From an uncultured Candidatus Binatia bacterium (GTDB taxonomy: Bacteria; Desulfobacterota; Binatia; UBA9968; JAJDTQ01), in the NCBI GenBank assembly GCA_965214905.1, contig OZ243984.1, forward strand, positions 2,369,037 to 2,433,036: a stretch of DNA of 64,000 bases, given 5' to 3'. A program made the translations under genes and the position numbers. The notes beneath the pieces were generated by a model. The model did not search any database and was not told the origin of the DNA. It saw only the letters and a list, made by a program, of their open reading frames with translations. How positions within the stretch are numbered: the stretch's first letter is position 1; each line of letters starts with the position of its first letter. Positions 1-64,000 of the stretch are shown here, piece by piece.

Positions 1-1033
1 GTTCATGCTGGAGCCTCTGAGCTCGCTCCGGCCCAACGCCTACAACGCGGGCTACGAAACCGTGACGGTGCGGGTGGACCCGGTGGGCAAGGCCTGGGTG
101 TTCTCGGGCGACATGAACATGAGCATGAGCCACAAGACCACCCTGTCCCAGGTGGTGGCGGACGAGCTGGGCGTGCGCTTCGAGGACGTGCAGGTGTTCG
201 AGGGCGACAGCGCCCTGGTTTCGTCGTCCAGCGGGTCCTACGCGAGCCGATTCTCCACGGTGACGGTTTCTGCCGCCATCAAGGCCTGCCAGGCGGTGCG
301 GAGGAAGATCCTGGCCATCGCGGCGCACGCGCTCCGAACCCATCCCGCCGCCCTCGAATGCGCCGGCGGCATGGTGTTGAGCACCGAGAAACCGGGCGTC
401 GCGCTCACGGTCAAGGAAGTGGCCAACATCGCCTACTACTCCATCAACCAGTTGCCCGGGAACATGGATCCGGGGCTCCACGACACCCACTACTTCATCA
501 ATCCCAACACCAGCTTCGAGCCCGACGCCAAGGGCCGGACCTCGAACTTCTCGACTTTCCCCTACGCCGTGCACGTGGCCTACGTGGAAGTGGACGCCGG
601 CACCGGCGAAACCACGATCCTCCGGTATCTCGGCGTGGACGACTCGGGCAACATGGTGAACCCGATGATCGTCGATACCCAGATCACCGGCGCCATCTCC
701 CACGGCGTAGGGGGCGCGTTGCTCGAAGAGCTGGTGTATGACGAGCAGGGACAGCTCCTGTCCGGCACCTTCGCCGACTACGTCATTCCCTCCGCCATGG
801 AGATGCCGGACCTGGAGATCCATCACATGGTGACGCCCACGCCCTTCACCCCGGGCGGGTTCAAGGGGGTGGGGGAGATCGGCGCCATCGGCCCGCCGGT
901 GGTGCTGGCCAGCGCGGTGGAGGACGCGCTGGCGCCGCTGGGGGTGAAGATCATGAGGCTGCCGCTCAAGCCGGAGAACGTCTGGCGGGCGATACACGAA
1001 AGAAAAAACCAAAGAACAGGAGATCAGAGATGA
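1..1033 (+). CDS. Xanthine dehydrogenase/CoxL-family molybdopterin-binding subunit (5'-partial)
   Basis: C-terminal family motifs: GSYASR, AYVEVDAGTGETTILRY..VDDSGNMVNPMIVDTQITG, DYVIPSA, KGVGEIG. The frame runs off the window start. Confidence 0.88.
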   Translation, partial: FMLEPLSSLRPNAYNAGYETVTVRVDPVGKAWVFSGDMNMSMSHKTTLSQVVADELGVRFEDVQVFEGDSALVSSSSGSYASRFSTVTVSAAIKACQAVRRKILAIAAHALRTHPAALECAGGMVLSTEKPGVALTVKEVANIAYYSINQLPGNMDPGLHDTHYFINPNTSFEPDAKGRTSNFSTFPYAVHVAYVEVDAGTGETTILRYLGVDDSGNMVNPMIVDTQITGAISHGVGGALLEELVYDEQGQLLSGTFADYVIPSAMEMPDLEIHHMVTPTPFTPGGFKGVGEIGAIGPPVVLASAVEDALAPLGVKIMRLPLKPENVWRAIHERKNQRTGDQR

Positions 1034-1893
1034 GCGAGACAGGGAACGGTTTCACGGAACGGGCGACACGGGAGCTGGCGCGGGTGGCGGCGGTCTTCGC
1101 CGCGGGCGAGGCGGAAATCGCCGAGACCTATTTCAACTGGGACCAGCGGGACCGCGACAAGGAGGTCCTCTGGCTCACCAAGCAGGCGGGCCGGGAGATC
1201 GAGAGCACCTTCACGGGCCTCAAGGAGATCGTCGAGAAGGTGGGCGGCGACCTGGGCAAATCGGACCAATACTGGGTAGACCAGTGGGGCGGCGACGTGG
1301 ACCGGAACTGGCTGGAGGAGAACCTCTTCCGTACCAGGCAGGAGCTCAACCACGGCAATCTGTGCGTCGATATCATCGAGTGGCTCACCGGCGAGCCCGT
1401 GGACATCAAGGAGGTGGTGCGCCGCTACAACCGCTGGAACCCCGACCCCTCGCTGCCCGACATGAAGGAATGGGTGCGCTTGGCCGATGTCTTCAGGGAG
1501 CAGGAGGCGCGCCAGGAGCCCTGGGCGCGTCTCATCAACTCCCAGGGATTGCTCGAAGGCGGCAGTTGCGGCCTGTTCTACGCCGCCACCCGACTCGGCG
1601 GCAGCGAGCTCGACGACCGCCTGGCCACGGCCTTCACCGTGGTGCTCGATGACGAGCGCGGCCACGGGCCGGCCAACGTGTACCAGATCGCCGGCGCCTT
1701 CACCACGCAGGAGGCGGTGGACGGCGCCAAGGGCCTGATGGTGGAGCGGGGCGTGCAGCGCCTGCGCATGCGCAACGAGCAGTTCAGCTACCCCATCGAC
1801 GAGGCGCGAATCCAGGAGATCGCCGCCGGCAGGATCGGCCTGGACGTGACCCGCGAGATCTGGGGCGAGACCCTGGCGCGGTTCATCGACTGA
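1030..1893 (+). CDS. Ferritin-like (di-iron carboxylate) domain protein, function unknown
   Basis: Paired ExxH motifs (QELNHG, DDERGHG) with intervening Glu helices (REIE, LLEGG). ATGA overlap with the upstream gene; host-like codon usage. Confidence 0.6.
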   Translation: MSETGNGFTERATRELARVAAVFAAGEAEIAETYFNWDQRDRDKEVLWLTKQAGREIESTFTGLKEIVEKVGGDLGKSDQYWVDQWGGDVDRNWLEENLFRTRQELNHGNLCVDIIEWLTGEPVDIKEVVRRYNRWNPDPSLPDMKEWVRLADVFREQEARQEPWARLINSQGLLEGGSCGLFYAATRLGGSELDDRLATAFTVVLDDERGHGPANVYQIAGAFTTQEAVDGAKGLMVERGVQRLRMRNEQFSYPIDEARIQEIAAGRIGLDVTREIWGETLARFID

Positions 1894-1922
1894 CGCTGTG
1901 TAGTAGAAAAACCGTGACGACG

Positions 1923-3452
1923 TTACCTGCTCAAGACGTAGCCGTTTTGTGCAAGGTAGGTGATGTCGCCTAGCAACGTTGCCGAGTCAGCGTACTCTTC
2001 CGAAAAAACGGAACCGGACCGAATCAGTGCGCCCGCCAACTGGCTGAGGTCAACGCCGTGAAACGGTCCGTAGCCGGGAACCAGAACCTTTCCTGCCAGT
2101 TGTGCACGGTCAAGTGGACCGGATAGTTGAACTGCGTGGTCCAGCAACAGGTAACGTCGTACAATCGTGCGGCGTTCCTTCAAAAGGGCAATCCGCTTCC
2201 CGGTTTTCACCAACAGCGAACGGTCGAAGCAGTCGTTGATCGCACGCTCCACCTCTTCATCCGGGAAGCCATCCGCAATCAGCCGTTGTTTGACCTGTGC
2301 CCTTGAAGACCGTGCTGTCAGGGCAACCGCCTGCTCTATCTTCAACGGTGTCAGAAAACCAATCTGCTCGAAGTACGCCCGCAGCCTGACGGGCACCGTC
2401 CTGATCTGAAGCAGACCGTGCGTGTGTTCGTAAGCCAGGAGTCTGCGCAGGTCGCCATTCAGTGACGAGAAATATCCCGCACCGTCGACATACTCAATGA
2501 ACCTCGCGCCTTCAACAAGCCTATTGACGGACTCGCGAGAACTTCGTGTTTGATCGACGTTTTTGTGAGAGACACTGCCGGAGTCCCCTGCATAGAACTG
2601 GCACTGAACAAATAACCTGTTGTTCCAACCTTCCCGCCAGCCCGGTGTCTTGTAAGGCAACACAAAATCGTATGCGCGCGTTTTTCCTTCAGCATCCTCT
2701 TCAGTATCCGCAACGACGACGTCGGTGGCGTTGAAGTCTACATCCGCCCGCAAGCCCCAGGTTGTCATGAGTCCACGAAGCAGGTGTTCAGGCTCGTGGC
2801 CGCTGGACGCCATGACCGAGCCGCGAACCTTGAAGGCCACAATTGGCGCGAGTAAATCCGACTCCCGCCGGAATCGTTTCATGGCAAAGTAGCTGGACCC
2901 CAAGGCCCAAACCTGATTGACTGCATTCTCGTCCCTCAGAACAAAGGAAAAGAACTGTTTCAGTAGCCGCGCTTCGTTAGCTGCATCATTCATGTTGGCA
3001 ACCATGGACATGAACCGTCGGCTGCTCAATGTGCGAGGTATCGGCACAGAAGTCACCCATGTAGTGCGTCGCTTCCTTTTGTACGTTGGAATTTCCGTCC
3101 AATGGGCCTCGTCGCGGAGGTAAATGGGGAATTGGCACTTGAAATTGTTGTCCGAGTTGCCGGTGACCGCGAATAACGTTGACGCCAGCGAGTCCAGAAC
3201 GGCTTGTCGTTCGGTATGTTCTCGATTTTTCAGTATCTTTACAAAGATATCCGTCATCCGGTCGGGCGTGCAGCTTTCGGTGGACGCAAAACCCAACGTG
3301 GCTGTGCCCATGGCTTCAAATGCGCTCGAAACCAGTCGCAGTTCGTCCTTGAAGCGATTTGTGTCGACTATGTCACCGAGAGACGGGGTGATCCAGACAT
3401 CGAATTCATCGAGCTGCGACTGGAGGTCTTCATTCAGTGGCGGCAGTCGCAT
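1923..3452 (-). CDS. Putative type II restriction endonuclease
   Basis: 509 aa directly downstream of and overlapping a DNA methyltransferase. PD-(D/E)xK-like segment GHEPE...RAYDFVLP...FVQCQFYAGDSGS. Visibly lower GC than the flanks. Confidence 0.6.
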   Translation of the reverse strand: MRLPPLNEDLQSQLDEFDVWITPSLGDIVDTNRFKDELRLVSSAFEAMGTATLGFASTESCTPDRMTDIFVKILKNREHTERQAVLDSLASTLFAVTGNSDNNFKCQFPIYLRDEAHWTEIPTYKRKRRTTWVTSVPIPRTLSSRRFMSMVANMNDAANEARLLKQFFSFVLRDENAVNQVWALGSSYFAMKRFRRESDLLAPIVAFKVRGSVMASSGHEPEHLLRGLMTTWGLRADVDFNATDVVVADTEEDAEGKTRAYDFVLPYKTPGWREGWNNRLFVQCQFYAGDSGSVSHKNVDQTRSSRESVNRLVEGARFIEYVDGAGYFSSLNGDLRRLLAYEHTHGLLQIRTVPVRLRAYFEQIGFLTPLKIEQAVALTARSSRAQVKQRLIADGFPDEEVERAINDCFDRSLLVKTGKRIALLKERRTIVRRYLLLDHAVQLSGPLDRAQLAGKVLVPGYGPFHGVDLSQLAGALIRSGSVFSEEYADSATLLGDITYLAQNGYVLSR

Positions 3453-4239
3453 CTGAGAGGTCTCGGATCAGTGCACGTGGAAGTGCCTGCGCAGGCGTGG
3501 AACGGCTGATTTGCAACCTGTTCTCGACAATACGAATGTATTCGTCATTGTGATCGGAAAGTACACAGGAGAATCGAAGTTTCCTCGCTATGGCCCCGGT
3601 CGTCCCGGAGCCGCACATGGGGTCCAACACCACGTCGCCAGGCTTTATAGTCATTTTGAATAGCGGTTCGTACACATTCTCCGGTTTCTGCGAAGGGTGC
3701 TCTGTCTGTTCGTTTCTGCCGACGAAACCAATTATCAGCGGTGCGTCAATCACACTCGGAGGTCCGGGCATGTACCGCAGTTTACCTTTTGCCTTCTTTT
3801 GCAACTGTTTTTCATTGAGAAAATGTTCTGGGTAAAGGACGGCATCTTCCCGTGTCAAGTGTAAACAGGTCATCTGGGCCGACCGCCAGCCCCGGATGAC
3901 CGAGGGATTGTTCTTGTAGTACCATGTCAACCAACAGTTCAGCTTGAGTGCTTTGGGCAAGTGGCCGACGAATTGAGAAACTATCTCCGGGAATCCCCAG
4001 AGATACGTGTGCGGCGACACCTTCGAGGCGAGGTCAAGCAGATGCAATATGTAGTCGACGTAGTCGTCTCTCGTCCCGCCTACACCTTTGTTGTACCAAG
4101 GGTCGAGCATGGTCACCTTGAAGTCAATCTCGGACTGCGCGGCCAACAACAGCGATTCTTCCGCCTCGAGGGGAGTCAGGACGGTGACAGTAGAGTCTTT
4201 GTCCAACGGGGCCCTGTCATCAAGTAGCGAGAGCTGCAA
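3430..4239 (-). CDS. Site-specific DNA amino-methyltransferase (N6A/N4C, beta class)
   Basis: Catalytic motif IV DPWY precedes HPSQKP and motif I LDPMCGSGTT, which is the beta permutation. TTG start is uncertain. Confidence 0.88.
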   Translation of the reverse strand: MQLSLLDDRAPLDKDSTVTVLTPLEAEESLLLAAQSEIDFKVTMLDPWYNKGVGGTRDDYVDYILHLLDLASKVSPHTYLWGFPEIVSQFVGHLPKALKLNCWLTWYYKNNPSVIRGWRSAQMTCLHLTREDAVLYPEHFLNEKQLQKKAKGKLRYMPGPPSVIDAPLIIGFVGRNEQTEHPSQKPENVYEPLFKMTIKPGDVVLDPMCGSGTTGAIARKLRFSCVLSDHNDEYIRIVENRLQISRSTPAQALPRALIRDLSDATAATE

Positions 4240-4888
4240 CGATCAAACTCCTGGGATGCGTTTCGATCATATCGCCCGACCAAGTGTGCCCCGGTGGCTG
4301 CCCACGGGTCGTGAGCCGACCGCTCCCAGCTTTCTACCAAGCGGTTGCCGGGATGCCAAGACCAGATTCGGGATTCGGCAAAGGCAACCGGATCGGAACA
4401 CAAAGGATCAGTCCGAGGTGGATGCAGAATGCCCGTATCGTGTCGGAGACCGGCGAAGACGAAACCATGAGCCTCCACCATCGTTCGCGTCCAACGGCAT
4501 GGGGGCGTTCACAATAGAAGTCGAGGGTCTTTTGAGCGCTTCCTTCATCTCCTTGCTCGTCGGTTCCGGGAAGGAAACGCCCCTCGCGCGAGGGGATCAC
4601 GGTGTCGGTGCGAGAGCGCCTAACGCTCTGTTCTCAAACAGGACCCGCTCTCGACGATAGGCCGGTCAAGGCTCGCCCAAGGCACCCTTGGTGTGTCGGG
4701 TGTGGATAGGTGTGGATGGTGCGGATGGAAGTAGCGACGCCGGAGGCGATGGTGTTATGTTGGGAGCATGTACGACGGTGACCTGTGCACGAGGGTTGGC
4801 GTTGACGCTCCGTGAAAAGGTGAGGAGACTGACATAACCCCCTGCCAAGTCAACAAATCAGGCTGAAACAGGTACTTTCCGAGGGACG

Positions 4889-5070
4889 ATGACAACACAA
4901 TTTCCTGTGGATGAAAGCGGCAAAAGACCGCAATTGTGCTTCCACTTGAAGATTCTCGCGCTCTCGTCGAGTGCCTGGAAGAGTTGGAAGACCTCCGGGT
5001 TATGGAAGAGCGACAAAACCAGTCGAGCATCTCCATTGCTTCTTCGAGGAACCTTCTAACCTGCGTGGAA
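4889..5070 (+). pseudogene. Frameshifted small antitoxin-like gene
   Basis: RBS GAGGGA then ATG 4889 reads MTTQFPVDESGK. Restoring one A near 4922-4925 continues as KTAIVLPLEDSRALVECLEELEDLRVMEERQNQ, resembling small Phd/RelB-like antitoxins. 3' end approximate. Confidence 0.45.
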
Positions 5071-5137
5071 ACTGAAGATTGGAAACTGTGGGACGTTGAC
5101 ATACGGAGAATCCGACGTGGCGTCATACGTTGACCTC

Positions 5138-5899
5138 GAAGCCAGGGACGGCATCGCCTTCATCACGTTGAACCGGCCCGAGCGGCTCAACGCCATGAAC
5201 GAGGCGATGTGGGCGGAGTTGGGGCGCGTGTGGGACGCGTTCGCGGCGGATGCGGCGCTTCGGGTGGCGGTGGTGAGCGGCGCCGGCGACCGGGCGTTCT
5301 CCACCGGCATGGACCTGAAGGAGCGGGCGGTGGCCGGGGACCCACGGGCGCGGGAGTTCTGGACCTCGGCGTTGGCGCGGGATCCGGGGCGCAGGGAGCC
5401 CGTGTGGAAGCCCATGATCGCCGCGGTGCACGGGTACTGCCTGGCCGGAGGCTTCGAGATCGCCCTGTCCTGCGACATCCGTATCTGCAGCGAGGACGCC
5501 ACCTTCGGCCTGCCGGAGATCAAGCGGGGGTTCTTCCCGGGCAGCTCGGGCACCGTGCGGCTGCCTCGCATCGTGCCGTTGGGGATGGCCCTGGAGATGC
5601 TCTACACCGGCGAGTCCATCGCCGCGGCCGAAGCCTTCCGCTGCGGTCTGGTGAACCGGGTGGTGCCGCGCGACGAGTTGATGGCCGAGGCGGAGAAGCT
5701 GGCCCGGGCCATCGCCGACGGACCGCCACTGGCCATGCAGGCGGTCAAGGAAGTGGTGTTGCGCGGGCTCGACCTGCCGCTGGCCGACGCCATCCGCCTC
5801 GAGGCCGGGTTCCGCGCGATGGCAGGCGGCACCGAGGACGCCGCCGAGGGCCCGCGGGCCTTCAGCGAGAAGCGGAAGCCGCAGTACAAGGGTCGCTGA
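5138..5899 (+). CDS. Enoyl-CoA hydratase/isomerase family protein
   Basis: ITLNRPERLNAMN, AFSTGMDLKE, GYCLAGGFE, FGLPEIKRG, AFSEKRKPQYKGR. GTG 5138 preferred over the ORF-track start 5096. Confidence 0.92.
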   Translation, partial: EARDGIAFITLNRPERLNAMNEAMWAELGRVWDAFAADAALRVAVVSGAGDRAFSTGMDLKERAVAGDPRAREFWTSALARDPGRREPVWKPMIAAVHGYCLAGGFEIALSCDIRICSEDATFGLPEIKRGFFPGSSGTVRLPRIVPLGMALEMLYTGESIAAAEAFRCGLVNRVVPRDELMAEAEKLARAIADGPPLAMQAVKEVVLRGLDLPLADAIRLEAGFRAMAGGTEDAAEGPRAFSEKRKPQYKGR

Positions 5900-5900
5900 C

Positions 5901-6002
5901 CGGCTGATCGTCCGGGTGAACTATCCCGTGCGGGTGATGCTGGTCCGTTTCATCGGTAGTCACAAGGAGTACGACGCAATCGCCGGTCCGTCGAGCATAT
6001 GA
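5901..6002 (+). pseudogene. higB: HigB toxin C-terminal remnant
   Basis: Translates to RLIVRVNYPVRVMLVRFIGSHKEYDAI, the characteristic HigB C-terminus (FIGTHxEYD). No start or N-terminus. Confidence 0.7.
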
Positions 6003-6017
6003 ACTCAGAGGCAGGCT

Positions 6018-6239
6018 ATGGACATTCCACCGCTCAAGACCGAGACCGATCATGCGAACGCCGTTGCCGAGATCGAGACCCTGATGGACGCCGAGCCCGG
6101 CAGCGAGGAGTTCGATCGGCTTGAGGTTCTTTCGGCTCTCGTAGACGCTTACGAGTCCGGAGTTCACCCCATTGCCGCACCGCAACCGACAAGGTATTCG
6201 ACGAAGAGGACAGCCCTCCCTCGGCTTGGCGAAGGCTGA
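6018..6239 (+). pseudogene. higA: HigA antitoxin N-terminal fragment (HTH missing)
   Basis: MDIPPLKTETDHANAVAEIETLMDAEPGSEEFDRLEVLSALVDAYE matches the HigA N-terminus, then diverges before the HTH. Lies directly after the higB remnant. Confidence 0.7.
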
Positions 6240-6381
6240 GCCACGTGTAGAAACCCCGCCCTTGTGGAATCGGTCGGGGCGCGAGCATCGTCGCGAACGA
6301 CTACGTTGTTTGTCACCACGAACAGCGTTCCGGTTTACTGAGCCGGCAGCTCCGGTTATTTCGGGAAACAAAGGATCCACC

Positions 6382-8013
6382 GTGTACCAGGACCTCCGGG
6401 AATACCTCGGCTTGCTGGACCGCCAGGGCCTGCTGATGCGGGTGACCGCCCCGGTGGACAAGGACACGGAGCTGCATCCGCTGGTGCGGTGGCAGTTCCT
6501 GGGGTTGCCCGACCACCAGCGCAAGGCGTTTGTCTTCGAGAACGTGGTGGACGCCAAGGGCCGGCGGTACGACACCCCGGTGGTGCTGGGGGCGCTGGCG
6601 TCCAACGAGGCCATCTACGCCCTGGGCATGGGCTGCGAGCCCGGCAAGAGCTTCGAGAAGTGGTCCGCGGCGGTGGCCGCCCCGCTGGCGCCGGAGGTGG
6701 TGGATACCGGTCCGGTCAAGGAGGAGATCCACACCGGCGACGGCCTTCTGGAGCACGGCGGCCTCGACGAGTTTCCGGTGCCCATCTCGACCCCCGGGTT
6801 CGACAACGGACCGTACCTGACCGCCTGCCACTGGATCACCAAGGACCCGGAAACCGGCATCCGCAACGTCGGCAACTACCGCGGCCAGATCAAGTCCCCC
6901 ACCAGGACCGGCGTCTATCTCATCAGCGCCCAGCAGGACCTGGCCATCCACTGGAACAAGGCCAGCGCCCTGGGCCAACCGCTGCCCGCGGCCGGCGTCA
7001 TCGGCGCGGCGCCGTGCCTATCCTACGTGGCGGTGCAGAAGATCGCCTACGGGGTGGACGAATTGGGCGTCGCCGGCGCCATCCTGGGCCGGCCCATGTC
7101 CCTCGTCAAGTGCGAGACCGTGGACCTGGAGGTGCCGGCAAACGCGGAGATCGTCATCGAGGGTTACATCCGCACGGACGTGCTCGAGCCCGAGGGTCCC
7201 TTCGGAGAGTCCCACGGGTACATGGATCCCCGGAGCCTCAGCCCGGTCTTCGAGGTGACCTGCGTCACCCACCGGAGGAACCCCCACTATGTCGGCGTGT
7301 TGAGCCAAGTGACGCCCAGCGAGAGCAGCAAGATCAAGCACCGGGGCTGGGAGTCGCTGGTGCTGGACCACCTGCGCAACCACTGCAACCTCAAGAGCGT
7401 GGTCCGGGTGGGCCTGCACGAGCCGCTGGTGAACCTGCGCCAGTTCGTGGTGGTGCAGATGCGCAAGACCCACAAGCTCGACCCGTGGCAGGCCATGATG
7501 GCGGTGCTGGGCTTTCGCTATGATCTGGGAAAGGTGGTGATCGCGGTGGACGACGATATCGACCCCGAGAACTTCGCCGCCATCAACTGGGCCATTTGCC
7601 ACCGCTCCCAGCCGCACCGGGACGTGCGCATCATCGAAGGCCGGCAGACGGTGCACTCGCCCATCAACCTGGTGCGCATGCACGGCCACGCCGGCGATTA
7701 TGACAGCGAAGACTCCTCCCTCCTCATCGACGCCACCAAGAAGGCCGAGTTCCCGCCGGTGTCGCTGCCCACCCGTGAGTACATGGAGCGGGCGCTGAAG
7801 CTCTGGCAGGAGCTGGGGATGCCGGAACTCGAATACGGCAACCCGTGGTACGGCTACTCGCTGGGGTTGTGGCCGGCGGAGCTCGATGAGGAGGCGGCCC
7901 AGGCGGTCCGGGGCGGGCACCATCGCATCGGCGCCAAGCTGGACCAGCGCGCCGTGTCGGTGGCGCGCGGCGAAAGGCTGCAGGACGTGCAGAAGCGATG
8001 GAAGCCCCAATGA
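6382..8013 (+). CDS. UbiD family prFMN-dependent decarboxylase
   Basis: YQDLREYL start, NVGNYRGQ, VPANAEIVIEG, EPEGPFGESHGY, VIAVDDDIDP, LIDATKK. GTG 6382 follows an AAGGA RBS. Confidence 0.92.
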   Translation: MYQDLREYLGLLDRQGLLMRVTAPVDKDTELHPLVRWQFLGLPDHQRKAFVFENVVDAKGRRYDTPVVLGALASNEAIYALGMGCEPGKSFEKWSAAVAAPLAPEVVDTGPVKEEIHTGDGLLEHGGLDEFPVPISTPGFDNGPYLTACHWITKDPETGIRNVGNYRGQIKSPTRTGVYLISAQQDLAIHWNKASALGQPLPAAGVIGAAPCLSYVAVQKIAYGVDELGVAGAILGRPMSLVKCETVDLEVPANAEIVIEGYIRTDVLEPEGPFGESHGYMDPRSLSPVFEVTCVTHRRNPHYVGVLSQVTPSESSKIKHRGWESLVLDHLRNHCNLKSVVRVGLHEPLVNLRQFVVVQMRKTHKLDPWQAMMAVLGFRYDLGKVVIAVDDDIDPENFAAINWAICHRSQPHRDVRIIEGRQTVHSPINLVRMHGHAGDYDSEDSSLLIDATKKAEFPPVSLPTREYMERALKLWQELGMPELEYGNPWYGYSLGLWPAELDEEAAQAVRGGHHRIGAKLDQRAVSVARGERLQDVQKRWKPQ

Positions 8014-8148
8014 CCGGCCCGGTGGGGCCGCCGCCGGGCCGGCGCGCAGTCCGCGGCGCGCGTTCCCTGCGGGCATGGCGACGGCCTGCAAGCCGGCCGT
8101 CGGCCCGTGGCCGCATGGAGCGGCGTTTCAGGCGCCGGAACACGACCC

Positions 8149-8898
8149 GTGGCGCTTGACGGCACCCTGGTCCTGGTGGCCCTGACCATCTTCTTCGCGG
8201 GATTCGTCAAGGGCGCCACCGGCATGGGGTTCCCCCTCATCGCCACGCCCATGCTGACGCTGCTGCTCGACATCCGGATGGCCATCGTCGTGCTGCTGCT
8301 CCCCAGCGTGGTGATGGACCTGAGCCAGATCTTTCGCCGCGGCGTTCCCACCGCCATCTTCCGGCGCTTCTCGTCCATGTTCCTGTTCGCCTTAGCGGGG
8401 GTGTTCCTGGGCACCTGGGAACTGACCCGGCTTCCCCTGTGGGTCCTGAACCTGATCCTGGGAACGGTCGTCATCGTGTTCGCGGGGTCCGGGCTTTTCG
8501 CGTTCACCCTCACCACCTCCCGGCGGGCGGAGCCGCTGATGTCCCCGGTCATGGGATTCGCCGGGGGCTTCTTCCTGGGACTGACCAACACCATGGGTCC
8601 GGTCATGGCGCTTTATCTCCACGGCCTCGGGCTCGACAAGGGCGACTTCGTGAAAGCCATCTCCACCGCGTTCATCATGGCCAAGTTCTGGCAGGTCGTC
8701 GCCATCTCCACCTGGGGTCTGTTCACGGTCGAGGCGCTGAAGCTGTCGTTGTTCGTCACCGCGTTCATTCTCGTGAGCTTCTACCTGGGTCTGCGGATAC
8801 AGGACCGCATTCACCAGAAAACGTTCAACCGGGCCATCCTCGTGCTGCTGATCTTCACCGGGCTGATGCTGGCCTACCGCGCCCTGAGCGCGGCGTGA
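8149..8898 (+). CDS. Sulfite exporter TauE/SafE family membrane protein
   Basis: AGFVKGATGMGFPLIATP, GFAGGFFLGLT..GP and multiple TM helices. Confidence 0.88.
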   Translation: MALDGTLVLVALTIFFAGFVKGATGMGFPLIATPMLTLLLDIRMAIVVLLLPSVVMDLSQIFRRGVPTAIFRRFSSMFLFALAGVFLGTWELTRLPLWVLNLILGTVVIVFAGSGLFAFTLTTSRRAEPLMSPVMGFAGGFFLGLTNTMGPVMALYLHGLGLDKGDFVKAISTAFIMAKFWQVVAISTWGLFTVEALKLSLFVTAFILVSFYLGLRIQDRIHQKTFNRAILVLLIFTGLMLAYRALSAA

Positions 8899-8925
8899 CG
8901 CCGAGGTCCGGGAACCGTAGGACAT

Positions 8926-8953
8926 CGTCATTCCCGCTTTCGGGGGAATGACG
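8926..8953. repeat. dRS3-like palindrome (CGTCATTCCC-N8-GGGAATGACG)
   Basis: Perfect 10-bp arms around an 8-nt spacer in the intergenic region. Degenerate GGAATGACGG copies also occur near 54378-54415. Confidence 0.65.
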
Positions 8954-9106
8954 GAACGGCGAATGGCGGAACGGCTCTCGTACCCCGAAGTCGGCGTTTC
9001 GACACACACTCCCGTGCGGAGTTTCCGGCGTCGGTTCCGGAGAAAGCGACACCGAATCAAGGGCGCACCCGTGCCATCTCCGTGCGCGATCTGCTATTCA
9101 CATCTC

Positions 9107-10525
9107 ATGCAGGCTTTCGATTACAACGTCATCGTCATCGGCAGCGGTCCGGCGGGTTATGCGGCCGCCCTACAGGCATGCGAGCTGGGCGCCAGGGTGG
9201 CCATCCTGGAGCGGCAGGAGACGTTGGGCGGCGTCACCCTCCTTTCCGGCACCATACCCAGCAAGACCCTGCGTGAGGCGATCCTGTACCTGCGCGGGGT
9301 CCGGCAGCGCCCGTTCTATGGTACGGATTTCACCGAAAGGAAGAACATCACCGTAGCGGATCTGTTCGTTCGCGTGAGAAAAGTGGTCGATCAACGGATG
9401 GCCATGATGGAAGATCGACTCCAGGCGCACCGTGACCGCATCGACGTCTTTCGGGGCTATCACGCCACCGTGGACGGTCCGAACTCGGTGCATGCCTGGA
9501 TCCTGAAGAACCCCATGGAGTCGCTCACCTTGACCGCGGAAAAGATCATCATCGCCGCCGGATCGAGACCTCGCCGCATACCGGACATACCGGTGGACAA
9601 CGAGGTCCTGTTCGATTCCGACTCCGCGTTCACCCTGGAGCTTCAGCGCGAGACTCTGCCCGAATCGCTCATCGTCGTCGGAGCCGGCGTCATCGGCGCG
9701 GAATACGGCTCTGCATTCGCGGTCCTGGGTTGCAACGTGTGGCTGATTCAACACGACCATGAATTCTTCCCCTTTGTCGAACACTCTATCGCGGATATGC
9801 TGATCCGGCGCATGGAGGACTACGGCGTGGAGTTCGTCCGGGGAGCCCGGTATCGGAAGATCGAGCGTACCCCGGAAGGCAAGGCGCGCCTTTGCCTCGC
9901 CGACGGCCGGGTCCTGGAGGCGGACGCCCTGATCGTGGCCAGGGGACGTGAGGTGGCATCCAAGGTCCTCGGTCTGGAGGACGTGGGCGTCGAGGTCACC
10001 GAGCACGGCTTGATCAAGGTCAATGAGTTGTTTCAGACCTCGGTTCCCAGCATCCATGCCGCCGGCGATGTCATCGGGTTTCCGGCGCTGGCGTCCACCA
10101 GCAGCGAGCAGGGCCGCATGGCCGCCAGCTACGCCCTGGGGCGCCGGGGGGGTAGCCGAAGGACGCTGTTTCCCATGTGCATCTATACGATCCCGGAGAT
10201 CGCCATGGTCGGCTATACGCAGCAGGAGTTGGAGGCCAAGGGCATTCCGTACGCCAAGGGGGTGGCCACCTACGAGGAGGTCGCCAAGGCCGGCATCATC
10301 GGCGACCCCCACGGCATGTTGACCCTGTTGTTCGAGCCCAACGGCTGGCATTTGCTGGGCGTGCACATCATCGGAGACCAGGCAGGCGAGTTGATCCACA
10401 TCGGACAGGCCGTGCTGAGCTATAATGGCACCATCGACTACTTCATCGACAACGTTTTCAACTTTCCGACCATGGGCGAAGCGTACAAGATTGCCGCGCT
10501 CAACGGCGTCAGGGAGGTGTCCTGA
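9107..10525 (+). CDS. sthA: Soluble pyridine nucleotide transhydrogenase (Si-specific)
   Basis: GSGPAG, GTIPSKTLRE, GAGVIGAEY, GDVIGFPALASTSSEQGR, ELIHIGQAV, VFNFPTMGEAYKIAALNG. Confidence 0.85.
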   Translation: MQAFDYNVIVIGSGPAGYAAALQACELGARVAILERQETLGGVTLLSGTIPSKTLREAILYLRGVRQRPFYGTDFTERKNITVADLFVRVRKVVDQRMAMMEDRLQAHRDRIDVFRGYHATVDGPNSVHAWILKNPMESLTLTAEKIIIAAGSRPRRIPDIPVDNEVLFDSDSAFTLELQRETLPESLIVVGAGVIGAEYGSAFAVLGCNVWLIQHDHEFFPFVEHSIADMLIRRMEDYGVEFVRGARYRKIERTPEGKARLCLADGRVLEADALIVARGREVASKVLGLEDVGVEVTEHGLIKVNELFQTSVPSIHAAGDVIGFPALASTSSEQGRMAASYALGRRGGSRRTLFPMCIYTIPEIAMVGYTQQELEAKGIPYAKGVATYEEVAKAGIIGDPHGMLTLLFEPNGWHLLGVHIIGDQAGELIHIGQAVLSYNGTIDYFIDNVFNFPTMGEAYKIAALNGVREVS

Positions 10526-10631
10526 TCGGTGGCAGCCGCACACGTTGCAATTCTGGTATGAATGTTGGTATGACTGCGATGGCATGTTTGTTGACAAGTT
10601 TCGTATGGATGAAAATCAAGAGGGGGACGAC

Positions 10632-11834
10632 ATGAAAAACGTGATTGCCGGTATGATTGCCGGTGTTCTTCTGGTTTCCATGCAGGCCGGCGCGGCCCTT
10701 GCTGCGGACGTGAAGCTCGGAGTCGTCTTCGGGTTTACCGGTCCGATCGAATCGCTGACGCCCCCCATGGCCAAAGGCGCCGAGCTTGCGATGACGGAAG
10801 TGAGCGACAGCGGTGCGTTGCTCGGCGGCTTGAAGGTGGTCTCCGTGCGCAGCGACTCGACCTGCGTCGACGCCGCGGCCGCGGTTGCCGCTACCGAGCG
10901 GCTCGTCACCTCCGACAAGGTGAACGCCATTATCGGCGGCGACTGCTCGGGCGTCACCATCGCCATGTTGGAGAACGTGGCCAAGGCCAACGGCATCGTG
11001 ATGATCTCTCCGTCGGCCACCTCACCGGCCCTGTCCACCATCGAGGACGATGGGCTCTTTTTCCGGACGGCCCCGTCCGATGCCCGCCAGGGCGAGATCG
11101 TCGCGGATATTCTGAAGGAGAAAGGGGTCAAGGAGGCGGCGCTGACGTACACCAACAACGACTACGGCAAGGGGCTGGCCGACAGCATCAAGGCCAACGT
11201 GGAGAAGCGCGGAGGCCGCATCACGATTTCCGCGCCGCATGAAGACGGCAAGGGCGATTACAGCGCCGAGGTGGCCGCGCTGGCCGCGGTCGGCGGCGAC
11301 ATCCTGGTGGTGGCCGGGTACCTCGACCAGGGCGGTAAGGGCATCATCCAGGGAGCCCTCGACACCGGCGCCTTCAGTCGGTTCTACCTGCCCGACGGCA
11401 TGGTCGGCGAAGCCTTGATCCAGGCCATCGGCGAGGGACTCGAGGGCGCCATCGGCGCCGCTCCCGGCACCGACAGCCCGGGCGCAACCAGGTTCGAGGA
11501 GATGGCCAAGGCGGCGGGTATCACGGCCGGAGCGGCCGGCCCCTTCGTGGGCGAGGCGTATGACGCGGCAGCCTTGATCCTGCTGGCCATGCAGGCCGCA
11601 GGGTCGGCCGACAGCGGCGCGCTCAAGGAAAAAGTGTTGACGGTCGCCAACGCGCCGGGCGAGAAGATCTATCCGGGAGAGCTCGCCAAGGGGCTCAAGA
11701 TCCTCGCGGCCGGCGGCGACATCGACTATGTCGGAGCCTCGGCAGTGGAGCTGATCGGGCCGGGCGAAAGCGCCGGCAACTACCGCCAGATCATGGTCAA
11801 GGGCGGTAAGCTCGAGACGGTCCGGTTCCGGTAG
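10632..11834 (+). CDS. Branched-chain amino acid-type ABC transporter substrate-binding protein
   Basis: Signal peptide, GFTGPIESL, SPSATSPALS, FFRTAPSDARQG, NNDYGKGL. RBS AGGGGGA. Confidence 0.9.
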   Translation: MKNVIAGMIAGVLLVSMQAGAALAADVKLGVVFGFTGPIESLTPPMAKGAELAMTEVSDSGALLGGLKVVSVRSDSTCVDAAAAVAATERLVTSDKVNAIIGGDCSGVTIAMLENVAKANGIVMISPSATSPALSTIEDDGLFFRTAPSDARQGEIVADILKEKGVKEAALTYTNNDYGKGLADSIKANVEKRGGRITISAPHEDGKGDYSAEVAALAAVGGDILVVAGYLDQGGKGIIQGALDTGAFSRFYLPDGMVGEALIQAIGEGLEGAIGAAPGTDSPGATRFEEMAKAAGITAGAAGPFVGEAYDAAALILLAMQAAGSADSGALKEKVLTVANAPGEKIYPGELAKGLKILAAGGDIDYVGASAVELIGPGESAGNYRQIMVKGGKLETVRFR

Positions 11835-11904
11835 GACCGAGAGTGCACCGGCGGGAAAGGTCCGTGTCCTTTCCCGCCGGCAGGCTGCCAAGGTACCTGC
11901 GTCG

Positions 11905-12687
11905 ATGATCGTCGTAGAAAACCTGCACATGCACTTCGGCGGTATCCGGGCCGTGGACGGCGCCTCCCTCGTCATCGAGCGCGGCGCCGTCACCGGACTC
12001 ATCGGCCCCAACGGCGCCGGCAAGACGACCCTCTTCAACGTCATCGCGGGCGTCCACAAGCCGACCTCCGGAAGAGTCCACCTCGACGGCGAGGACGTCA
12101 CCGGGCTCAGGCCCCACGAGCTCTTCGCCAAGGGCCTCCTCCGCACCTTTCAGATCGCGCACGAATTCTCGACGCTGACGGTGAGGGAAAACCTCATGAC
12201 GGTGCCGGCCGGCCAGTCCGGCGAGCGTCTCCTGGACGTCTGGCTCCGGCCCGGGAAGATCCGCGCCGAGGAGAAGGCGGTCCGCGCCAAGGCGGACGAG
12301 GTCATCGAGTTCCTGAAGCTCGAAGCGGTGGCCGGGGAGCAGGCCGGCAACCTGTCGGGCGGGCAGAAGAAGCTGCTCGAGCTCGGCCGCACGATGATGG
12401 CGGAGCCCCGGGTGGTTCTGCTCGACGAGGTCGGCGCCGGCGTTAACCGCACGTTGTTGAAGGAAATCGCCGGCGCCATCCTGCGTCTCAACCTCCACTA
12501 CGGCTACACGTTCTGCATCATCGAGCACGACATGGAGTTGATCTCGCTGCTGTGCGATCCGGTCATCGTCATGGCCGGGGGGTCCGTGCTGACTCAAGGC
12601 TCGGCCCCCGAGATCCAGTCCGACGAGCGGGTCATCGAAGCCTATCTCGGCAAGGGGCTGGTGACCCGGGAGGAGCGGATGCAATGA
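11905..12687 (+). CDS. livG: Branched-chain amino acid ABC ATPase (LivG-like)
   Basis: GPNGAGKTT, RTFQ, LSGGQKKLLE, LLDE, IEHDM, VIEAYLG. Confidence 0.88.
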   Translation: MIVVENLHMHFGGIRAVDGASLVIERGAVTGLIGPNGAGKTTLFNVIAGVHKPTSGRVHLDGEDVTGLRPHELFAKGLLRTFQIAHEFSTLTVRENLMTVPAGQSGERLLDVWLRPGKIRAEEKAVRAKADEVIEFLKLEAVAGEQAGNLSGGQKKLLELGRTMMAEPRVVLLDEVGAGVNRTLLKEIAGAILRLNLHYGYTFCIIEHDMELISLLCDPVIVMAGGSVLTQGSAPEIQSDERVIEAYLGKGLVTREERMQ

Positions 12688-13388
12688 GCCTGCTGGTGGG
12701 CGAGGAGTTGACGGGAGGCTATGGCGGGCCGGATATTCTGCGCGGCTGCGCCATCGCCGCAGACAGAGGAGAGATCACCGTGGTGGTGGGACCCAACGGC
12801 GCCGGCAAGTCGACGGCCATGAAGGCTCTTTTCGGAATGCTGGAGCTTCGCTCGGGCGCCGTGCGCCTGGACGGCGAGGACATTACGCGGCTGGCGCCCC
12901 AGGCCCGGGCGCGCAAGGGCATGGGTTTCGTACCCCAGACGGACAACGTGTTCCGCTCCATGAGCGTGCAGGAGAACCTGGAGATGGGCGCCTTTGTCCG
13001 GGACGACGACGTCTCCGACACCCTGGAGGAGGTCTACAGCCTGTTCCCGGCACTGAGGGAGAAACGCCGCCAGCCCGCGGGCGAGTTGTCCGGCGGCCAG
13101 CGACAGCAGGTGGCCATCGGCCGGGCGCTGATGAACCGGCCGCGGGTGCTCATGCTCGACGAGCCCTCGGCCGGCGTGTCGCCCATCGTCTCGCGCGAGC
13201 TTTTCGGGCGCATCATCGACATCGCCCAAAGCGGCGTCGCCGTCCTCATCGTCGAGCAGAACGCGCGGCAGGCCCTGGAATTGGCAGACAAGGGTTACGT
13301 GCTGGTACAGGGACGCAACCGCTTTACCGGTACGGGGGCGGTGCTGCTGGGGAACCCCGAGGTCCGGCAGTCGTTTCTGGGGGGGTGA
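12684..13388 (+). CDS. livF: Branched-chain amino acid ABC ATPase (LivF-like)
   Basis: GPNGAGKST, LSGGQRQQ, LDEPSAG, VEQNA, FLGG end. ATGA overlap with livG. Confidence 0.88.
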   Translation: MSLLVGEELTGGYGGPDILRGCAIAADRGEITVVVGPNGAGKSTAMKALFGMLELRSGAVRLDGEDITRLAPQARARKGMGFVPQTDNVFRSMSVQENLEMGAFVRDDDVSDTLEEVYSLFPALREKRRQPAGELSGGQRQQVAIGRALMNRPRVLMLDEPSAGVSPIVSRELFGRIIDIAQSGVAVLIVEQNARQALELADKGYVLVQGRNRFTGTGAVLLGNPEVRQSFLGG

Positions 13389-13391
13389 CCG

Positions 13392-14405
13392 TTGGAAAGC
13401 GCCGTCAATGCGGTTGTGCTGCTCACCAATTTCCTGTTCGTTCCCGCCACCGCCTACGGCTGCCAGCTTGCCCTCGGCGCCCTTGGGGTCACGCTGGTGT
13501 ACGGCGTCCTGCGCTTCTCCAACTTCGCCCACGGCGAGATCATGGCGTTCGGCGCCATGATCACGATACTCGTCACCTGGCTCCTGCAGACCTGGAACGT
13601 AGGCATCGGCCCGCTGCCCACGGCGGTGCTGGCCTTGCCCGCGGCGATGCTGGTCACCGCCGGCCTCTGCCTCCTGACGGACCGCTGGGTCTATCGGTTC
13701 TACCGTCGGACGAAAGCGCCGCCGGTCATCCTGCTCGTGGTCTCGGTGGGGGTCATGTTCCTGATCCACGGGCTCATACGCCTGGTCATCGGCCCGGAGG
13801 ATCGGGTCTTCACCGACGGGACGCGCTTCCTGGTCACGGCGGGACAGTTCAAGTCTTTTACGGGACTCGCCGAGGGCTTGGCCGTCAAGACCACCCAGAT
13901 CCTCAGCGTCGTGGTGGCGGTCGTCCTCGTGGCCGCGCTCTTCTGGTTCCTGGACAGGACGCGCACCGGCAAGTCCATGCGCGCCTATTCGGACAACGAG
14001 GACCTGGCCCTTCTGTCCGGCATCAACCCGGAACGAGTGGTGGCGGTCACCTGGATGATCGTCGGCGCCCTTGCGGCCGTGGCGGGGACGCTGTACGGCC
14101 TCGACAAGAGCTTCAAGCCGTTCACCTATCTGTCGCTTCTCCTGCCGGTGTTCGCCGCCGCCATCGTCGGCGGTATCGGCAACCCGCTGGGCGCCATCGC
14201 AGGGGGCTTCGTGGTGGCCTTCTCGGAGGTGCTGCTCACGTATCCCTACCGGAAGTTCCTGACCTATCTGGGGCCGGAGGGCTGGCGGCCGGAAGGTCTC
14301 GTTCAGTTTCTTTCCACCGACTACAAGTTCGCCGTGTCTTTCTTCATCCTGGTGGTGGTGCTGCTGGTGAGGCCCACCGGCATCTTCAGCGGGAAGTCCC
14401 CATGA
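13392..14405 (+). CDS. livH: Branched-chain amino acid ABC permease (LivH-like)
   Basis: GVTLVYGVLRFSNFAHGE, GKSMRAYSDN, AAIVGGIGN, RPTGIF. Confidence 0.88.
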   Translation: MESAVNAVVLLTNFLFVPATAYGCQLALGALGVTLVYGVLRFSNFAHGEIMAFGAMITILVTWLLQTWNVGIGPLPTAVLALPAAMLVTAGLCLLTDRWVYRFYRRTKAPPVILLVVSVGVMFLIHGLIRLVIGPEDRVFTDGTRFLVTAGQFKSFTGLAEGLAVKTTQILSVVVAVVLVAALFWFLDRTRTGKSMRAYSDNEDLALLSGINPERVVAVTWMIVGALAAVAGTLYGLDKSFKPFTYLSLLLPVFAAAIVGGIGNPLGAIAGGFVVAFSEVLLTYPYRKFLTYLGPEGWRPEGLVQFLSTDYKFAVSFFILVVVLLVRPTGIFSGKSP

Positions 14406-15763
14406 CCGATGGTTTCGCAAGCGAGGGGCGGTTTCCCGCCGGCATCGGCCGGGTCCTGCGGGCTCCCCGCAAGCCCGCCCTGTTCGCCGTCATGGCGGCG
14501 CTCATCTGCCTTGTGGGCCTGGTGCAGAGTTGGTCTTCGGCGCTGGCGATCCTCAACCTGTGCCTGGTCTCGGCGATCATGACGCTCGGGGTGAACATCC
14601 AGTGGGGCTATGCGGGCCTGTTCAACGCCGGCATCATGGGGTTTGCCGCCCTGGGGGGGCTGGCGGGGGTTCTGGTCTCCATGCCCCCGGTGACCGAGGC
14701 CTGGCAGGCCGGCGGCGCCGGCATGGTGCTGACCCTTGTCTTTGCGTTGCTCATCATTCTCGGCGCGGTCTACACCCATCGGCTCGTCAGGCAGCCACGG
14801 TACCGGAAGTTCGCCGTGGCGCTGGTCCTGCTCGTCGGTTATCTCGCGGTCCGGCAGGTGTTCGAGCCGGCGGTGCGGGCAATCGAATCGGTGAATCCCA
14901 CCCGAACCGGCTACCTCGGCGGGCTTGGCCTTCCCATCATCCTTTCCTGGCTCGCGGGTGGCGCGTTCGCCGCGGGTGCGGGCTGGCTCGTGGGGAGGAT
15001 TTCTCTCGGCCTGCGTTCCGACTATCTCGCCATCGCGACCCTGGGCATTTCCGAGATCATCATCGCTTTCCTCAAGTACGAGGAATGGCTCGCCCGGGGG
15101 GTGAAGAACGTCACCGGCCTGCCGCGCCCGGTTCCTTACGAGGTGGATCTGCAGAGCGCCTTGTGGTTCCGGGAATGGGCCGCAAGCCTTGGGGTGCCGC
15201 ACGTGGATCTCTCGTCCATCGTGGTGAAGCTCTGCTATGCGGGCCTTTTCGCGCTCGTGCTCGTCATCCTGATGTGGCTTTCCGAAGCCGCGTGGCGCGC
15301 GCCCTGGGGACGGATGATGCGGGCGATCCGGGACAACGAGACGGCTGCCGGCGCCATGGGAAAGGACGTGACCGCCAGGCATCTGCAAGTCTTCGTGCTC
15401 GGCTCCACCGTGGTCGGTATCGCCGGCGCCATGCTGGCGACCATCGACGGGCAGTTCACCCCCAACGCCTACCAGCCGCTGCGCTTCACCTTTCTTATCT
15501 GGGTCATGGTCATCGTCGGCGGCTCCGGCAACAACTGGGGCGCCGTCCTCGGCGGTTTCGTGGTCTGGTACTTCTGGGTGGAAGCCGAGCCCATGGGCCT
15601 GTGGTTGATGGAGATCATCACCTCTCCCCTGTCCCCGGACAGCCCGGTCAGAAGCCACCTGATGGAGAGCGCCGCCCACATGCGTCTGGTGGTCATGGGC
15701 CTGGTGCTCCTGCTGGTCCTGCGCTTCGCTCCGCGCGGCCTGATCCCGGAGGAACGCCGCTAG
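14402..15763 (+). CDS. livM: Branched-chain amino acid ABC permease (LivM-like)
   Basis: NIQWGYAGLFNAG, LRSDYLAIATLG, GRMMRAIRDNE, VIVGGSGN, PRGLIPE. Confidence 0.88.
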   Translation: MTDGFASEGRFPAGIGRVLRAPRKPALFAVMAALICLVGLVQSWSSALAILNLCLVSAIMTLGVNIQWGYAGLFNAGIMGFAALGGLAGVLVSMPPVTEAWQAGGAGMVLTLVFALLIILGAVYTHRLVRQPRYRKFAVALVLLVGYLAVRQVFEPAVRAIESVNPTRTGYLGGLGLPIILSWLAGGAFAAGAGWLVGRISLGLRSDYLAIATLGISEIIIAFLKYEEWLARGVKNVTGLPRPVPYEVDLQSALWFREWAASLGVPHVDLSSIVVKLCYAGLFALVLVILMWLSEAAWRAPWGRMMRAIRDNETAAGAMGKDVTARHLQVFVLGSTVVGIAGAMLATIDGQFTPNAYQPLRFTFLIWVMVIVGGSGNNWGAVLGGFVVWYFWVEAEPMGLWLMEIITSPLSPDSPVRSHLMESAAHMRLVVMGLVLLLVLRFAPRGLIPEERR

Positions 15764-15936
15764 GAGTCTGCCGGACTTGGCAAGAATCTACTGCGAGGCA
15801 CGGAAATGGGTCCATTTTCATGCCTCTCGCTACGATTCGCCAAATCCGACAGGCTCCTGGGGATTCTTTTTCGGACCGTTTGTCCGGTCGAGGATTCGAC
15901 GCTATGTCTAAAGAAATTCTCCAAGGGAGGTCATTG

Positions 15937-16965
15937 ATGAGAAGTTTGTTACGGGGGTTGTCGGGCGGCATCGCCGCCGCGGTGCTGATGGCGGCATCGG
16001 CGGCGTCAGCAGGTACTCTGGACGACGTCCGCAATCGCGGGCATCTGATATGCGGCATCAACACGGGCCTCGTGGGCTTTGCGGCTCCGGACGACAAGGG
16101 CGTGTGGCGCGGCTTCGACGTGGACGTGTGCCGGGCCGTGGCTGCTGCCGTGTTGGGCGACGCGGGCAAGGTGAAATACAAGAATCTGACCGGCAAGACG
16201 CGGTTCACCGCATTGCGCTCCGGCGAGATCGACATGCTCTCGCGCAACACCACGTGGACCTTCAGCCGGGACGTGGACCTGCAGCTCACCTTCGTGGGAG
16301 TGAACTACTACGACGGACAGGGCTTCATGGTCCCGAAGAAGCTCGGGGTCAAGTCGGCCAGGGAGCTTGCCGGGGCGTCCATCTGCATCCAGACGGGAAC
16401 TACCACCGAGCTCAACCTCGCGGACTTCTTTCGCGCCAACAACATGAAGTACGAGCCGGTGCCCATCGAGACCAACAGTGAAGCGCGGACCAATTATCTG
16501 GCCGGCCGTTGCGACGTCTATACCACCGATCGCTCCGGTCTTGCGGCGACCCGGGCCGCGCTCGACGATCCGGAGGCCCATGTCGTACTGCCCGAGGTCA
16601 TTTCCAAGGAACCGTTGGGTCCTCTGGTGCGCCACGGCGACGACCAGTGGGCGGACATCGTCCGCTGGACGCTCAACGCCATGATCGCGGCGGAAGAAAT
16701 GGGCGTGACGTCGAAAAACGTGAAGCAGATGGCGGCGGGCGCCAAGAACCCGGAAATCAACCGTCTGCTCGGCAAGGAGGAGTTGCAGGGCCGCGAGGCG
16801 CTGGGGCTGTCCAAGGACTGGGCGGTCAACGTCATCGCGCAGGCGGGCAACTACGGCGAGTCTTTCGAGACCCATCTCGGCAAGCAGACGCCCATCGGCC
16901 TCGACCGGGGAGTCAACGCGCAGTGGACGGATGGCGGCCTGATCTACGCCCCGCCTTTCCGCTAG
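15937..16965 (+). CDS. aapJ: General L-amino acid ABC substrate-binding protein (AapJ/BztA)
   Basis: GTLDDVRNRGHLICG, GFDVDVCRAVAAA, RNTTWT, GTTTELNLADFF, ISKEPLGP, GGLIYAPPFR. RBS GGGAGG. Confidence 0.9.
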   Translation: MRSLLRGLSGGIAAAVLMAASAASAGTLDDVRNRGHLICGINTGLVGFAAPDDKGVWRGFDVDVCRAVAAAVLGDAGKVKYKNLTGKTRFTALRSGEIDMLSRNTTWTFSRDVDLQLTFVGVNYYDGQGFMVPKKLGVKSARELAGASICIQTGTTTELNLADFFRANNMKYEPVPIETNSEARTNYLAGRCDVYTTDRSGLAATRAALDDPEAHVVLPEVISKEPLGPLVRHGDDQWADIVRWTLNAMIAAEEMGVTSKNVKQMAAGAKNPEINRLLGKEELQGREALGLSKDWAVNVIAQAGNYGESFETHLGKQTPIGLDRGVNAQWTDGGLIYAPPFR

Positions 16966-16979
16966 GAGGTTTCGCATCA

Positions 16980-17014
16980 GCGTGAGCCGTATGGACCATC
17001 CGTACGGCTCACGC
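16980..17014 (+). terminator. Intergenic stem-loop between aapJ and aapQ (mRNA stabiliser or attenuator)
   Basis: GCGTGAGCCGTATGGA-cca-TCCGTACGGCTCACGC forms a 16-bp stem with one G-U pair. No U-tract follows. Confidence 0.55.
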
Positions 17015-17031
17015 CGGATACGATACCGGGC

Positions 17032-18240
17032 GTGGTGAAACTCCCCGACAGATCCGGCGCGGCGTCGGGCTCCGGGCGGAGCGCGTCGCGTTTGTGGCGC
17101 GACGAGGCCGTGCGCGGCGTCGTGATTCAGGTCCTGGTGCTACTCGCCGTCTTTGCATCGGCGGCATGGGTGATCGGGAACGTCGTCGCCAACTTCGCCA
17201 TGCTCGACAAGACGTTCGGGTTCGGCTTCCTCTGGCGGCTGCCCGCCAACTATGACATCAACCAGACCCTGATCGAATACAGCAACCGGGACACCCACCT
17301 GCGCGCGGCGCTCGTGGGCCTGATCAACACGGGCCTCGTGGCCTTGCTCGGGATCGTATCGGCCACCGTGCTCGGGTTTTTGGTCGGCATACTCAGACTG
17401 TCGGACAACTGGCTGGTTTCGCGCCTTGCCTACTGCTACGTCGAGTTCACCCGCAACACGCCCGTGCTGCTGCTCATCCTGCTCTGGCACGGGGTCATCA
17501 TCAACACGTTGCCGCATCCGCGGCAGGCCCTGGCCATCGGCGACGCCGCGTTTCTGACCAACCGGGGCTTCTACGTTCCCAGGCCCATGTTCGAGTCCGG
17601 GTTCGAATGGGTTGCCATGGCCGTGGTTGCGGCGCTGGCGGCCGCGGTTCTCGCGCGCCGTTACGTTCGCCGCGTTCGGGAGGCCACCGGCCGCCAGCTT
17701 CCCGGGGGCTGGATCGCTGCGGCCCTGATCGTCGGACTGCCGGCGATTACCTTCGTCGCCGCGGGTGCCGAACTGTCCTTCGATATGCCGGCGCTCAGGG
17801 GCTTCAATTTCCGCGGCGGTCTCTACCTGACTCCCGAGTTGGTGGCGCTGACCTGGGCGCTGGCGTTCTATACCTCCGGTTTCATCGCCGAGAACGTCCG
17901 CGCCGGCATACTCGCCGTCGACAAGGGCCAGATCGAAGCCGCGCAGTCGGTGGGGCTTTCACGCCGGCGCGTTCTCAGGCTCGTGATCCTGCCTCAGGCG
18001 TTGCGGGTGATTATCCCGCCGCTCACGTCCTCCTACCTCGATCTCACCAAGAACTCGTCCCTTGCCATCGCCATCGGCTATATGGACCTGGTGGCGACCT
18101 TGGGCGGGATCACCCTGAATCAGACGGGGCGGGAGATCGAGACCATGATGCTGGTCATGCTCGTCTATCTGGCCCTTTCCCTGGCGATTTCCGTGTTCAT
18201 GAACTGGTACAACCGGCGGGTCCGGCTGGTGGAGCGTTGA
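17032..18240 (+). CDS. aapQ: Amino acid ABC permease (AapQ/BztB)
   Basis: FGFGFL, GILRLSDNWL, RNTPVLL, AENVRAGI, LTKNSSLAIAIGY, MNWYNRR. Confidence 0.88.
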   Translation: MVKLPDRSGAASGSGRSASRLWRDEAVRGVVIQVLVLLAVFASAAWVIGNVVANFAMLDKTFGFGFLWRLPANYDINQTLIEYSNRDTHLRAALVGLINTGLVALLGIVSATVLGFLVGILRLSDNWLVSRLAYCYVEFTRNTPVLLLILLWHGVIINTLPHPRQALAIGDAAFLTNRGFYVPRPMFESGFEWVAMAVVAALAAAVLARRYVRRVREATGRQLPGGWIAAALIVGLPAITFVAAGAELSFDMPALRGFNFRGGLYLTPELVALTWALAFYTSGFIAENVRAGILAVDKGQIEAAQSVGLSRRRVLRLVILPQALRVIIPPLTSSYLDLTKNSSLAIAIGYMDLVATLGGITLNQTGREIETMMLVMLVYLALSLAISVFMNWYNRRVRLVER

Positions 18241-19361
18241 TGTCCCTTCCCGCGACCGCACCCCCGACGTATCCGCCCGGACAGCACCCGGACCTGCCGC
18301 CGCCGCCCGGCTCCAGCGGCTTCATCGGCTGGCTGCGGGCCAACCTGTTCTCCTCCGTGTTCAACACGGCGCTGACCCTCGTTTCCGCGTGGCTGATCTA
18401 CGAGTTCGTGACCGCCGCCATCGACTGGTTCGTGCTGGAGTCGGTGGTGAACGCCGAGTCCCGCGTCGATTGTCGCCGGCAGGGCGACGGCGCCTGCTGG
18501 GCGGTGATCGCCACGCGCATCGACCAGTTCGTCTACGGCTTCTATCCCGAAAGCGAGCGCTGGCGTCCCATCCTGACTTTCGTCCTGCTGTTCCCCGCCC
18601 TGGCGCCGATTCTGTTCGACCGCACGCCCTTTCGCCGTCGGATGCTGTGGTTCTCCCTGGCCTACCCCGCGGTGGGCGCCTGGCTGATCTACGGCGGTCT
18701 CGGCCTTCCGGTCGTGGACATGGACTTCTACGGCGGGTTCCTGCTGACGATGATCCTGGGCGTCACCGGAATCGTGGCCTCTCTTCCCCTCGGTATCCTC
18801 CTCGCTCTCGGGAGGCAATCGCGCCTCCTCGCCATCCGGGTCCTTTGCACCACCTTCATCGAGGTGCTGCGCGGCGTGCCGCTGATCACGCTGCTGTTCA
18901 TCGCCTCCACCATGCTCAACTATTTCCTGCCCCCCGGGACCAACTTCAATCTCCTGTTCCGGGTGCTGATCATGGTCACGCTCTTTGCCGCCGCCTACAT
19001 CGCCGAAGCCGTCCGCGGCGGGTTGCAGGCCATTCCCCGGGGCCAGTACGAGGCCGCGGACGCCCTCGGTCTGTCCTACTGGAAGACCACCTGGCTGATC
19101 ACGCTGCCGCAGGCCCTCAAGATCTCCATACCCGGCATCGTCAACGTCTTCATCGGGCTTTACAAAGACAGCACGCTGGTAGTAATTATCGGCCTGTTGG
19201 ACCCTCTCGGCGTGGCCCGGGCCGTCCTCGCGGACGCCAAATGGAACGGGCTGTCGAACGAGACCTATCTTTTCATCGCGCTCTTCTTCTTCATCAGTTG
19301 CTTCGCCATGTCTCGTTACTCTCTTTGGCTCGAAGGACGTCTGAGCGTGGATCACCGCTAG
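18240..19361 (+). CDS. aapM: Amino acid ABC permease (AapM/BztC)
   Basis: [46 protein letters not shown]. Confidence 0.88.
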
Positions 19362-19371
19362 CCCTTTCGCC

Positions 19372-20160
19372 ATGGCTGCCATCGACGACGACATTGACCG
19401 CATTCGATCCTCCATCGATCCCGCGAAGGCGATGGTGGAGATCGAGAGCATGAACAAATGGTTCGGCGCCTTTCACGTGCTCAAGAACATCAATCTGCGG
19501 GTCATCGAGGGGGAGCGCATCGTCATCTGCGGACCGTCCGGCTCCGGCAAATCGACCCTGATTCGTTGCATCAACCGGCTCGAGGTCTATCAGCAGGGCG
19601 TCGTTCGGGTGGACGGCACCGAATTGACGCGGGACGTCAAGAACATCGAGCAGATCCGTTCCGAGGTCGGCATGGTGTTCCAGCACTTCAATCTGTTTCC
19701 CCACCTGACCGTGCTGGAGAACTGCACCCTCGGGCCGACATGGGTGCGCAAGCTGCCCAGGCGCGAGGCCGAGGACGTCGCCCGCCGGTATCTGGCGCGC
19801 GTGCGCATTCCCGAGCAGGCCGACAAGTATCCGGGCCAGCTTTCCGGCGGCCAGCAGCAGCGCGTGGCCATTGCGCGGGCGCTGTGCATGCAACCCAGGA
19901 TCATGCTGTTCGACGAACCCACCTCCGCGCTCGACCCCGAGATGATCAAGGAAGTGCTCGACACGATGATCGAGCTGGCGGAAAGCGGCATGACCATGCT
20001 GGTGGTGACCCACGAGATGGGCTTCGCCCGCCGGGCCGCCGACCGGGTGATCTTCATGGACGGCGGCGAGATCATCGAGGAGAACACCCCGAACCAGTTC
20101 TTCGCCCAACCGCAACACGACCGTACCAAGCTGTTCCTCAGCCAGATCCTGTCGCACTGA
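19372..20160 (+). CDS. aapP: Amino acid ABC ATPase (AapP/BztD)
   Basis: [42 protein letters not shown]. Confidence 0.92.
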
Positions 20161-20239
20161 GCCGCAGGCGGCCGCGCCTGAATTTCACACGCTTCTGTGT
20201 TAGGTTCGTTGGAATCTTCGCCGCAAAGGGGCCGGGATC

Positions 20240-21433
20240 ATGACTGCGACTCTAATCAGGAACATCGGGACTCTGGCAACCGGGCTGCTCGAGGACCCGC
20301 TCCGGGATGCCGACTCGATTCTCGTGGCGGACGGGGTGATCCGGGAGATCGGGAACGGGCTGGCCGGCGGCGCGGACCGCACCATCGACGCCAACGGGAC
20401 CACCGTGATTCCGGGTCTCATCGACTCGCATTCGCATCCCACCTTCGGCAACTTCACCCCGGCTCAGAACTCCATGGGATGGATCACGCACTACATGCAC
20501 GGCGGGGTCACTTCCATCATTTCCGCGGGGGAGTTGCACGTGCCGGGGCTGCCGCTGCCGCCGGACCCGTTGTGCGCGGTGTCGCTGGCCATCGTCGCCA
20601 AACGGTGCTGGGACAACCTCCGGCCCACCGGTGTCCGGGTGCACGGCGGCACGCTGCTGCTGGTTCCGGGCCTGGAGGAGAAGGACTTCGACACCATCGC
20701 CGAGACGGGCATCCGCCTGGTCAAGTTCATCTTCTACGACTACGGCCTGCTGCCCACCGGCGAGGCGGAACGCTACGTGAAGTGGGCCAGGGCGCGGGAC
20801 ATCAAGGTCAAGATCCACTCCGGCGGCGTGTCCCGTTCGGGGGTGAGCCAGGTGGCGGGCGTGGACATCGTCAGAGCCATCGACCCCGACATCATCGGCC
20901 ACAGCACCGGCGGCCCCATCCCCATGCCGGAGGAGGACCTGCGGCGCATCGTGGCCGAGACCGGGTACTACGTCGAGATCTGCACTTCCGGCAACCTGCG
21001 CATGGGGATGGTGCTGACCGAGGCGGTCCGGCAGTACGCCGCCGAGGGCCGGGTGCTGGTGGGCACCGACACTCCCGGCGGCACCGGAGTGGTGCCGCGG
21101 GGCATCCTGCGCGAGATTTGCTTCCTCGCCTCCCTGGGCGGCATCGCTCCGGAACAGGCCGTGGCCATGGCCACCGGCAACACCGGCCGCGCCCATGGAC
21201 TGGACCTCGGAATCATCGCCGAGGGCAGGCCCGCGGACCTCGTGATCATGGACCGCATCACCGGGTCGGTGTCCCGCGACGCCCTGGATTCGTTCGCCAA
21301 GGGCGACCTTCCGGGAATCTCGGTGGTGATGATCGACGGCGAACTCACCGTACCGGGCCGGAGCCAGCAGACGCCGCCCCCCGAGCGCGGCGTCACCTTC
21401 AGCGGACAGAAGCCTGCGGGGCGCCAAGTGTGA
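20240..21433 (+). CDS. Enamidase-like amidohydrolase
   Basis: PGLIDSHSHP metal motif, GGVTSIISAGE, HSGG, GHSTGGP, GTDTPGG, GRPADLV. Confidence 0.8.
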   Translation: MTATLIRNIGTLATGLLEDPLRDADSILVADGVIREIGNGLAGGADRTIDANGTTVIPGLIDSHSHPTFGNFTPAQNSMGWITHYMHGGVTSIISAGELHVPGLPLPPDPLCAVSLAIVAKRCWDNLRPTGVRVHGGTLLLVPGLEEKDFDTIAETGIRLVKFIFYDYGLLPTGEAERYVKWARARDIKVKIHSGGVSRSGVSQVAGVDIVRAIDPDIIGHSTGGPIPMPEEDLRRIVAETGYYVEICTSGNLRMGMVLTEAVRQYAAEGRVLVGTDTPGGTGVVPRGILREICFLASLGGIAPEQAVAMATGNTGRAHGLDLGIIAEGRPADLVIMDRITGSVSRDALDSFAKGDLPGISVVMIDGELTVPGRSQQTPPPERGVTFSGQKPAGRQV

Positions 21434-21497
21434 ATGATGGATCCCTCGCCGGGGGCGCCCGGCCTCCCGGTCCAGCCCGTCCATGCATCATTTCCAG

Positions 21498-21526
21498 TTG
21501 ACAACTGACCATGAATCAGTTATTTT
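21498..21526 (+). promoter_or_regulatory. Putative sigma70 promoter with operator-like inverted repeat upstream of fic
   Basis: TTGACA-17 nt-TATTTT, with AACTGA-N7-TCAGTT overlapping the spacer. Confidence 0.45.
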
Positions 21527-21558
21527 TTGTCCTGAAGTCTTTTATAAACTGTTTTGTC

Positions 21559-22734
21559 ATGTTGTTCACATATCGCGCTCTGGACGAAGAAGAGAGGCGA
21601 GTGGAGGCTGCAACGGCCCGGATTCGGGCCGACCTGCGCCAATACGTCGTTACGGAGCCGCGCCGCTGGACGGGCCTGCTGGCCCGCATGACGCGGGCAC
21701 GCGCGCTTGTAGGGAGCAATAGCGTGGAAGGCATCCATGTGTCCGACGAGGACGCCATCGCCGCAATTGACGGCGAAGACCCGACGAGCACGGACCGTGA
21801 CACGTGGCGGGCTGTCGTCGGTTACCGCGAGGCAATGGACTACATCCTTCAGCGCCGCCAGAGCCCGTCCTTTGTCGTTACGGAGGACGTACTTCTGGCC
21901 GTCCATTTCATGATCTGCCAGTCGGATTTGTCGGCGCGGTCAGGTCAGTACCGCCCCGGGTGGGTGGGTGTCAGGGACAGCAGGACCGGTGAATTGGTAC
22001 ACGAGGGAGTAGACCGCGACCAACTGGAGCCACTCATCCATGAGCTTCTGGACTACGTAAACGATGGGGACGTTGAATCGGTCTTCTTGCGTGCGGCCAT
22101 GACACACCTGAACTTGGTAATGCTGCATCCGTTCACGGATGGCAATGGCCGAACCGCCAGATGCATCCAGACCGCGGTGTTGGCGGGCGATGGGATTGTT
22201 GCGCCGACCTTCTCTTCAATGGAAGAGTACATCGGCCACAACCAACAGGACTACTACAACGTACTGACAGAGGTCGGCGACGGCGGATGGCATCCGGAGC
22301 GTAGCGCCAAGCCATGGGTTCGATTCTGTCTGAGTGGCCACTATCTGCAAGCGCAAACGCTCCTCCGACGAACGCGAGAGCTGGAGCGGGTGTATGGAGA
22401 GCTCTTGGAGCTGGTGGAAACCAGGGGGTTTCCCGATCGTACGGCCATGGCGCTGCTGCAGGCCGCCTTTGGCAGCAAGGTACGAAACTCGTCCTACCGG
22501 GTGAGTGCAGAGGTGTCCAATAATCTTGCCAGCCGTGACCTGAAGGCGCTCGTGAATGCCAATCTGCTGGTGCCCGAGGGCGAGAAACGGGGCCGCATCT
22601 ACGTCGCCTCGCCTGCCGTGGCGGCGATTCGCCAGAAGTTGCGCCTCCCCAGGAAGATTGACGATCCTTTCGCGGACGACGGGCAGGCTCAGGGCTCTCC
22701 AGGTCAGGGAAACCTTTTCTCTGAGGGCGCCTGA
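21559..22734 (+). CDS. Fic family protein with C-terminal HTH
   Basis: HPFTDGNGRTAR catalytic motif, SNSVEG inhibitory-type motif, ASRDLKALV..GEKRGRIY winged HTH. Confidence 0.9.
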   Translation: MLFTYRALDEEERRVEAATARIRADLRQYVVTEPRRWTGLLARMTRARALVGSNSVEGIHVSDEDAIAAIDGEDPTSTDRDTWRAVVGYREAMDYILQRRQSPSFVVTEDVLLAVHFMICQSDLSARSGQYRPGWVGVRDSRTGELVHEGVDRDQLEPLIHELLDYVNDGDVESVFLRAAMTHLNLVMLHPFTDGNGRTARCIQTAVLAGDGIVAPTFSSMEEYIGHNQQDYYNVLTEVGDGGWHPERSAKPWVRFCLSGHYLQAQTLLRRTRELERVYGELLELVETRGFPDRTAMALLQAAFGSKVRNSSYRVSAEVSNNLASRDLKALVNANLLVPEGEKRGRIYVASPAVAAIRQKLRLPRKIDDPFADDGQAQGSPGQGNLFSEGA

Positions 22735-22881
22735 CCTGGGCTGACTCTGCGTGGCACTATCGGGAATGATGCGTTTCCGGATCGGGGTCAAATCCTGTAT
22801 TCTGCGATGGACCGCCGAGACGACCGTAACCCATGACAGGCATGGACGAATGGAGAAAGCCGCCCGCGTGACGCGGCGGCC

Positions 22882-23880
22882 ATGGCCCAAGGAGGTCTTC
22901 TGGTGAGCTCACTACGGTACGGCGTGGGACTCTTCCCCACGGAACCCATCTCGCGCATCATCCAGCTCGGCAAGCAGGCGGAGGAGCTGGCTTTCAGCCA
23001 CGTGTGGATCGGCGACTCGCACCTCATCTGGCGCGAGGCATTCGTGAACATGGCGGCGGTGGCGCTCAACACCTCGAAGGTCATCATCGGCACCGGCGTG
23101 ACCAACCCCGTGACGCGGCACCCTTCGGTGCTGGCCAGCGCCTACGCGACCCTGGACGAGATGGCGCCGGGACGCTTCGCCGTCGGCATCGGGCTCGGAG
23201 ACAGCTCCCTGGAGACCATGGGGCGCAAGCAGGCGCGGCTGGCGGACTTCGAGGCGGCGGTGGCGCAGATGCGGGCCGTCATCGAGGGCGGCGAGGCCGA
23301 GTTGGAGAGCGGCAGGATCCGTCTCAACTTCTCCTGGAACCGGAAGATCCCCTTCTACGTGGCCGCCAGCGGGCCGAAGATGCTGGAGCTCTCCGGCCGC
23401 CTGGCGGACGGCGTGATCATCCTGGTAGGGGTGGATTCCGGCGCCGTCGAGAAGGCCGTCGAGAAGGTCGCGGCCGGGGCGGAGTCGGCGGGCCGCAAGC
23501 TATCCGACATCGACCTGGTGCTGTGGGTCCCGTGCGCCGTCTCCGAGAGTCCCGGCGCCAAGGACGCGGTCAAGGCCCATGTGGCCCGGGTCATCGCCCA
23601 CCCGCTTCCGTTCACCCTGGACGAGCGCGAGCAGAAGGTCCTGGACGACATCCGCCAAGCCTACAACTACTACCAGCACATGGATCAGCGGGCCAGCCAG
23701 GCGCGCGTGATCCCGGACTGGCTGGTGGACAAGTTCGCGGTCGCCGGCACCCCCGACGAGTGTCACGCCAAGGTCCAGGATCTCAAGCAGAGCGCCATCG
23801 ACCAGGTGGCCATCATTCCCTACGACGTGGGCGACGCCGACCGGGGCGAGACCCTGCGGCTGTTCGCCGGCGCCATGTGA
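22882..23880 (+). CDS. LLM-class flavin/F420-dependent oxidoreductase (Mer-like)
   Basis: WIGDSH, IGTGVTNPVTRHP, GIGLGDS, YVAASGPKML, ADGVI, AGTPDEC. Confidence 0.9.
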   Translation: MAQGGLLVSSLRYGVGLFPTEPISRIIQLGKQAEELAFSHVWIGDSHLIWREAFVNMAAVALNTSKVIIGTGVTNPVTRHPSVLASAYATLDEMAPGRFAVGIGLGDSSLETMGRKQARLADFEAAVAQMRAVIEGGEAELESGRIRLNFSWNRKIPFYVAASGPKMLELSGRLADGVIILVGVDSGAVEKAVEKVAAGAESAGRKLSDIDLVLWVPCAVSESPGAKDAVKAHVARVIAHPLPFTLDEREQKVLDDIRQAYNYYQHMDQRASQARVIPDWLVDKFAVAGTPDECHAKVQDLKQSAIDQVAIIPYDVGDADRGETLRLFAGAM

Positions 23881-23979
23881 TTCCAGAGGCTTTCCGGGTC
23901 ATCGAAGGGCAGCGACCCGACTCCACGCTCGCCGTCGCTCCCGGTACTCGGACAGCCTCCTGGCCCCGACCCTGCATCG

Positions 23980-24354
23980 GTGCAGATTCTCATCCGCTAC
24001 TACCTGTTTCAGATTCCCGGCTGGCTCCTGGCCGGCGCGCTGGTTACCGTTCTGCACCTCTGGCTGGGATTATCGGTATGGGTGGCGCTGACCATCGTGG
24101 GCGTGGTGGTGCTCAAGGACATCGCTTGCTACCCGTTCCTGCGCAAGGCCTATCAATGGGAAGCCTCCGGCGCCGCCCAGCTCGCAGGACTGCGCGGCGT
24201 GGCACGGGATACTCTGGACCCTGCCGGCTACGTCTACGTACGCGGCGAGTTGTGGCACGCTCGCATCGAGGACGGCGCGCCCGCGATCCCCACGGGCAGT
24301 GAGGTGAAAGTCATACGCGGCCGGCGCATGACCTTGACCGTGGCGAACGGTTGA
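23980..24354 (+). CDS. NfeD family protein
   Basis: N-terminal TM segments plus an OB fold (LDPAGYVYVRGELWHAR..G..VKV..LTV). Confidence 0.82.
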   Translation: MQILIRYYLFQIPGWLLAGALVTVLHLWLGLSVWVALTIVGVVVLKDIACYPFLRKAYQWEASGAAQLAGLRGVARDTLDPAGYVYVRGELWHARIEDGAPAIPTGSEVKVIRGRRMTLTVANG

Positions 24355-24698
24355 CGGAAGCGGGCCCCGCCGTCGAAGCTGCTACGACGGTACCGGGTGA
24401 ATTCTTGCCGGAGAACCGGTGTCCGGTAGACGCTTGCAATGTCGCGCCTGGATCGATCCTCACGAGGCCGGAACAGAAGCTCGTGGACTCGATGCTTGTG
24501 GTGGACCTTGTTCACCTGGCGCAGGGGACGAAGGAGCCCATCGCCCTTGTCTCGGCCGACGACGATCTCTGGCCGGGCATCCGCTACGCCCTGCTTCGGG
24601 GTGCCCGCATTATCCATGTCATGCCCCGTCATGGACGATCACGATCGGAACCGTACCAGGGATTGACGACGGCAACGTATTCGCCCGTTGTCATGTAG
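24351..24698 (+). pseudogene. NYN/PIN-like nuclease, C-terminal half only
   Basis: EQKLVDSMLVVDL and LVSADDDLWPG are NYN-type motifs. The N-terminal catalytic strand is absent and an in-frame stop lies at 24300 inside nfeD. Confidence 0.6.
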
Positions 24699-24711
24699 AG
24701 GGGAGCGGATC

Positions 24712-26979
24712 ATGCACTTTGAAGAATTCAGCCGCGTGGTAACCTGCTTTGCCGATCGAGTCGATGACGTCGCCACCCGTGGCGGTGAATTGCTCGTGCA
24801 GATACGGGATGAGACCATTACCGCCAGACTGTCTGACCGACCCGATGGGTTGGTGATCGAAGAGAACGGTGATCGCATGCCCGCCGAACGGTGGATTGTG
24901 ACACGTTTGGCAAGAGTGCCCCTGCTGGCGGACCGAATCCTTTCGTATGTGACGCTGCCGAAACCTTTTGTGCAGACCTCAGGACGGCTCGTCGATCAGC
25001 CGGACCGGAACGCCTCGGCCGAAGGCACTCCGGTGTCGGACGTTTCATGGACGGCGACACGGAACCTGGACGGACGCCCCGGGGGGACAACATCGGTCCT
25101 GTATCTGACCGCGGACGCCGGAGAGGGGAAGACGACTCTGATTGATTACCTGGCTGTCAAACAGGCAGAGGCATACAAGGCAAAGGATACGGACTGGCTG
25201 CTTGTCCCGATCCCGTTGGGCGGCCGTACCTTTCTCCGATTTGACGATGTGGTGGTCTCCTCCCTGGTGAACAGGCTACGTTTTCAACTTCTGTATTACG
25301 ATGCCTTTCTGGAGCTTGTCCGCCTGGGGGTGCTGGTCCCGGCATTCGACGGTTTCGAGGAAATGATCATCGAAGGGTCGTCCGGGGAAGCCATATCCGC
25401 GCTTGGCAACCTGCTCAAACAACTGCGCTCGGCGGGGAGCATCCTCGTCTCTGCGCGCAGGGCTCTCTTCGACAACCCCGGGTTCGGAGCTCGATCAAGG
25501 CTTTTCGATACGATTGCCGGCGATGAAGACGTCGCATTCGCTCATCTGTCGTTGGATCGCTGGAACCGTCAGGCTTTCATGCAATACTCGGCAGCACGAG
25601 GTGTGACAGATCCATCTCGCCTGTTTGAGGATGTCTCATGTCGACTCGGTCAAAGGCATCCGGTACTGACCCGTGCCGTCCTGATCAGACGACTGGTGGA
25701 TATCGCCGTCGAGGTGGACGATATATCCGCTTTGCTCGACCGCATCGGACAAGACTCCGGAGACTACTTCCACGACTTCGTCGCCTGTATTGTCGAACGT
25801 GAAGCCAACCGGAAGTGGTTGGACAAGTCAGGCGAGCCGCCGAGTCCCCTGTTGACCGCCGCCGAGCACCATGAACTGTTGTCGCTACTGGCTCAGGAGA
25901 TGTGGATCGGGGCGACCGACGATCTCGGGATGGACGTCGTTGCTCTTTTGGTGGAAATGTTTGCAAGCCAGAAGGGCAAGAGTCCGGCGGTCGAAAGGCA
26001 GATTGGCGAGCGGATCCGACAGCACGCACTTCTTGACTCGACACGCCCCGGCCGCATGGCATTCGACCATGAGGACTTCCGCGTCTTCTACCTGGGGCAG
26101 GCATTGGGACGAGCCCTCGTGGCCGACGATCCGGGTGATGTGAGGGTTGTTCTCGACAAGGCCGCACTGCCCGGCCCGACCGTCGCCGAAGCCTGCCGCT
26201 TCGTTCGTCGATCGGGCCAGGGACCGGGAAAGTCCCTGGAATTGCTCCAGACGCTCGCCAATGGTGAACTGCCGGCCTCCTTCGTTCGCGAAAACTGCGG
26301 CGCTCTGACCGTGGCGCTCCTTGATGGCGCAAACGAACCCCACGAAGCACGGAACATGACCTTTCCTCCCAATGCGCTATGTGGCCGCAAATTGACGGGA
26401 CTCACGGTCTCGGGCTCTTATTTTCACGCGACTGCCTTGTCCGGTACGACTTTCCACCGCTGCCGATTTGTCGATTGTCACTTCGAAAGCATCGACCTCC
26501 ACGCAGTCGGTGAGGTGACCGAGTCGTCCCTGGAGCCGGTTCACGTGGAGAGCATCGTCAAGGAGTGGGGCGACGATCAGGTCCCCCTGTTCGATCCGGA
26601 CCGGATAGCTCGCGAACTGCGCGGCAAGGGGTTCCATGTGGGACCTGCCGGGCCCGACAGCGAACGACCGACGGATTCATTGAATGGCGTGGACGAGGAC
26701 CTGCGATTGACGCAGCGGTTTGTACGGTTGTTCCTGCGCGCCACGGCGGTAAATGAGGGGACAGTACGGTCCCATCTCGGGGTGAAGTCCAACCACTTCT
26801 TCAAGGAACTGCTGCCTCGGTTGACGCAAGCAGGTGTCGTCGAGGAGATCCCGTATAGAGGCCATGGCAGTCAAAGGCGCGTGCGCCTGGGGAGAACCAT
26901 GGCGCGCATCGAGAAAGCGGTTGCCGCAGCAGACGGGGTGTTTGACCGTTTCGTCGAGAACGTTACCGACCAGGAGTGA
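24712..26979 (+). CDS. NACHT/STAND-like NTPase with C-terminal pentapeptide-like repeats
   Basis: Walker A ADAGEGKTT, Walker B FDGFEE, winged-helix AFDHEDFR, repeats LSGTTFHRCRFVDCHFE. Confidence 0.75.
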   Translation: MHFEEFSRVVTCFADRVDDVATRGGELLVQIRDETITARLSDRPDGLVIEENGDRMPAERWIVTRLARVPLLADRILSYVTLPKPFVQTSGRLVDQPDRNASAEGTPVSDVSWTATRNLDGRPGGTTSVLYLTADAGEGKTTLIDYLAVKQAEAYKAKDTDWLLVPIPLGGRTFLRFDDVVVSSLVNRLRFQLLYYDAFLELVRLGVLVPAFDGFEEMIIEGSSGEAISALGNLLKQLRSAGSILVSARRALFDNPGFGARSRLFDTIAGDEDVAFAHLSLDRWNRQAFMQYSAARGVTDPSRLFEDVSCRLGQRHPVLTRAVLIRRLVDIAVEVDDISALLDRIGQDSGDYFHDFVACIVEREANRKWLDKSGEPPSPLLTAAEHHELLSLLAQEMWIGATDDLGMDVVALLVEMFASQKGKSPAVERQIGERIRQHALLDSTRPGRMAFDHEDFRVFYLGQALGRALVADDPGDVRVVLDKAALPGPTVAEACRFVRRSGQGPGKSLELLQTLANGELPASFVRENCGALTVALLDGANEPHEARNMTFPPNALCGRKLTGLTVSGSYFHATALSGTTFHRCRFVDCHFESIDLHAVGEVTESSLEPVHVESIVKEWGDDQVPLFDPDRIARELRGKGFHVGPAGPDSERPTDSLNGVDEDLRLTQRFVRLFLRATAVNEGTVRSHLGVKSNHFFKELLPRLTQAGVVEEIPYRGHGSQRRVRLGRTMARIEKAVAAADGVFDRFVENVTDQE

Positions 26980-27107
26980 CAGCCCTCCGGTGACGGGCCT
27001 GACGTGTTCCTGCGTCAGCAGCATTTCCCCATCGCCCGCCCCTTCTCCGGTCGGAGCCTGCGTCAGCAGCGTTCGGAGATCTTCCAGCCCTCGGGACACG
27101 GGATTCT

Positions 27108-28085
27108 TCAGAGATACCCCATCTGCTCGTAGAACTTCCGCGCCCCGGGATGCAGCGGGATGCCCAGGGGGCCGGCGTCGGTGTCGCGGCACACCTGCCG
27201 GATGTTCAGGCGCGGAGCGTCCACCGGGATGTCACGGCGGCGCCGGTAGATGGCCTCGCACAGGGAGTAGGCCATGTCGTCGCTCAGCCATTTGTGGGTG
27301 ATCACGGGCCAGCCGCTGAAGTCCACGGTGCGGACGTCCTCCTTCAGTCCGGGGAACCGCCGTTTGGGGATCACCGCCCGCTTGAAGCCCATCTCCTCCA
27401 TGGCCTCGATAACGTCCTCGTCCAGGTGGAGCACCTCGTAGCCGTTGTCCAGCGCCGCCTCCAGCCACTGGGTGGACAGCCCTTCATCGAACACGGCGTC
27501 CACGCTCCGGGCCCGGATCGACTCGATACGCTTGGGCGACGAGGGGTGGGCGCACTCGTCGACCTTGCCGCCCCAACGCTTGATCTTCCGGAACGAGAGA
27601 CCGTAGAGCGACAGGATCGTGGTGATCGCGTAATGGGTGGAGTTGTCGATGCCCGAGGTCCGGGTGGAGACCGTCAACGGCACCTTGTTCCTTGCCACCT
27701 CCCGCAGCGAGCGCACCCCGAGCTCCCTGGATACGACGATGGCGATGCGGTCCCAGGAAGGAAAGCAGGCCAGCGCCCGCAGAGGCAGGGCTTCCTTGTA
27801 GAAACCCTTGCCACGGTAGGCCAGGGTGGCAATGACGGACGGGTTCACGTGGGAGACGTCCACCCGGCGCCTCCCCACCTCGATGGGCGCCTTCATGCCG
27901 CCCATCAACTCGCCGTGGACGCCGAACCGGAGCGGTGGAAAGATATGGTCCTCCTCCTTGCTGGAGTGGATGCGGAGGTCGAGCCCCACACCGAGCTCGA
28001 GCATGCGCTCCGGGTAGACGCCGGCGGCGATCTCCAGCATCGCCCGGACGCGCTTCATCCGCGAATTCGGTCGTTGTTGTGCCAT
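27108..28085 (-). CDS. TAXI-family TRAP transporter solute-binding protein
   Basis: LRALACFPSWD, VDAVFDEG, VRTVDFSGW, IPLHPGARKFYEQMGYL C-terminus. ATG 28085 follows AGGGGAAGG. Confidence 0.8.
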   Translation of the reverse strand: MAQQRPNSRMKRVRAMLEIAAGVYPERMLELGVGLDLRIHSSKEEDHIFPPLRFGVHGELMGGMKAPIEVGRRRVDVSHVNPSVIATLAYRGKGFYKEALPLRALACFPSWDRIAIVVSRELGVRSLREVARNKVPLTVSTRTSGIDNSTHYAITTILSLYGLSFRKIKRWGGKVDECAHPSSPKRIESIRARSVDAVFDEGLSTQWLEAALDNGYEVLHLDEDVIEAMEEMGFKRAVIPKRRFPGLKEDVRTVDFSGWPVITHKWLSDDMAYSLCEAIYRRRRDIPVDAPRLNIRQVCRDTDAGPLGIPLHPGARKFYEQMGYL

Positions 28086-28369
28086 TGCCTTCCCCCTTGA
28101 CGACCCTGACCGTGTACCAGATCCACCAGCGCCTGGCGACTGCGACGCCGCCAGGACGTGATCCTGGCGCGCAAAGGCAACGCCTCCGCCCGTCCCGCAC
28201 ACGTCCCCACCCCGGACTTGCTCCGGAGCCGGCTCCCGGGTCAACCCCGGATGACGCAGAGGTGGCCGGGATGACAGGGAGATGGGATGACAGGGAGAGA
28301 CGGGACCAGGCCTGCGCTGACAGCCGCGTTCCTTGCGGTGGAAGCGCCCCTCAAGTATGAATAAGGGTC

Positions 28370-29620
28370 ATGAGCGATACCATGCAGCGCCTTAAGGACA
28401 TCATCGACGGCGACCGGGAAGACCTGGTCCGGTTGTGCCTTGATCTGGGCGGCATGCCGAGCCCTCATGCCCAGGAAAAAGCCCTTGGCGAAGCGGTGGT
28501 GGCATGGCTGAAGGAGAACGGCATCGAGGCCTTTCTCCAGCGGATCACCGACGAGAGCGTCAACGCCGTGGGGGTGATCCGGGGGTCGGGCGGCGGCTCC
28601 AGTCTCATCCTCAACGCGCACATGGACACCGGCCCCGAGCTTCCGGCCGATGCATCCGAAGAAGACGTGCGAATGGAAGGCGCGTGGGTGGACGGGGACC
28701 TGATGTTCGGCAAGGGCCTCATCAACGACAAGGCCCAGCTCTGCGCCTTCATGATCGCCGCCAGAGCGCTCGGGAAGGCCGGCGTCGTGCTTCGCGGCGA
28801 CCTGTACGTCACCGGAGTCGCCTTCGAGACCGGAGAGCCGTCGGTGGACGACACCCAGGGAGTGAACTTCCCCGGCGAGGGTTTCGGCGCGAAATGGTTG
28901 ATCGACCGGGGCGTCACCGCGGACTACTGCCTCGTAGGGGAGACGTCCGGGTTCGGCATCATCACCGGAGAATGCGGCGCGGTGTGGCTCAAGATCCGCT
29001 GCAAGGGTCGCGAACTCTACACGCCGCGGCTGGAACGGGGCGAGTCCCTGCGGACGCACCCCAACCCCTACATCAAGATGGCCCACGCGGTCATCGCGCT
29101 GGAGCAATGGGCCATCGACTACGAGCAAAAGGCGCGCTTCGAGTTCCCCGGCGGCGCCATGATACCCAAGGCCCAGGTGATGGGCGTTCGCGGCGGCTCC
29201 GGCTACTGCGATATCCATTACGACGTGCGCATCGTCCCCAAGACCGACCCCCAGACCATCAAGCGGGAGATCGAGGCGGTGATGGCGACCCTGGACTTCG
29301 ACTCCGAGGTGTCCGTCTACCAGTATTCCAGGGGGCACGTGGCGCGGAACGCCGATATGCTGATTGACTCCATCGACCAGGCGCACCGCGACGTCATGGG
29401 CGCCGAGCCCCCGGCGCCCCCGTCGGCCGAGATCAGCATGTGGCGGGACATGAACGTGTTCAACGAGGTAGGGATCCCGGCGGTGTGCTACGGGCCGCCC
29501 CGGCAGAGAGAAGACATCAGTCAGGCGCGGAATCGCGCCATGAAGATCGACGATCTCGTTGCCGCGACGAAGGTGTACGCGCTCACCATCCTGTCGGTGT
29601 GCGGGGAATCCACGAAATGA
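28370..29620 (+). CDS. M20/M25/M40 family metallo-hydrolase
   Basis: LNAHMDT, GKGLINDKAQ, VGETS, YDVRIVP, GIPAVCYGP. Confidence 0.88.
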   Translation: MSDTMQRLKDIIDGDREDLVRLCLDLGGMPSPHAQEKALGEAVVAWLKENGIEAFLQRITDESVNAVGVIRGSGGGSSLILNAHMDTGPELPADASEEDVRMEGAWVDGDLMFGKGLINDKAQLCAFMIAARALGKAGVVLRGDLYVTGVAFETGEPSVDDTQGVNFPGEGFGAKWLIDRGVTADYCLVGETSGFGIITGECGAVWLKIRCKGRELYTPRLERGESLRTHPNPYIKMAHAVIALEQWAIDYEQKARFEFPGGAMIPKAQVMGVRGGSGYCDIHYDVRIVPKTDPQTIKREIEAVMATLDFDSEVSVYQYSRGHVARNADMLIDSIDQAHRDVMGAEPPAPPSAEISMWRDMNVFNEVGIPAVCYGPPRQREDISQARNRAMKIDDLVAATKVYALTILSVCGESTK

Positions 29621-29638
29621 AGCGTCAGGGAGGTTGCC

Positions 29639-30028
29639 TTGGGTAGCTCAAAGGCCGTCACACGCGGCGTCCGGGTCGAGGTCACGACCCAGTACGACCC
29701 CAACCGCTCGTTCCCCGAGCACAACCGGTGGTTCTATCTCTACACCGTGGAGATCCGCAACGAAGGCTCGGAAACCGTGCAGCTCGTGAGTCGCCACTGG
29801 ATCATCACCGACGCCACCGGCCACGTGGAGGAGGTCAAGGGACCGGGAGTGGTGGGCGAGAGCCCGGTGCTGGAGGAGGGAGAGTCCTTCGAGTACACTT
29901 CCGGATGCCCGCTGACGACGCCCTACGGCTCCATGCACGGCACCTATCAGATGGTCACTGCAGACGGCGACCGGTTCGACGCCAAGGTCGCCGAGTTCGT
30001 GCTCGGGGAGCCGCAAACGCTGCACTAG
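29639..30028 (+). CDS. apaG: ApaG protein
   Basis: YTVEIRNEG, QLVSRHWIITD, GPGVVGESP, FEYTSGCPL, GSMHGTYQM. Confidence 0.95.
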   Translation: MGSSKAVTRGVRVEVTTQYDPNRSFPEHNRWFYLYTVEIRNEGSETVQLVSRHWIITDATGHVEEVKGPGVVGESPVLEEGESFEYTSGCPLTTPYGSMHGTYQMVTADGDRFDAKVAEFVLGEPQTLH

Positions 30029-30062
30029 CGCTGAACGCCTGTCGGCTCTACGGCGTTCGTCA

Positions 30063-30314
30063 TCAGAGGTTCTGGTACCCCGGTGTTCCACGATCGACTG
30101 CCGCACGCAGATCCGGGTCCACCAGGAGATCTTCGGGCCAGGACCGAATCGTGTATCCTCCGTAAGGAGACTTCACCACCTTGACGATGAAGCCTTTGTC
30201 GGCTTCCTGTACTCGGCGACGCGTTGCCTCACGATGCGCCTCGAGGTACGTGGCGAAGACCAGCGGCTTCGGGACTGTCGTGCCGCCATCCGGTTCCGTA
30301 GCCGTTTGTGTCAT
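30063..30314 (-). CDS. Small hypothetical protein (83 aa)
   Basis: ATG 30314 preceded by GGGGGGTAGGA, with a promoter-like element upstream. No family recognised. Confidence 0.5.
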   Translation of the reverse strand: MTQTATEPDGGTTVPKPLVFATYLEAHREATRRRVQEADKGFIVKVVKSPYGGYTIRSWPEDLLVDPDLRAAVDRGTPGYQNL

Positions 30315-30360
30315 TCCTACCCCCCCTGAGGTGGTCCGGTCGGTTGGACCACTCGAGGGT

Positions 30361-30389
30361 AGGCTAAGGTGTAACCCGTTGGTTGTCAA
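30361..30389 (-). promoter_or_regulatory. Putative sigma70 promoter for the 83-aa ORF
   Basis: Minus-strand TTGACA-17 nt-TAGCCT. Confidence 0.5.
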
Positions 30390-30575
30390 CCCACCCCCCT
30401 TCGTGAGCGGCTTCCCCCTGCTCGGACCAGCGCTACGAGTGGAGCGAGGGACAAGGGGGGCCGCTGTCGCTTGCGGCGGTTCAGGCCGGACCGATAACTC
30501 GCCGCCGTCCTGGTGGTGGCAGGCGTCTTCTTTCTCTTCCAATCGCAGGGATGGCGGTGTCTCCAGCCAGTCAAA

Positions 30576-31763
30576 TCAGGATGAGCGCACCGGCTTGATT
30601 CTCGACAATCCAGCTAACGTCTCGTCAATGAGGCCCACAGCATCTTCGACGTCTTCGTCACTTGTATCGAAGCCGAGGCTGAAACGGATAGAAGCCTCGG
30701 CCTCGTCAATGTTCAGACCAATGGCCCTTAAGACATGCGAAGGCTCCGGGATACCGGAGGTGCAAGCCGAACCCGTTGAGGCCGCGAGTCGCGGTTGAAG
30801 CGTCCCCAAAGTGTCATGCGCGGCAAAACCCGCGAAGCGTACATTAGCGTTGCCCGGATGCCGGTCGCGACCTGCAGGGCCGTTTACCGCCATCGGCCAC
30901 GTCATGTCCTTCAGCTTTTCGATGAACGTGTCGCGCCGACGGCTCAGGTTCGCGCGCTTTTTCTCGGCGGTGTCGCCAACCAGCAAATCTGCCGCAGCCC
31001 CCATGCCGACGCAGAGTGGAACGGGAACGGTGCCTGAGCGCAAACCGTTTTGTTGGCCACCGCCGTAGATCAGGGGTTCGAACCTGTCTTGCAACGCGCG
31101 CGCGATATAGATGGCACCGATCCCTTTCGGCCCGTACATCTTGTGTGATGAGAGACTGAGAACATCAGTGTGCCTTCCTATTTCTTCGACGTTCATTGCA
31201 ACAGGCGCTTGTGCCGCATCGCAATGGAATAGTGCGCCGCAGTCTCTTACGAGCCGCGAGATTCCCTCTATCTCCTGTATGGTTCCGATCTCGTTGTTCA
31301 CCGCCATAACCGACACGGCGAGAACATCTTCGTCCAAGGTTGCTTCGAGAGCCGACAGCTTCACGAAGCCTTCGCCATCGACGGGGATCGACTCGACGAT
31401 GAACCCGTAGCACTCGTCCAGGACTTTTCCCACCGCCAACACGCATTTATGCTCGATGGCGCTCAGCAGAATTCGACGGCGCTTGCCGCCCGCCGCGTAG
31501 CGTCGGAGGCCGAGCAGAGCAAGATTGTTCGACTCGGTTGCCCCGGACGTGAATGTGATTTCGTTCGCGTCCACGCCGATCAGGTGTGCGACTCGCGCGG
31601 CGGCGTCCTCGACGGCTTGCGAAGATTCCCACCCGAGGCAATGATCCGACGAGTGCGGATTACCGAACGACTCGCTGAAATAGGGCGTCATTTCGGCAAA
31701 AACATGCGGATCGACCGGGGTCGTGGCCTGATGATCAAGGTAGATGATGTCCCCGATTTTCAT
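30576..31763 (-). CDS. sspA: Cysteine desulfurase of phosphorothioation system (SspA/DndA-type)
   Basis: YLDHQATTP, FTSGATESNN, HCDAAQ, SSHKMYGPKG (PLP Lys), STGSACTSG (catalytic Cys). Divergent from sspBCD. Confidence 0.85.
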   Translation of the reverse strand: MKIGDIIYLDHQATTPVDPHVFAEMTPYFSESFGNPHSSDHCLGWESSQAVEDAAARVAHLIGVDANEITFTSGATESNNLALLGLRRYAAGGKRRRILLSAIEHKCVLAVGKVLDECYGFIVESIPVDGEGFVKLSALEATLDEDVLAVSVMAVNNEIGTIQEIEGISRLVRDCGALFHCDAAQAPVAMNVEEIGRHTDVLSLSSHKMYGPKGIGAIYIARALQDRFEPLIYGGGQQNGLRSGTVPVPLCVGMGAAADLLVGDTAEKKRANLSRRRDTFIEKLKDMTWPMAVNGPAGRDRHPGNANVRFAGFAAHDTLGTLQPRLAASTGSACTSGIPEPSHVLRAIGLNIDEAEASIRFSLGFDTSDEDVEDAVGLIDETLAGLSRIKPVRSS

Positions 31764-31853
31764 TATAATTCAACGAGTTGGAATCACAAAGGCTTGCTGA
31801 TGGCCGGGTTCCGGCGACCTGTGCTTCTGGATGCATCGTCCAGTAGCTATCTG

Positions 31854-31883
31854 TTGACCATAGCCCAACTCGGCGGCTATAGT
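31854..31883 (+). promoter_or_regulatory. Putative sigma70 promoter for sspBCD
   Basis: TTGACC-18 nt-TATAGT, with ATAGCC-N9-GGCTAT spanning the spacer. Confidence 0.5.
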
Positions 31884-31919
31884 CGAACTGGAGGCATCAT
31901 CCAGTGACCGAGTGAGGGC

Positions 31920-32873
31920 ATGGCACGCGGTCCTTTATATCAAACAGGCTACATCCCGCAATTCTCGGGACACGAGACCTTCCCACTCCGCTACGGGTGG
32001 TTGAAGAAGGTGTACGACCGCGTCGCTGAAACCGAAGACCAACCCGGCAACAGGGCCGCCTGTTGGGACCACAACGCCATCGCGCGATTCGGCGTCGGCA
32101 AGAACATGGTCGCGTCGATGCGCCATTGGGCGAAAGCCACTGGTGTAATCCACGAGCCGGAAACGAGTTCCGTTCGAACGACGGAACTAGGCGCACTCCT
32201 GTTCGGCCCGGAAGGCATTGATCCGTATATGGAGCACCCCGCTACGCTGTGGCTGATCCATTGGCAGTTGGCGGCCCGGGAAGAGAAGACGACATGGTTC
32301 TGGGCATTCAGCCACTATCCCGCCGTCACCTTCGAGCGGGACGGGCTGATCAAGAGGCTCGACCGCCTTGCCAGGGACCGTAGTTGGCCTCAGCCCGCTG
32401 GCACTACCATAAGAAATGACGTCGCATGTTTCATTCGCACCTATGTTGCGCGGCAACTGTCCGGCAAGACCGGGTACGATGACGCGCTTGAATCACCTCT
32501 TACGGAACTCGGGCTGATCAAGGCCATCGGCAAGAAGGACGGCTTCCGCTTTGTGCGAGGCCCCAAGACGACATTGGGCGATGGTGTTTTTACCTATGCG
32601 CTGATCGCCTTCTGGTCGGGCTACGCTCCGAATGTCGCCACGCTCTCGTTCGAGGCCATCGCCCATGCGCCCGGCGGGCCTGGTCGCGTATTTCTTTTCG
32701 ATGAAAACGATGTGGCTGACCGCTTGGCGAGGCTGGAAGACGAGACGGACGGCGCGCTCCGCTGGACCGAAACCGCCGGGATAAAGCACGTTGAGCGCAA
32801 CGTCGAAATCAGTAAAGAGGTGGCCTTGGCGCGGATTCGAGGCGATTATGGTGTGGCTATCGAGGAGGCATAA
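31920..32873 (+). CDS. sspB: DUF4007 family protein (SspB nickase-like)
   Basis: FSGHETFPLRYGWLKK, FGVGKNMVASMRHW, DPYME..TLWLIHW, ESPLTELGLI. Confidence 0.85.
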   Translation: MARGPLYQTGYIPQFSGHETFPLRYGWLKKVYDRVAETEDQPGNRAACWDHNAIARFGVGKNMVASMRHWAKATGVIHEPETSSVRTTELGALLFGPEGIDPYMEHPATLWLIHWQLAAREEKTTWFWAFSHYPAVTFERDGLIKRLDRLARDRSWPQPAGTTIRNDVACFIRTYVARQLSGKTGYDDALESPLTELGLIKAIGKKDGFRFVRGPKTTLGDGVFTYALIAFWSGYAPNVATLSFEAIAHAPGGPGRVFLFDENDVADRLARLEDETDGALRWTETAGIKHVERNVEISKEVALARIRGDYGVAIEEA

Positions 32874-35800
32874 TGGCGCTCAACGAACGTGTCCAGATCG
32901 CCCGTCGTTTTCTCAGATCGATCCGTATTGATGCCGATCTCGGTGACGCGGCCGCCCTTGAAGGATTCGTTTGTCCACAGTCATCCGCCGATGTTCTGGC
33001 AACGATGGCGCGCCACGTCGCCGAAACGGGCCAGGGAGCATTCACGTGGACAGGTCCCTACGGCAGCGGCAAATCGAGCCTCGTCGTGGCCCTGAGCGCC
33101 TTGCTGAACGGTAAGGCCGGTTTGCAGAAGGAGGCCGCCGGGGTTTTTGGAGAGAATCTGGCGAAAACGATCCGGACCGCGTTACCGACCGGCACGAAGG
33201 GATGGCGCATTCTTCCCGTCGTCGCGCGTCGCGACGACCCCATCGCGGTCATCGGCGAGGCCGTGAAGCGAACAGGACTCGTGGCACGGCAGCCACGCGA
33301 CGGCTGGACTGAAAGCAATCTGATCGACACCCTGACCGAGGCTGCTGCATCCAAGCCGAAGACCCACGGCGGGCTACTCCTGGTCATCGACGAGTTGGGT
33401 AAGTTTCTGGAGGCTGCCGCGCGGGATGGCTCCGACATCTACATCCTCCAGCAGCTTGCCGAAGCCGCGTCGCGAAGCAAGGGGCGTTTTCTTGTCGTCG
33501 GCGTGTTGCACCAAGCGTTCGAGGAATACGCCCATCGCCTCTCGCACGAAATGCGCGACGAGTGGGCGAAGGTTCAGGGGCGTTTCATCGACCTCGTCGT
33601 CAACACCGCGGTTGAAGAGCAAATCGACCTGATTTCACGCGCCATCGAGAGTGACTATTGTCCAAAGAAGCCCGGCCCGCTCGCATCCGCCGTCGCCGGT
33701 TTCGCACGTCGCGAGCGCGCTGGTGACGTGGCACGGCTCGCCGCAATACTGGAAGCATGCTGGCCACTGCATCCCGTTGTCGCTTGTATGCTTGGACCGA
33801 TATCGCGACGGCGATTCGGACAAAATCAGCGCAGCATATTCGGTTTCCTGAATTCCTCCGAACCGCACGGATTTCAGGACTATCTGAACCATGACGAGGA
33901 CGGCGAGTTGTACGGACCCGACCGGCTTTGGGACTATCTCCGCGCCAACCTGGAACCGTCCATCCTCGCTTCGCCGGACGGACATCGGTGGGCCTTGGCA
34001 GTGGAAGCGATCGAACGATGCGAATCCATTGGCGGCGACGCCCTTCATGTCAGGTTACTCAAGGCAATCGCCGTCATGGACCTCTTCAAGGAGCGCTCGG
34101 GCCTCATGGCAAATTCCGACCTGCTGCGCACCTGTTTCCAGGGTACATCGGACAAGGCGCTTGAAACGGCGCTCTCGCAACTGGACGCATGGTCGTTCAC
34201 GATCTTCAAGAAATTCCTCGACGCACGCGCCATCTTCGCAGGGAGCGATTTTGATATTGATCGAGCGGTGCGGGCCGCGCTCGCCGAGTTTGACGAGGTG
34301 GATCTCACCGAGTTGAAATCCGTCGCGGGACTTCAGCCGATCCTTGCCAAGCGCCACTATCATGACACCGGCGCACTGAGGTGGTTCGACGTAAACGTCG
34401 TGCCAATCAGCGGCCTCGTCGAATTTGCCACGAGGTTCGAGCCGCAGAACGGCGCAATAGGACAATTTCTGCTGGCGATTCCGACCGCGGGAGAGAGCGA
34501 GGACTGCGCCGAGGACCTGTGCCGCAAAGCCGCACGGCAAAGCGGTGCATGGGATATCGTCGTCGGGATTTCGAAGAGGTCATGGGCGGTTGTGTCCCTG
34601 GCGCGCGAGCTGTTTGCGCTTGTAAGTGTCAGCAACGATCACCCGGAACTCGCGGGCGATTCCGTTGCGCGGCGGGAAGTCTCCGCTCGCCTTGCGGCCT
34701 TGCAGGCCCTGCTGGAAATCGAACTACGCAAGGCATTCGACAGTGCGCTGTGGTTCCGGAAAAGCTACCAGCCCAAATCCCTGCGGCAGGCCGAACTGAA
34801 CAGCCTTGCCTCCGACTTGGCAGACTGCCGCTTCGCGAAGTCGCCGCGGCTGCATAACGAATTGCTGAGTCGGCAGAAACCGTCAAGCAATGCCATCGCA
34901 GCACAGAACGCCCTGTTGCACCGCATGGTCCTGAACAAGGGCGAGGCTCGCCTTGGTATCAAAGGGTACCCGGCCGAGGGTGGACTGTTCGAATCCGTCC
35001 TGGAAGCGACTGGGCTCTATGCCCGGGAAGGCAAAGGGTGGCGATTCGTTGCCCCGACGAATGGTTCAGATCCTTGCCACCTCGCCCCGCTGTGGACTGT
35101 CGCGCTCGACTATGTGAAGGAACGCGCCTCGCGCACCGTCGCGGTGGCCGAGCTGTTTGATCTATGGGGCAGGCCGCCCTTTGGAGTGAAGGCCGGCCTC
35201 ATGCCGATCCTCGTTGTCGCATTCGTCCTGTCCCAGCACAAAAAGCTGGCGGCCTACCGGAATGGCATATTCAGGACCAAGTTCGACGACGTGGACGTGG
35301 AGTATCTGGCCAAGGACCCGAGCGTCATCCGGTTGCGCTGGATGGACCTGACCGATGTCGCACGCCGCCTGTTGTCGGGTATCGCTCAGGTAGTCCGCGA
35401 TCTCGATGACGAGAACGAGCTTGTTCACCTGGAGCCCATCGACGTCGCGCGTGGCCTTGTCGGGATCTACGACCGCCTTCCTCGATGGACGGGTCTAACG
35501 ATGCGACTATCATCGAATGCTGTGAAGATTCGCGATTTGTTCAAACGGGCGCACGATCCCAACCAATTCCTATTCGACGACATACCGACAACGCTTGGCG
35601 AAGACGTTTCGCCTGCCAATGACGACGGTTTGCACCGCGTCGTCGCCAGCATCCGCGAAGGCTTGGATGAGCTGGTACGGGCCTACCCGTCGATGCTTCA
35701 CCGCTTGCGCGATATCACGCTGGAGGAATTGCAGGTTCCCAACGTCTCTCCGCCGTCCCTGGTGGAATTGCGCGAGCGCGCCGAGAATATCAGGCAGCTT

Positions 35801-36262
35801 GCCGGAGACTTCCGGCTCGACGCCTTCGTCGGCCGACTGGCACAGTTCGACGGTTCGGACGAGAGTTTCGAGGGGATTGCGAGTCTTGCCGCGAACAAGC
35901 CGCCGCGTGAATGGGTCGATCCCGATATAGACCGTGCGATAATCGAGCTCGCCGACATGGCACAGAAATTCCTCCGGGCCGAGACGTATGCGCGCGTTCA
36001 AGGCCGCCGCGACAAGCGCCAAGCCATGGCCGTTATCATCGGGTCGGTCGGTCGGCCGGCACCGCAGTTCGAAGAATTCGACATTACGGACTCCGACCGT
36101 GTTGCGGTCAACGATCTCATCGAGCGTGTCACGGCTTCGTTGACGGAAGCCGACACTAGCCGGCGCAGCATCATTCTCGCGGCGTTAGCGGAACTCAGCA
36201 CGCGCTACATGCAAAATTCTCCGCTTGTACAAAAGAAAGGAAACGGGAGGGTCGCTTCTTGA
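32873..36262 (+). CDS. sspC: SspC-type large ATPase
   Basis: FLRSIRID, Walker A GPYGSGKSS, Walker B IDELGKFLE, EWAKVQGRF, FGQNQRSIFGFL, PPFGVKAG. TAATG coupling to sspB. Confidence 0.82.
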   Translation: MALNERVQIARRFLRSIRIDADLGDAAALEGFVCPQSSADVLATMARHVAETGQGAFTWTGPYGSGKSSLVVALSALLNGKAGLQKEAAGVFGENLAKTIRTALPTGTKGWRILPVVARRDDPIAVIGEAVKRTGLVARQPRDGWTESNLIDTLTEAAASKPKTHGGLLLVIDELGKFLEAAARDGSDIYILQQLAEAASRSKGRFLVVGVLHQAFEEYAHRLSHEMRDEWAKVQGRFIDLVVNTAVEEQIDLISRAIESDYCPKKPGPLASAVAGFARRERAGDVARLAAILEACWPLHPVVACMLGPISRRRFGQNQRSIFGFLNSSEPHGFQDYLNHDEDGELYGPDRLWDYLRANLEPSILASPDGHRWALAVEAIERCESIGGDALHVRLLKAIAVMDLFKERSGLMANSDLLRTCFQGTSDKALETALSQLDAWSFTIFKKFLDARAIFAGSDFDIDRAVRAALAEFDEVDLTELKSVAGLQPILAKRHYHDTGALRWFDVNVVPISGLVEFATRFEPQNGAIGQFLLAIPTAGESEDCAEDLCRKAARQSGAWDIVVGISKRSWAVVSLARELFALVSVSNDHPELAGDSVARREVSARLAALQALLEIELRKAFDSALWFRKSYQPKSLRQAELNSLASDLADCRFAKSPRLHNELLSRQKPSSNAIAAQNALLHRMVLNKGEARLGIKGYPAEGGLFESVLEATGLYAREGKGWRFVAPTNGSDPCHLAPLWTVALDYVKERASRTVAVAELFDLWGRPPFGVKAGLMPILVVAFVLSQHKKLAAYRNGIFRTKFDDVDVEYLAKDPSVIRLRWMDLTDVARRLLSGIAQVVRDLDDENELVHLEPIDVARGLVGIYDRLPRWTGLTMRLSSNAVKIRDLFKRAHDPNQFLFDDIPTTLGEDVSPANDDGLHRVVASIREGLDELVRAYPSMLHRLRDITLEELQVPNVSPPSLVELRERAENIRQLAGDFRLDAFVGRLAQFDGSDESFEGIASLAANKPPREWVDPDIDRAIIELADMAQKFLRAETYARVQGRRDKRQAMAVIIGSVGRPAPQFEEFDITDSDRVAVNDLIERVTASLTEADTSRRSIILAALAELSTRYMQNSPLVQKKGNGRVAS

Positions 36263-37098
36263 TGACCGATCCTGTGAAACACGTACTTGGCCTGTCCGGG
36301 GGACGCGACAGCGCGGCGCTCGCGGTTTACATGCGACAGCGCTATCCGGAACTCGAAATCGAATACTTTTTTACGGATACGGGCAAGGAACTGCCCGAGG
36401 TCTACGAATATCTCGGGCGGCTGGAAGGATTTCTCGGTCAACCGATACGCAAGCTGAACCCCGACCGTGACTTCGACTTCTGGCTCAAGCAGTACAACGA
36501 TTTTCTTCCCTCGCCACGCTCGCGCTGGTGCACCCGGCAGCTCAAACTCCGTCCGTTCGAGCACTGGCTTCGCCCGATTCTGTCCGAGGGGAGGATAGTC
36601 TATAGTTACGTCGCGATCCGCAGTGACGAGGAATACCGCGAAGGTTACTCTTCCAGACATGACAATCTAGTCATCAAGCTACCGTTCAAACAGGCGGGGA
36701 TCGGCAAGGCCGGCGTTCTTGAAATACTCGACGGAGCCGGCCTCGGTCTACCCGAATACTACTCCTGGCGCACACGTAGCGGCTGCACTTTCTGCTTTTT
36801 CCAGCAAAAGATCGAATGGGTGCGTCTGAGGGAACAGCATCCCGAAGCCTTCGAAGAGGCCAAGGCTTACGAGAAGGACGCGGTCGCCCACGGCTCGCCG
36901 TTTACGTGGAGTCAAGGCGAGTCACTGGAAGAGTTGGCGAAACCGGACCGCATCGCGCAGATCAGGGCTGATCACGAAAAGCGGCTCGCCCGTGTGCGGT
37001 CCAATGTTCAGCCCAACCCGCTAAGGCCCGACAGCGAACCGCTCGACATCGACGACCTGTACGGGCAGGCGAAGGTGTGTCTTGCCTGCCACAAATAG
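36259..37098 (+). CDS. sspD: PAPS reductase family protein (SspD)
   Basis: PP-loop SGGRDS, DTGKELPE, RWCTRQLK, RSGCTFCFFQ, terminal CLACHK. Overlaps the sspC stop. Confidence 0.85.
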   Translation: MMTDPVKHVLGLSGGRDSAALAVYMRQRYPELEIEYFFTDTGKELPEVYEYLGRLEGFLGQPIRKLNPDRDFDFWLKQYNDFLPSPRSRWCTRQLKLRPFEHWLRPILSEGRIVYSYVAIRSDEEYREGYSSRHDNLVIKLPFKQAGIGKAGVLEILDGAGLGLPEYYSWRTRSGCTFCFFQQKIEWVRLREQHPEAFEEAKAYEKDAVAHGSPFTWSQGESLEELAKPDRIAQIRADHEKRLARVRSNVQPNPLRPDSEPLDIDDLYGQAKVCLACHK

Positions 37099-37111
37099 GT
37101 CTCAGGAGCAC

Positions 37112-39022
37112 TCAGGAGCCGTTTTGGTCCCCGTCTTCGCCAGCGATATCCGTCACTTTGACGATCAACGCCGCTTTACGGATTTCGCCGACGATATCGC
37201 TTCCTTCGTCGAATTCGCCGCCTCGGATGACCGCGGCATAGACCTTATTGTCATTCGCCTTGATGATCTTCCTGCCTGCGTCAGTGGACATCTCGATCTC
37301 GCCCCGCTCGAACCTCGTGAAGAAGCCGCGGTCCGCCTTTACGGCTGCAAGGGAGGCCCGGGCGGAGTCCTGAACGGCATCCTCACCCAACGCCTGCAAA
37401 GCCTGTTCTATGTGATCACAAGTTTGCTCCGTCAGGACCAACCGGTGTACCGGCTGCGGGCTTTTGCCACGCCCGACATAGCAGGCAGCGGAGTCGATCT
37501 GCTCGACAGCAAGTTTACGCGCCTTGCAGTCGCTCCCTACGTAGAACAACGAGACGGCAACCGGGAACGGGACCGGCAGGTTGGCGGGCCGACCTATTCG
37601 GCCTAGGTCCGCAAGGAGCATTTGCTGAATTTCGATTGCGTAGAGTTCCCGAAGCCGGCCGATACGCTTTAGACTGGCGTCCTCCCCGACCAACCTGTCT
37701 AGCTCGTCCCACTCCAGACTTCTGACATTCTTGAGGTTCCACCTGATCCACTTCCGCCCCTCGTCGGGCAGTATTATAATGGCCGTTCTGACCGGGCCGG
37801 CCTTGTAGGACCAATTCTTGGGCTGAAGCTCTTCGAGCGTGCCTGAAAGCAGCATGACGCGCTCGGCACCGTCGCGCACAAGATCACATGCCGGACTCAC
37901 GACCAGCGAAACAGCATCACCGCAACCATCCCCCTCATCGGCCTTCCAACGCAGCACATCGCCAAACTGCAATTGCGCCTTGTCTTCGTTCACCGAAAGA
38001 CACAGGCGATCCGGGTGCAAAAACACCATGCGGTGCACGAGTTCCTGTAAATCTGGTGAACCGGCCAGATGAGGGGCCGGGTATTTTCCCAGTTCGATTT
38101 TATTCAGCTCCAGAGCCGACGCAATCGTATTGTCGTCATCTTCTATCTCATGCTGCAAAACCCGGTCGGCAACATCGAGAAGATACTCACCGAGGCTCTG
38201 GCCCTCGAAGTCAAGCAGCAGCGCCCGCACTTGTGCAAGGTCCGACAAATCCAGACGGCGCAGGATACGGACAAAACTCTGCCGTGCATGGTCGAGGCCC
38301 CTGTCCCACGCATGGACGAAGCCAGCGACACGTTTTGCGTCCTCGTAGTGATTCGCAAGCCTCGTCAGCAGGGTCTCCAGCGTTCCTTTTTTAGCGAGGT
38401 CGGCTTTGCTGACAACACGAAACGTGGACCCTAAGAGTCCCGCCGTATCCCGAAACTCGTTTCGTTTTTCCTGAAGCTGGGGACTACGTGACATGAGGAC
38501 GACGAGAGGCGGGGTCTGCACACGGCCTTCGACCAGTTCCCCGACACGTCGGACCGCTCGGTCCATATCGTCTTCGGACTGGTGAAAGCCCAGGAACAGG
38601 TCGATAAAGATCAGCTCTGCTTGCTTCGCTCTCTCGTCAAGTTCGCGCCCCATCGTTGTGCAGACAAGTCCCAGTGCTTCCAGTGCGGTGACGAGGGCAT
38701 CGAGGCCCGCACGTTCCGTAGTCTTCGTCTCAGCATAATCGCGGAACAGGTGATCGCTAGTCGCGTTCGGCAGCTTCGCTCGGTTGTCCCAAACTACCGT
38801 GATGAACGCCTGCGATGCCTTCAACTCTTCAGCCGATGCTTCTTCATACCCCTCATGCAATTCCTTGAGCAGCTCGTTTCCGGTATCGCCAAGGTCATCG
38901 AAGAAATTCGACCAGTCACCATCATTGAGTTCGTCGGGACGCGGAACGGCGTCAAACACGTCGTCTATGACGACGGCGCGTGTGATTCCCCGTGCTGCGA
39001 GACGATCCTTCAGTTCCGTCAT
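37112..39022 (-). CDS. Large response-regulator receiver-domain protein
   Basis: REC-like elements AVVIDD, LIFIDLFLG, LVVLMSRS and VSKADL, split by an insert. C-terminal GDVL..LVVSPACDLVR domain. ATGA-coupled to the upstream kinase. Confidence 0.65.
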   Translation of the reverse strand: MTELKDRLAARGITRAVVIDDVFDAVPRPDELNDGDWSNFFDDLGDTGNELLKELHEGYEEASAEELKASQAFITVVWDNRAKLPNATSDHLFRDYAETKTTERAGLDALVTALEALGLVCTTMGRELDERAKQAELIFIDLFLGFHQSEDDMDRAVRRVGELVEGRVQTPPLVVLMSRSPQLQEKRNEFRDTAGLLGSTFRVVSKADLAKKGTLETLLTRLANHYEDAKRVAGFVHAWDRGLDHARQSFVRILRRLDLSDLAQVRALLLDFEGQSLGEYLLDVADRVLQHEIEDDDNTIASALELNKIELGKYPAPHLAGSPDLQELVHRMVFLHPDRLCLSVNEDKAQLQFGDVLRWKADEGDGCGDAVSLVVSPACDLVRDGAERVMLLSGTLEELQPKNWSYKAGPVRTAIIILPDEGRKWIRWNLKNVRSLEWDELDRLVGEDASLKRIGRLRELYAIEIQQMLLADLGRIGRPANLPVPFPVAVSLFYVGSDCKARKLAVEQIDSAACYVGRGKSPQPVHRLVLTEQTCDHIEQALQALGEDAVQDSARASLAAVKADRGFFTRFERGEIEMSTDAGRKIIKANDNKVYAAVIRGGEFDEGSDIVGEIRKAALIVKVTDIAGEDGDQNGS

Positions 39023-41391
39023 GAGACCACAACCTCGTCCGGCAGTTGCAGCACAAAACGGTGAAGGCGTCCCGTCCAGCGATTAACGTGATTGTCAAGC
39101 GTCAGGCTGCCACGATGATATTCAGCGCATTCACGCGCGATATACAAGCCAAGCCCCCGGCGCTTCGACTTCTCCTTTAGAGAGAAAAAGGCACGAAATA
39201 CGCTTTCACGATTCTCTTGAGCAATTCCGCGACTATTATCCTCATAAGTGATCGTTAGGGGGTTGCCTTCCACCGCAATGTCGATCCGCGGCTGAAAGTC
39301 GGGCTCATGCTGTTTGCGGAGGTCGAGCCAGTACAGCGAGTTGGACAAGAGGTTTTCGAAAATCTGTACGATCATGCCCTTCACCGCGTGGATGCGGACG
39401 GCGTTGTCAGGCAAGCTGAGCTTGAGTTTTACGTCATGACGTTCGAACTGAAACTCGTGCCCACTCAGCATGTCTTCAATCAACGTCCCGATATCGAAGG
39501 TCTCCTTGCGTTGTCGCCCTGATATGCTCAGTGGGTCGAGCACACGGATGCGTTTGTTAACCGACATCATTTCCGATCTGAGGGCGTTGAGCAGCCCGTC
39601 GATCTGTTCCGGCAAGTCTCTGCCGCGCAGAGCCTCAAGGGCCGCTAGCGCATTCTCGGTCGATCGCGCAAGTTCATGCGCTACAACTTCGACCAAAAGG
39701 CCCACGCCCGCCATCTGCACCATCCGTCGGTTCTCGCTCTCTACTTCGTCGATCCGGCGCTGCGTTCGGTCGAAGAATTCCTTAATCCCGAAGAGGGTGT
39801 GCTGCAACTCCTCGATCGTCTCCGAGGACTGCGGTGCAATTCGCCTGATCTGGCGGAGAGCGGCCTTCGCTCTCTCTTCGAGGTTCGACACATCGGTTTT
39901 TGCTTCGGTCATGTCGAGAGGTTGGTCCTTGTGACGACGCTCGATTTCCCGAATGAAATCGCGAAGCTGAGACTGAATAGCGAGCTGCAACAAGCTGACA
40001 AACGCCTGCTGTTCAGGGCAAACTCGCAACCCTTCGCGGTTTGTCTGGTCAATCAGCAACGGATTGCCAAGACGAGAGATTGTGACTCGTCCGACGAACT
40101 GTGTCTTGTTCAACAGATATCCGGTGCTGCCCAGAGCGCGTCGGTCCAGAGCAAGCCAGTCGTCATCATCTTCCCCATAGGGGAGTACGCGAAACCCGTC
40201 GCGGAACAGCAGGATCCCTGACCACTGTCTTTGTAGGTCACGGACGATCTTCCGATCGCCGATGCTGTCGATGTGGCCGAGTCGCTGCCGGTTAAACCAG
40301 TAGACCTCGAACTCGAACGGTCCAAGGTCATTGAGTGCGGACAACGGAACCTCGCCGGAGGTGCCGCTAACCGAACCTTCGAGGTCGGCCAGCGCGAGTT
40401 CTCTCTTCTCCACTTCGTGCGGATGCTCGAACCCAAGATCAAGTGCCTCTAAAGTGCACTGTAACGCTGGTCCTAGTTTCCTGTATACGAAGCGGCCCCT
40501 GACAGACGCATGAGCGTGCGAGAGCAGGTTTCGATCCATATGTGCCACCGGCATGCGTGTGCCGTTCCAAAAGATCGCGATGCGTGGACGCCGTTTCGCA
40601 TCGGCAAACGGGTCGGTCAGCCGCGCAAAATCATGCTTGCCGAGATATTCAACGCGATCATGCGTCCAGTCCGCAGTGAGCGCGGTCACAATCAGCTTCG
40701 TGCCGCTCCAGTTCCTGTCTGGCTTGGACATGCCGCGCTCGGGCGTGACATCAATCTCCTCCAGCATCACGTCGAGATCTTCGAAGGCTGACCAGTCGAT
40801 TTTGAGCAGGTTTAGCCGCTTGTCGCTACGCTCGGCCGTTTCGACCGTCAGCCGTTCGCCGAGCCGCATCGCCGACAGCCGACCGATGCCTTTCTCGCCG
40901 AGGAACGGCGGGCGCCGGTCTCCGGCGTGATGTCCCGCAAGGGCCGCATCGATCTCGCGTTTGCGCGATGCCGTGCCGATGACGAGATAGTTGTCTATCA
41001 AATCCTGTCGCGACATCCCCGAGCCTTCGTCGGACATGATGACCTTGTTCTCCGAAGCGTGCACGGAGTCCAGCGCCCCAACAAGTTCTTCCAGATTATC
41101 CGCGCCCTGTATCGCTTCGCGGAAACGGTTCAGCGAGTCCTTGGGCGCCGATTGGTCCAGTGATTTCTGAATATCGGATTTCAGACGCTCTATATCTGCT
41201 AGTCCTTCGACCGCCCGATGACGGAATTTCAGGTAATCGTTCCGTCTCAGGATGATCTCGAAACGAATCTCTGCTCCCGTCGGAGACTCGGCATCGAATG
41301 CATTCTTGATAAGTTCATAGAACGCGATGATATCGGAGCTGATAAGTTCAGCGCCTAGCTCCAGAACTGTCCGGGCACAAATCTTGAACAA
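39019..41391 (-). CDS. GHKL (MORC/Hsp90-like) ATPase fused to histidine kinase
   Basis: N-terminal GHKL: ELIKNAFDA, DEGSGMS, GEKGIGRLS, GTKL. C-terminal kinase: H-box VAHEL, N-box ENLLSNS, DNSRGI, FFSLK, GLGLYIA. No TM segment. TTG start after GGAG. Confidence 0.85.
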   Translation of the reverse strand: MFKICARTVLELGAELISSDIIAFYELIKNAFDAESPTGAEIRFEIILRRNDYLKFRHRAVEGLADIERLKSDIQKSLDQSAPKDSLNRFREAIQGADNLEELVGALDSVHASENKVIMSDEGSGMSRQDLIDNYLVIGTASRKREIDAALAGHHAGDRRPPFLGEKGIGRLSAMRLGERLTVETAERSDKRLNLLKIDWSAFEDLDVMLEEIDVTPERGMSKPDRNWSGTKLIVTALTADWTHDRVEYLGKHDFARLTDPFADAKRRPRIAIFWNGTRMPVAHMDRNLLSHAHASVRGRFVYRKLGPALQCTLEALDLGFEHPHEVEKRELALADLEGSVSGTSGEVPLSALNDLGPFEFEVYWFNRQRLGHIDSIGDRKIVRDLQRQWSGILLFRDGFRVLPYGEDDDDWLALDRRALGSTGYLLNKTQFVGRVTISRLGNPLLIDQTNREGLRVCPEQQAFVSLLQLAIQSQLRDFIREIERRHKDQPLDMTEAKTDVSNLEERAKAALRQIRRIAPQSSETIEELQHTLFGIKEFFDRTQRRIDEVESENRRMVQMAGVGLLVEVVAHELARSTENALAALEALRGRDLPEQIDGLLNALRSEMMSVNKRIRVLDPLSISGRQRKETFDIGTLIEDMLSGHEFQFERHDVKLKLSLPDNAVRIHAVKGMIVQIFENLLSNSLYWLDLRKQHEPDFQPRIDIAVEGNPLTITYEDNSRGIAQENRESVFRAFFSLKEKSKRRGLGLYIARECAEYHRGSLTLDNHVNRWTGRLHRFVLQLPDEVVVS

Positions 41392-41505
41392 GCCAACTAT
41401 CTCCGTTTGTTACGCGGCTTCCCAATTACTCCTGCCCAATTGCTGCCAGCAAATTCGACTCTTCTCCAAGCATTTTCACCAAACGAACTCGACATACACC
41501 TGCTC

Positions 41506-41967
41506 CTACGCGGCCTTCTCTTTGCGCAAAAGAGTGTCAACGGCGTCCGACAGGTTCCAGATCGGTTCCGCACTGCCGTCCTGGAGCATTTCGATGACGC
41601 GTGGCAGACCCGCGGCTGCCAAGCCGTTGGCAAGGGTCATCATCTTGCGCGGGTCCGACACGATCCGGATGTCGCCCGTCTTGCCGATTGCGATCAACAT
41701 CAGCGTGTCGACGCGCCACGGGTCGTTGCCGAAGATCGAACCGTCGATGATTTTCCGCGTGTCGTGTGTCGCCACGTCGGCAGGGGCTAGGCCGAGCCGC
41801 GTCGCAACGCAGACGGATAGGAACCAGAGATCGACCATGCGCGGAAACGGGCTCTGGTCCATCACCGGGTTGGCGCTGCGCTGGCAATACCGCGTGAACG
41901 CCTCGTGGAACTCCACCGGCACGTTGATGTCGATTGCCTGGAACGGGTTGAAGTAGCGATCTGCCAT
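41506..41967 (-). CDS. pbeD: PbeD-like / DndE-like small phosphorothioation-associated protein
   Basis: 153 aa directly after the SMC-like ATPase. FPRMVDLWFLSVCVA and ANGLAAAGLP resemble Dnd-associated small proteins. Assigned mostly by position. Confidence 0.5.
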   Translation of the reverse strand: MADRYFNPFQAIDINVPVEFHEAFTRYCQRSANPVMDQSPFPRMVDLWFLSVCVATRLGLAPADVATHDTRKIIDGSIFGNDPWRVDTLMLIAIGKTGDIRIVSDPRKMMTLANGLAAAGLPRVIEMLQDGSAEPIWNLSDAVDTLLRKEKAA

Positions 41968-41976
41968 CGTCGCCCT

Positions 41977-44115
41977 CTATGACGCCATGTCCAGTTCGAC
42001 GCGCGCATCCGGGCGACGCTGACAGAGCCGGCAATCGCCTTTGTGATTGCACCTGCAACGGAGGACTTTGCGTTCCTCGACTCCCGGATCGTTCAAGAGC
42101 ATCTTCGGGTAGTGTGCCGGATTGGTCAGGGTGAACACCACCCCGGCGCCCTGGTCGATGATGTCCTCGCAGCCCGCGATTTCATCGTGCGTCAGAAACA
42201 GAATCAGTTGAGTGCTCTCCTGTATCGCCGTGCGCAGGATGGAGCGCTTTACGAACCCGCTCGTCATCCCGAGCGGGGTGTCTATCACGTTCGGCGCTTC
42301 GACTTCGCTCACCTTCGTCAGCGCGAGAATGAAGGCGAGCGTCAGCGCCCGTCGCGATGCTCCGTTCAGGTCCCGGTCGGGGTTGAGTGTCTTGTTGTTC
42401 GGCCCGTAAACGATGATGTCGAATTCCTGGCTGATCTCGGTGCGCTGAATAATCGCACCCTGTTCCGGATCCGCGCCGATCATCTTCAGAAACAGGCTGT
42501 TCATCAGATCGCTGACTTTCTGCAATTCCTCTTTTGTGATCCGCTCATACGCGCTTTGCAGCACCTTCATTACATCTTTGGTGACGTCCCGCTCAGCCAG
42601 AATCCGCGCTCCCTTCTTATCTTCACGCAACAGATGATCACGCTTGGCTTCCAGCTTTTCTTGATTGCGCCGCAGCTCGATGAGTTGGGTTTCAAAGGCC
42701 GACCGATCCGACAGGCGGCGGTCGCGCTGCTCCATGTACACGCGGCGTGTTTCGCGGAGACCCTGAACATTCGTGTCGGGCAGCGAGTCCAGTTTCTGTT
42801 CCAAGGCCCGGAACCTCCGGCCGGCTTCGTCGCGAAAGTGCTGAAGACCGTTACGCTGCTCAATGACCTTCTTGTAGTCCTCAAGCCACGCGTTCGACCC
42901 GACGTCGCTGCCAGCCTGCAAGGGTTTCGCACCGAAGTACAGGTTGGTGACCAACTCCTCGGTTGCGTCGGCGTCGTGGCTTTCGTCGATCAGCTTCCGG
43001 ATATGTACGCGCCGCTTGTTGCCACCCGGGTCGCCGGGTTCCAAGGTTTCGCCGCAGATGCAGATTTCCGCTGCGAGACGTTCCTGAAGCACGGGGACCG
43101 TTGTGTTCGGGATCTTGCCCTGGTCGTGTAGCTCTTCCAGCTTTTCGAAAGCACGACCAAGCACCGGAGCGAGCAAGTCGGTCGCAATAGACCGGCTGCG
43201 AAACAGCTCTGAGTGGGCCTTGTTCGCCTCGACAAGCTGCCCGTCGAGCCGCTTGATCTCGTCCCTTTCGTGTTCGAGGTCTCGGCGCAGCTTTTCCTTG
43301 TCACCTTTCTGGAGGGATGCGGCGATCTTGCGGTCGATCCCGTCGACCTTCTCGTCGAGGTCCCCGAACTGCTGTTTTGCCTCGTCAAGACCGGATTCGA
43401 GGTTCTCACGCTGCTTCCCCAGCGCTTCGAGGCTCGAGGCGATCGTGCTCAGTTCGCCGCCCGTGCGGACCTGCTTTGCCTTCTTGTTCACTTCCGTCTC
43501 CGATTTGTGTACATGCTTGATCGCGTTGTCGATCACGCCGAGCCCGAGAAGGGAACGTATCGCCCGTTGCACGCGTTCGCGTTTGGCGGATAGGGTGACA
43601 TCCGCCTCGATGAAGCGCAGCGCGCGGTCGCCGTCCGTGAAAAAGACATCCCTTAGCTCCGGCGGCAGTTCGTCGTTGATCAGCGATTCCGGCGCCTCAA
43701 AAAGACTTGCGCCGGTGTCGGTCAGTTGGAAAAGCCTGACTGTAGAGGCGGAGCGCACATGCGTATCTACGTCCTCGAACGAAGAACGCACGAGGCGGTA
43801 GCGCCAGCGGGTTTCGCGCAATTCCCCGTCGACCTGCCGGTAGTTCCTAATCTCGAATTCGACCGTGGCCGTGATCGGCACACTCTTGCCATCCCTCGCA
43901 TCCCAGTCGATGGGATGCAGGCGAAACCCCTGGCCCTTGCCGGGCAGAGCCGCGTCGCCGTAGAGGGCCCATTGAAGGCCGTGGAGGATCGAGGTCTTCC
44001 CGGACTCATTCGAGGCGCGGATAACCGTCAGCTTCCTGTCGGGATCGCTGGAGAATTCAAGCTCAAGGTCTCGGAGCAGCCGAAAGTTCTGAAATTCGGC
44101 GCGAAGCAGCTTCAT
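41977..44115 (-). CDS. pbeC: SMC/Rad50-like CxC ATPase (PbeC/DndD-like)
   Basis: FQNFR, Walker A ASNESGKTS, FFTDGD, long coiled coil with central CICG hook, signature LNGAS, Walker B VIDTPLG, LFLTHDE. Confidence 0.72.
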   Translation of the reverse strand: MKLLRAEFQNFRLLRDLELEFSSDPDRKLTVIRASNESGKTSILHGLQWALYGDAALPGKGQGFRLHPIDWDARDGKSVPITATVEFEIRNYRQVDGELRETRWRYRLVRSSFEDVDTHVRSASTVRLFQLTDTGASLFEAPESLINDELPPELRDVFFTDGDRALRFIEADVTLSAKRERVQRAIRSLLGLGVIDNAIKHVHKSETEVNKKAKQVRTGGELSTIASSLEALGKQRENLESGLDEAKQQFGDLDEKVDGIDRKIAASLQKGDKEKLRRDLEHERDEIKRLDGQLVEANKAHSELFRSRSIATDLLAPVLGRAFEKLEELHDQGKIPNTTVPVLQERLAAEICICGETLEPGDPGGNKRRVHIRKLIDESHDADATEELVTNLYFGAKPLQAGSDVGSNAWLEDYKKVIEQRNGLQHFRDEAGRRFRALEQKLDSLPDTNVQGLRETRRVYMEQRDRRLSDRSAFETQLIELRRNQEKLEAKRDHLLREDKKGARILAERDVTKDVMKVLQSAYERITKEELQKVSDLMNSLFLKMIGADPEQGAIIQRTEISQEFDIIVYGPNNKTLNPDRDLNGASRRALTLAFILALTKVSEVEAPNVIDTPLGMTSGFVKRSILRTAIQESTQLILFLTHDEIAGCEDIIDQGAGVVFTLTNPAHYPKMLLNDPGVEERKVLRCRCNHKGDCRLCQRRPDARVELDMAS

Positions 44116-44357
44116 GAGTCCGATTCCTCCGTCCGTGCGTCCTGACCGCGATGAGACGTCAGGAACTGCGCAGCGGCGTTGCATTTGTCGTTTATCTTCT
44201 TCTGGATGTTAGTCGCTGACACACGATGAGCTCGCTCATCTTGCAGAACTTCGACGGTCACTTTCCTGATCCGGTCCCTGTAGCCCTTGCACCGTTCCTC
44301 AATCCCATCGCATTCCTCAAGGATGATCGAGAATATCTTGTTTTCGTTCAGCGGCAT
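44112..44357 (-). CDS. pbeB: PbeB-like small protein
   Basis: 81-aa helical protein between the helicase and ATPase. RBS GGGGGAGG; ATGA overlap with pbeC. Confidence 0.55.
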   Translation of the reverse strand: MPLNENKIFSIILEECDGIEERCKGYRDRIRKVTVEVLQDERAHRVSATNIQKKINDKCNAAAQFLTSHRGQDARTEESDS

Positions 44358-44376
44358 CTGGCCTCCCCCCGAGCTG

Positions 44377-46536
44377 CTACAGGTATACAGCGTCTACCAT
44401 TCTGTCAATGGTCGCCAGCGGTCCGTCCGGCCTGCCCGCGTTTTTTGCCAACCGGGCAAACTCCTGCGCCCGGCGCAGTTCCGAGCGCACGAGCGCCCGC
44501 GCGTCGGCATCGAGCCCTTCGTCCATGCCGGGCGGCAGCGCCAGCAGGTCGTGAATGACGCTGTGCGTCTTGCCGATGGCGCTGCATGTGCGCAACAGTC
44601 GCCCTCGCCGCTGCACCCATTGTCGCTCAACCGTTGTGCTCGCGAGGACGAACGCCTTGCATATCTGCGGGATGTTCACGCCTTCGTCGAGCACGCGCTT
44701 TGCGGTGAGGACCTGGATTTCACCGTCCTGGAAGGACTGTATGATCCGCTTCGTCCGCTCGCGGTTTGCCGTCTCTTCGGCCGTGAGCTGGTGGAACAGA
44801 ATGCATCTGTCTCGCAGCAGGCGGTTCACGTTGTCGATCTGGCTCGGCCCCTTGTCGGAAGTGTAGACGAGCGTGTGTCGCAGGCTGCGGTTATCCTGCT
44901 TGTCAAGCAGCGCGTTCAGCATCGGGACTTTCCCCGATGCCGTTTCCAGCAACGCGCGGCGGTCCCGCAAAAGCTTGGCGAGGTGGTCGTCCGGCTTGTC
45001 GCCCTCGCTGCGCCACGCGTTCTGCTTGATCTTGCCGGTCAGATCGAACCAGTCGTCCATCTCGGTGTTCGTCAGGTACACCGGATGGACGTAATAGTCG
45101 TACTCCACAAGGCAGCGGCCTATGGCTTCTTCGAGCGTGAAGCGAAACGCAACGGGGCCAAAGAACCCGAACAGCGCTTCGGTCCCTTCCTCGTCGTACT
45201 GACGTATCGGTGTGGCCGAGAGGCCGAGGCGATGCTCGAAGAATTCCGGCGGGTTAGCGATGAAGGAGTGCCGCCCCAAGTTGTGCGCCTCGTCCGCGAT
45301 CAGCAAGCGCACACAGTCGAACGCTCCGACGGCGTCACGGAATTCCGGAGTACACAACGTATCGTGACTTACGACGATGGTTTCGACGTTCGACACTCCG
45401 GTGCGCAGCCGCCGCTCCAGTTTTTTCAACTCGCGTGCGCGCTTTGCAATACCGCCCGCCGTCGTGAGATTGACCGGCTTCAAGCCGAACGGCGCAATTT
45501 CATCGCACCACTGTTCGATCAACGGCACATAAGGCGCGGCGACTACAATCAGGAGCGGCTTGTGCCGTTGGTAGAGGCGGTACGCGCCGATCATGGATGT
45601 GATCGTCTTGCCCGAGCCGGTCGCCATTTCCAGAACGCCGCGATACCCCGCCTCGCACCATGCCTCGACCGCTTTTCCTTGGTGTTCGAAAGGTCCGTCT
45701 TCATAACTCAGCCAGCCCGGTATCGCGAAACTCGTCGCCGGTACTGAAACGGCCTTGTAGGGTTCCGGCTCCTCCGCTACGCCTGCCGCGCGACCATAGA
45801 GAGCACGCAGCTCATCTTCGGTCGGTGGGAATTCTGAACTGTAAGTCCGCAGCAGGCGCTGTCTGACCGCCTCCGGCATTGCTATAACGATACAGTTTTC
45901 GTCCTTGTTCTCCCACAACCGGCCGAATTCGGTGCGAAGCTTGTCAGTAATATAACGCTGATTCGGGTCCTGCCATGACCTGGACACGGCGATCTGTTCA
46001 ACGTTCCTCCAAATGCCTGCAACGGTTACGTTGCTCGACCCGTGCGCCGCGGCGACATCCGCCCTGTTCTCGAAGAGCCAGACCTTGGGATGAAAGAGAG
46101 CATCCTTCATCAGGGCGATCTTGATTTCGATTCTGCGCTCCCGAAGCAGCCACGACAGGCACTTCAGAGTATGGAGTTGAAGCAGGTCCTCCGTGACGGT
46201 CAGTTCTTCGAGAATCCCGCCCGCTATTGCTTCCGCTGATTTCAGGCCGTCCTCTATGGCCGCTTGGTCTTCGCGCCGTAGCAGGGGGCTTACGATAAGC
46301 CGGAAGCTGTTCTCGGAACCGGAGACGTAAGTCGCGAGGCCGGGGGCGAGCGAGGCCAGCACCTCGCTTGAGAAGAACCCAACCATGCAATCGACCTTCC
46401 CTGCCACCCGGAAGCCCGGAATCAGGACTTCCTCTGCCAGCGGATCCGCTGGCAGCATGTAGAGTGGCCGGACTCCGTCCAGTAACCGCAGCGGTCCTTC
46501 CGCCGTTGCGATCACGGGATCGTCCTGCATGTCCAT
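44377..46536 (-). CDS. pbeA: PLD-like nuclease + SF2 (DEAH) helicase (PbeA-like)
   Basis: VGFFSS, FHPKVWLF..HGSSN (HxK..GSxN PLD), MATGSGKT, DEAH, SAT, LDEGVNIP, QRRGRLLR. ATG 46536 follows AAGGAGG. Confidence 0.75.
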   Translation of the reverse strand: MDMQDDPVIATAEGPLRLLDGVRPLYMLPADPLAEEVLIPGFRVAGKVDCMVGFFSSEVLASLAPGLATYVSGSENSFRLIVSPLLRREDQAAIEDGLKSAEAIAGGILEELTVTEDLLQLHTLKCLSWLLRERRIEIKIALMKDALFHPKVWLFENRADVAAAHGSSNVTVAGIWRNVEQIAVSRSWQDPNQRYITDKLRTEFGRLWENKDENCIVIAMPEAVRQRLLRTYSSEFPPTEDELRALYGRAAGVAEEPEPYKAVSVPATSFAIPGWLSYEDGPFEHQGKAVEAWCEAGYRGVLEMATGSGKTITSMIGAYRLYQRHKPLLIVVAAPYVPLIEQWCDEIAPFGLKPVNLTTAGGIAKRARELKKLERRLRTGVSNVETIVVSHDTLCTPEFRDAVGAFDCVRLLIADEAHNLGRHSFIANPPEFFEHRLGLSATPIRQYDEEGTEALFGFFGPVAFRFTLEEAIGRCLVEYDYYVHPVYLTNTEMDDWFDLTGKIKQNAWRSEGDKPDDHLAKLLRDRRALLETASGKVPMLNALLDKQDNRSLRHTLVYTSDKGPSQIDNVNRLLRDRCILFHQLTAEETANRERTKRIIQSFQDGEIQVLTAKRVLDEGVNIPQICKAFVLASTTVERQWVQRRGRLLRTCSAIGKTHSVIHDLLALPPGMDEGLDADARALVRSELRRAQEFARLAKNAGRPDGPLATIDRMVDAVYL

Positions 46537-46574
46537 GTCGGCTATGTCGCCTCCTTCTCGTGTTCCTACCATCT

Positions 46575-46640
46575 CCGTACGCTTCGACCGGCGTGCGACC
46601 GGCCAGTGCCGAGTGCGGGCGCACCTCGTTGCAGTTGGCC
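46575..46640 (-). mobile_element. IS3/IS481-like transposase C-terminal remnant
   Basis: Minus frame reads NCNEVRPHSALAGRTPVEAYG, matching the YNxxRPHSALxxxTP end of integrase-core transposases. Confidence 0.6.
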
Positions 46641-47003
46641 AGGAGCAGCACGTCTATCTGCTGTCGTTCTACGAACAGTAGCTTGTCTTTGCCCATCGGG
46701 CGGCTGAACTGCGTTCCTACAACCTGGGAGCAGCCGCTGTGGGTGTGCGTGGGCAGCAACGTCAGCGCCGTCCGAACCGAAGGCGGACCAGAGCGCCGCG
46801 ACATGCTCACAGCAGCCCGGTCTTTTGCATCGCACGCTGTGGGACGTCGCCTGGGCCACCGAAACCATCGCGCGACTTCTGGAAGGCGCGTCGGCGTTTG
46901 CCGGCGCGTAAGGCATGGACGTTTTCGAGGACAAGTACACGTACCTGCGCAACGGTGGCGGCGCCAGCGCGCCAGCCGTGTATCAGGGGCATACTCGCGC
47001 GGT

Positions 47004-49232
47004 CTACCCCTTCCGGTTCAGCGCTTCGAACACCTTCTCCGAGGTGATGGGCAGTGAGGTGATGCGGACGCCCACGGCGTCGGCGACGGCGTTGGCGATG
47101 GCGCCGGCCGTGGGGATGTTGGCGGTTTCGCCGATGGCCATGCTGTTGTAGGGTCCGGGGCCTCGCCTGGTTTCCGATACCAGGGTCGTCAGTTCCGGGA
47201 CGTCCCGCATGGTGGGGATCTTGTAGTCGCCGAAGTTGGCGGTGGTGACCTTGCCGTCATCCACCATGAGGTGCTCCATCAGGCCGTAGCCGATGCCGGT
47301 CATGCTGGCGCCCTCGATCTGGCCCTGGTGCATGAGCGGGTTCAGGATGGTGCCGGTGCTGTGGCTCGTTACCAGCCGCTTGAGCTCGACGTTGCCGGTT
47401 TCGGGGTCCACCTCCACCTCGGCGATCTGCGCGCACATGGCGGCGTCCGGGACCTTGGAAGTGTCGTCGTAGAGTCCGACGGTCTCGATGGCCGAGCCCT
47501 TGGCCTTGACCACGTCGGCGTAGCTGATGCCCCGGTCGGCGCTCTTGTGGACCACCCGTCCGTCAGACAGGTCGAGGTCGTCCCTGGGCGCGTCCAGCGC
47601 ATTGGCCGCGTGCTCCAGGAGCTCCTCCCGCGTCTTCATGACGCCGTCGTAGCCCGCGTTGCCGTAGACCCGGGTGCCGCGGCTGCCGCCCAGTCCGGAA
47701 TCCTTGATGCCGACGCTGGTGTCGAAGTGTTCGAACCGGATGCATTCGGCCGGGATCTTGAGCTCCTGCTCCGCCATCTGCTCCAGCAGCGTGAAGGTGC
47801 CCACGCCCTGGTCCAGCATGGCGGATGACACGGTCAGGGTGCCGGTGTCGTCCAGCCTGAACTTCACCAGCCCCTTGCCGCCGTTCACCGACCACTGCAC
47901 GAGCCCGATGCCGCGGCCCACGTTCCTGGGCCGGGGCTCGTAGTAGTTCACCTCTTCGAGGGCGCGGTCGAAGACCCCGTGGGAGCCGACGTAGTCGATT
48001 TTTTCGCCCACAGGCGAATCCGCGACTCCCTCCAGGAGGTTCTTCTTGCGCAGGTCGGCCGGGTTCATGTCCAGCGCCTTGGCGAGCAGGTCGAGTTGGC
48101 TCTCGTTGGCGAAGAATCCCTGCGGGTCGCCCGGCGAGCGCATGTGTCCGCACGGCACCTGGTTGGTGTACACCATGTGCTCTTCCACGAAGGTGTTGGG
48201 CATGTTGTAGGGTCCGGGGGATTTCTGCGGTCCGCCGAGAATGCCGTTGGGCTTGAACGCGCAATAGGCGCCGGTGTCGAATACGAAGTCCATGTGGTGG
48301 GCGGTGATGGTGCCGTCCTTCCTGGCGCCGGTCCTGACCTTGATGATGGAAGCGTGGCGCGGGTTGCCGGCGATGAACTCCTCGTCGTAGTCCATGACGA
48401 TCTTCACCGGCCGCCCATGGCTCTTCTTCGAAAGGGAGTAGCACAGGGCGATGTCCATGAAGTCGCCCTTGCCGCCGAAGTCGCCGCCGATGTAGCAGGG
48501 ATGGACCACAAGGGTCTCGGGGTCCACCTGGACGGCGTTGGCCACCTGGTCGCGGATGCCGAAAGGCACCTTGCTGCACGCCCATATCTCGGCCGCGCCC
48601 GTGGCCGGGTCGGTCCTGGCCACGCAGGAATGCGGCTCGATGTAGGCTTGGTGGACCTTGGGCGTGGTGAAGGTGTTCTCGACGATGACGTCCGCCTCCT
48701 CGAAGCCCTTGCTGATGTCGCCCTTTTCCCAGTTGACGTAGATCACCCGGTTGGTGGGGCCGGTGAGCTTCTGCGGCAGGCCCTTGTAGGTGTGGACCTC
48801 CGGGTGCAGGAGCGGCGCCGATGCCTCCATGGCCTCCATCGGATCGAGCACGGGATCCATTTCCTCATACTCGACCTCGATGAGGGCGGCGGCTTCTTCG
48901 GCCGCGTCTTCCGTTTCCGCGGACACCGCTGCCACTTTTTCGCCGATGAACCGCACGACGCCGTCGGCCACGATGGGCATGTCCACCACGCGCCGGCCGA
49001 TGCGCAGTCCGGCGACGTCCTCGCCGGTGAGGATGCCGACGACGCCCGGCACCTGCATGGCCTTGCTGGTGTCGATGCTCTTGATGCGGCCATAGGAGAT
49101 GGGGCTGCGCAGGATCTTGCCCCAGAGCATGTCGGGGAACGTGATGTCCACCGCGTATTTGGCCTTGCCGCTTACCTTGTGCTCTCCATCGATGCGGGGT
49201 GTCGGAACTCCCACGCTGTGTGTCACTGCCAT
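47004..49232 (-). CDS. Xanthine dehydrogenase family molybdopterin-binding subunit
   Basis: KVSGKAKYAVD, VRFIGEKVAAV, QAYIEPH, IGGDFGGKG, MRSPG, GGSRGT, EVEVDPETG, GQIEG, IGETAN. RBS GGAGG. Confidence 0.92.
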   Translation of the reverse strand: MAVTHSVGVPTPRIDGEHKVSGKAKYAVDITFPDMLWGKILRSPISYGRIKSIDTSKAMQVPGVVGILTGEDVAGLRIGRRVVDMPIVADGVVRFIGEKVAAVSAETEDAAEEAAALIEVEYEEMDPVLDPMEAMEASAPLLHPEVHTYKGLPQKLTGPTNRVIYVNWEKGDISKGFEEADVIVENTFTTPKVHQAYIEPHSCVARTDPATGAAEIWACSKVPFGIRDQVANAVQVDPETLVVHPCYIGGDFGGKGDFMDIALCYSLSKKSHGRPVKIVMDYDEEFIAGNPRHASIIKVRTGARKDGTITAHHMDFVFDTGAYCAFKPNGILGGPQKSPGPYNMPNTFVEEHMVYTNQVPCGHMRSPGDPQGFFANESQLDLLAKALDMNPADLRKKNLLEGVADSPVGEKIDYVGSHGVFDRALEEVNYYEPRPRNVGRGIGLVQWSVNGGKGLVKFRLDDTGTLTVSSAMLDQGVGTFTLLEQMAEQELKIPAECIRFEHFDTSVGIKDSGLGGSRGTRVYGNAGYDGVMKTREELLEHAANALDAPRDDLDLSDGRVVHKSADRGISYADVVKAKGSAIETVGLYDDTSKVPDAAMCAQIAEVEVDPETGNVELKRLVTSHSTGTILNPLMHQGQIEGASMTGIGYGLMEHLMVDDGKVTTANFGDYKIPTMRDVPELTTLVSETRRGPGPYNSMAIGETANIPTAGAIANAVADAVGVRITSLPITSEKVFEALNRKG

Positions 49233-49311
49233 GTGCTCACCTCCAATGCGTCGTTGGGGTGTGACCGTAACGGTCCCGTGAATAGCGCATTTCCGTCTAT
49301 AGGGGGCAGGG

Positions 49312-49476
49312 CTACTGTAGTGTCCTATAGAAACCGTAGATAATCTGCTGGTCCTTTTCACCGTCGGCTGCGTGGCTCCGTCTCGCGTGGTATCGGCCAC
49401 GGCTCGTTGTCGCGCCTTGCCGACGGCAAAAAGTCCTGCCCATCTTATCCACGGTTCCTATAGGACACTACACTAG
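49312..49476. mobile_element. MITE-like element with 32-bp terminal inverted repeats
   Basis: CTACTGTAGTGTCCTATAGAAACCGTAGATAA versus the reverse complement of TTATCCACGGTTCCTATAGGACACTACACTAG (3 mismatches). Internal CCGTCGGC/GCCGACGG pair. Confidence 0.7.
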
Positions 49477-50996
49477 ACCAGCCGGCTTTCCGGGAACATG
49501 AACGAGCGGATGGTGACCGGGATGACTTCGGTGACGCCCATGGCGCTGCCGACGTCGATGAAGTCCAGGTCGCCCACGTCGATGCCGTCCACGGCGATGA
49601 CCTCCGGCGCGACCTTCAATTCTTCCTTGAGGATGCCGCCGAGGGATTTGGCCACGTCCATGTCCAGGATCAGGAAAACGTCGAGGTTCGAATCCCCCGG
49701 ATCTTCCGGGTCGTTGACCACCGCGGCGATGCCCTCGGCCACGCGCCGGATGAACTTGTAGTTGGGCACGCCCTGCAGGCCCAGGGCCAAGGCCAGACCC
49801 GGCTTGAATTTCTCCAGGTCGAACTTGGCCAGCGCCGTCCGAAGGGCGCCCGGCACATCGGAATCCTCGTCGATGAGCGTCTTGACCACCTGCAGGCCGT
49901 AGACCGGAAGCGGGGTCTCGCTGGAGATGTAGCTGGTGTTGCCGCTGGCCTGGATGGTGTACTCGCCGGCTCCGATGACGGTGGCCCGGATCCCTTCCGT
50001 AGGCTCCTTGACCAGTTCCGCCCGGTTGAGCTCGGCGATGCGCGCGCGGATTTCCTTGCCCAGATACGGGCCGACGTCGCCGTAGGACGGTGTCTCGTGG
50101 TCGTAGATGTGCTCGGAGACCCCGCCCGAGAAGACGATGTGGTCGATGCTGCTCAGGCCGTCGTAATCGGGTAGCTGATCGGTTACGAGCAAGTGTGCCT
50201 CCAGGTCGGACAGGGGCTTCGCCTGGATGACGTTGAAGAGATAGGTCCCCATGTAGGCGGCGAACGCCGTCTTGACGTCGTCGGTGATGACCTGACCCAC
50301 TTCCACCGGCGCGCCCAGCTCCCTGGTAATGAACTTGGCGGGGAGTTCCACCCGCGTCACCACGTTGTCTTCGTCGAACGCGATGAGCCGCGCGCCCACG
50401 CTGATGGCCGCGGTCTGCGTCACGGTTCCGTCCCGGATCACGGACAGCTTCGTGGTGCCGCCGCCCATGTCGATGTTCAGCACCGTGGCGTTGGCCGATT
50501 TCGACAGGTCCACCGCGCCGCAGCCGTAGGCCGCCAGCAGCGCCTCGTGGTTGGGTCCCGCGGATGCGCAGATGAACTTGCCGGAATCCTTGGCGAAATA
50601 CTCGAGGATCGGGCGGGAGTTCTCCTTGTTGAGGGCCTCACCCGTGATCACCACGGCGCCGGTGTCGATGTCGTCGTGCGTGTAGCCGGCCACGCGGTAG
50701 GATTCGTGGATGAAGTCCTCCACCTTGGCCGTGTCGATGAGCGTACCGGAGCTGTACGGCGTCAGCATGATGGGAGAGCGGTACAGCACCTCCCGGTCCG
50801 TGACCCTGAACCGGGCCGAGAGCCCGGCGCCCTCGCGCCGGAGGGTCAGATGGGAGAAGACGAGATGCGAGGTGGAAGAGCCGATGTCGATGCCCACGCT
50901 GGTGAGCGAGAACATCTCGATCCCTTCGATGTCCTCCACGATGGCATCGGGGCCGGGGTGAAAGTGTTCGGGATTGTCCGCGTCGTCGTGCATCAT
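49473..50996 (-). CDS. EutA-like ASKHA-fold ATPase (reactivase family)
   Basis: SVGIDIGSSTSHLVFS, DTGAVVITGE, ASAGPNHE..G, NIDMGGGTTK, FSGGVSE, IRATVIGAG, LDFIDVG, PVTIRS. Confidence 0.85.
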   Translation of the reverse strand: MMHDDADNPEHFHPGPDAIVEDIEGIEMFSLTSVGIDIGSSTSHLVFSHLTLRREGAGLSARFRVTDREVLYRSPIMLTPYSSGTLIDTAKVEDFIHESYRVAGYTHDDIDTGAVVITGEALNKENSRPILEYFAKDSGKFICASAGPNHEALLAAYGCGAVDLSKSANATVLNIDMGGGTTKLSVIRDGTVTQTAAISVGARLIAFDEDNVVTRVELPAKFITRELGAPVEVGQVITDDVKTAFAAYMGTYLFNVIQAKPLSDLEAHLLVTDQLPDYDGLSSIDHIVFSGGVSEHIYDHETPSYGDVGPYLGKEIRARIAELNRAELVKEPTEGIRATVIGAGEYTIQASGNTSYISSETPLPVYGLQVVKTLIDEDSDVPGALRTALAKFDLEKFKPGLALALGLQGVPNYKFIRRVAEGIAAVVNDPEDPGDSNLDVFLILDMDVAKSLGGILKEELKVAPEVIAVDGIDVGDLDFIDVGSAMGVTEVIPVTIRSFMFPESRLV

Positions 50997-50999
50997 GGC

Positions 51000-52130
51000 C
51001 TACTGTTTTCCCATCCCCTTGGACCATTCGTAGTCGTAGTTGGTGTAGGCTTCCTCGTGCATCAGGCTGGTGGTGCCTCGTTTGGCCAATTCCTCCTCGA
51101 ACCTGGCCCGGATGAAGGGATCCTCGTCCGGATACTCGATCTGGTCCTTGGCCCGGTCCTCGACCTTTTCCGCGTAGCCGTGGAACTGCATGGGCGGATG
51201 GAACGCCAGATACCGCGCGGGCGTGGCGCCGGCGTTGAAGTGCTGGTGAAACCACTTGTTGGGTGGCACGAAGACGCTGGCCTCGTGCCACGGAACCACG
51301 ATCTTCTCCTTGCCCTCTTCCCACAGGATCGAATAGCCTTCGCCCGCCGGAATGACGATGACCCGGCCCGGGCCGTGCCGGTGGGCCTTCTTGTAGGTGC
51401 GCGCCGCGAACACGGACATGTGGCAGGAAAGCTCCGAGTTGGGGAACTCGATGAACACGCTGTGGCCGCCGGCGCCCCGCCTCTTGTTTTCGTCGAGCTT
51501 GTCCCAGGCCCGCATGTCAGGGAAGAAGTTGCCGTACCAGTAGACGCGGCGGTTCCATACGTTCCACTTGCCGGAATCCGTGACCATCTTGGCCTCGGAG
51601 TAGAACTCGCCTTCCTCGGAAGCGATGACGTCCTGGCCGGAAAAGGGATTGTCGAAGAAGAAATCCGGATCGCCCACCGAGGACATGGCCAGCGGCAGGT
51701 AGTTGTAATGCAGCAGGCGGACCACCTTATCGCCTTGCATGTTGTTGATCGTGTAGTGGTAGTTGCGGGGGACGATGAACATGCTGTTGTTCTGCCACTC
51801 GAAGGTCTTCCGGGTGCCGTTGTCATCGCGCCACACGGTGGTGGTGCCGCGGCCTTCCACGACATAGACTACCTCATCGAGGGCGAACCGTACCGGCGGA
51901 CTCGATTCTCCGGGGGCGATCTCCTGGATCCAGGCGCCGGTCACACCTTCCTGCCCCATGAGCTGCATGAAGGCCGCCTTGCATTTGCGGTCCTCCCACC
52001 ATTCGAGATCGCACGTGCGCAGGTCCCCGATGAAGTATCCCGTGTGGATCGGAATGCCGAGGGACTCCATCCAGTGGTCGTAGGTGAACTTGGTCTTCTC
52101 TGCTACGGCATCGCTGATATCTTCTCCCAT
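51000..52130 (-). CDS. Bicupin protein
   Basis: DEVVYVVEGRG, YKKAHRHGPG, PPNKWFHQHFN, QIEYPDEDP. Confidence 0.82.
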   Translation of the reverse strand: MGEDISDAVAEKTKFTYDHWMESLGIPIHTGYFIGDLRTCDLEWWEDRKCKAAFMQLMGQEGVTGAWIQEIAPGESSPPVRFALDEVVYVVEGRGTTTVWRDDNGTRKTFEWQNNSMFIVPRNYHYTINNMQGDKVVRLLHYNYLPLAMSSVGDPDFFFDNPFSGQDVIASEEGEFYSEAKMVTDSGKWNVWNRRVYWYGNFFPDMRAWDKLDENKRRGAGGHSVFIEFPNSELSCHMSVFAARTYKKAHRHGPGRVIVIPAGEGYSILWEEGKEKIVVPWHEASVFVPPNKWFHQHFNAGATPARYLAFHPPMQFHGYAEKVEDRAKDQIEYPDEDPFIRARFEEELAKRGTTSLMHEEAYTNYDYEWSKGMGKQ

Positions 52131-52468
52131 GGGACAACTCCTTGAAGTGAAATTGGCGTGAACTGGAATTTCCCGGGTGACTGGAGATCAGCCCGGGGAA
52201 CAAAAACCGGCCGGCGTTGGCGCAGCCCGTACAGCCTGTAAACGGAGTCATCTATATAGCGTCCCGCGGCACCGGGGGTCAAGACCGTGGCCCGTCCGAC
52301 ACCCCTGAGAGGGGTCGGGACCGCATCGGCCGACCGTCGCAAACCCGTTGCAATCGTTTGTTGATTGACAGCCTGCCATAATACTGCGAAATCTATTGCG
52401 AAATCCTGTCATTCAGGAGCTTCCCGTGGAGGTTCTCTCCGGCCTTCCCGATGAGAGAATGAAAAGTC

Positions 52469-54364
52469 ATGTCCATCCTGAAGATGATCGACGGTCCGGC
52501 TGACCTCAAGAATCTGTCTCCCGAGCAGTTCCCGCCGCTATGCGAGGAGATCCGCGAGCAGATCATCTCGGTCATCTCCGACGTGGGCGGCCACCTCGCC
52601 TCCAATCTCGGCGTCGTCGAACTGACCGTCGCCCTTCATTACCTGCTGGACACGCCCAGGGACCTCATCGTCTGGGATACCGGCAACCAGGCCTATGCCC
52701 ACAAACTGCTGACCGGGCGTCAGGAGCAGTTTCACACCATCCGGCAATTCGGCGGATTGAGCGGGTTCTGCAAACGCGAGGAGAGCGAGTACGATACCTT
52801 CAACGCCGGCCACGCCGGCACCGGCGTGTCGGCCGCGGTAGGATTCGTGCAGGCCCGCGAGCAGCGGAAACAGTCACACAAGGTCGTGTGCGTCGTCGGC
52901 GACGGCGCGCTGACCTCGGGATTGACCATGGAGGGTCTCCAGCATGCGGGCGGTTCGAAAAAAAACCTGCTGGTGATCCTGAACGACAACCAGATGTCCA
53001 TCTCGAAGAACGTCGGGGCGATCTCCGCCTATCTGAACCGGACCATCACCGGCGAGTTCTTCGACCGCATCACGGAAGAGACGAAACGGGTCCTGGGCAA
53101 GATGCCGCACATCGGCGACCGGGTGCAGAGAATGGCCAGGCGGGCCCAGGAACTGGCCAAGGGGCTGCTGCTGCCCGGGTTGCTGTTCGAGGAGCTGGGG
53201 TTCCGGTACTTCGGGCCCATCGACGGCCACAAGTTCGAGCATTTGCTGCCGACCCTGGAGAATGTGCTCAAGCTGGACGGTCCTACCTTGCTGCACCTGG
53301 TCACGAAAAAGGGGTTGGGCTACCGACCGGCCATGGACAATCCCGTGTGGTTCCACGCCAGCTCGCCCTTCGACCGCGACACGGGCTTGCCCAAAAAAAA
53401 ATCCGCGAGACCCTCCTACAGCAGCTTCGCCGTCAACACGCTCATTCAACTGGCCCGGGAGGATCCCCGTGTGGTGGCGATTACGGCCGCCATGTCCGAG
53501 GGGACGGGATTGGCCGCGTTCGAAAGCGTCTTTCCCGAGCGGCTCTACGACGTCGGCATCGCCGAGCAGCACGCCGTGACCTTTGCCGCGGGCCTGGCCG
53601 CTCAGGGCATGCGACCGGTGATCCCCATCTATTCGACCTTCCTGCAACGGGCCTATGACCAGGTGGTCCACGACGTCGCCACACAGAATCTTCCGGTGAC
53701 GTTCTGCATCGACCGCGGCGGACTGGTGGCCGAAGACGGCGCCACCCACCACGGAGCGTTCGATCTCGCCTACCTCCGGCATGTGCCGAACATGGTGATC
53801 ATGGCCCCCAAGGACGAGAACGAGTTGCAGCACATGGTCATGTCGTGCATCAGCTTCGACAGGCCCGCGGCCGTTCGCTATCCTCGGGGATCGAGCCTCG
53901 GGGTGGACATGGACCCGAGGCCGCAAGCGCTGCCCCTGGGCAAAGGCGAGCTCCTGCGGGAGGGCACGGACATCGCCCTGGTGGCCATCGGCGTCACAGT
54001 GCATCCGGCAGTGGCCGCAGCCGAGCGGCTGGCGCAGAAGGGGATTTCCGCCGCGGTGGTCAACGCCCGGTTCGTCAAGCCCCTCGACGGCGACTTGATC
54101 GGAGCCGTGGCGAGGGAAGTGAAGTGCCTGCTCACGGTGGAGGAATCCACTGCCATGGGCGGATTCGGGTCGGCCGTGCTCGAGCTGTTGTCCGAAAAGG
54201 CCATCATGAACCTGCCGACGAAGTGTCTGGGGTTGCCCGACTGTTTCATCGAGCAGGGGCCTCAGGACTTGCTGCGCGAGCAATACGGCCTGACCGCCGA
54301 CGGCATCTGTCGACAAGCTGAACTGTTGTTGGCCCACGTTTCCCGCGAAGCAGTCGTCGTCTGA
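52469..54364 (+). CDS. dxs: 1-deoxy-D-xylulose-5-phosphate synthase
   Basis: GGHLASNLG, GDGALTSG..LNDNQMSIS, GPIDGH, DVGIAEQHAV, YSTFLQRAYDQ, DGATHHG, RYPRG. Confidence 0.93.
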   Translation: MSILKMIDGPADLKNLSPEQFPPLCEEIREQIISVISDVGGHLASNLGVVELTVALHYLLDTPRDLIVWDTGNQAYAHKLLTGRQEQFHTIRQFGGLSGFCKREESEYDTFNAGHAGTGVSAAVGFVQAREQRKQSHKVVCVVGDGALTSGLTMEGLQHAGGSKKNLLVILNDNQMSISKNVGAISAYLNRTITGEFFDRITEETKRVLGKMPHIGDRVQRMARRAQELAKGLLLPGLLFEELGFRYFGPIDGHKFEHLLPTLENVLKLDGPTLLHLVTKKGLGYRPAMDNPVWFHASSPFDRDTGLPKKKSARPSYSSFAVNTLIQLAREDPRVVAITAAMSEGTGLAAFESVFPERLYDVGIAEQHAVTFAAGLAAQGMRPVIPIYSTFLQRAYDQVVHDVATQNLPVTFCIDRGGLVAEDGATHHGAFDLAYLRHVPNMVIMAPKDENELQHMVMSCISFDRPAAVRYPRGSSLGVDMDPRPQALPLGKGELLREGTDIALVAIGVTVHPAVAAAERLAQKGISAAVVNARFVKPLDGDLIGAVAREVKCLLTVEESTAMGGFGSAVLELLSEKAIMNLPTKCLGLPDCFIEQGPQDLLREQYGLTADGICRQAELLLAHVSREAVVV

Positions 54365-54451
54365 CGGAGAGAAAATGCGGGAATGAGAATGACGGAGAGT
54401 GCGGAATGACGGGTTCCCCGGCAGCGGTTCGTTGCAATGGATCTTGCCGCT

Positions 54452-55408
54452 TCACACGGCCGATTCCTCGGCGCCGAACAGATCCTGCGGCAGCTTGAAG
54501 GTCACGTTCTCCTCGATGCCGTCGAGGTCGGTCAAGGCAACCTCGAACATGTCGCAGAGCCGGTCCACCAGCCCTCGCACCAGATCTTCGGGCGCCGACG
54601 CGCCGGCGGTGATTCCTGCCGTCTGCGCCCCTTCCAGCCAGGCAGGCTTCAAGCTCCCGGCATCCGCAATAAGGTAGCTGTCGGTTCCGGCTTCCTCGGC
54701 GATCTCGCGCAGCCGGTTCGAGTTCGAGCTGTGATCGGAGCCGATGACCAGGATCACGTCGGACTGCTCCGCCAAAAGCCGCACCGCGGACTGTCGGTTC
54801 TGCGTCGCGTAGCAGATGTCCTTCACGTCCGGACCCCGGATCTCCGGGAAACGGGACTTCAACGCGGCTATGATCTCGCGGGTATCGTCGACGCTGAGGG
54901 TCGTTTGCGTCACGTACGCAAGCGTCGCCGGGTCGGCGGGCTCCAACGCCGCCACACCGGCCGCGTTGGAAATCAAGTGCACTTTGCCCGGCACCTGCCC
55001 CATGGTTCCCTCGACTTCCGGGTGTCCGGCGTGCCCGATGAGCACGACCTCGCAACCCTGCCGCGCATAGCGTTGCGCCTCGATGTGCACCTTGCTCACC
55101 AGCGGACAAGTGGCGTCGATGACCTCCAGGCCGCGAGCATCGGCGGCGTCCTCCACCTTCCGGGAGACGCCGTGGGCGCTGAACACCGTGACCGCGCCTT
55201 TGGGGATTTCGGAAACCTTCTCGACGAAGCGTGCGCCCTTGTCGCGCAAGTCGTCAACCACGTGCTGGTTGTGGACGATCTCGTGCCGCACGTAGACGGG
55301 GGCGCCGTGGATCCGGAGCGCGCGCTCCACGATATCCACGGCTCTTACGACACCGGCGCAGAAACCGCGCGGTTGCGCCAGGATGACTCGCAAGGGTTGC
55401 TTTGCCAC
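54452..55408 (-). CDS. ispH: 4-hydroxy-3-methylbut-2-enyl diphosphate reductase
   Basis: [51 protein letters not shown] start after GGAGG. Confidence 0.95.
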
Positions 55409-55529
55409 TGGAATCCCTCCAATCCCGCCGTACAGGCCCTTCGACACGCTCTTACTATGCAGCAGTCGCACCCGAGGGTCAATGATCGCCCCCTGATCGA
55501 ACTTTCACCGAAGGACCGGGAGCAACACC

Positions 55530-55668
55530 GGAAATTCCGATTCGAGCGCCGTGCTCTTGCTCCCTCTCGGAGGTGGGCGACGCAGCCCGAGGCAGCGGAA
55601 GCTGGAAATTCCGATTCGAGCGCCTTGCTCTTGCACCCTCTCCCTCAGGGAGAGGGTTGGGGTGAGGG
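55530..55668. repeat. 39-bp direct repeat x2 plus CCCTCTCCCT/AGGGAGAGGG palindrome
   Basis: GGAAATTCCGATTCGAGCGCC(G/T)TGCTCTTGC(T/A)CCCTCTC at 55530-55568 and 55604-55642. Hairpin at 55636-55656. Confidence 0.75.
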
Positions 55669-55689
55669 TCCTCCGGTTGAAGTGAGGGT

Positions 55690-56940
55690 TCATCCCATGA
55701 TCGCGCGCGCGGCCATGTGGCCCGACCGGACGGCGCTCTCGATGGTGGCGGGCAGCCCGGTATCGATCCAATCCCCGGCCAGGTACAGGTTGGCGAAACG
55801 GCTTCGCGTACCGGGGCGGAGCTTCACCTGGGCGGGGGTCTGCGCGAACGTCGCGCGTTTCTCCTTGACCACGCGGTATGGGGGCAACGGGTCCGGGTCG
55901 CGGGCGAGGGCGGCGGCGACGTCGCGCCAGGTTTTGCGGGCGATCACGTCGGGTTGCTCATCGACCATGTCATCGGCCGCGCTGACGGTGACGGAGGCCA
56001 CCTCGCCGCGAACGAACAGCCACTGGGCGGTTCCGCCGATCAGCCCGAGAAACGGCATCTCCGCCGGCAGGCCGGCGGGCTCGGACAAGCGGAAGTGCGC
56101 GTTGACGATGGCGTGGCTTTCCTCCGGCACGGTGAGATCCGGCACCAGGGTTGCCGCGGCCGGCGGCGGCAGTGCAACGACCACATGGTCGCCGTCCTTC
56201 AACGCCACCGTTTCGGTGCCGAAGTCCAGGCTCCGCGCCGCGCCGCCCTCGTAAGCGATGCCGCGCGACCGGGCTCCGAACCGAAGGGCGGCGCCGCGTC
56301 GGCGCAGAAACTCCACCGCCCCATCCACGAAGGTTCCGGAGAGCCCCGTCCTGGCGATTCGAGGCCGGCAGGCCGCCTCTCCCTTGCCGAAGGTGTCGCG
56401 CAGCACGGGCCACAAGAGACACGCGGCGCCGGTTCGTACCGGGCAGTTGAGCGCCGCCACCGCCAAGGGCTCCCAGAACCGCTCGAACAAGGCGCCACGG
56501 TCGCCAACGCAATCGGTCACGGTGCGGTCCGCGCCGGCCAAGGCGAAACGGAGACCCGACCAGTAGTCCCGGGCCCGGGTGTCGGGCACGCGCCGCCGGG
56601 GGTCGAGGATCCACCAGGGCAACCTCCCGGCGTTGGGCCGCAGGCGCCACCGCCGGCCCGTGCCCAGATCCAGGAACGGAAAGCACGCCGAAGCGGGACC
56701 CACCAGTTGGTCGTCGGCGCCGATGTCCGCCAGATAGCGCATGGTGGACTTGTTGCCGGTCAGGAGCAGATGGTTGCCGTTGTCGATGGAGAGATCGAGT
56801 CTGGCGTCGAACCAGGATCGGCAGCGGCCGCCGGCTTGGCCGCTCGCCTCGTAGAGGGTAACGGCATGCCCCGCCCGCGCCAGCGATACCGCGGTGGAGA
56901 GGCCGGCCAGGCCGGCGCCGATGACGTGCGTTCGGGCCAC
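55690..56940 (-). CDS. hpnE: Hydroxysqualene dehydroxylase
   Basis: GAGLAGL, GGRCRS, IDNGNHLL, IVNAHF, EKRATF, LAGDWIDTGLPATIESAVRSG. Confidence 0.9.
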   Translation of the reverse strand: MARTHVIGAGLAGLSTAVSLARAGHAVTLYEASGQAGGRCRSWFDARLDLSIDNGNHLLLTGNKSTMRYLADIGADDQLVGPASACFPFLDLGTGRRWRLRPNAGRLPWWILDPRRRVPDTRARDYWSGLRFALAGADRTVTDCVGDRGALFERFWEPLAVAALNCPVRTGAACLLWPVLRDTFGKGEAACRPRIARTGLSGTFVDGAVEFLRRRGAALRFGARSRGIAYEGGAARSLDFGTETVALKDGDHVVVALPPPAAATLVPDLTVPEESHAIVNAHFRLSEPAGLPAEMPFLGLIGGTAQWLFVRGEVASVTVSAADDMVDEQPDVIARKTWRDVAAALARDPDPLPPYRVVKEKRATFAQTPAQVKLRPGTRSRFANLYLAGDWIDTGLPATIESAVRSGHMAARAIMG

Positions 56941-56953
56941 GGGGAGAAGGCCG

Positions 56954-57838
56954 TCAGAGAAGCCCGTAGCGCAACGCGAGCCACAGTTTTCGCGCCCGGG
57001 TCAGCCGGACCGGACTCTCGATGCGCGTCCAGCCCCGTTTCTCCAGGCGTCGGAGTGTCTCTCGATAGACCGCCATCATCATCACGATGGGACGCATCTG
57101 GCGCCATCCGAGCTGGGCCAGGAGCCGGTCGGTGCCGGCGTAGTAGTCCCGCGCGAGTTCCGCCAGCTCCGCGCATGCCGCGGCGAAGCCCGGATGGATG
57201 AAGACGTCGCTCAACGAGCCTTCGGTCACACCGTGCCGTTTCACCATCTCCAGCGGGACGTAAAGACGCTCGATCGCCGCATCCTCTTTCACGTCGCGCA
57301 GGATGTTGGTGAGTTGTACGGCGTTTCCGAGGGTCTCGGCGATCTGATATCCGGGGTCCCGGGGCACGCCGAAGGCGTGGATGGACAGCATGCCCACTGC
57401 GCCGGCCACCTTGCGGCAATAGTTCAGCAAGTCATCCAGCGTTTGCATCCTTACCGCTGGCGCCGCGTCGATCTCCACGCCGTCGATGACGGCGAGGAAT
57501 TCCTCCCGCGGCAAGCCGAAGCGTCGCACCGGCTGTAGCAGCGCCCTGCTGGTCGGCCATTGCGGCTCGCCCGCGTAAAGCCGGGCGATCTCTTCCCGCC
57601 AAGCTCCCAGCCCGCGCTTCTTTTCCGCGGTTTCCCCCGGCTCATCGGCAACGTCGTCCACCTCGCGGCAAAAGGCGTAGATGGCGTACATGGCGCGCCG
57701 CCGTTCCGCCGGCAGCACCCTCATGCCCCAAAGGAACGACGTGCTCGAACGGGTCAGCACGCGATGGACATGGGTCCATGGGTCGATGGCGTCACCGGCC
57801 GAAGTGTCTCGAGGCCGCGCGGCCTTATCGGCTTTCAT
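56954..57838 (-). CDS. hpnD: Presqualene diphosphate synthase
   Basis: TSFLWGMR, YAFCREVDDVAD, YCRKVAGAVG, QLTNILRDVKEDA..RLYVP. Confidence 0.9.
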   Translation of the reverse strand: MKADKAARPRDTSAGDAIDPWTHVHRVLTRSSTSFLWGMRVLPAERRRAMYAIYAFCREVDDVADEPGETAEKKRGLGAWREEIARLYAGEPQWPTSRALLQPVRRFGLPREEFLAVIDGVEIDAAPAVRMQTLDDLLNYCRKVAGAVGMLSIHAFGVPRDPGYQIAETLGNAVQLTNILRDVKEDAAIERLYVPLEMVKRHGVTEGSLSDVFIHPGFAAACAELAELARDYYAGTDRLLAQLGWRQMRPIVMMMAVYRETLRRLEKRGWTRIESPVRLTRARKLWLALRYGLL

Positions 57839-58706
57839 TCGACCAACCCCGTCCGCGCCGCCGGAACATCGCCCGGCCGATGCCGCGCGCACAACAGGCC
57901 GCAGACTGCGCCCGGGTCAGCACCACCCGTTCCGCCAGGGGATCGCGCCGGCGCAGTTCGACGCCGAGCTTCCGGCCGATGGCGACGATGGCGGCCGCCT
58001 CCATGGCGAAACGGAGGTTGCGAAGCCGCCCCGGCAAGGTCTCCGCCAGCGCCAGTAATCGGTCGGTCCCGTCGAGACAGCGATCGAGTACCCGTCGCAG
58101 CGCGATGGTGGAGCGCTTCCCGTCGAGGACCTCGACGCCGATACCGGCGGCGGCCATCCAGTCCTGCGGCAGGTAGACCCGGTTCAGCGCCTGGTAGTCG
58201 TCGCCGCAGTCCTGCAGGTGGTTGAGCACCTGCAGCGCGTTGCACAGCGCGTCGGAGGCCGGGTAGGCCGCGGCCGACTCGCCGTGCAGGTCCACGAGGT
58301 AGCGGCCCACGGGAGCCGCGGACAGGTTGCAGTAGCCCATCAGGTCGTCCCAGTCGTCGTAGCGCAGCTTGGCGGCGTCCTGCTTGAACGCGCGGGTGAG
58401 GTCCACGCAGTGCCGGTGCGTCACTCCGGTCTCGGCCAGGCTGCGGCGGGCTTCATGGGCCTTGTCGAAGGCGGGGTTCGTCGTGTCGTCGCCGCTCACG
58501 GCCTTGGCGAAGCCGTCCAGGCGGGCGATCTTGTCGGCGGGCTTCAGGTCGGGGTTGTCGGCAATGTCGTCGATGGCCCGGGCATAGGCATAGAAGGTGG
58601 CGACGTGCGGCCGCAGGCGGGCGGGCAAGAGCCACGATCCAACGGGGAAATTCTCATCCGCCGCGGCCTTGCCGGACGGTGTCTCCATGGCGACTGACTG
58701 GTCCAT
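57825..58706 (-). CDS. hpnC: Hydroxysqualene synthase
   Basis: DENFPVGS, YARAIDDIAD, AFKQDA, YCNLSAAPVGR, LQVLNHLQDC, RVYLP. Confidence 0.9.
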   Translation of the reverse strand: MDQSVAMETPSGKAAADENFPVGSWLLPARLRPHVATFYAYARAIDDIADNPDLKPADKIARLDGFAKAVSGDDTTNPAFDKAHEARRSLAETGVTHRHCVDLTRAFKQDAAKLRYDDWDDLMGYCNLSAAPVGRYLVDLHGESAAAYPASDALCNALQVLNHLQDCGDDYQALNRVYLPQDWMAAAGIGVEVLDGKRSTIALRRVLDRCLDGTDRLLALAETLPGRLRNLRFAMEAAAIVAIGRKLGVELRRRDPLAERVVLTRAQSAACCARGIGRAMFRRRGRGWSNESR

Positions 58707-58740
58707 TGCAGACCCTTGCGAACCCGTGGCTCCCGCCCGC

Positions 58741-58905
58741 TCACTCGCTCGGGGACTTGTGTTTGCCTTGTTCGAAGGTATGGCACACCACACAACGCTT
58801 GGCGAATTTCTCGCCGGCCGCGACGTCGCCCTCGGCGAAAACCGGGCCCGCGACCCCCGCCACGGACGCCAGGATCGCAGAAAACAGGAAAGCGCCTCGC
58901 ACCAT
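58741..58905 (-). pseudogene. Truncated class I cytochrome c (c2/c550-like), 54 aa
   Basis: RBS GGGAGG; MVRGAFLFSAILASVAGVAGPVFA-EGDVAAGEKFAKRCVVCHTFEQGKHKSPSE*. Signal peptide, GD..AG start and CxxCH are present, then a stop. Confidence 0.7.
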
Positions 58906-59008
58906 CGTCAGAACCTCCCGTGCTCGAGGTCGGGTGTTTCACGGTCCCCCCCGGAGGGTAAAGCCGTGCCGACAATGTAGGTACGCTCACTGCAAAATGA
59001 AAGGGAAG

Positions 59009-59070
59009 GGGGTTGTCTACCTGACCGGGACGAGCGGGGAATCCTCTCGTCCCGTCAGGTAGACAACCCC
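59009..59070. repeat. Long imperfect palindrome (REP/MITE-like hairpin)
   Basis: GGGGTTGTCTACCTGAC(C)GGGACGAG pairs with CTCGTCCCGTCAGGTAGACAACCCC: 25-bp stem with a 1-nt bulge. Confidence 0.75.
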
Positions 59071-59497
59071 CGAATGAAAGAGATGGACGGGCCGTGCAGG
59101 GGGCCCATCGAGGTTTCCGCATCAGGAAATACTTGATCGGGGCGGGCGGCGGTGCTAACGTTTCGACAGGAAGTGCGCGTGGCGGCGTGGCACCCTGATG
59201 ACCGTCAGGACGTGCGTACTCGGGGTCGCGCCGCCGGAACGCCGTTCGACGAGACGTTGCCGAACGGCCGCACCGACAGCTTGGCCGATGCATGCCGGCA
59301 TTACGCCGAGGCGAGACCGGTCCTGACCGGCATGCTGGGCGCCCCCGAAGTCCCACGGCAGACGGTCCTGACGATCCTGGAAACGCGCCCATCCGATGAA
59401 TGGCGAATCGAACCCTGTCGCTCTGGTTACCGGGGCCAGAAAGGCATCGGCAGGGCCCGTCATCGGGACGACCATGTCGGGCCTGCCCAGCCTCCAA

Positions 59498-60340
59498 CTA
59501 CTCCGGTATCCGAGGTGGACCCGGTTTATGCGATAGTGGGCCGGCATCGGTCTTGTCACGGTTCAGTGCCGCGGCGGGGACGTGCAGTTCCAGTTGTTCC
59601 GAGAGGTAGGCGTCCAATAGCTCATCGACACCGCCGGTGCGGCGCATGCGCCCCTTGTGAATCCAGACGGCGACATTGCAGAACTCGCGGATGACCTTCT
59701 CTGATTGGGAGGCTATCACGAGCGTGTGGGTGTCGGCCATCTTGCCGTTGATGTGTTCGCGGACTTTGGAGCGGAATCGAGGGTCGCTGGCCCCGATGTC
59801 CTCGTCGATCAGCAGCACATCCCAATCGATGCAGACCGCAACCGCAAACATGAGGCGCGCGCGCATGCCGGCGGAGTACGTCCGCAACGGCAGATGCACG
59901 TAATCGGTGATCTCGCTGAGATGGAGAATATCGGGGATGTGACGCTCGATCTCTTTGCGGCCGAGGCCCCGCGTAAGCCCGATGAGGGTGATGTACTCCA
60001 GCCCGGTTGCATCGCCATAGATGCCCACCACAGTGCTGAACATCGTGGAAAGCCGCCCTCGCGTTTCGCAGACCCCGGAGGTAGGCGAGTAGATGCCCGC
60101 CATCACCCGCAGCAGCACGGTCTTGCCCGCCCCGTTATGGCCGATGATGCCGACCCGCTGTCCCTGCCTGATGGTGAGGGACACGTTTTCCAACGCCGCC
60201 GCCTCCAGCATCGCCCCTCGGATGGCGGCAAGCGGGGCGCCAACGGTCCCTGGCGGCTGGTGTAGACCACGGCCCGCCCGCCGCCCCACCGGCAGACGCA
60301 ACGTCACTTCCCGCAGCCGAAGGACGAAATCCTCGGGCAC
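59498..60340 (-). CDS. wzt: Polysaccharide ABC exporter ATPase (Wzt-like)
   Basis: GHNGAGKT, RTYSAGMRARL, LLIDE..D..F. Follows wzm; start may be 60382. Confidence 0.85.
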   Translation of the reverse strand: MPEDFVLRLREVTLRLPVGRRAGRGLHQPPGTVGAPLAAIRGAMLEAAALENVSLTIRQGQRVGIIGHNGAGKTVLLRVMAGIYSPTSGVCETRGRLSTMFSTVVGIYGDATGLEYITLIGLTRGLGRKEIERHIPDILHLSEITDYVHLPLRTYSAGMRARLMFAVAVCIDWDVLLIDEDIGASDPRFRSKVREHINGKMADTHTLVIASQSEKVIREFCNVAVWIHKGRMRRTGGVDELLDAYLSEQLELHVPAAALNRDKTDAGPLSHKPGPPRIPE

Positions 60341-60344
60341 GCCG

Positions 60345-61148
60345 TCAGATCCAGAGGGCGAGCCGCCGGTGGTGCTGTCCATAGATCTGCAGGGTCACGG
60401 TTAGTCCGACCGCGTTTGTGACGAGGACCACGGTCCACGACGCATCCCATATCGGTTCCCCGATCAGCGGCGCCCGCACCACCTCCAGGAAATGGGTGAA
60501 GGGATTGGCGTGCGCCAGTAACGAGCGGTCTCCCAAACCGTCGGCCCGCCAGAACACCGGGGTGATGAAGAACAGGAAGCGCATCATCAACCCGAGCGCG
60601 TACCTGAGATCGTGGAACCTGGCGCCCAGGAGCCCTATCAACGGTACGACCCAGAGGGAAGCGAGCAGGACCGCCGCGAATCCCAACACCGCCAGGAGCG
60701 GATTCGAATCCGCCGGCGCCACGAGAACGAGCACAGCCAACAGCACCGGGGCGTGCAGCAGGAGCCGCGCCAGACCGACGACGATGTGTCGCAGTGCATA
60801 GGTGTACAGTGGGTTGTTGATGCTGAGAATCAGGAACTGCTTGTCTGTAAACAGGCTGGCGCTGGTCGCCACGATGGACGACATGTAGGACCAGAGAATC
60901 ACGCCCACGCTGAGGTAGGCGAAGTAGCCCCCGTCCCCGCGCCCAAACAGGCTGCCGAACACGACGCCCAGACCGCCGACCCAGGCCACCATGGCGACCG
61001 TTTCCCATAACGGCCCGATGAGAGTCCGGCGATACGGAAGGATGAAGTCGTAGCACCCGGGCGTAATCCAGAGCTTGATCTCGCGGAAGGACTGGACAAT
61101 ATCGGTGATGCCGGCCAGGAACTTCCTGGCGATGTCTTGAAAGCTCAT
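60345..61148 (-). CDS. wzm: Polysaccharide ABC exporter permease (Wzm-like)
   Basis: YRRTLIGPLW, ARFHD, FFITPVFW, NPFTHFLEVVRAPL. Confidence 0.85.
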   Translation of the reverse strand: MSFQDIARKFLAGITDIVQSFREIKLWITPGCYDFILPYRRTLIGPLWETVAMVAWVGGLGVVFGSLFGRGDGGYFAYLSVGVILWSYMSSIVATSASLFTDKQFLILSINNPLYTYALRHIVVGLARLLLHAPVLLAVLVLVAPADSNPLLAVLGFAAVLLASLWVVPLIGLLGARFHDLRYALGLMMRFLFFITPVFWRADGLGDRSLLAHANPFTHFLEVVRAPLIGEPIWDASWTVVLVTNAVGLTVTLQIYGQHHRRLALWI

Positions 61149-61161
61149 CGGCCCATACCTT

Positions 61162-62832
61162 ATGATTGAAACCGTTCGGTTTTTCAACACCGCCGGCGCC
61201 GTCAAGCCCGAAAGGCGCTGTGCCGCCGCGGAAGCGGGACCGATGACGCAGATGGAACATGGCTTCGACGTACAAGCGACGCGGGCGGCTCGGCGCAAGC
61301 TGCCCATCGGCATCCAGACCTTCCGCACGATGCGCGAGGAGAACTGCTACTACGTGGACAAGACCCCCTACATACGGCGGCTGGCGGAGGAGGGCGCCCA
61401 CTACTTCCTGTCGCGTCCACGGCGTTTCGGCAAGAGCCTGCTGTTGGACACGGTGAAAGAGCTGTTCGAGGGCAGCGAGCCCCTGTTCCAGGGGCTGGAC
61501 ATCCACGACCATTGGGACTGGTCGGCGCGCCATCCCGTGGTGCGCCTGAGCTTCGGAAGCGGCAACTTCAAGGAGATGGGCTACCTGCAGGCAAATCTGA
61601 TGGAGCAACTGGACGCCATCGAACGCCGGGAGGGCGTGGCCCCGGCGTACGCTACCGCCCCGGGGCGTTTCGGCCATCTGATAGAGGCGCTACGCGAGCG
61701 CGCCGAACAGCGCGTCGTCGTGCTGGTGGACGAGTACGACAAGCCGATCCTGGACGCGCTGGACGCCCCGGACATCGCCCGGGCCAACCGCGACTACCTG
61801 CGCGGGCTGTACGCGACCATCAAGGACTGCAACGCCCACGTCAAGTTCACCCTGCTCACCGGGGTGAGCAAGTTCTCCAAGGTGAGCCTGTTCTCGGGCC
61901 TCAACAACCTCGCCGACATCACCCTGGAGCCGGATTACTCCGCCCTCTGCGGCTACACCGACGCGGACCTGGACACGGTGTTCGCGCCGGAGCTCCCCGG
62001 CCTGGATCGGGACAAGATCCGAGACTGGTACAACGGTTACAACTGGCTGGGAGAGGAGAAGGTCTACAACCCCTTCGACGTGTTGCTGCTCTTCCGCCGC
62101 CGCCGCTTCAGCGCGTACTGGTTCGAGACCGGCACGCCGACGTTCCTGGTCGACAAGCTGACGGAGCGCGGGGTCGGCGCCTTGGCCCTGGAGAAGATGC
62201 ACGGCACCGACGCGCTGCTGTCCGCCTTCGACGTGGATCACATCGCGACGGAGGCGTTGCTGTTCCAGACCGGCTATCTCACCATTCACGGGGCCGAACA
62301 GCGCGGTGACAGGACACGCTACCGGCTGGGCTACCCCAACCGGGAGGTGCGGCAGAGTCTGAACGAAAGCCTGCTGAGCCGCTTGGCGGACAACCCGGCA
62401 CTGGTGGCGGAGTACAGCGACCGGCTCTACGACTTGCTGCAGGTCAACGACTTCGCCGGCCTGGAGACGATGTTCAAGGCGTTCTTCGCCGGCATCCCCT
62501 ACCAGTGGCATACCCGGAACGAGATCGCGGATTACGAAGGCTACTACGCCAGCGTGTTCTACGCCTGTTTCCTGGCGGCGGGGCTGGACGTGACGGTGGA
62601 GGACAGCACCAGCCGCGGCCGCGCGGACATGACCGTGGTGTTCAACGGCAACGTGTACCTGTTCGAGTTCAAGGTGGTGGAGTCGGCGCCGGAGGGCGCG
62701 GCCCTGGCGCAGCTACGGGAGCGAGGCTACGCCGACAAGTACCGCGACTCGGGCCGGCCGATCCATCTGATTGCGGTGGAGTTCAGCAAGAAGACTCGCA
62801 ACGTGGCGGCCTTCGAGGCCGCGGCCGCGTGA
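61162..62832 (+). CDS. AAA-ATPase-like + PD-(D/E)xK nuclease protein
   Basis: KLPIGIQTF, YYVDKT, SRPRRFGKSL, LVDEYDKP, TGVSKFS, YNPF, PNREV, GRAD..FEFK, YADKY. True start uncertain (61242 or 61251 also possible). Confidence 0.9.
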   Translation: MIETVRFFNTAGAVKPERRCAAAEAGPMTQMEHGFDVQATRAARRKLPIGIQTFRTMREENCYYVDKTPYIRRLAEEGAHYFLSRPRRFGKSLLLDTVKELFEGSEPLFQGLDIHDHWDWSARHPVVRLSFGSGNFKEMGYLQANLMEQLDAIERREGVAPAYATAPGRFGHLIEALRERAEQRVVVLVDEYDKPILDALDAPDIARANRDYLRGLYATIKDCNAHVKFTLLTGVSKFSKVSLFSGLNNLADITLEPDYSALCGYTDADLDTVFAPELPGLDRDKIRDWYNGYNWLGEEKVYNPFDVLLLFRRRRFSAYWFETGTPTFLVDKLTERGVGALALEKMHGTDALLSAFDVDHIATEALLFQTGYLTIHGAEQRGDRTRYRLGYPNREVRQSLNESLLSRLADNPALVAEYSDRLYDLLQVNDFAGLETMFKAFFAGIPYQWHTRNEIADYEGYYASVFYACFLAAGLDVTVEDSTSRGRADMTVVFNGNVYLFEFKVVESAPEGAALAQLRERGYADKYRDSGRPIHLIAVEFSKKTRNVAAFEAAAA

Positions 62833-63058
62833 GAGTTGCCATCCTGCGCTGGTGTATTGTAGAAAAAATTCACCCCCGGTTGCATTCCATGACGAACAGC
62901 CAAACCCCCCGCCGTGGTAGGAGCCTGTCCGAGTAGTCAGGGACCGAAGGCGCACGCATCTGGTTTTGGCACAAGGAAATCTGCTGGAAAGATGAACTCT
63001 ACCCTCTCGGCTCGCACGATATTAATAACAGGGGATACAAGCGCTGAGAGCCCCGGCC

Positions 63059-63074
63059 GGGGGGGGGGGGGGGG
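63059..63074 (+). repeat. Poly-G tract (G16)
   Basis: 16 consecutive G immediately 5' of the GT2 start. Confidence 0.85.
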
Positions 63075-63076
63075 TG

Positions 63077-64000
63077 ATGATTGGTGAGTCGCTGTCCACA
63101 CCGTCCGTATCGGTAATCATCCCCACCCGGGACGCGGAGGACACCCTTCCCGAAGCCCTTGATTCGGTAGCACGCCAGGACTACAGCGGCTCCATTGAGG
63201 TGATAGTCGCCGACGGCTCGGAAAACTCGGCCACGGCACAAATGCTCCGACGGCATTATCCGGCGGTGAAAATCGCGTTTAACGGCGACCATACCATCGC
63301 CAACGGCCTCAACAGCGCTTTGAGAGCGGCCACGGGAGAGCTTATCGTGCGTTGCGACTCTTATGCCAAGCTGTCGCCAGACTATGTGCGTCGGGCGGTC
63401 GCTACGTTCGCACGAACGGAAGCGGCCAATGTGGGAGGCCGGCAATGTCCCGTAGCGACTACCCTGTTCGAAGACGCGGTGGTATTGGCGACCACGTCAT
63501 TTCTGGGCACCGGCGGCGCTCGTTACCGCATGGGAAAGACCGAGGGTCCCACGGACACCGTCTACCTTGGCGTTTGGCCTCGGAAGGTACTAGACGCGGT
63601 GGGAGGATTCGATCCCACTTTTCTGAGAAACGAGGACTATGAACTCAACTGGCGGCTGCGGCAGCAGGGGGGGACCGTGTGGTTCGATCCCGAGTTGTCG
63701 GCTACCTACCGGCCGCGCGGCAATCTGCGAGAGTTGGCGCGGCAGTATTTCAACTACGGACGTTGGAAATCGGCGATGCTGCTAGTCCACCCGTTCTCTG
63801 TGAAGGCCAGACAACTCGCCGCTCCGCTGCTGGTGCTGGGCTTGGCGGTCTCCGGGGCGCTGGCATTGATCGGAGCGCCATGGGCAGCGGCGGCGCTACC
63901 ACTTGGCTACCTGCTGACGATCATCATCGGGGCGCTGGCAGTGGGCATGGGGCACCGCGGACGCGCTGTCGTCCTGGTCCCCTTGGTGCTGGCCACCATT
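63077..64000 (+). CDS. Glycosyltransferase family 2 (ExoA-like), 3'-partial
   Basis: Read manually: SVSVIIPTRD, VIVADGS, GLNSAL, IVRCDS, NVGG, DTVYLG, GGFDP..RNEDYELNWRL, QYFNYGRWK. Open to the window end. Confidence 0.88.
   Translation, partial: MIGESLSTPSVSVIIPTRDAEDTLPEALDSVARQDYSGSIEVIVADGSENSATAQMLRRHYPAVKIAFNGDHTIANGLNSALRAATGELIVRCDSYAKLSPDYVRRAVATFARTEAANVGGRQCPVATTLFEDAVVLATTSFLGTGGARYRMGKTEGPTDTVYLGVWPRKVLDAVGGFDPTFLRNEDYELNWRLRQQGGTVWFDPELSATYRPRGNLRELARQYFNYGRWKSAMLLVHPFSVKARQLAAPLLVLGLAVSGALALIGAPWAAAALPLGYLLTIIIGALAVGMGHRGRAVVLVPLVLATI

Follow-up and report, generated by a model that had tools for sequence, protein, structure and literature searches.

A histidine kinase-receiver pair beside sspABCD as a candidate partner of phosphorothioation-based phage defence

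The two genes described here, encoding a histidine kinase and a receiver protein, look like a previously undescribed partner of the ssp phage-defence system. They were found in a window of 64,000 nucleotides (nts) from an uncultured Candidatus Binatia bacterium. We read the pair as a cytoplasmic His-to-Asp phosphorelay of the HEF_HK/Response_reg_2 (Ambrosia) type, which is coupled not to a DNA methylase but to SspABCD phosphorothioation (PT) and would most likely act as the non-modifying arm, either restrictive or abortive. The probability we give to this reading is about 0.5.

In the window (Table 1), the PT modification module sspBCD converges on the receiver gene with 13 nts between the stop codons, and pbeABCD lies on the other side of the pair. 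The kinase stop codon is located inside the receiver start as an ATGA overlap (...GTC TCA TGA CGG...), the coupling that the first-pass annotation had described. A GGAG is found 10 nts 5′ of the kinase TTG, and at the aligned start codon of 60 kinase homologues TTG is used in 26 and ATG in 24. No promoter-like or terminator-like consensus was found on the minus strand of the gap between the pbeD-like gene and the kinase, and no Pfam, PADLOC or NCBIfam model matched the pbeD-like protein.

Table 1. Positions of the kinase-receiver pair, the parts of the two proteins and the neighbouring genes in the window
Feature	Protein residues	Position	Strand	Basis and remarks
sspA (cysteine desulfurase)		30576..31763	-	PADLOC SspA E 7e-123; Pfam Aminotran_5
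sspBCD		31920..37098	+	PT modification module
sspB		31920..32873	+	PADLOC SspB E 1.5e-105
sspC		32873..36262	+	PADLOC SspC E 0
sspD		36259..37098	+	PADLOC SspD E 1e-134
Receiver (putative effector) gene		37112..39022	-	636 aa, ATG start; ORF list
Family-specific C-terminal domain	480-636	37115..37585	-	AF2 model
MazF/CcdB/Kid-fold barrel (modelled)	347-479	37586..37984	-	VIA, Foldseek, hhalign
Helical connector domain	233-346	37985..38326	-	AF2 model
REC fold, phospho-acceptor D141	1-232	38327..39022	-	VIA-align, alignment, hhalign
Kinase gene		39019..41391	-	790 aa, TTG start; ORF list, translation, Pfam, 57-sequence alignment
Catalytic ATP-binding (CA) domain	641-790	39022..39471	-	HATPase_c, alignment
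DHp helices with H-box (VAHEL, H572)	551-640	39472..39741	-	HEF_HK, alignment, PDB match
Conserved middle domain	246-454	40030..40656	-	Invariant block in alignment
N-terminal MORC/MutL/Hsp90-type GHKL ATPase	1-245	40657..41391	-	Pfam, NCBIfam, PDB sequence matches
Intergenic gap pbeD/kinase		41392..41505	-	114 nt
pbeABCD		41506..46572	-	Upstream of pair, same strand; neighbour, not part of pair
pbeD-like		41506..41967	-	153 aa; named by position only
pbeC		41977..44184	-	PADLOC PbeC E 6e-48, match from residue 24; probable start M24
pbeB candidate		44112..44357	-	81-aa ORF
pbeA		44377..46572	-	PADLOC PbeA E 1e-189

The kinase consists of a GHKL ATPase, a conserved middle domain, a helical linker, a DHp domain with H572 and a CA domain. 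In the N-terminal ATPase, HATPase_c_3 was assigned to residues 113-205 (Pfam, E 6e-13), the NCBIfam model of the BbrUII/HgiDII restriction enzymes covered residues 113-277 (E 5.5e-14), and Hsp90/HtpG N-domains were matched in the PDB sequence search (E 0.003-0.008). Residues E26, N30, D33, D121, G123, G125, G165-G170 and T231 of this domain are invariant among 57 kinase homologues. The same alignment shows a dense run of invariant residues from G357 to G454 in the middle domain, which has no Pfam match and which we take, from its position, to be a MORC-like transducer. The following stretch (approximately 455-560), earlier named a coiled coil, is by sequence a helical, charged linker. HEF_HK matched residues 563-623 at 17.0 bits, under the cut-off of 24.1, and reaches E<=0.1 in 52 of the 57 homologues (best 2.4e-6); HATPase_c was assigned to residues 674-784 (E 1e-15), and LvrB, FixL and CpxA matched residues 517-786 in the PDB sequence search. 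H572, E573, L574 and R576 in the H-box, E679, N680 and N684 in the N box, and G746 and G748 in the G2 box are invariant in the 57 homologues, and the H-box is thus intact, as had been noted. The G1 box had been called degenerate; it does read DNSRG in the window, but the homologues keep D718, N719 and G722 invariantly and G720 nearly so, indicating that the Ser is a local departure from canonical DNGxG. Since neither protein has a 19-residue window at Kyte-Doolittle 1.6, no TM helix is predicted in the kinase or the receiver, and this, together with the Pfam domains, bears out the soluble GHKL/histidine-kinase fusion of the first-pass annotation.

The receiver has no Pfam, NCBIfam, PADLOC family or PDB sequence match, and its family comprises 753 cluster representatives at E<=0.001. 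Four parts are seen in its AF2 model (pLDDT 91.9, pTM 0.88). The first is a REC fold, with Z 10.8-12.1 to receiver domains among the best 50 rows of VIA-align and 117 residues of 4kfc_A aligned at an rmsd of 2.4; its catalytic residues D20, D21, D141, S178 and K206 are invariant in 75 homologues, down to 23% identity. In the model a helical insert of approximately 95 residues lies between strands 1 and 2, consistent with the split REC domain proposed before. Helices span residues 214-343, and the helical connector, in which E294 is invariant, gave no assignment in the fold search. For the barrel, the top 11 rows of the VIA-wide search were all MazF, CcdB or Kid (Z 9.5-6.9, 90-103 residues aligned), Z>=5 being reached by just 12 of 48,161 chains, and Foldseek gave 26 matches at E<=0.001, of which those listed were all MazF-type toxins with prob 1.00. 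The same fold was recovered with the full receiver model. By two aligners, therefore, the modelled output domain is a MazF/CcdB fold, a toxin-type fold that fits the effector which had been imagined there. G354-D355, C379 and R475-G477 of the barrel are invariant in the 75 homologues, and D380, next to C379 in the SPACDL motif that had been pointed out, is nearly so. The C-terminal domain of approximately 155 residues was modelled with confidence as strands and helices and found no fold match in the VIA-wide search (best rows, Z approximately 3).

The VIA alignment of the barrel spans nearly the entire chain of MazF, PemK, Kid and CcdB toxins, and yet the likeness to MazF is at the level of the fold only. 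The PF02452 (MazF) model did not match the receiver gene, hhalign gave Prob 5% when the receiver was compared with five MazF proteins encoded in its own genome, and the conserved Arg-Pro of MazF falls opposite an unconserved receiver column, so that the canonical MazF RNase mechanism is doubtful. Unlike these toxins, the receiver version is fused behind a REC domain, has no paired antitoxin, and conserves instead the Cys-Asp pair and several Arg.

Within the HEF_HK (PF19191)/Response_reg_2 (PF19192) class, the 'two-component-system-like elements' of Bellieny-Rabelo, Pretorius & Moleleki 2021, the pair forms a divergent branch. The available part of that paper (PMC8011034) places the class beside methylases, and supports the earlier statement that MORC-like ATPase/His-kinase fusions occur next to R-M methylases. 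As in this class, the window kinase is soluble and combines HATPase_c_3, an HEF_HK-like DHp and HATPase_c, and the receiver, encoded by the adjacent gene, retains the REC catalytic residues and long loop insertions. Comparison of the receiver family with four PF19192 proteins by hhalign gave Prob 94.4% for the REC core and 94.7% for the barrel against their C-terminal domain (125 columns), and by this profile comparison the Response_reg_2 proteins share the MazF-fold domain. A kinase DHp-CA homologue is located directly upstream in three of the four. The window pair differs from the class in the HEF_HK score under the cut-off, in a larger REC insert and in approximately 155 extra C-terminal residues of the receiver; the four Response_reg_2 proteins end 5-20 residues past the SRVG motif and lack the 480-636 domain. 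The PF19192 model had no match at E<=1 in the genome of the window, and none in that of another receiver-family member (G001). Further, the partner of the window pair is SspABCD phosphorothioation and not a type II/C5 methylase, and the available text of PMC8011034 contains no occurrence of phosphorothio-, Dnd, DUF4007, PAPS, sulfur or BREX.

We analyzed 67 related receiver loci with their flanks from many phyla, counting Ssp within 10 kb. In 62 of the loci the receiver is directly preceded by a kinase homologue of the same orientation, and three further loci have broken or partial kinase copies. The identity of the kinase to that of the window rises and falls with the identity of the receiver (Spearman rho 0.91, n=59). 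Co-variation across modules is weak (receiver versus SspD, rho 0.22; versus SspC, rho 0.45), which counts against the reading given above. SspD or SspC is found within 10 kb of the pair in 58 loci, and the order sspD-kinase-receiver on one strand occurs in 24, with 16-198 nts between sspD and the kinase, whereas PbeA and PbeC accompany the pair in only 15. Nine loci lack Ssp in the flanks; among them, two (L030, L024) have DUF4007 elsewhere in the genome and two (L011, L060) have it there partially. The three genomes with only degraded receiver fragments (L049, L065, L066) have no DUF4007. As background, in one class sample of 401 genomes, DUF4007 was over the cut-off in 10 and the receiver family was present in one, the centre genome itself. 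The association with sspBCD is thus near-obligate. Taken together, the Ssp and Pbe counts and the position directly after sspD indicate that the partner of the pair is the SspABCD modification module; the link to a PT system made in the first-pass annotation is supported, while its placing of the pair as a layer on pbeABCD is not.

Separate nuclease modules occur in many of these loci, namely Pbe in 15, a triple of SF2 helicase, GHKL and PLD in 9, Mrr-like in 3, HNH-STAND in 2 and SspE in 2 (L039, L040), so that sensing or regulation on behalf of those modules, rather than an effector function, is conceivable for the pair. The pair would then sense infection or DNA state and switch on Ssp or the variable nucleases, transcriptionally or by protein contact, an explanation we regard as possible but tentative. 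A precedent is Ambrosia (AbrR-AbrA-AbrB-AbrC-AbrD) of Pseudomonas aeruginosa. According to the available part of van den Berg et al. 2025 (10.1101/2025.09.30.679545), defence by this system requires the kinase and the phospho-acceptor Asp of the receiver, which is a precedent for the phosphorelay reading as well, expression of the cassette is induced on infection, and the authors propose transcriptional control via the kinase-receiver pair AbrB/AbrC. Compared by description only, both systems combine a DNA-modification enzyme, an Hsp90-like-ATPase/histidine kinase and a receiver. However, the five Ambrosia genes described there include those for an XRE regulator, an N6-adenine methylase and an HNH nuclease, and the Ambrosia receiver is REC with a wHTH; the window has PT modification, no methylase, HNH or XRE gene was found among the island genes scanned, and the receiver output is the modelled MazF/CcdB-fold domain plus the C-terminal domain without fold match. 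That the window pair follows pbeABCD in the same orientation also suits a regulator, and the receiver segments without fold assignment (233-346 and the last 155 residues) could conceal a DNA-binding element. Against this, no HTH or other DNA-binding family was found in the receiver by Pfam and NCBIfam, in agreement with the earlier reading; family-wide, no Pfam family occurs in more than 2 of 75 members, and no HTH is among the 25 of 37 families listed. What is conserved is the MazF/CcdB-fold output with its Cys-Asp. In addition, the pair is constant while the nuclease modules are variable or missing: in six sspD-kinase-receiver loci (L033, L048, L062, L067, L052, L023) the next downstream genes are housekeeping or mobile-element genes and no nuclease-type gene is found on that side, so that these islands can consist of sspABCD and the pair alone.

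A second alternative, which we consider improbable, is that phosphorothioation itself is under the control of the pair, which might, for instance, set how strongly or when SspBCD acts and would have no direct part in killing phage or cell. The near-obligate association, the genome checks and the decay of receiver fragments in genomes without DUF4007 would all suit such control, as would the partial and heterogeneous nature of PT modification reported in the available part of PMC8092258. However, the nine other genomes of the class sample with DUF4007 over the cut-off all lack the receiver family, indicating that Ssp does not generally need the pair. Xiong et al. in 2020 are reported to have found that SspABCD alone modifies DNA in published systems, and for a housekeeping regulator it would be odd to have a toxin-type fold as its output.

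We regard it as very unlikely that the pair works as part of PbeABCD, or that it is a defence system in its own right and merely shares the island with Ssp: the order pbeABCD-kinase-receiver on one strand in the window and in 14 of the closest related loci, the gap without a terminator-like site, and one locus (L030) in which ssp is on another contig and the pair has a pAgo-SIR2 system and a relaxase as neighbours speak for this, but Pbe is outnumbered by Ssp among the loci as given above, the pair directly follows sspD in 24 of them, and the DUF4007 background is far below 58/67.

For the preferred reading, a PT-coupled phosphorelay effector, we infer the following mechanism. The GHKL ATPase and middle domain of the kinase would engage DNA and read PT-marked self versus the unmarked or foreign state, and the helical linker would relay the signal to the DHp/CA core, leading to autophosphorylation of the conserved H572. 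The phosphoryl group would then be transferred to D141 among the five invariant REC residues, and the change of the alpha4-beta5-alpha5 face might, through the long helix 214-255, free or dimerise the MazF/CcdB-fold and C-terminal domains. With Cys379, the near-invariant Asp380 and the conserved-arginine cluster, these domains may act on nucleic acid, by binding or cleavage, or on a host target as a poison, and phage growth would stop. PbeABCD and other nearby nuclease modules would be interchangeable extra layers outside the pair.

According to the available part of PMC8092258, 83.9% of sspBCD loci have no known restriction partner. Like SspE and SspFGH, which are established as restriction partners of SspABCD (Xiong et al. 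2020; Wang et al. 2021, PMC8092258), the pair comprises non-modifying genes beside sspBCD with the same presumed role, and it fills the slot directly after sspD in 24 loci. Nevertheless, the PADLOC models of SspE, SspF, SspG and SspH matched neither kinase nor receiver, and no recognisable nuclease domain was found in either protein. The pair has no DUF262/DUF1524 nuclease, Walker-A SspF-like or FtsK-like SspH-like protein, and the chemistry proposed for it is His-Asp phosphotransfer. SspE itself co-occurs with the pair in L039 and L040.

The two open reading frames of the first-pass annotation, a 790-aa GHKL ATPase/histidine-kinase fusion and a 636-aa receiver protein (together, the pair), were recovered at these lengths, as was their ATGA overlap. 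On the minus strand the genes run in the order pbeA, pbeB candidate, pbeC, a 153-aa gene, a gap of 114 nt, kinase and receiver gene, and this series converges on sspBCD of the phosphorothioation (PT) system Ssp. The stops of sspD (+) and of the receiver gene (-) are 13 nt apart (window 37098-37112), with no terminator-like hairpin between them. Convergence of sspD and the receiver gene at 10-155 nt was repeated in six related loci (L001, L002, L004, L010, L013 and L029). In the long ORF the PADLOC match to PbeC does not begin until residue 24, which makes the Met at about 44115 the probable true start of pbeC. Two cysteine features occur in PbeC: a C-I-C motif (CxC hook) in the centre and a Cys cluster at the C-terminus. 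The G+C content is 0.56-0.61 across 30000-46900 of the window, compared with 0.63-0.69 outside. The window is free of tRNA genes, and the scanned island-edge ORFs gave no match to an integrase or transposase family.

Features of the island (window coordinates) and of two recurrent neighbours of the pair in related loci (locus coordinates)
Feature	Coordinates	Strand	Remarks
peptidase M20	28370-29620		housekeeping gene bounding low-G+C stretch; Pfam
sspA	30576-31763	-	PADLOC, Pfam
sspB, sspC, sspD	31920-37098	+	PADLOC, Pfam
receiver gene	37112-39022	-	636 aa
kinase gene	39019-41391	-	790 aa; TTG start, GGAG 10 nt upstream
pbeD-position gene	41506-41967	-	153 aa; no model match
pbeC	41977-44184	-	PADLOC (long ORF)
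pbeB candidate	44112-44357	-	81-aa ORF filling pbeB position
pbeA	44377-46572	-	PADLOC, Pfam
molybdopterin oxidoreductase	47004-49400		housekeeping gene bounding low-G+C stretch; Pfam
helicase/HATPase_c_3/PLD triple	L025 3116-7496; L027; L035; L034 11995-16427; L036; L047 12125-16501; L056; L057; L064		beside Ssp/kinase/receiver
~812-aa unnamed protein	L008 5022-7460; L024 4156-6594; L053 11957-14407; L055; L061 12170-14602; L063 11935-14391		adjoining the pair

To collect related loci, a single genome of each species was scanned with a pattern made from an alignment of 19 closer sequences, and the 67 loci obtained were probed by tblastn with the nine proteins of the window. They span Pseudomonadota, Acidobacteriota, Gemmatimonadota, Bacteroidota (Rhodothermales), Planctomycetota, Verrucomicrobiota, Spirochaetota and others. 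Adjacency of kinase and receiver gene is near-constant, the kinase gene being immediately upstream in 62 of the 67 loci; of the five exceptions, L022 and L029 are disrupted or at a contig edge, L066 holds an N-terminal fragment pair, and L049 and L065 hold lone receiver fragments. Linkage of the pair to sspBCD is near-obligate. SspD or SspC was found inside the flanks of 58 of the 67 loci, with sspD, kinase and receiver gene following one another on one strand at 24 (gap 16-198 nt) and, at 19, with sspD lying downstream of the receiver gene in convergent orientation, the arrangement of the window. Pbe A and C, on the other hand, accompany the pair at only 15 of the 67, and the earlier proposal that the pair is a layer on Pbe was therefore not borne out.

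Nine loci have no Ssp in the flanks, five of them on truncated contigs. Among the nine, genome-wide checks for DUF4007, the sspB marker, were positive for L030 and L024 and partially so for L011 and L060; the marker was found neither in the genomes of L003 and L041 nor in those with receiver fragments only (L049, L065 and L066). These fragment-only loci, which come from MAGs that may be incomplete, are consistent with a pair decaying after loss of Ssp. The only intact pair whose complete flanks lack ssp is that of L030 (12292-18869). Its neighbours are a RecD-like helicase, a short pAgo with a SIR2-APAZ partner, and a relaxase; this pair is probably on a mobile element, and sspB of that genome is on a different contig. 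At locus L017 (7623-8444) the kinase gene has a premature stop, and at L022 both genes were matched in pieces only; these are occasional pseudogenised copies within otherwise intact Ssp/Pbe islands.

As background we used 401 genomes of one class, which served only for the frequency of DUF4007, the receiver family being too rare there for co-occurrence of the pair itself to be judged. DUF4007 was above cut-off in 10 of the 401 genomes, PF19192 (Response_reg_2) was present in 4, and the receiver family in 1, the centre genome itself. Identities to the window proteins gave rho values of 0.91 for kinase and receiver and 0.88 for SspC and SspD, and co-varied weakly between the pair and Ssp (0.20-0.45), where rho correlates identities measured against a single reference and is not a phylogenetic test. 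This pattern suggests that the pair and Ssp modules have been reshuffled yet kept together.

Inspection of the window kinase with Pfam placed HATPase_c_3 at residues 113-205 and HATPase_c at 674-784, both above cut-off, and both were matched in all 57 kinase homologues that were aligned (43-89% identity). The NCBIfam matches were to BbrUII/HgiDII restriction enzymes, in their GHKL head, for residues 113-277 and to many histidine kinases for residues 500-785; the PDB sequence matches were Hsp90/HtpG for the N-terminal head and LvrB, FixL and CpxA for the C-terminal half. The sole PADLOC match was a weak one to REase_II (E 3e-6). Conservation is also dense in the middle domain (357-454), which comes after the first GHKL fold. 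Both ATP-binding folds keep all their catalytic motifs unchanged in the 57 homologues, and the H-box (H572-E-L-x-R), E679, N680 and N684 of the N box and G746 and G748 of the G2 box are likewise invariant. Although the G1 box, described earlier as degenerate, does read DNSRG in the window, its D718, N719 and G722 are invariant across the same 57 sequences; at position 720 the window has Ser where more than 90% of the family has Gly. The kinase family has the phospho-His H-box and the N, G1 and G2 boxes of a classical two-component kinase. The window kinase was also rightly considered soluble and without a transmembrane helix, since the maximum Kyte-Doolittle mean over 19-residue windows was 1.43 against 1.6.

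The window receiver protein gave no match in Pfam (E<=1), NCBIfam, PADLOC or PDB sequences, and a PDB profile search returned only ArtA, at E=1. When Pfam was run on 75 receiver homologues, no family was matched in more than two of them, PF19192 was absent among the 25 of 37 families listed, and the Response_reg model did not match the receiver family. A word-indexed search found 496 proteins at E<=0.001, and the family has 753 cluster representatives at 50% identity, its members being all unnamed or "hypothetical". As no model in Pfam, NCBIfam or PADLOC recognises the family, it will escape current defence finders. In the alignment of 75 members, reaching down to 23% identity, D20, D21, D141, P172, S178 and K206 are invariant, as are E294, D355, C379, G394, W428, R475 and G477.

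The AF2 model of the receiver protein (pLDDT 91.9, pTM 0.88) aligned to receiver domains over residues 12-227 (Z 10.8-12.1), with about 95 helical residues inserted where alpha-1 normally sits. A (beta-alpha)5 fold is thus predicted together with an acidic pair, a phospho-acceptor Asp, a Ser/Thr and a Lys (D20, D21, D141, S178 and K206), as in two-component receivers. At the sequence level, all residues required for the two GHKL folds to bind ATP, for autophosphorylation at His and for phosphoryl acceptance at Asp are conserved. Complex prediction of kinase 540-790 with receiver 1-232 gave a score of 0.00, with a mark of 0.32, and carried no verdict.

The first-pass annotation had proposed that the C-terminal part of the receiver protein be searched for a nuclease or toxin fold, and a MazF/CcdB fold was indeed found at residues 347-479 by VIA-wide and Foldseek searches. 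In the models, the REC fold is followed by this MazF/CcdB-fold domain, in which the residues of note are an invariant Cys-Asp and an Arg cluster. A second model, of residues 345-636 (pLDDT 87.3), assigned 347-479 to the MazF/CcdB/Kid fold. Compared VIA-wide with 48,161 chains, it gave just 12 at Z>=5; the top 11 rows were all MazF, CcdB or Kid (Z 9.5-6.9, 90-103 residues aligned), followed by CptN at 6.5 and then ToxN and AbiQ at about 4.5. Foldseek gave 26 matches at E<=0.001 (probability 1.00, E down to 1e-4), and the full model agrees. For residues 480-636 the best fold rows were at Z of about 3 (arylamine N-acetyltransferases, a PH domain), the list being filled by MazF-fold matches.

Sequence homology to MazF was considered and rejected, as PF02452 matched seven places in the genome, none of them the receiver gene, and hhalign of the receiver family against five of these MazF copies gave a Prob of 5%, the weak alignment putting the MazF "RP" opposite an unconserved column. 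One of the seven PemK/MazF matches (locus L069 of the window's genome, C1 1449137-1449460) occupies the end of an open frame of 692 aa, which could be a fusion or a read-through of the upstream frame. The domain at residues 347-479 shares the barrel fold of MazF/PemK but lacks PF02452 membership and, by that weak alignment, the conserved catalytic Arg before strand 2. The absence of this Arg argues against a textbook MazF RNase activity, which appears disfavoured.

The known class nearest to the pair is HEF_HK/Response_reg_2 (PF19191/PF19192). According to the accessible text of PMC8011034 (Bellieny-Rabelo et al. 2021), which defined it, the class consists of soluble kinase-like and receiver-like genes that neighbour each other (91.6% linkage) and are enriched near type II R-M systems and C5 methylases; this text makes no mention of PT systems. 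In contrast to this methylase-linked class, the window island has no methylase among its genes, and the pair is linked to Ssp instead. The HEF_HK model scored 17.0 bits on the window kinase (563-623), below the cut-off of 24.1, and was matched at E<=0.1 in 52 of the 57 homologues (best 2.4e-6), while a six-frame search of the window's genome with PF19192 gave no match at E<=1.

We compared the receiver family by hhalign with four PF19192 proteins of 527-643 aa from the class sample (loci L087-L090). The REC core was matched with Prob 94.4% (E 9e-8) and, separately, residues 347-479 over 125 columns with Prob 94.7% (E 6e-8), indicating that the "PACD" toxin-fold domain also ends Response_reg_2 proteins of methylase-linked cassettes. 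Common motifs are G-x-(V/I), a C-D pair with an Arg three residues on, and R-x-G; the PF19192 proteins stop 5-20 residues past R-x-G, whereas the window family has about 155 residues more. A homologue of the kinase DHp-CA region lies immediately upstream in three of the four. In Protein Atlas, residues 345-636 gave only unnamed clusters of 181-231 aa and a weak lead (0.77) to a cluster with PF19192 in 18% of its members, a lead borne out by hhalign. The hhalign matches, shared motifs and upstream kinase homologues together place the pair in the HEF_HK/Response_reg_2 class, as a divergent branch that Pfam does not see, and make the MazF-fold domain the output domain common to the class.

Other known systems are more distant. 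Neither protein of the pair has a PADLOC match to SspE, SspF, SspG or SspH, which sets it apart from SspE/SspFGH. Ambrosia, as far as its preprint text goes (10.1101/2025.09.30.679545), is an experimentally validated set of XRE, N6-adenine methylase, HATPase kinase, REC+wHTH and HNH nuclease; its receiver Asp60 is essential, and its authors describe a DNA-binding wHTH as the output part of the receiver and propose that control is exerted on transcription. Of these five kinds of protein the window has only a kinase and a receiver protein, a distinction drawn from the description of Ambrosia, and no methylase, HNH or XRE family was matched in the scanned island genes. In the main-text literature searched, neither an Ssp-linked kinase-receiver pair nor a receiver fused to a MazF-type domain was described. 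DUF4007 together with a histidine kinase appeared there, in the text accessible, just in BREX, where the kinase is a Schlafen fusion, and PMC10853773 has no mention of histidine kinase, GHKL, MORC, receiver, two-component or HisK.

According to the accessible text of PMC8092258, 2,211 of 2,678 sspBCD clusters have no known restriction partner. A tentative reading, to which we give a probability of roughly one in four, is that the pair is the missing restriction partner of such "orphan" SspBCD: the MORC-type ATPase would read PT marks, and His-to-Asp transfer would activate the MazF/CcdB-fold toxin domain in the response regulator. The MORC-type head may read DNA or PT state, and the phosphoryl group would be passed from H572~P to D141. 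MazF-type toxins act as dimers; phosphorylation of the receiver might free or dimerise the MazF-fold domain, and the outcome would be cell arrest or damage to invader nucleic acid. In the main alternative, the role of the pair would be confined to regulating Ssp or accessory nucleases, along the lines suggested for Ambrosia. The helical and C-terminal regions of the receiver protein, which have no fold assignment, leave room for this; no wHTH family was matched in the protein by Pfam or NCBIfam.

If the restriction-partner reading is correct, the whole HEF_HK/Response_reg_2 class, possibly with Ambrosia-like systems, would be phospho-activated toxins gated by epigenetic marks and not transcriptional two-component regulators. 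For part of the sspBCD partner gap the pair offers a concrete candidate that is also widespread (753 representatives; 67 species-level loci), and it would extend kinase-gated restriction-like defence, as in HEF_HK/Response_reg_2 and Ambrosia, from base methylation to backbone phosphorothioation. For the conserved output domain of the class it also provides a predicted fold of toxin type and a small set of invariant residues, and it offers H572, D141, C379/D380 and the ATPase motifs as experimental handles.

The genes around the pair vary. SspE lies beside it at loci L039 and L040, HNH-STAND-TPR proteins were found at L009 and L038, and Mrr-like proteins at L006, L014 and L018. At nine loci the neighbours are a triple of a ResIII SF2 helicase, an HATPase_c_3 protein of about 610 aa (MzaB-like in PADLOC) and a PLD-type nuclease of about 305 aa (DrmC/ZacB-like), which looks like another interchangeable restriction module. 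The unnamed protein of about 812 aa gave a weak, below-cut-off HATPase_c_3 match in three of the five copies scanned (L008, L024 and L061) and no Pfam match in the copies of L053 and L063. At several loci with the order sspD-kinase-receiver, the pair is followed by genes for lipoyl synthase, TonB receptors, DAP epimerase or a TetR regulator, or by Tn7-like genes or IS66, indicating that sspABCD and the pair can make up the whole island on that side.
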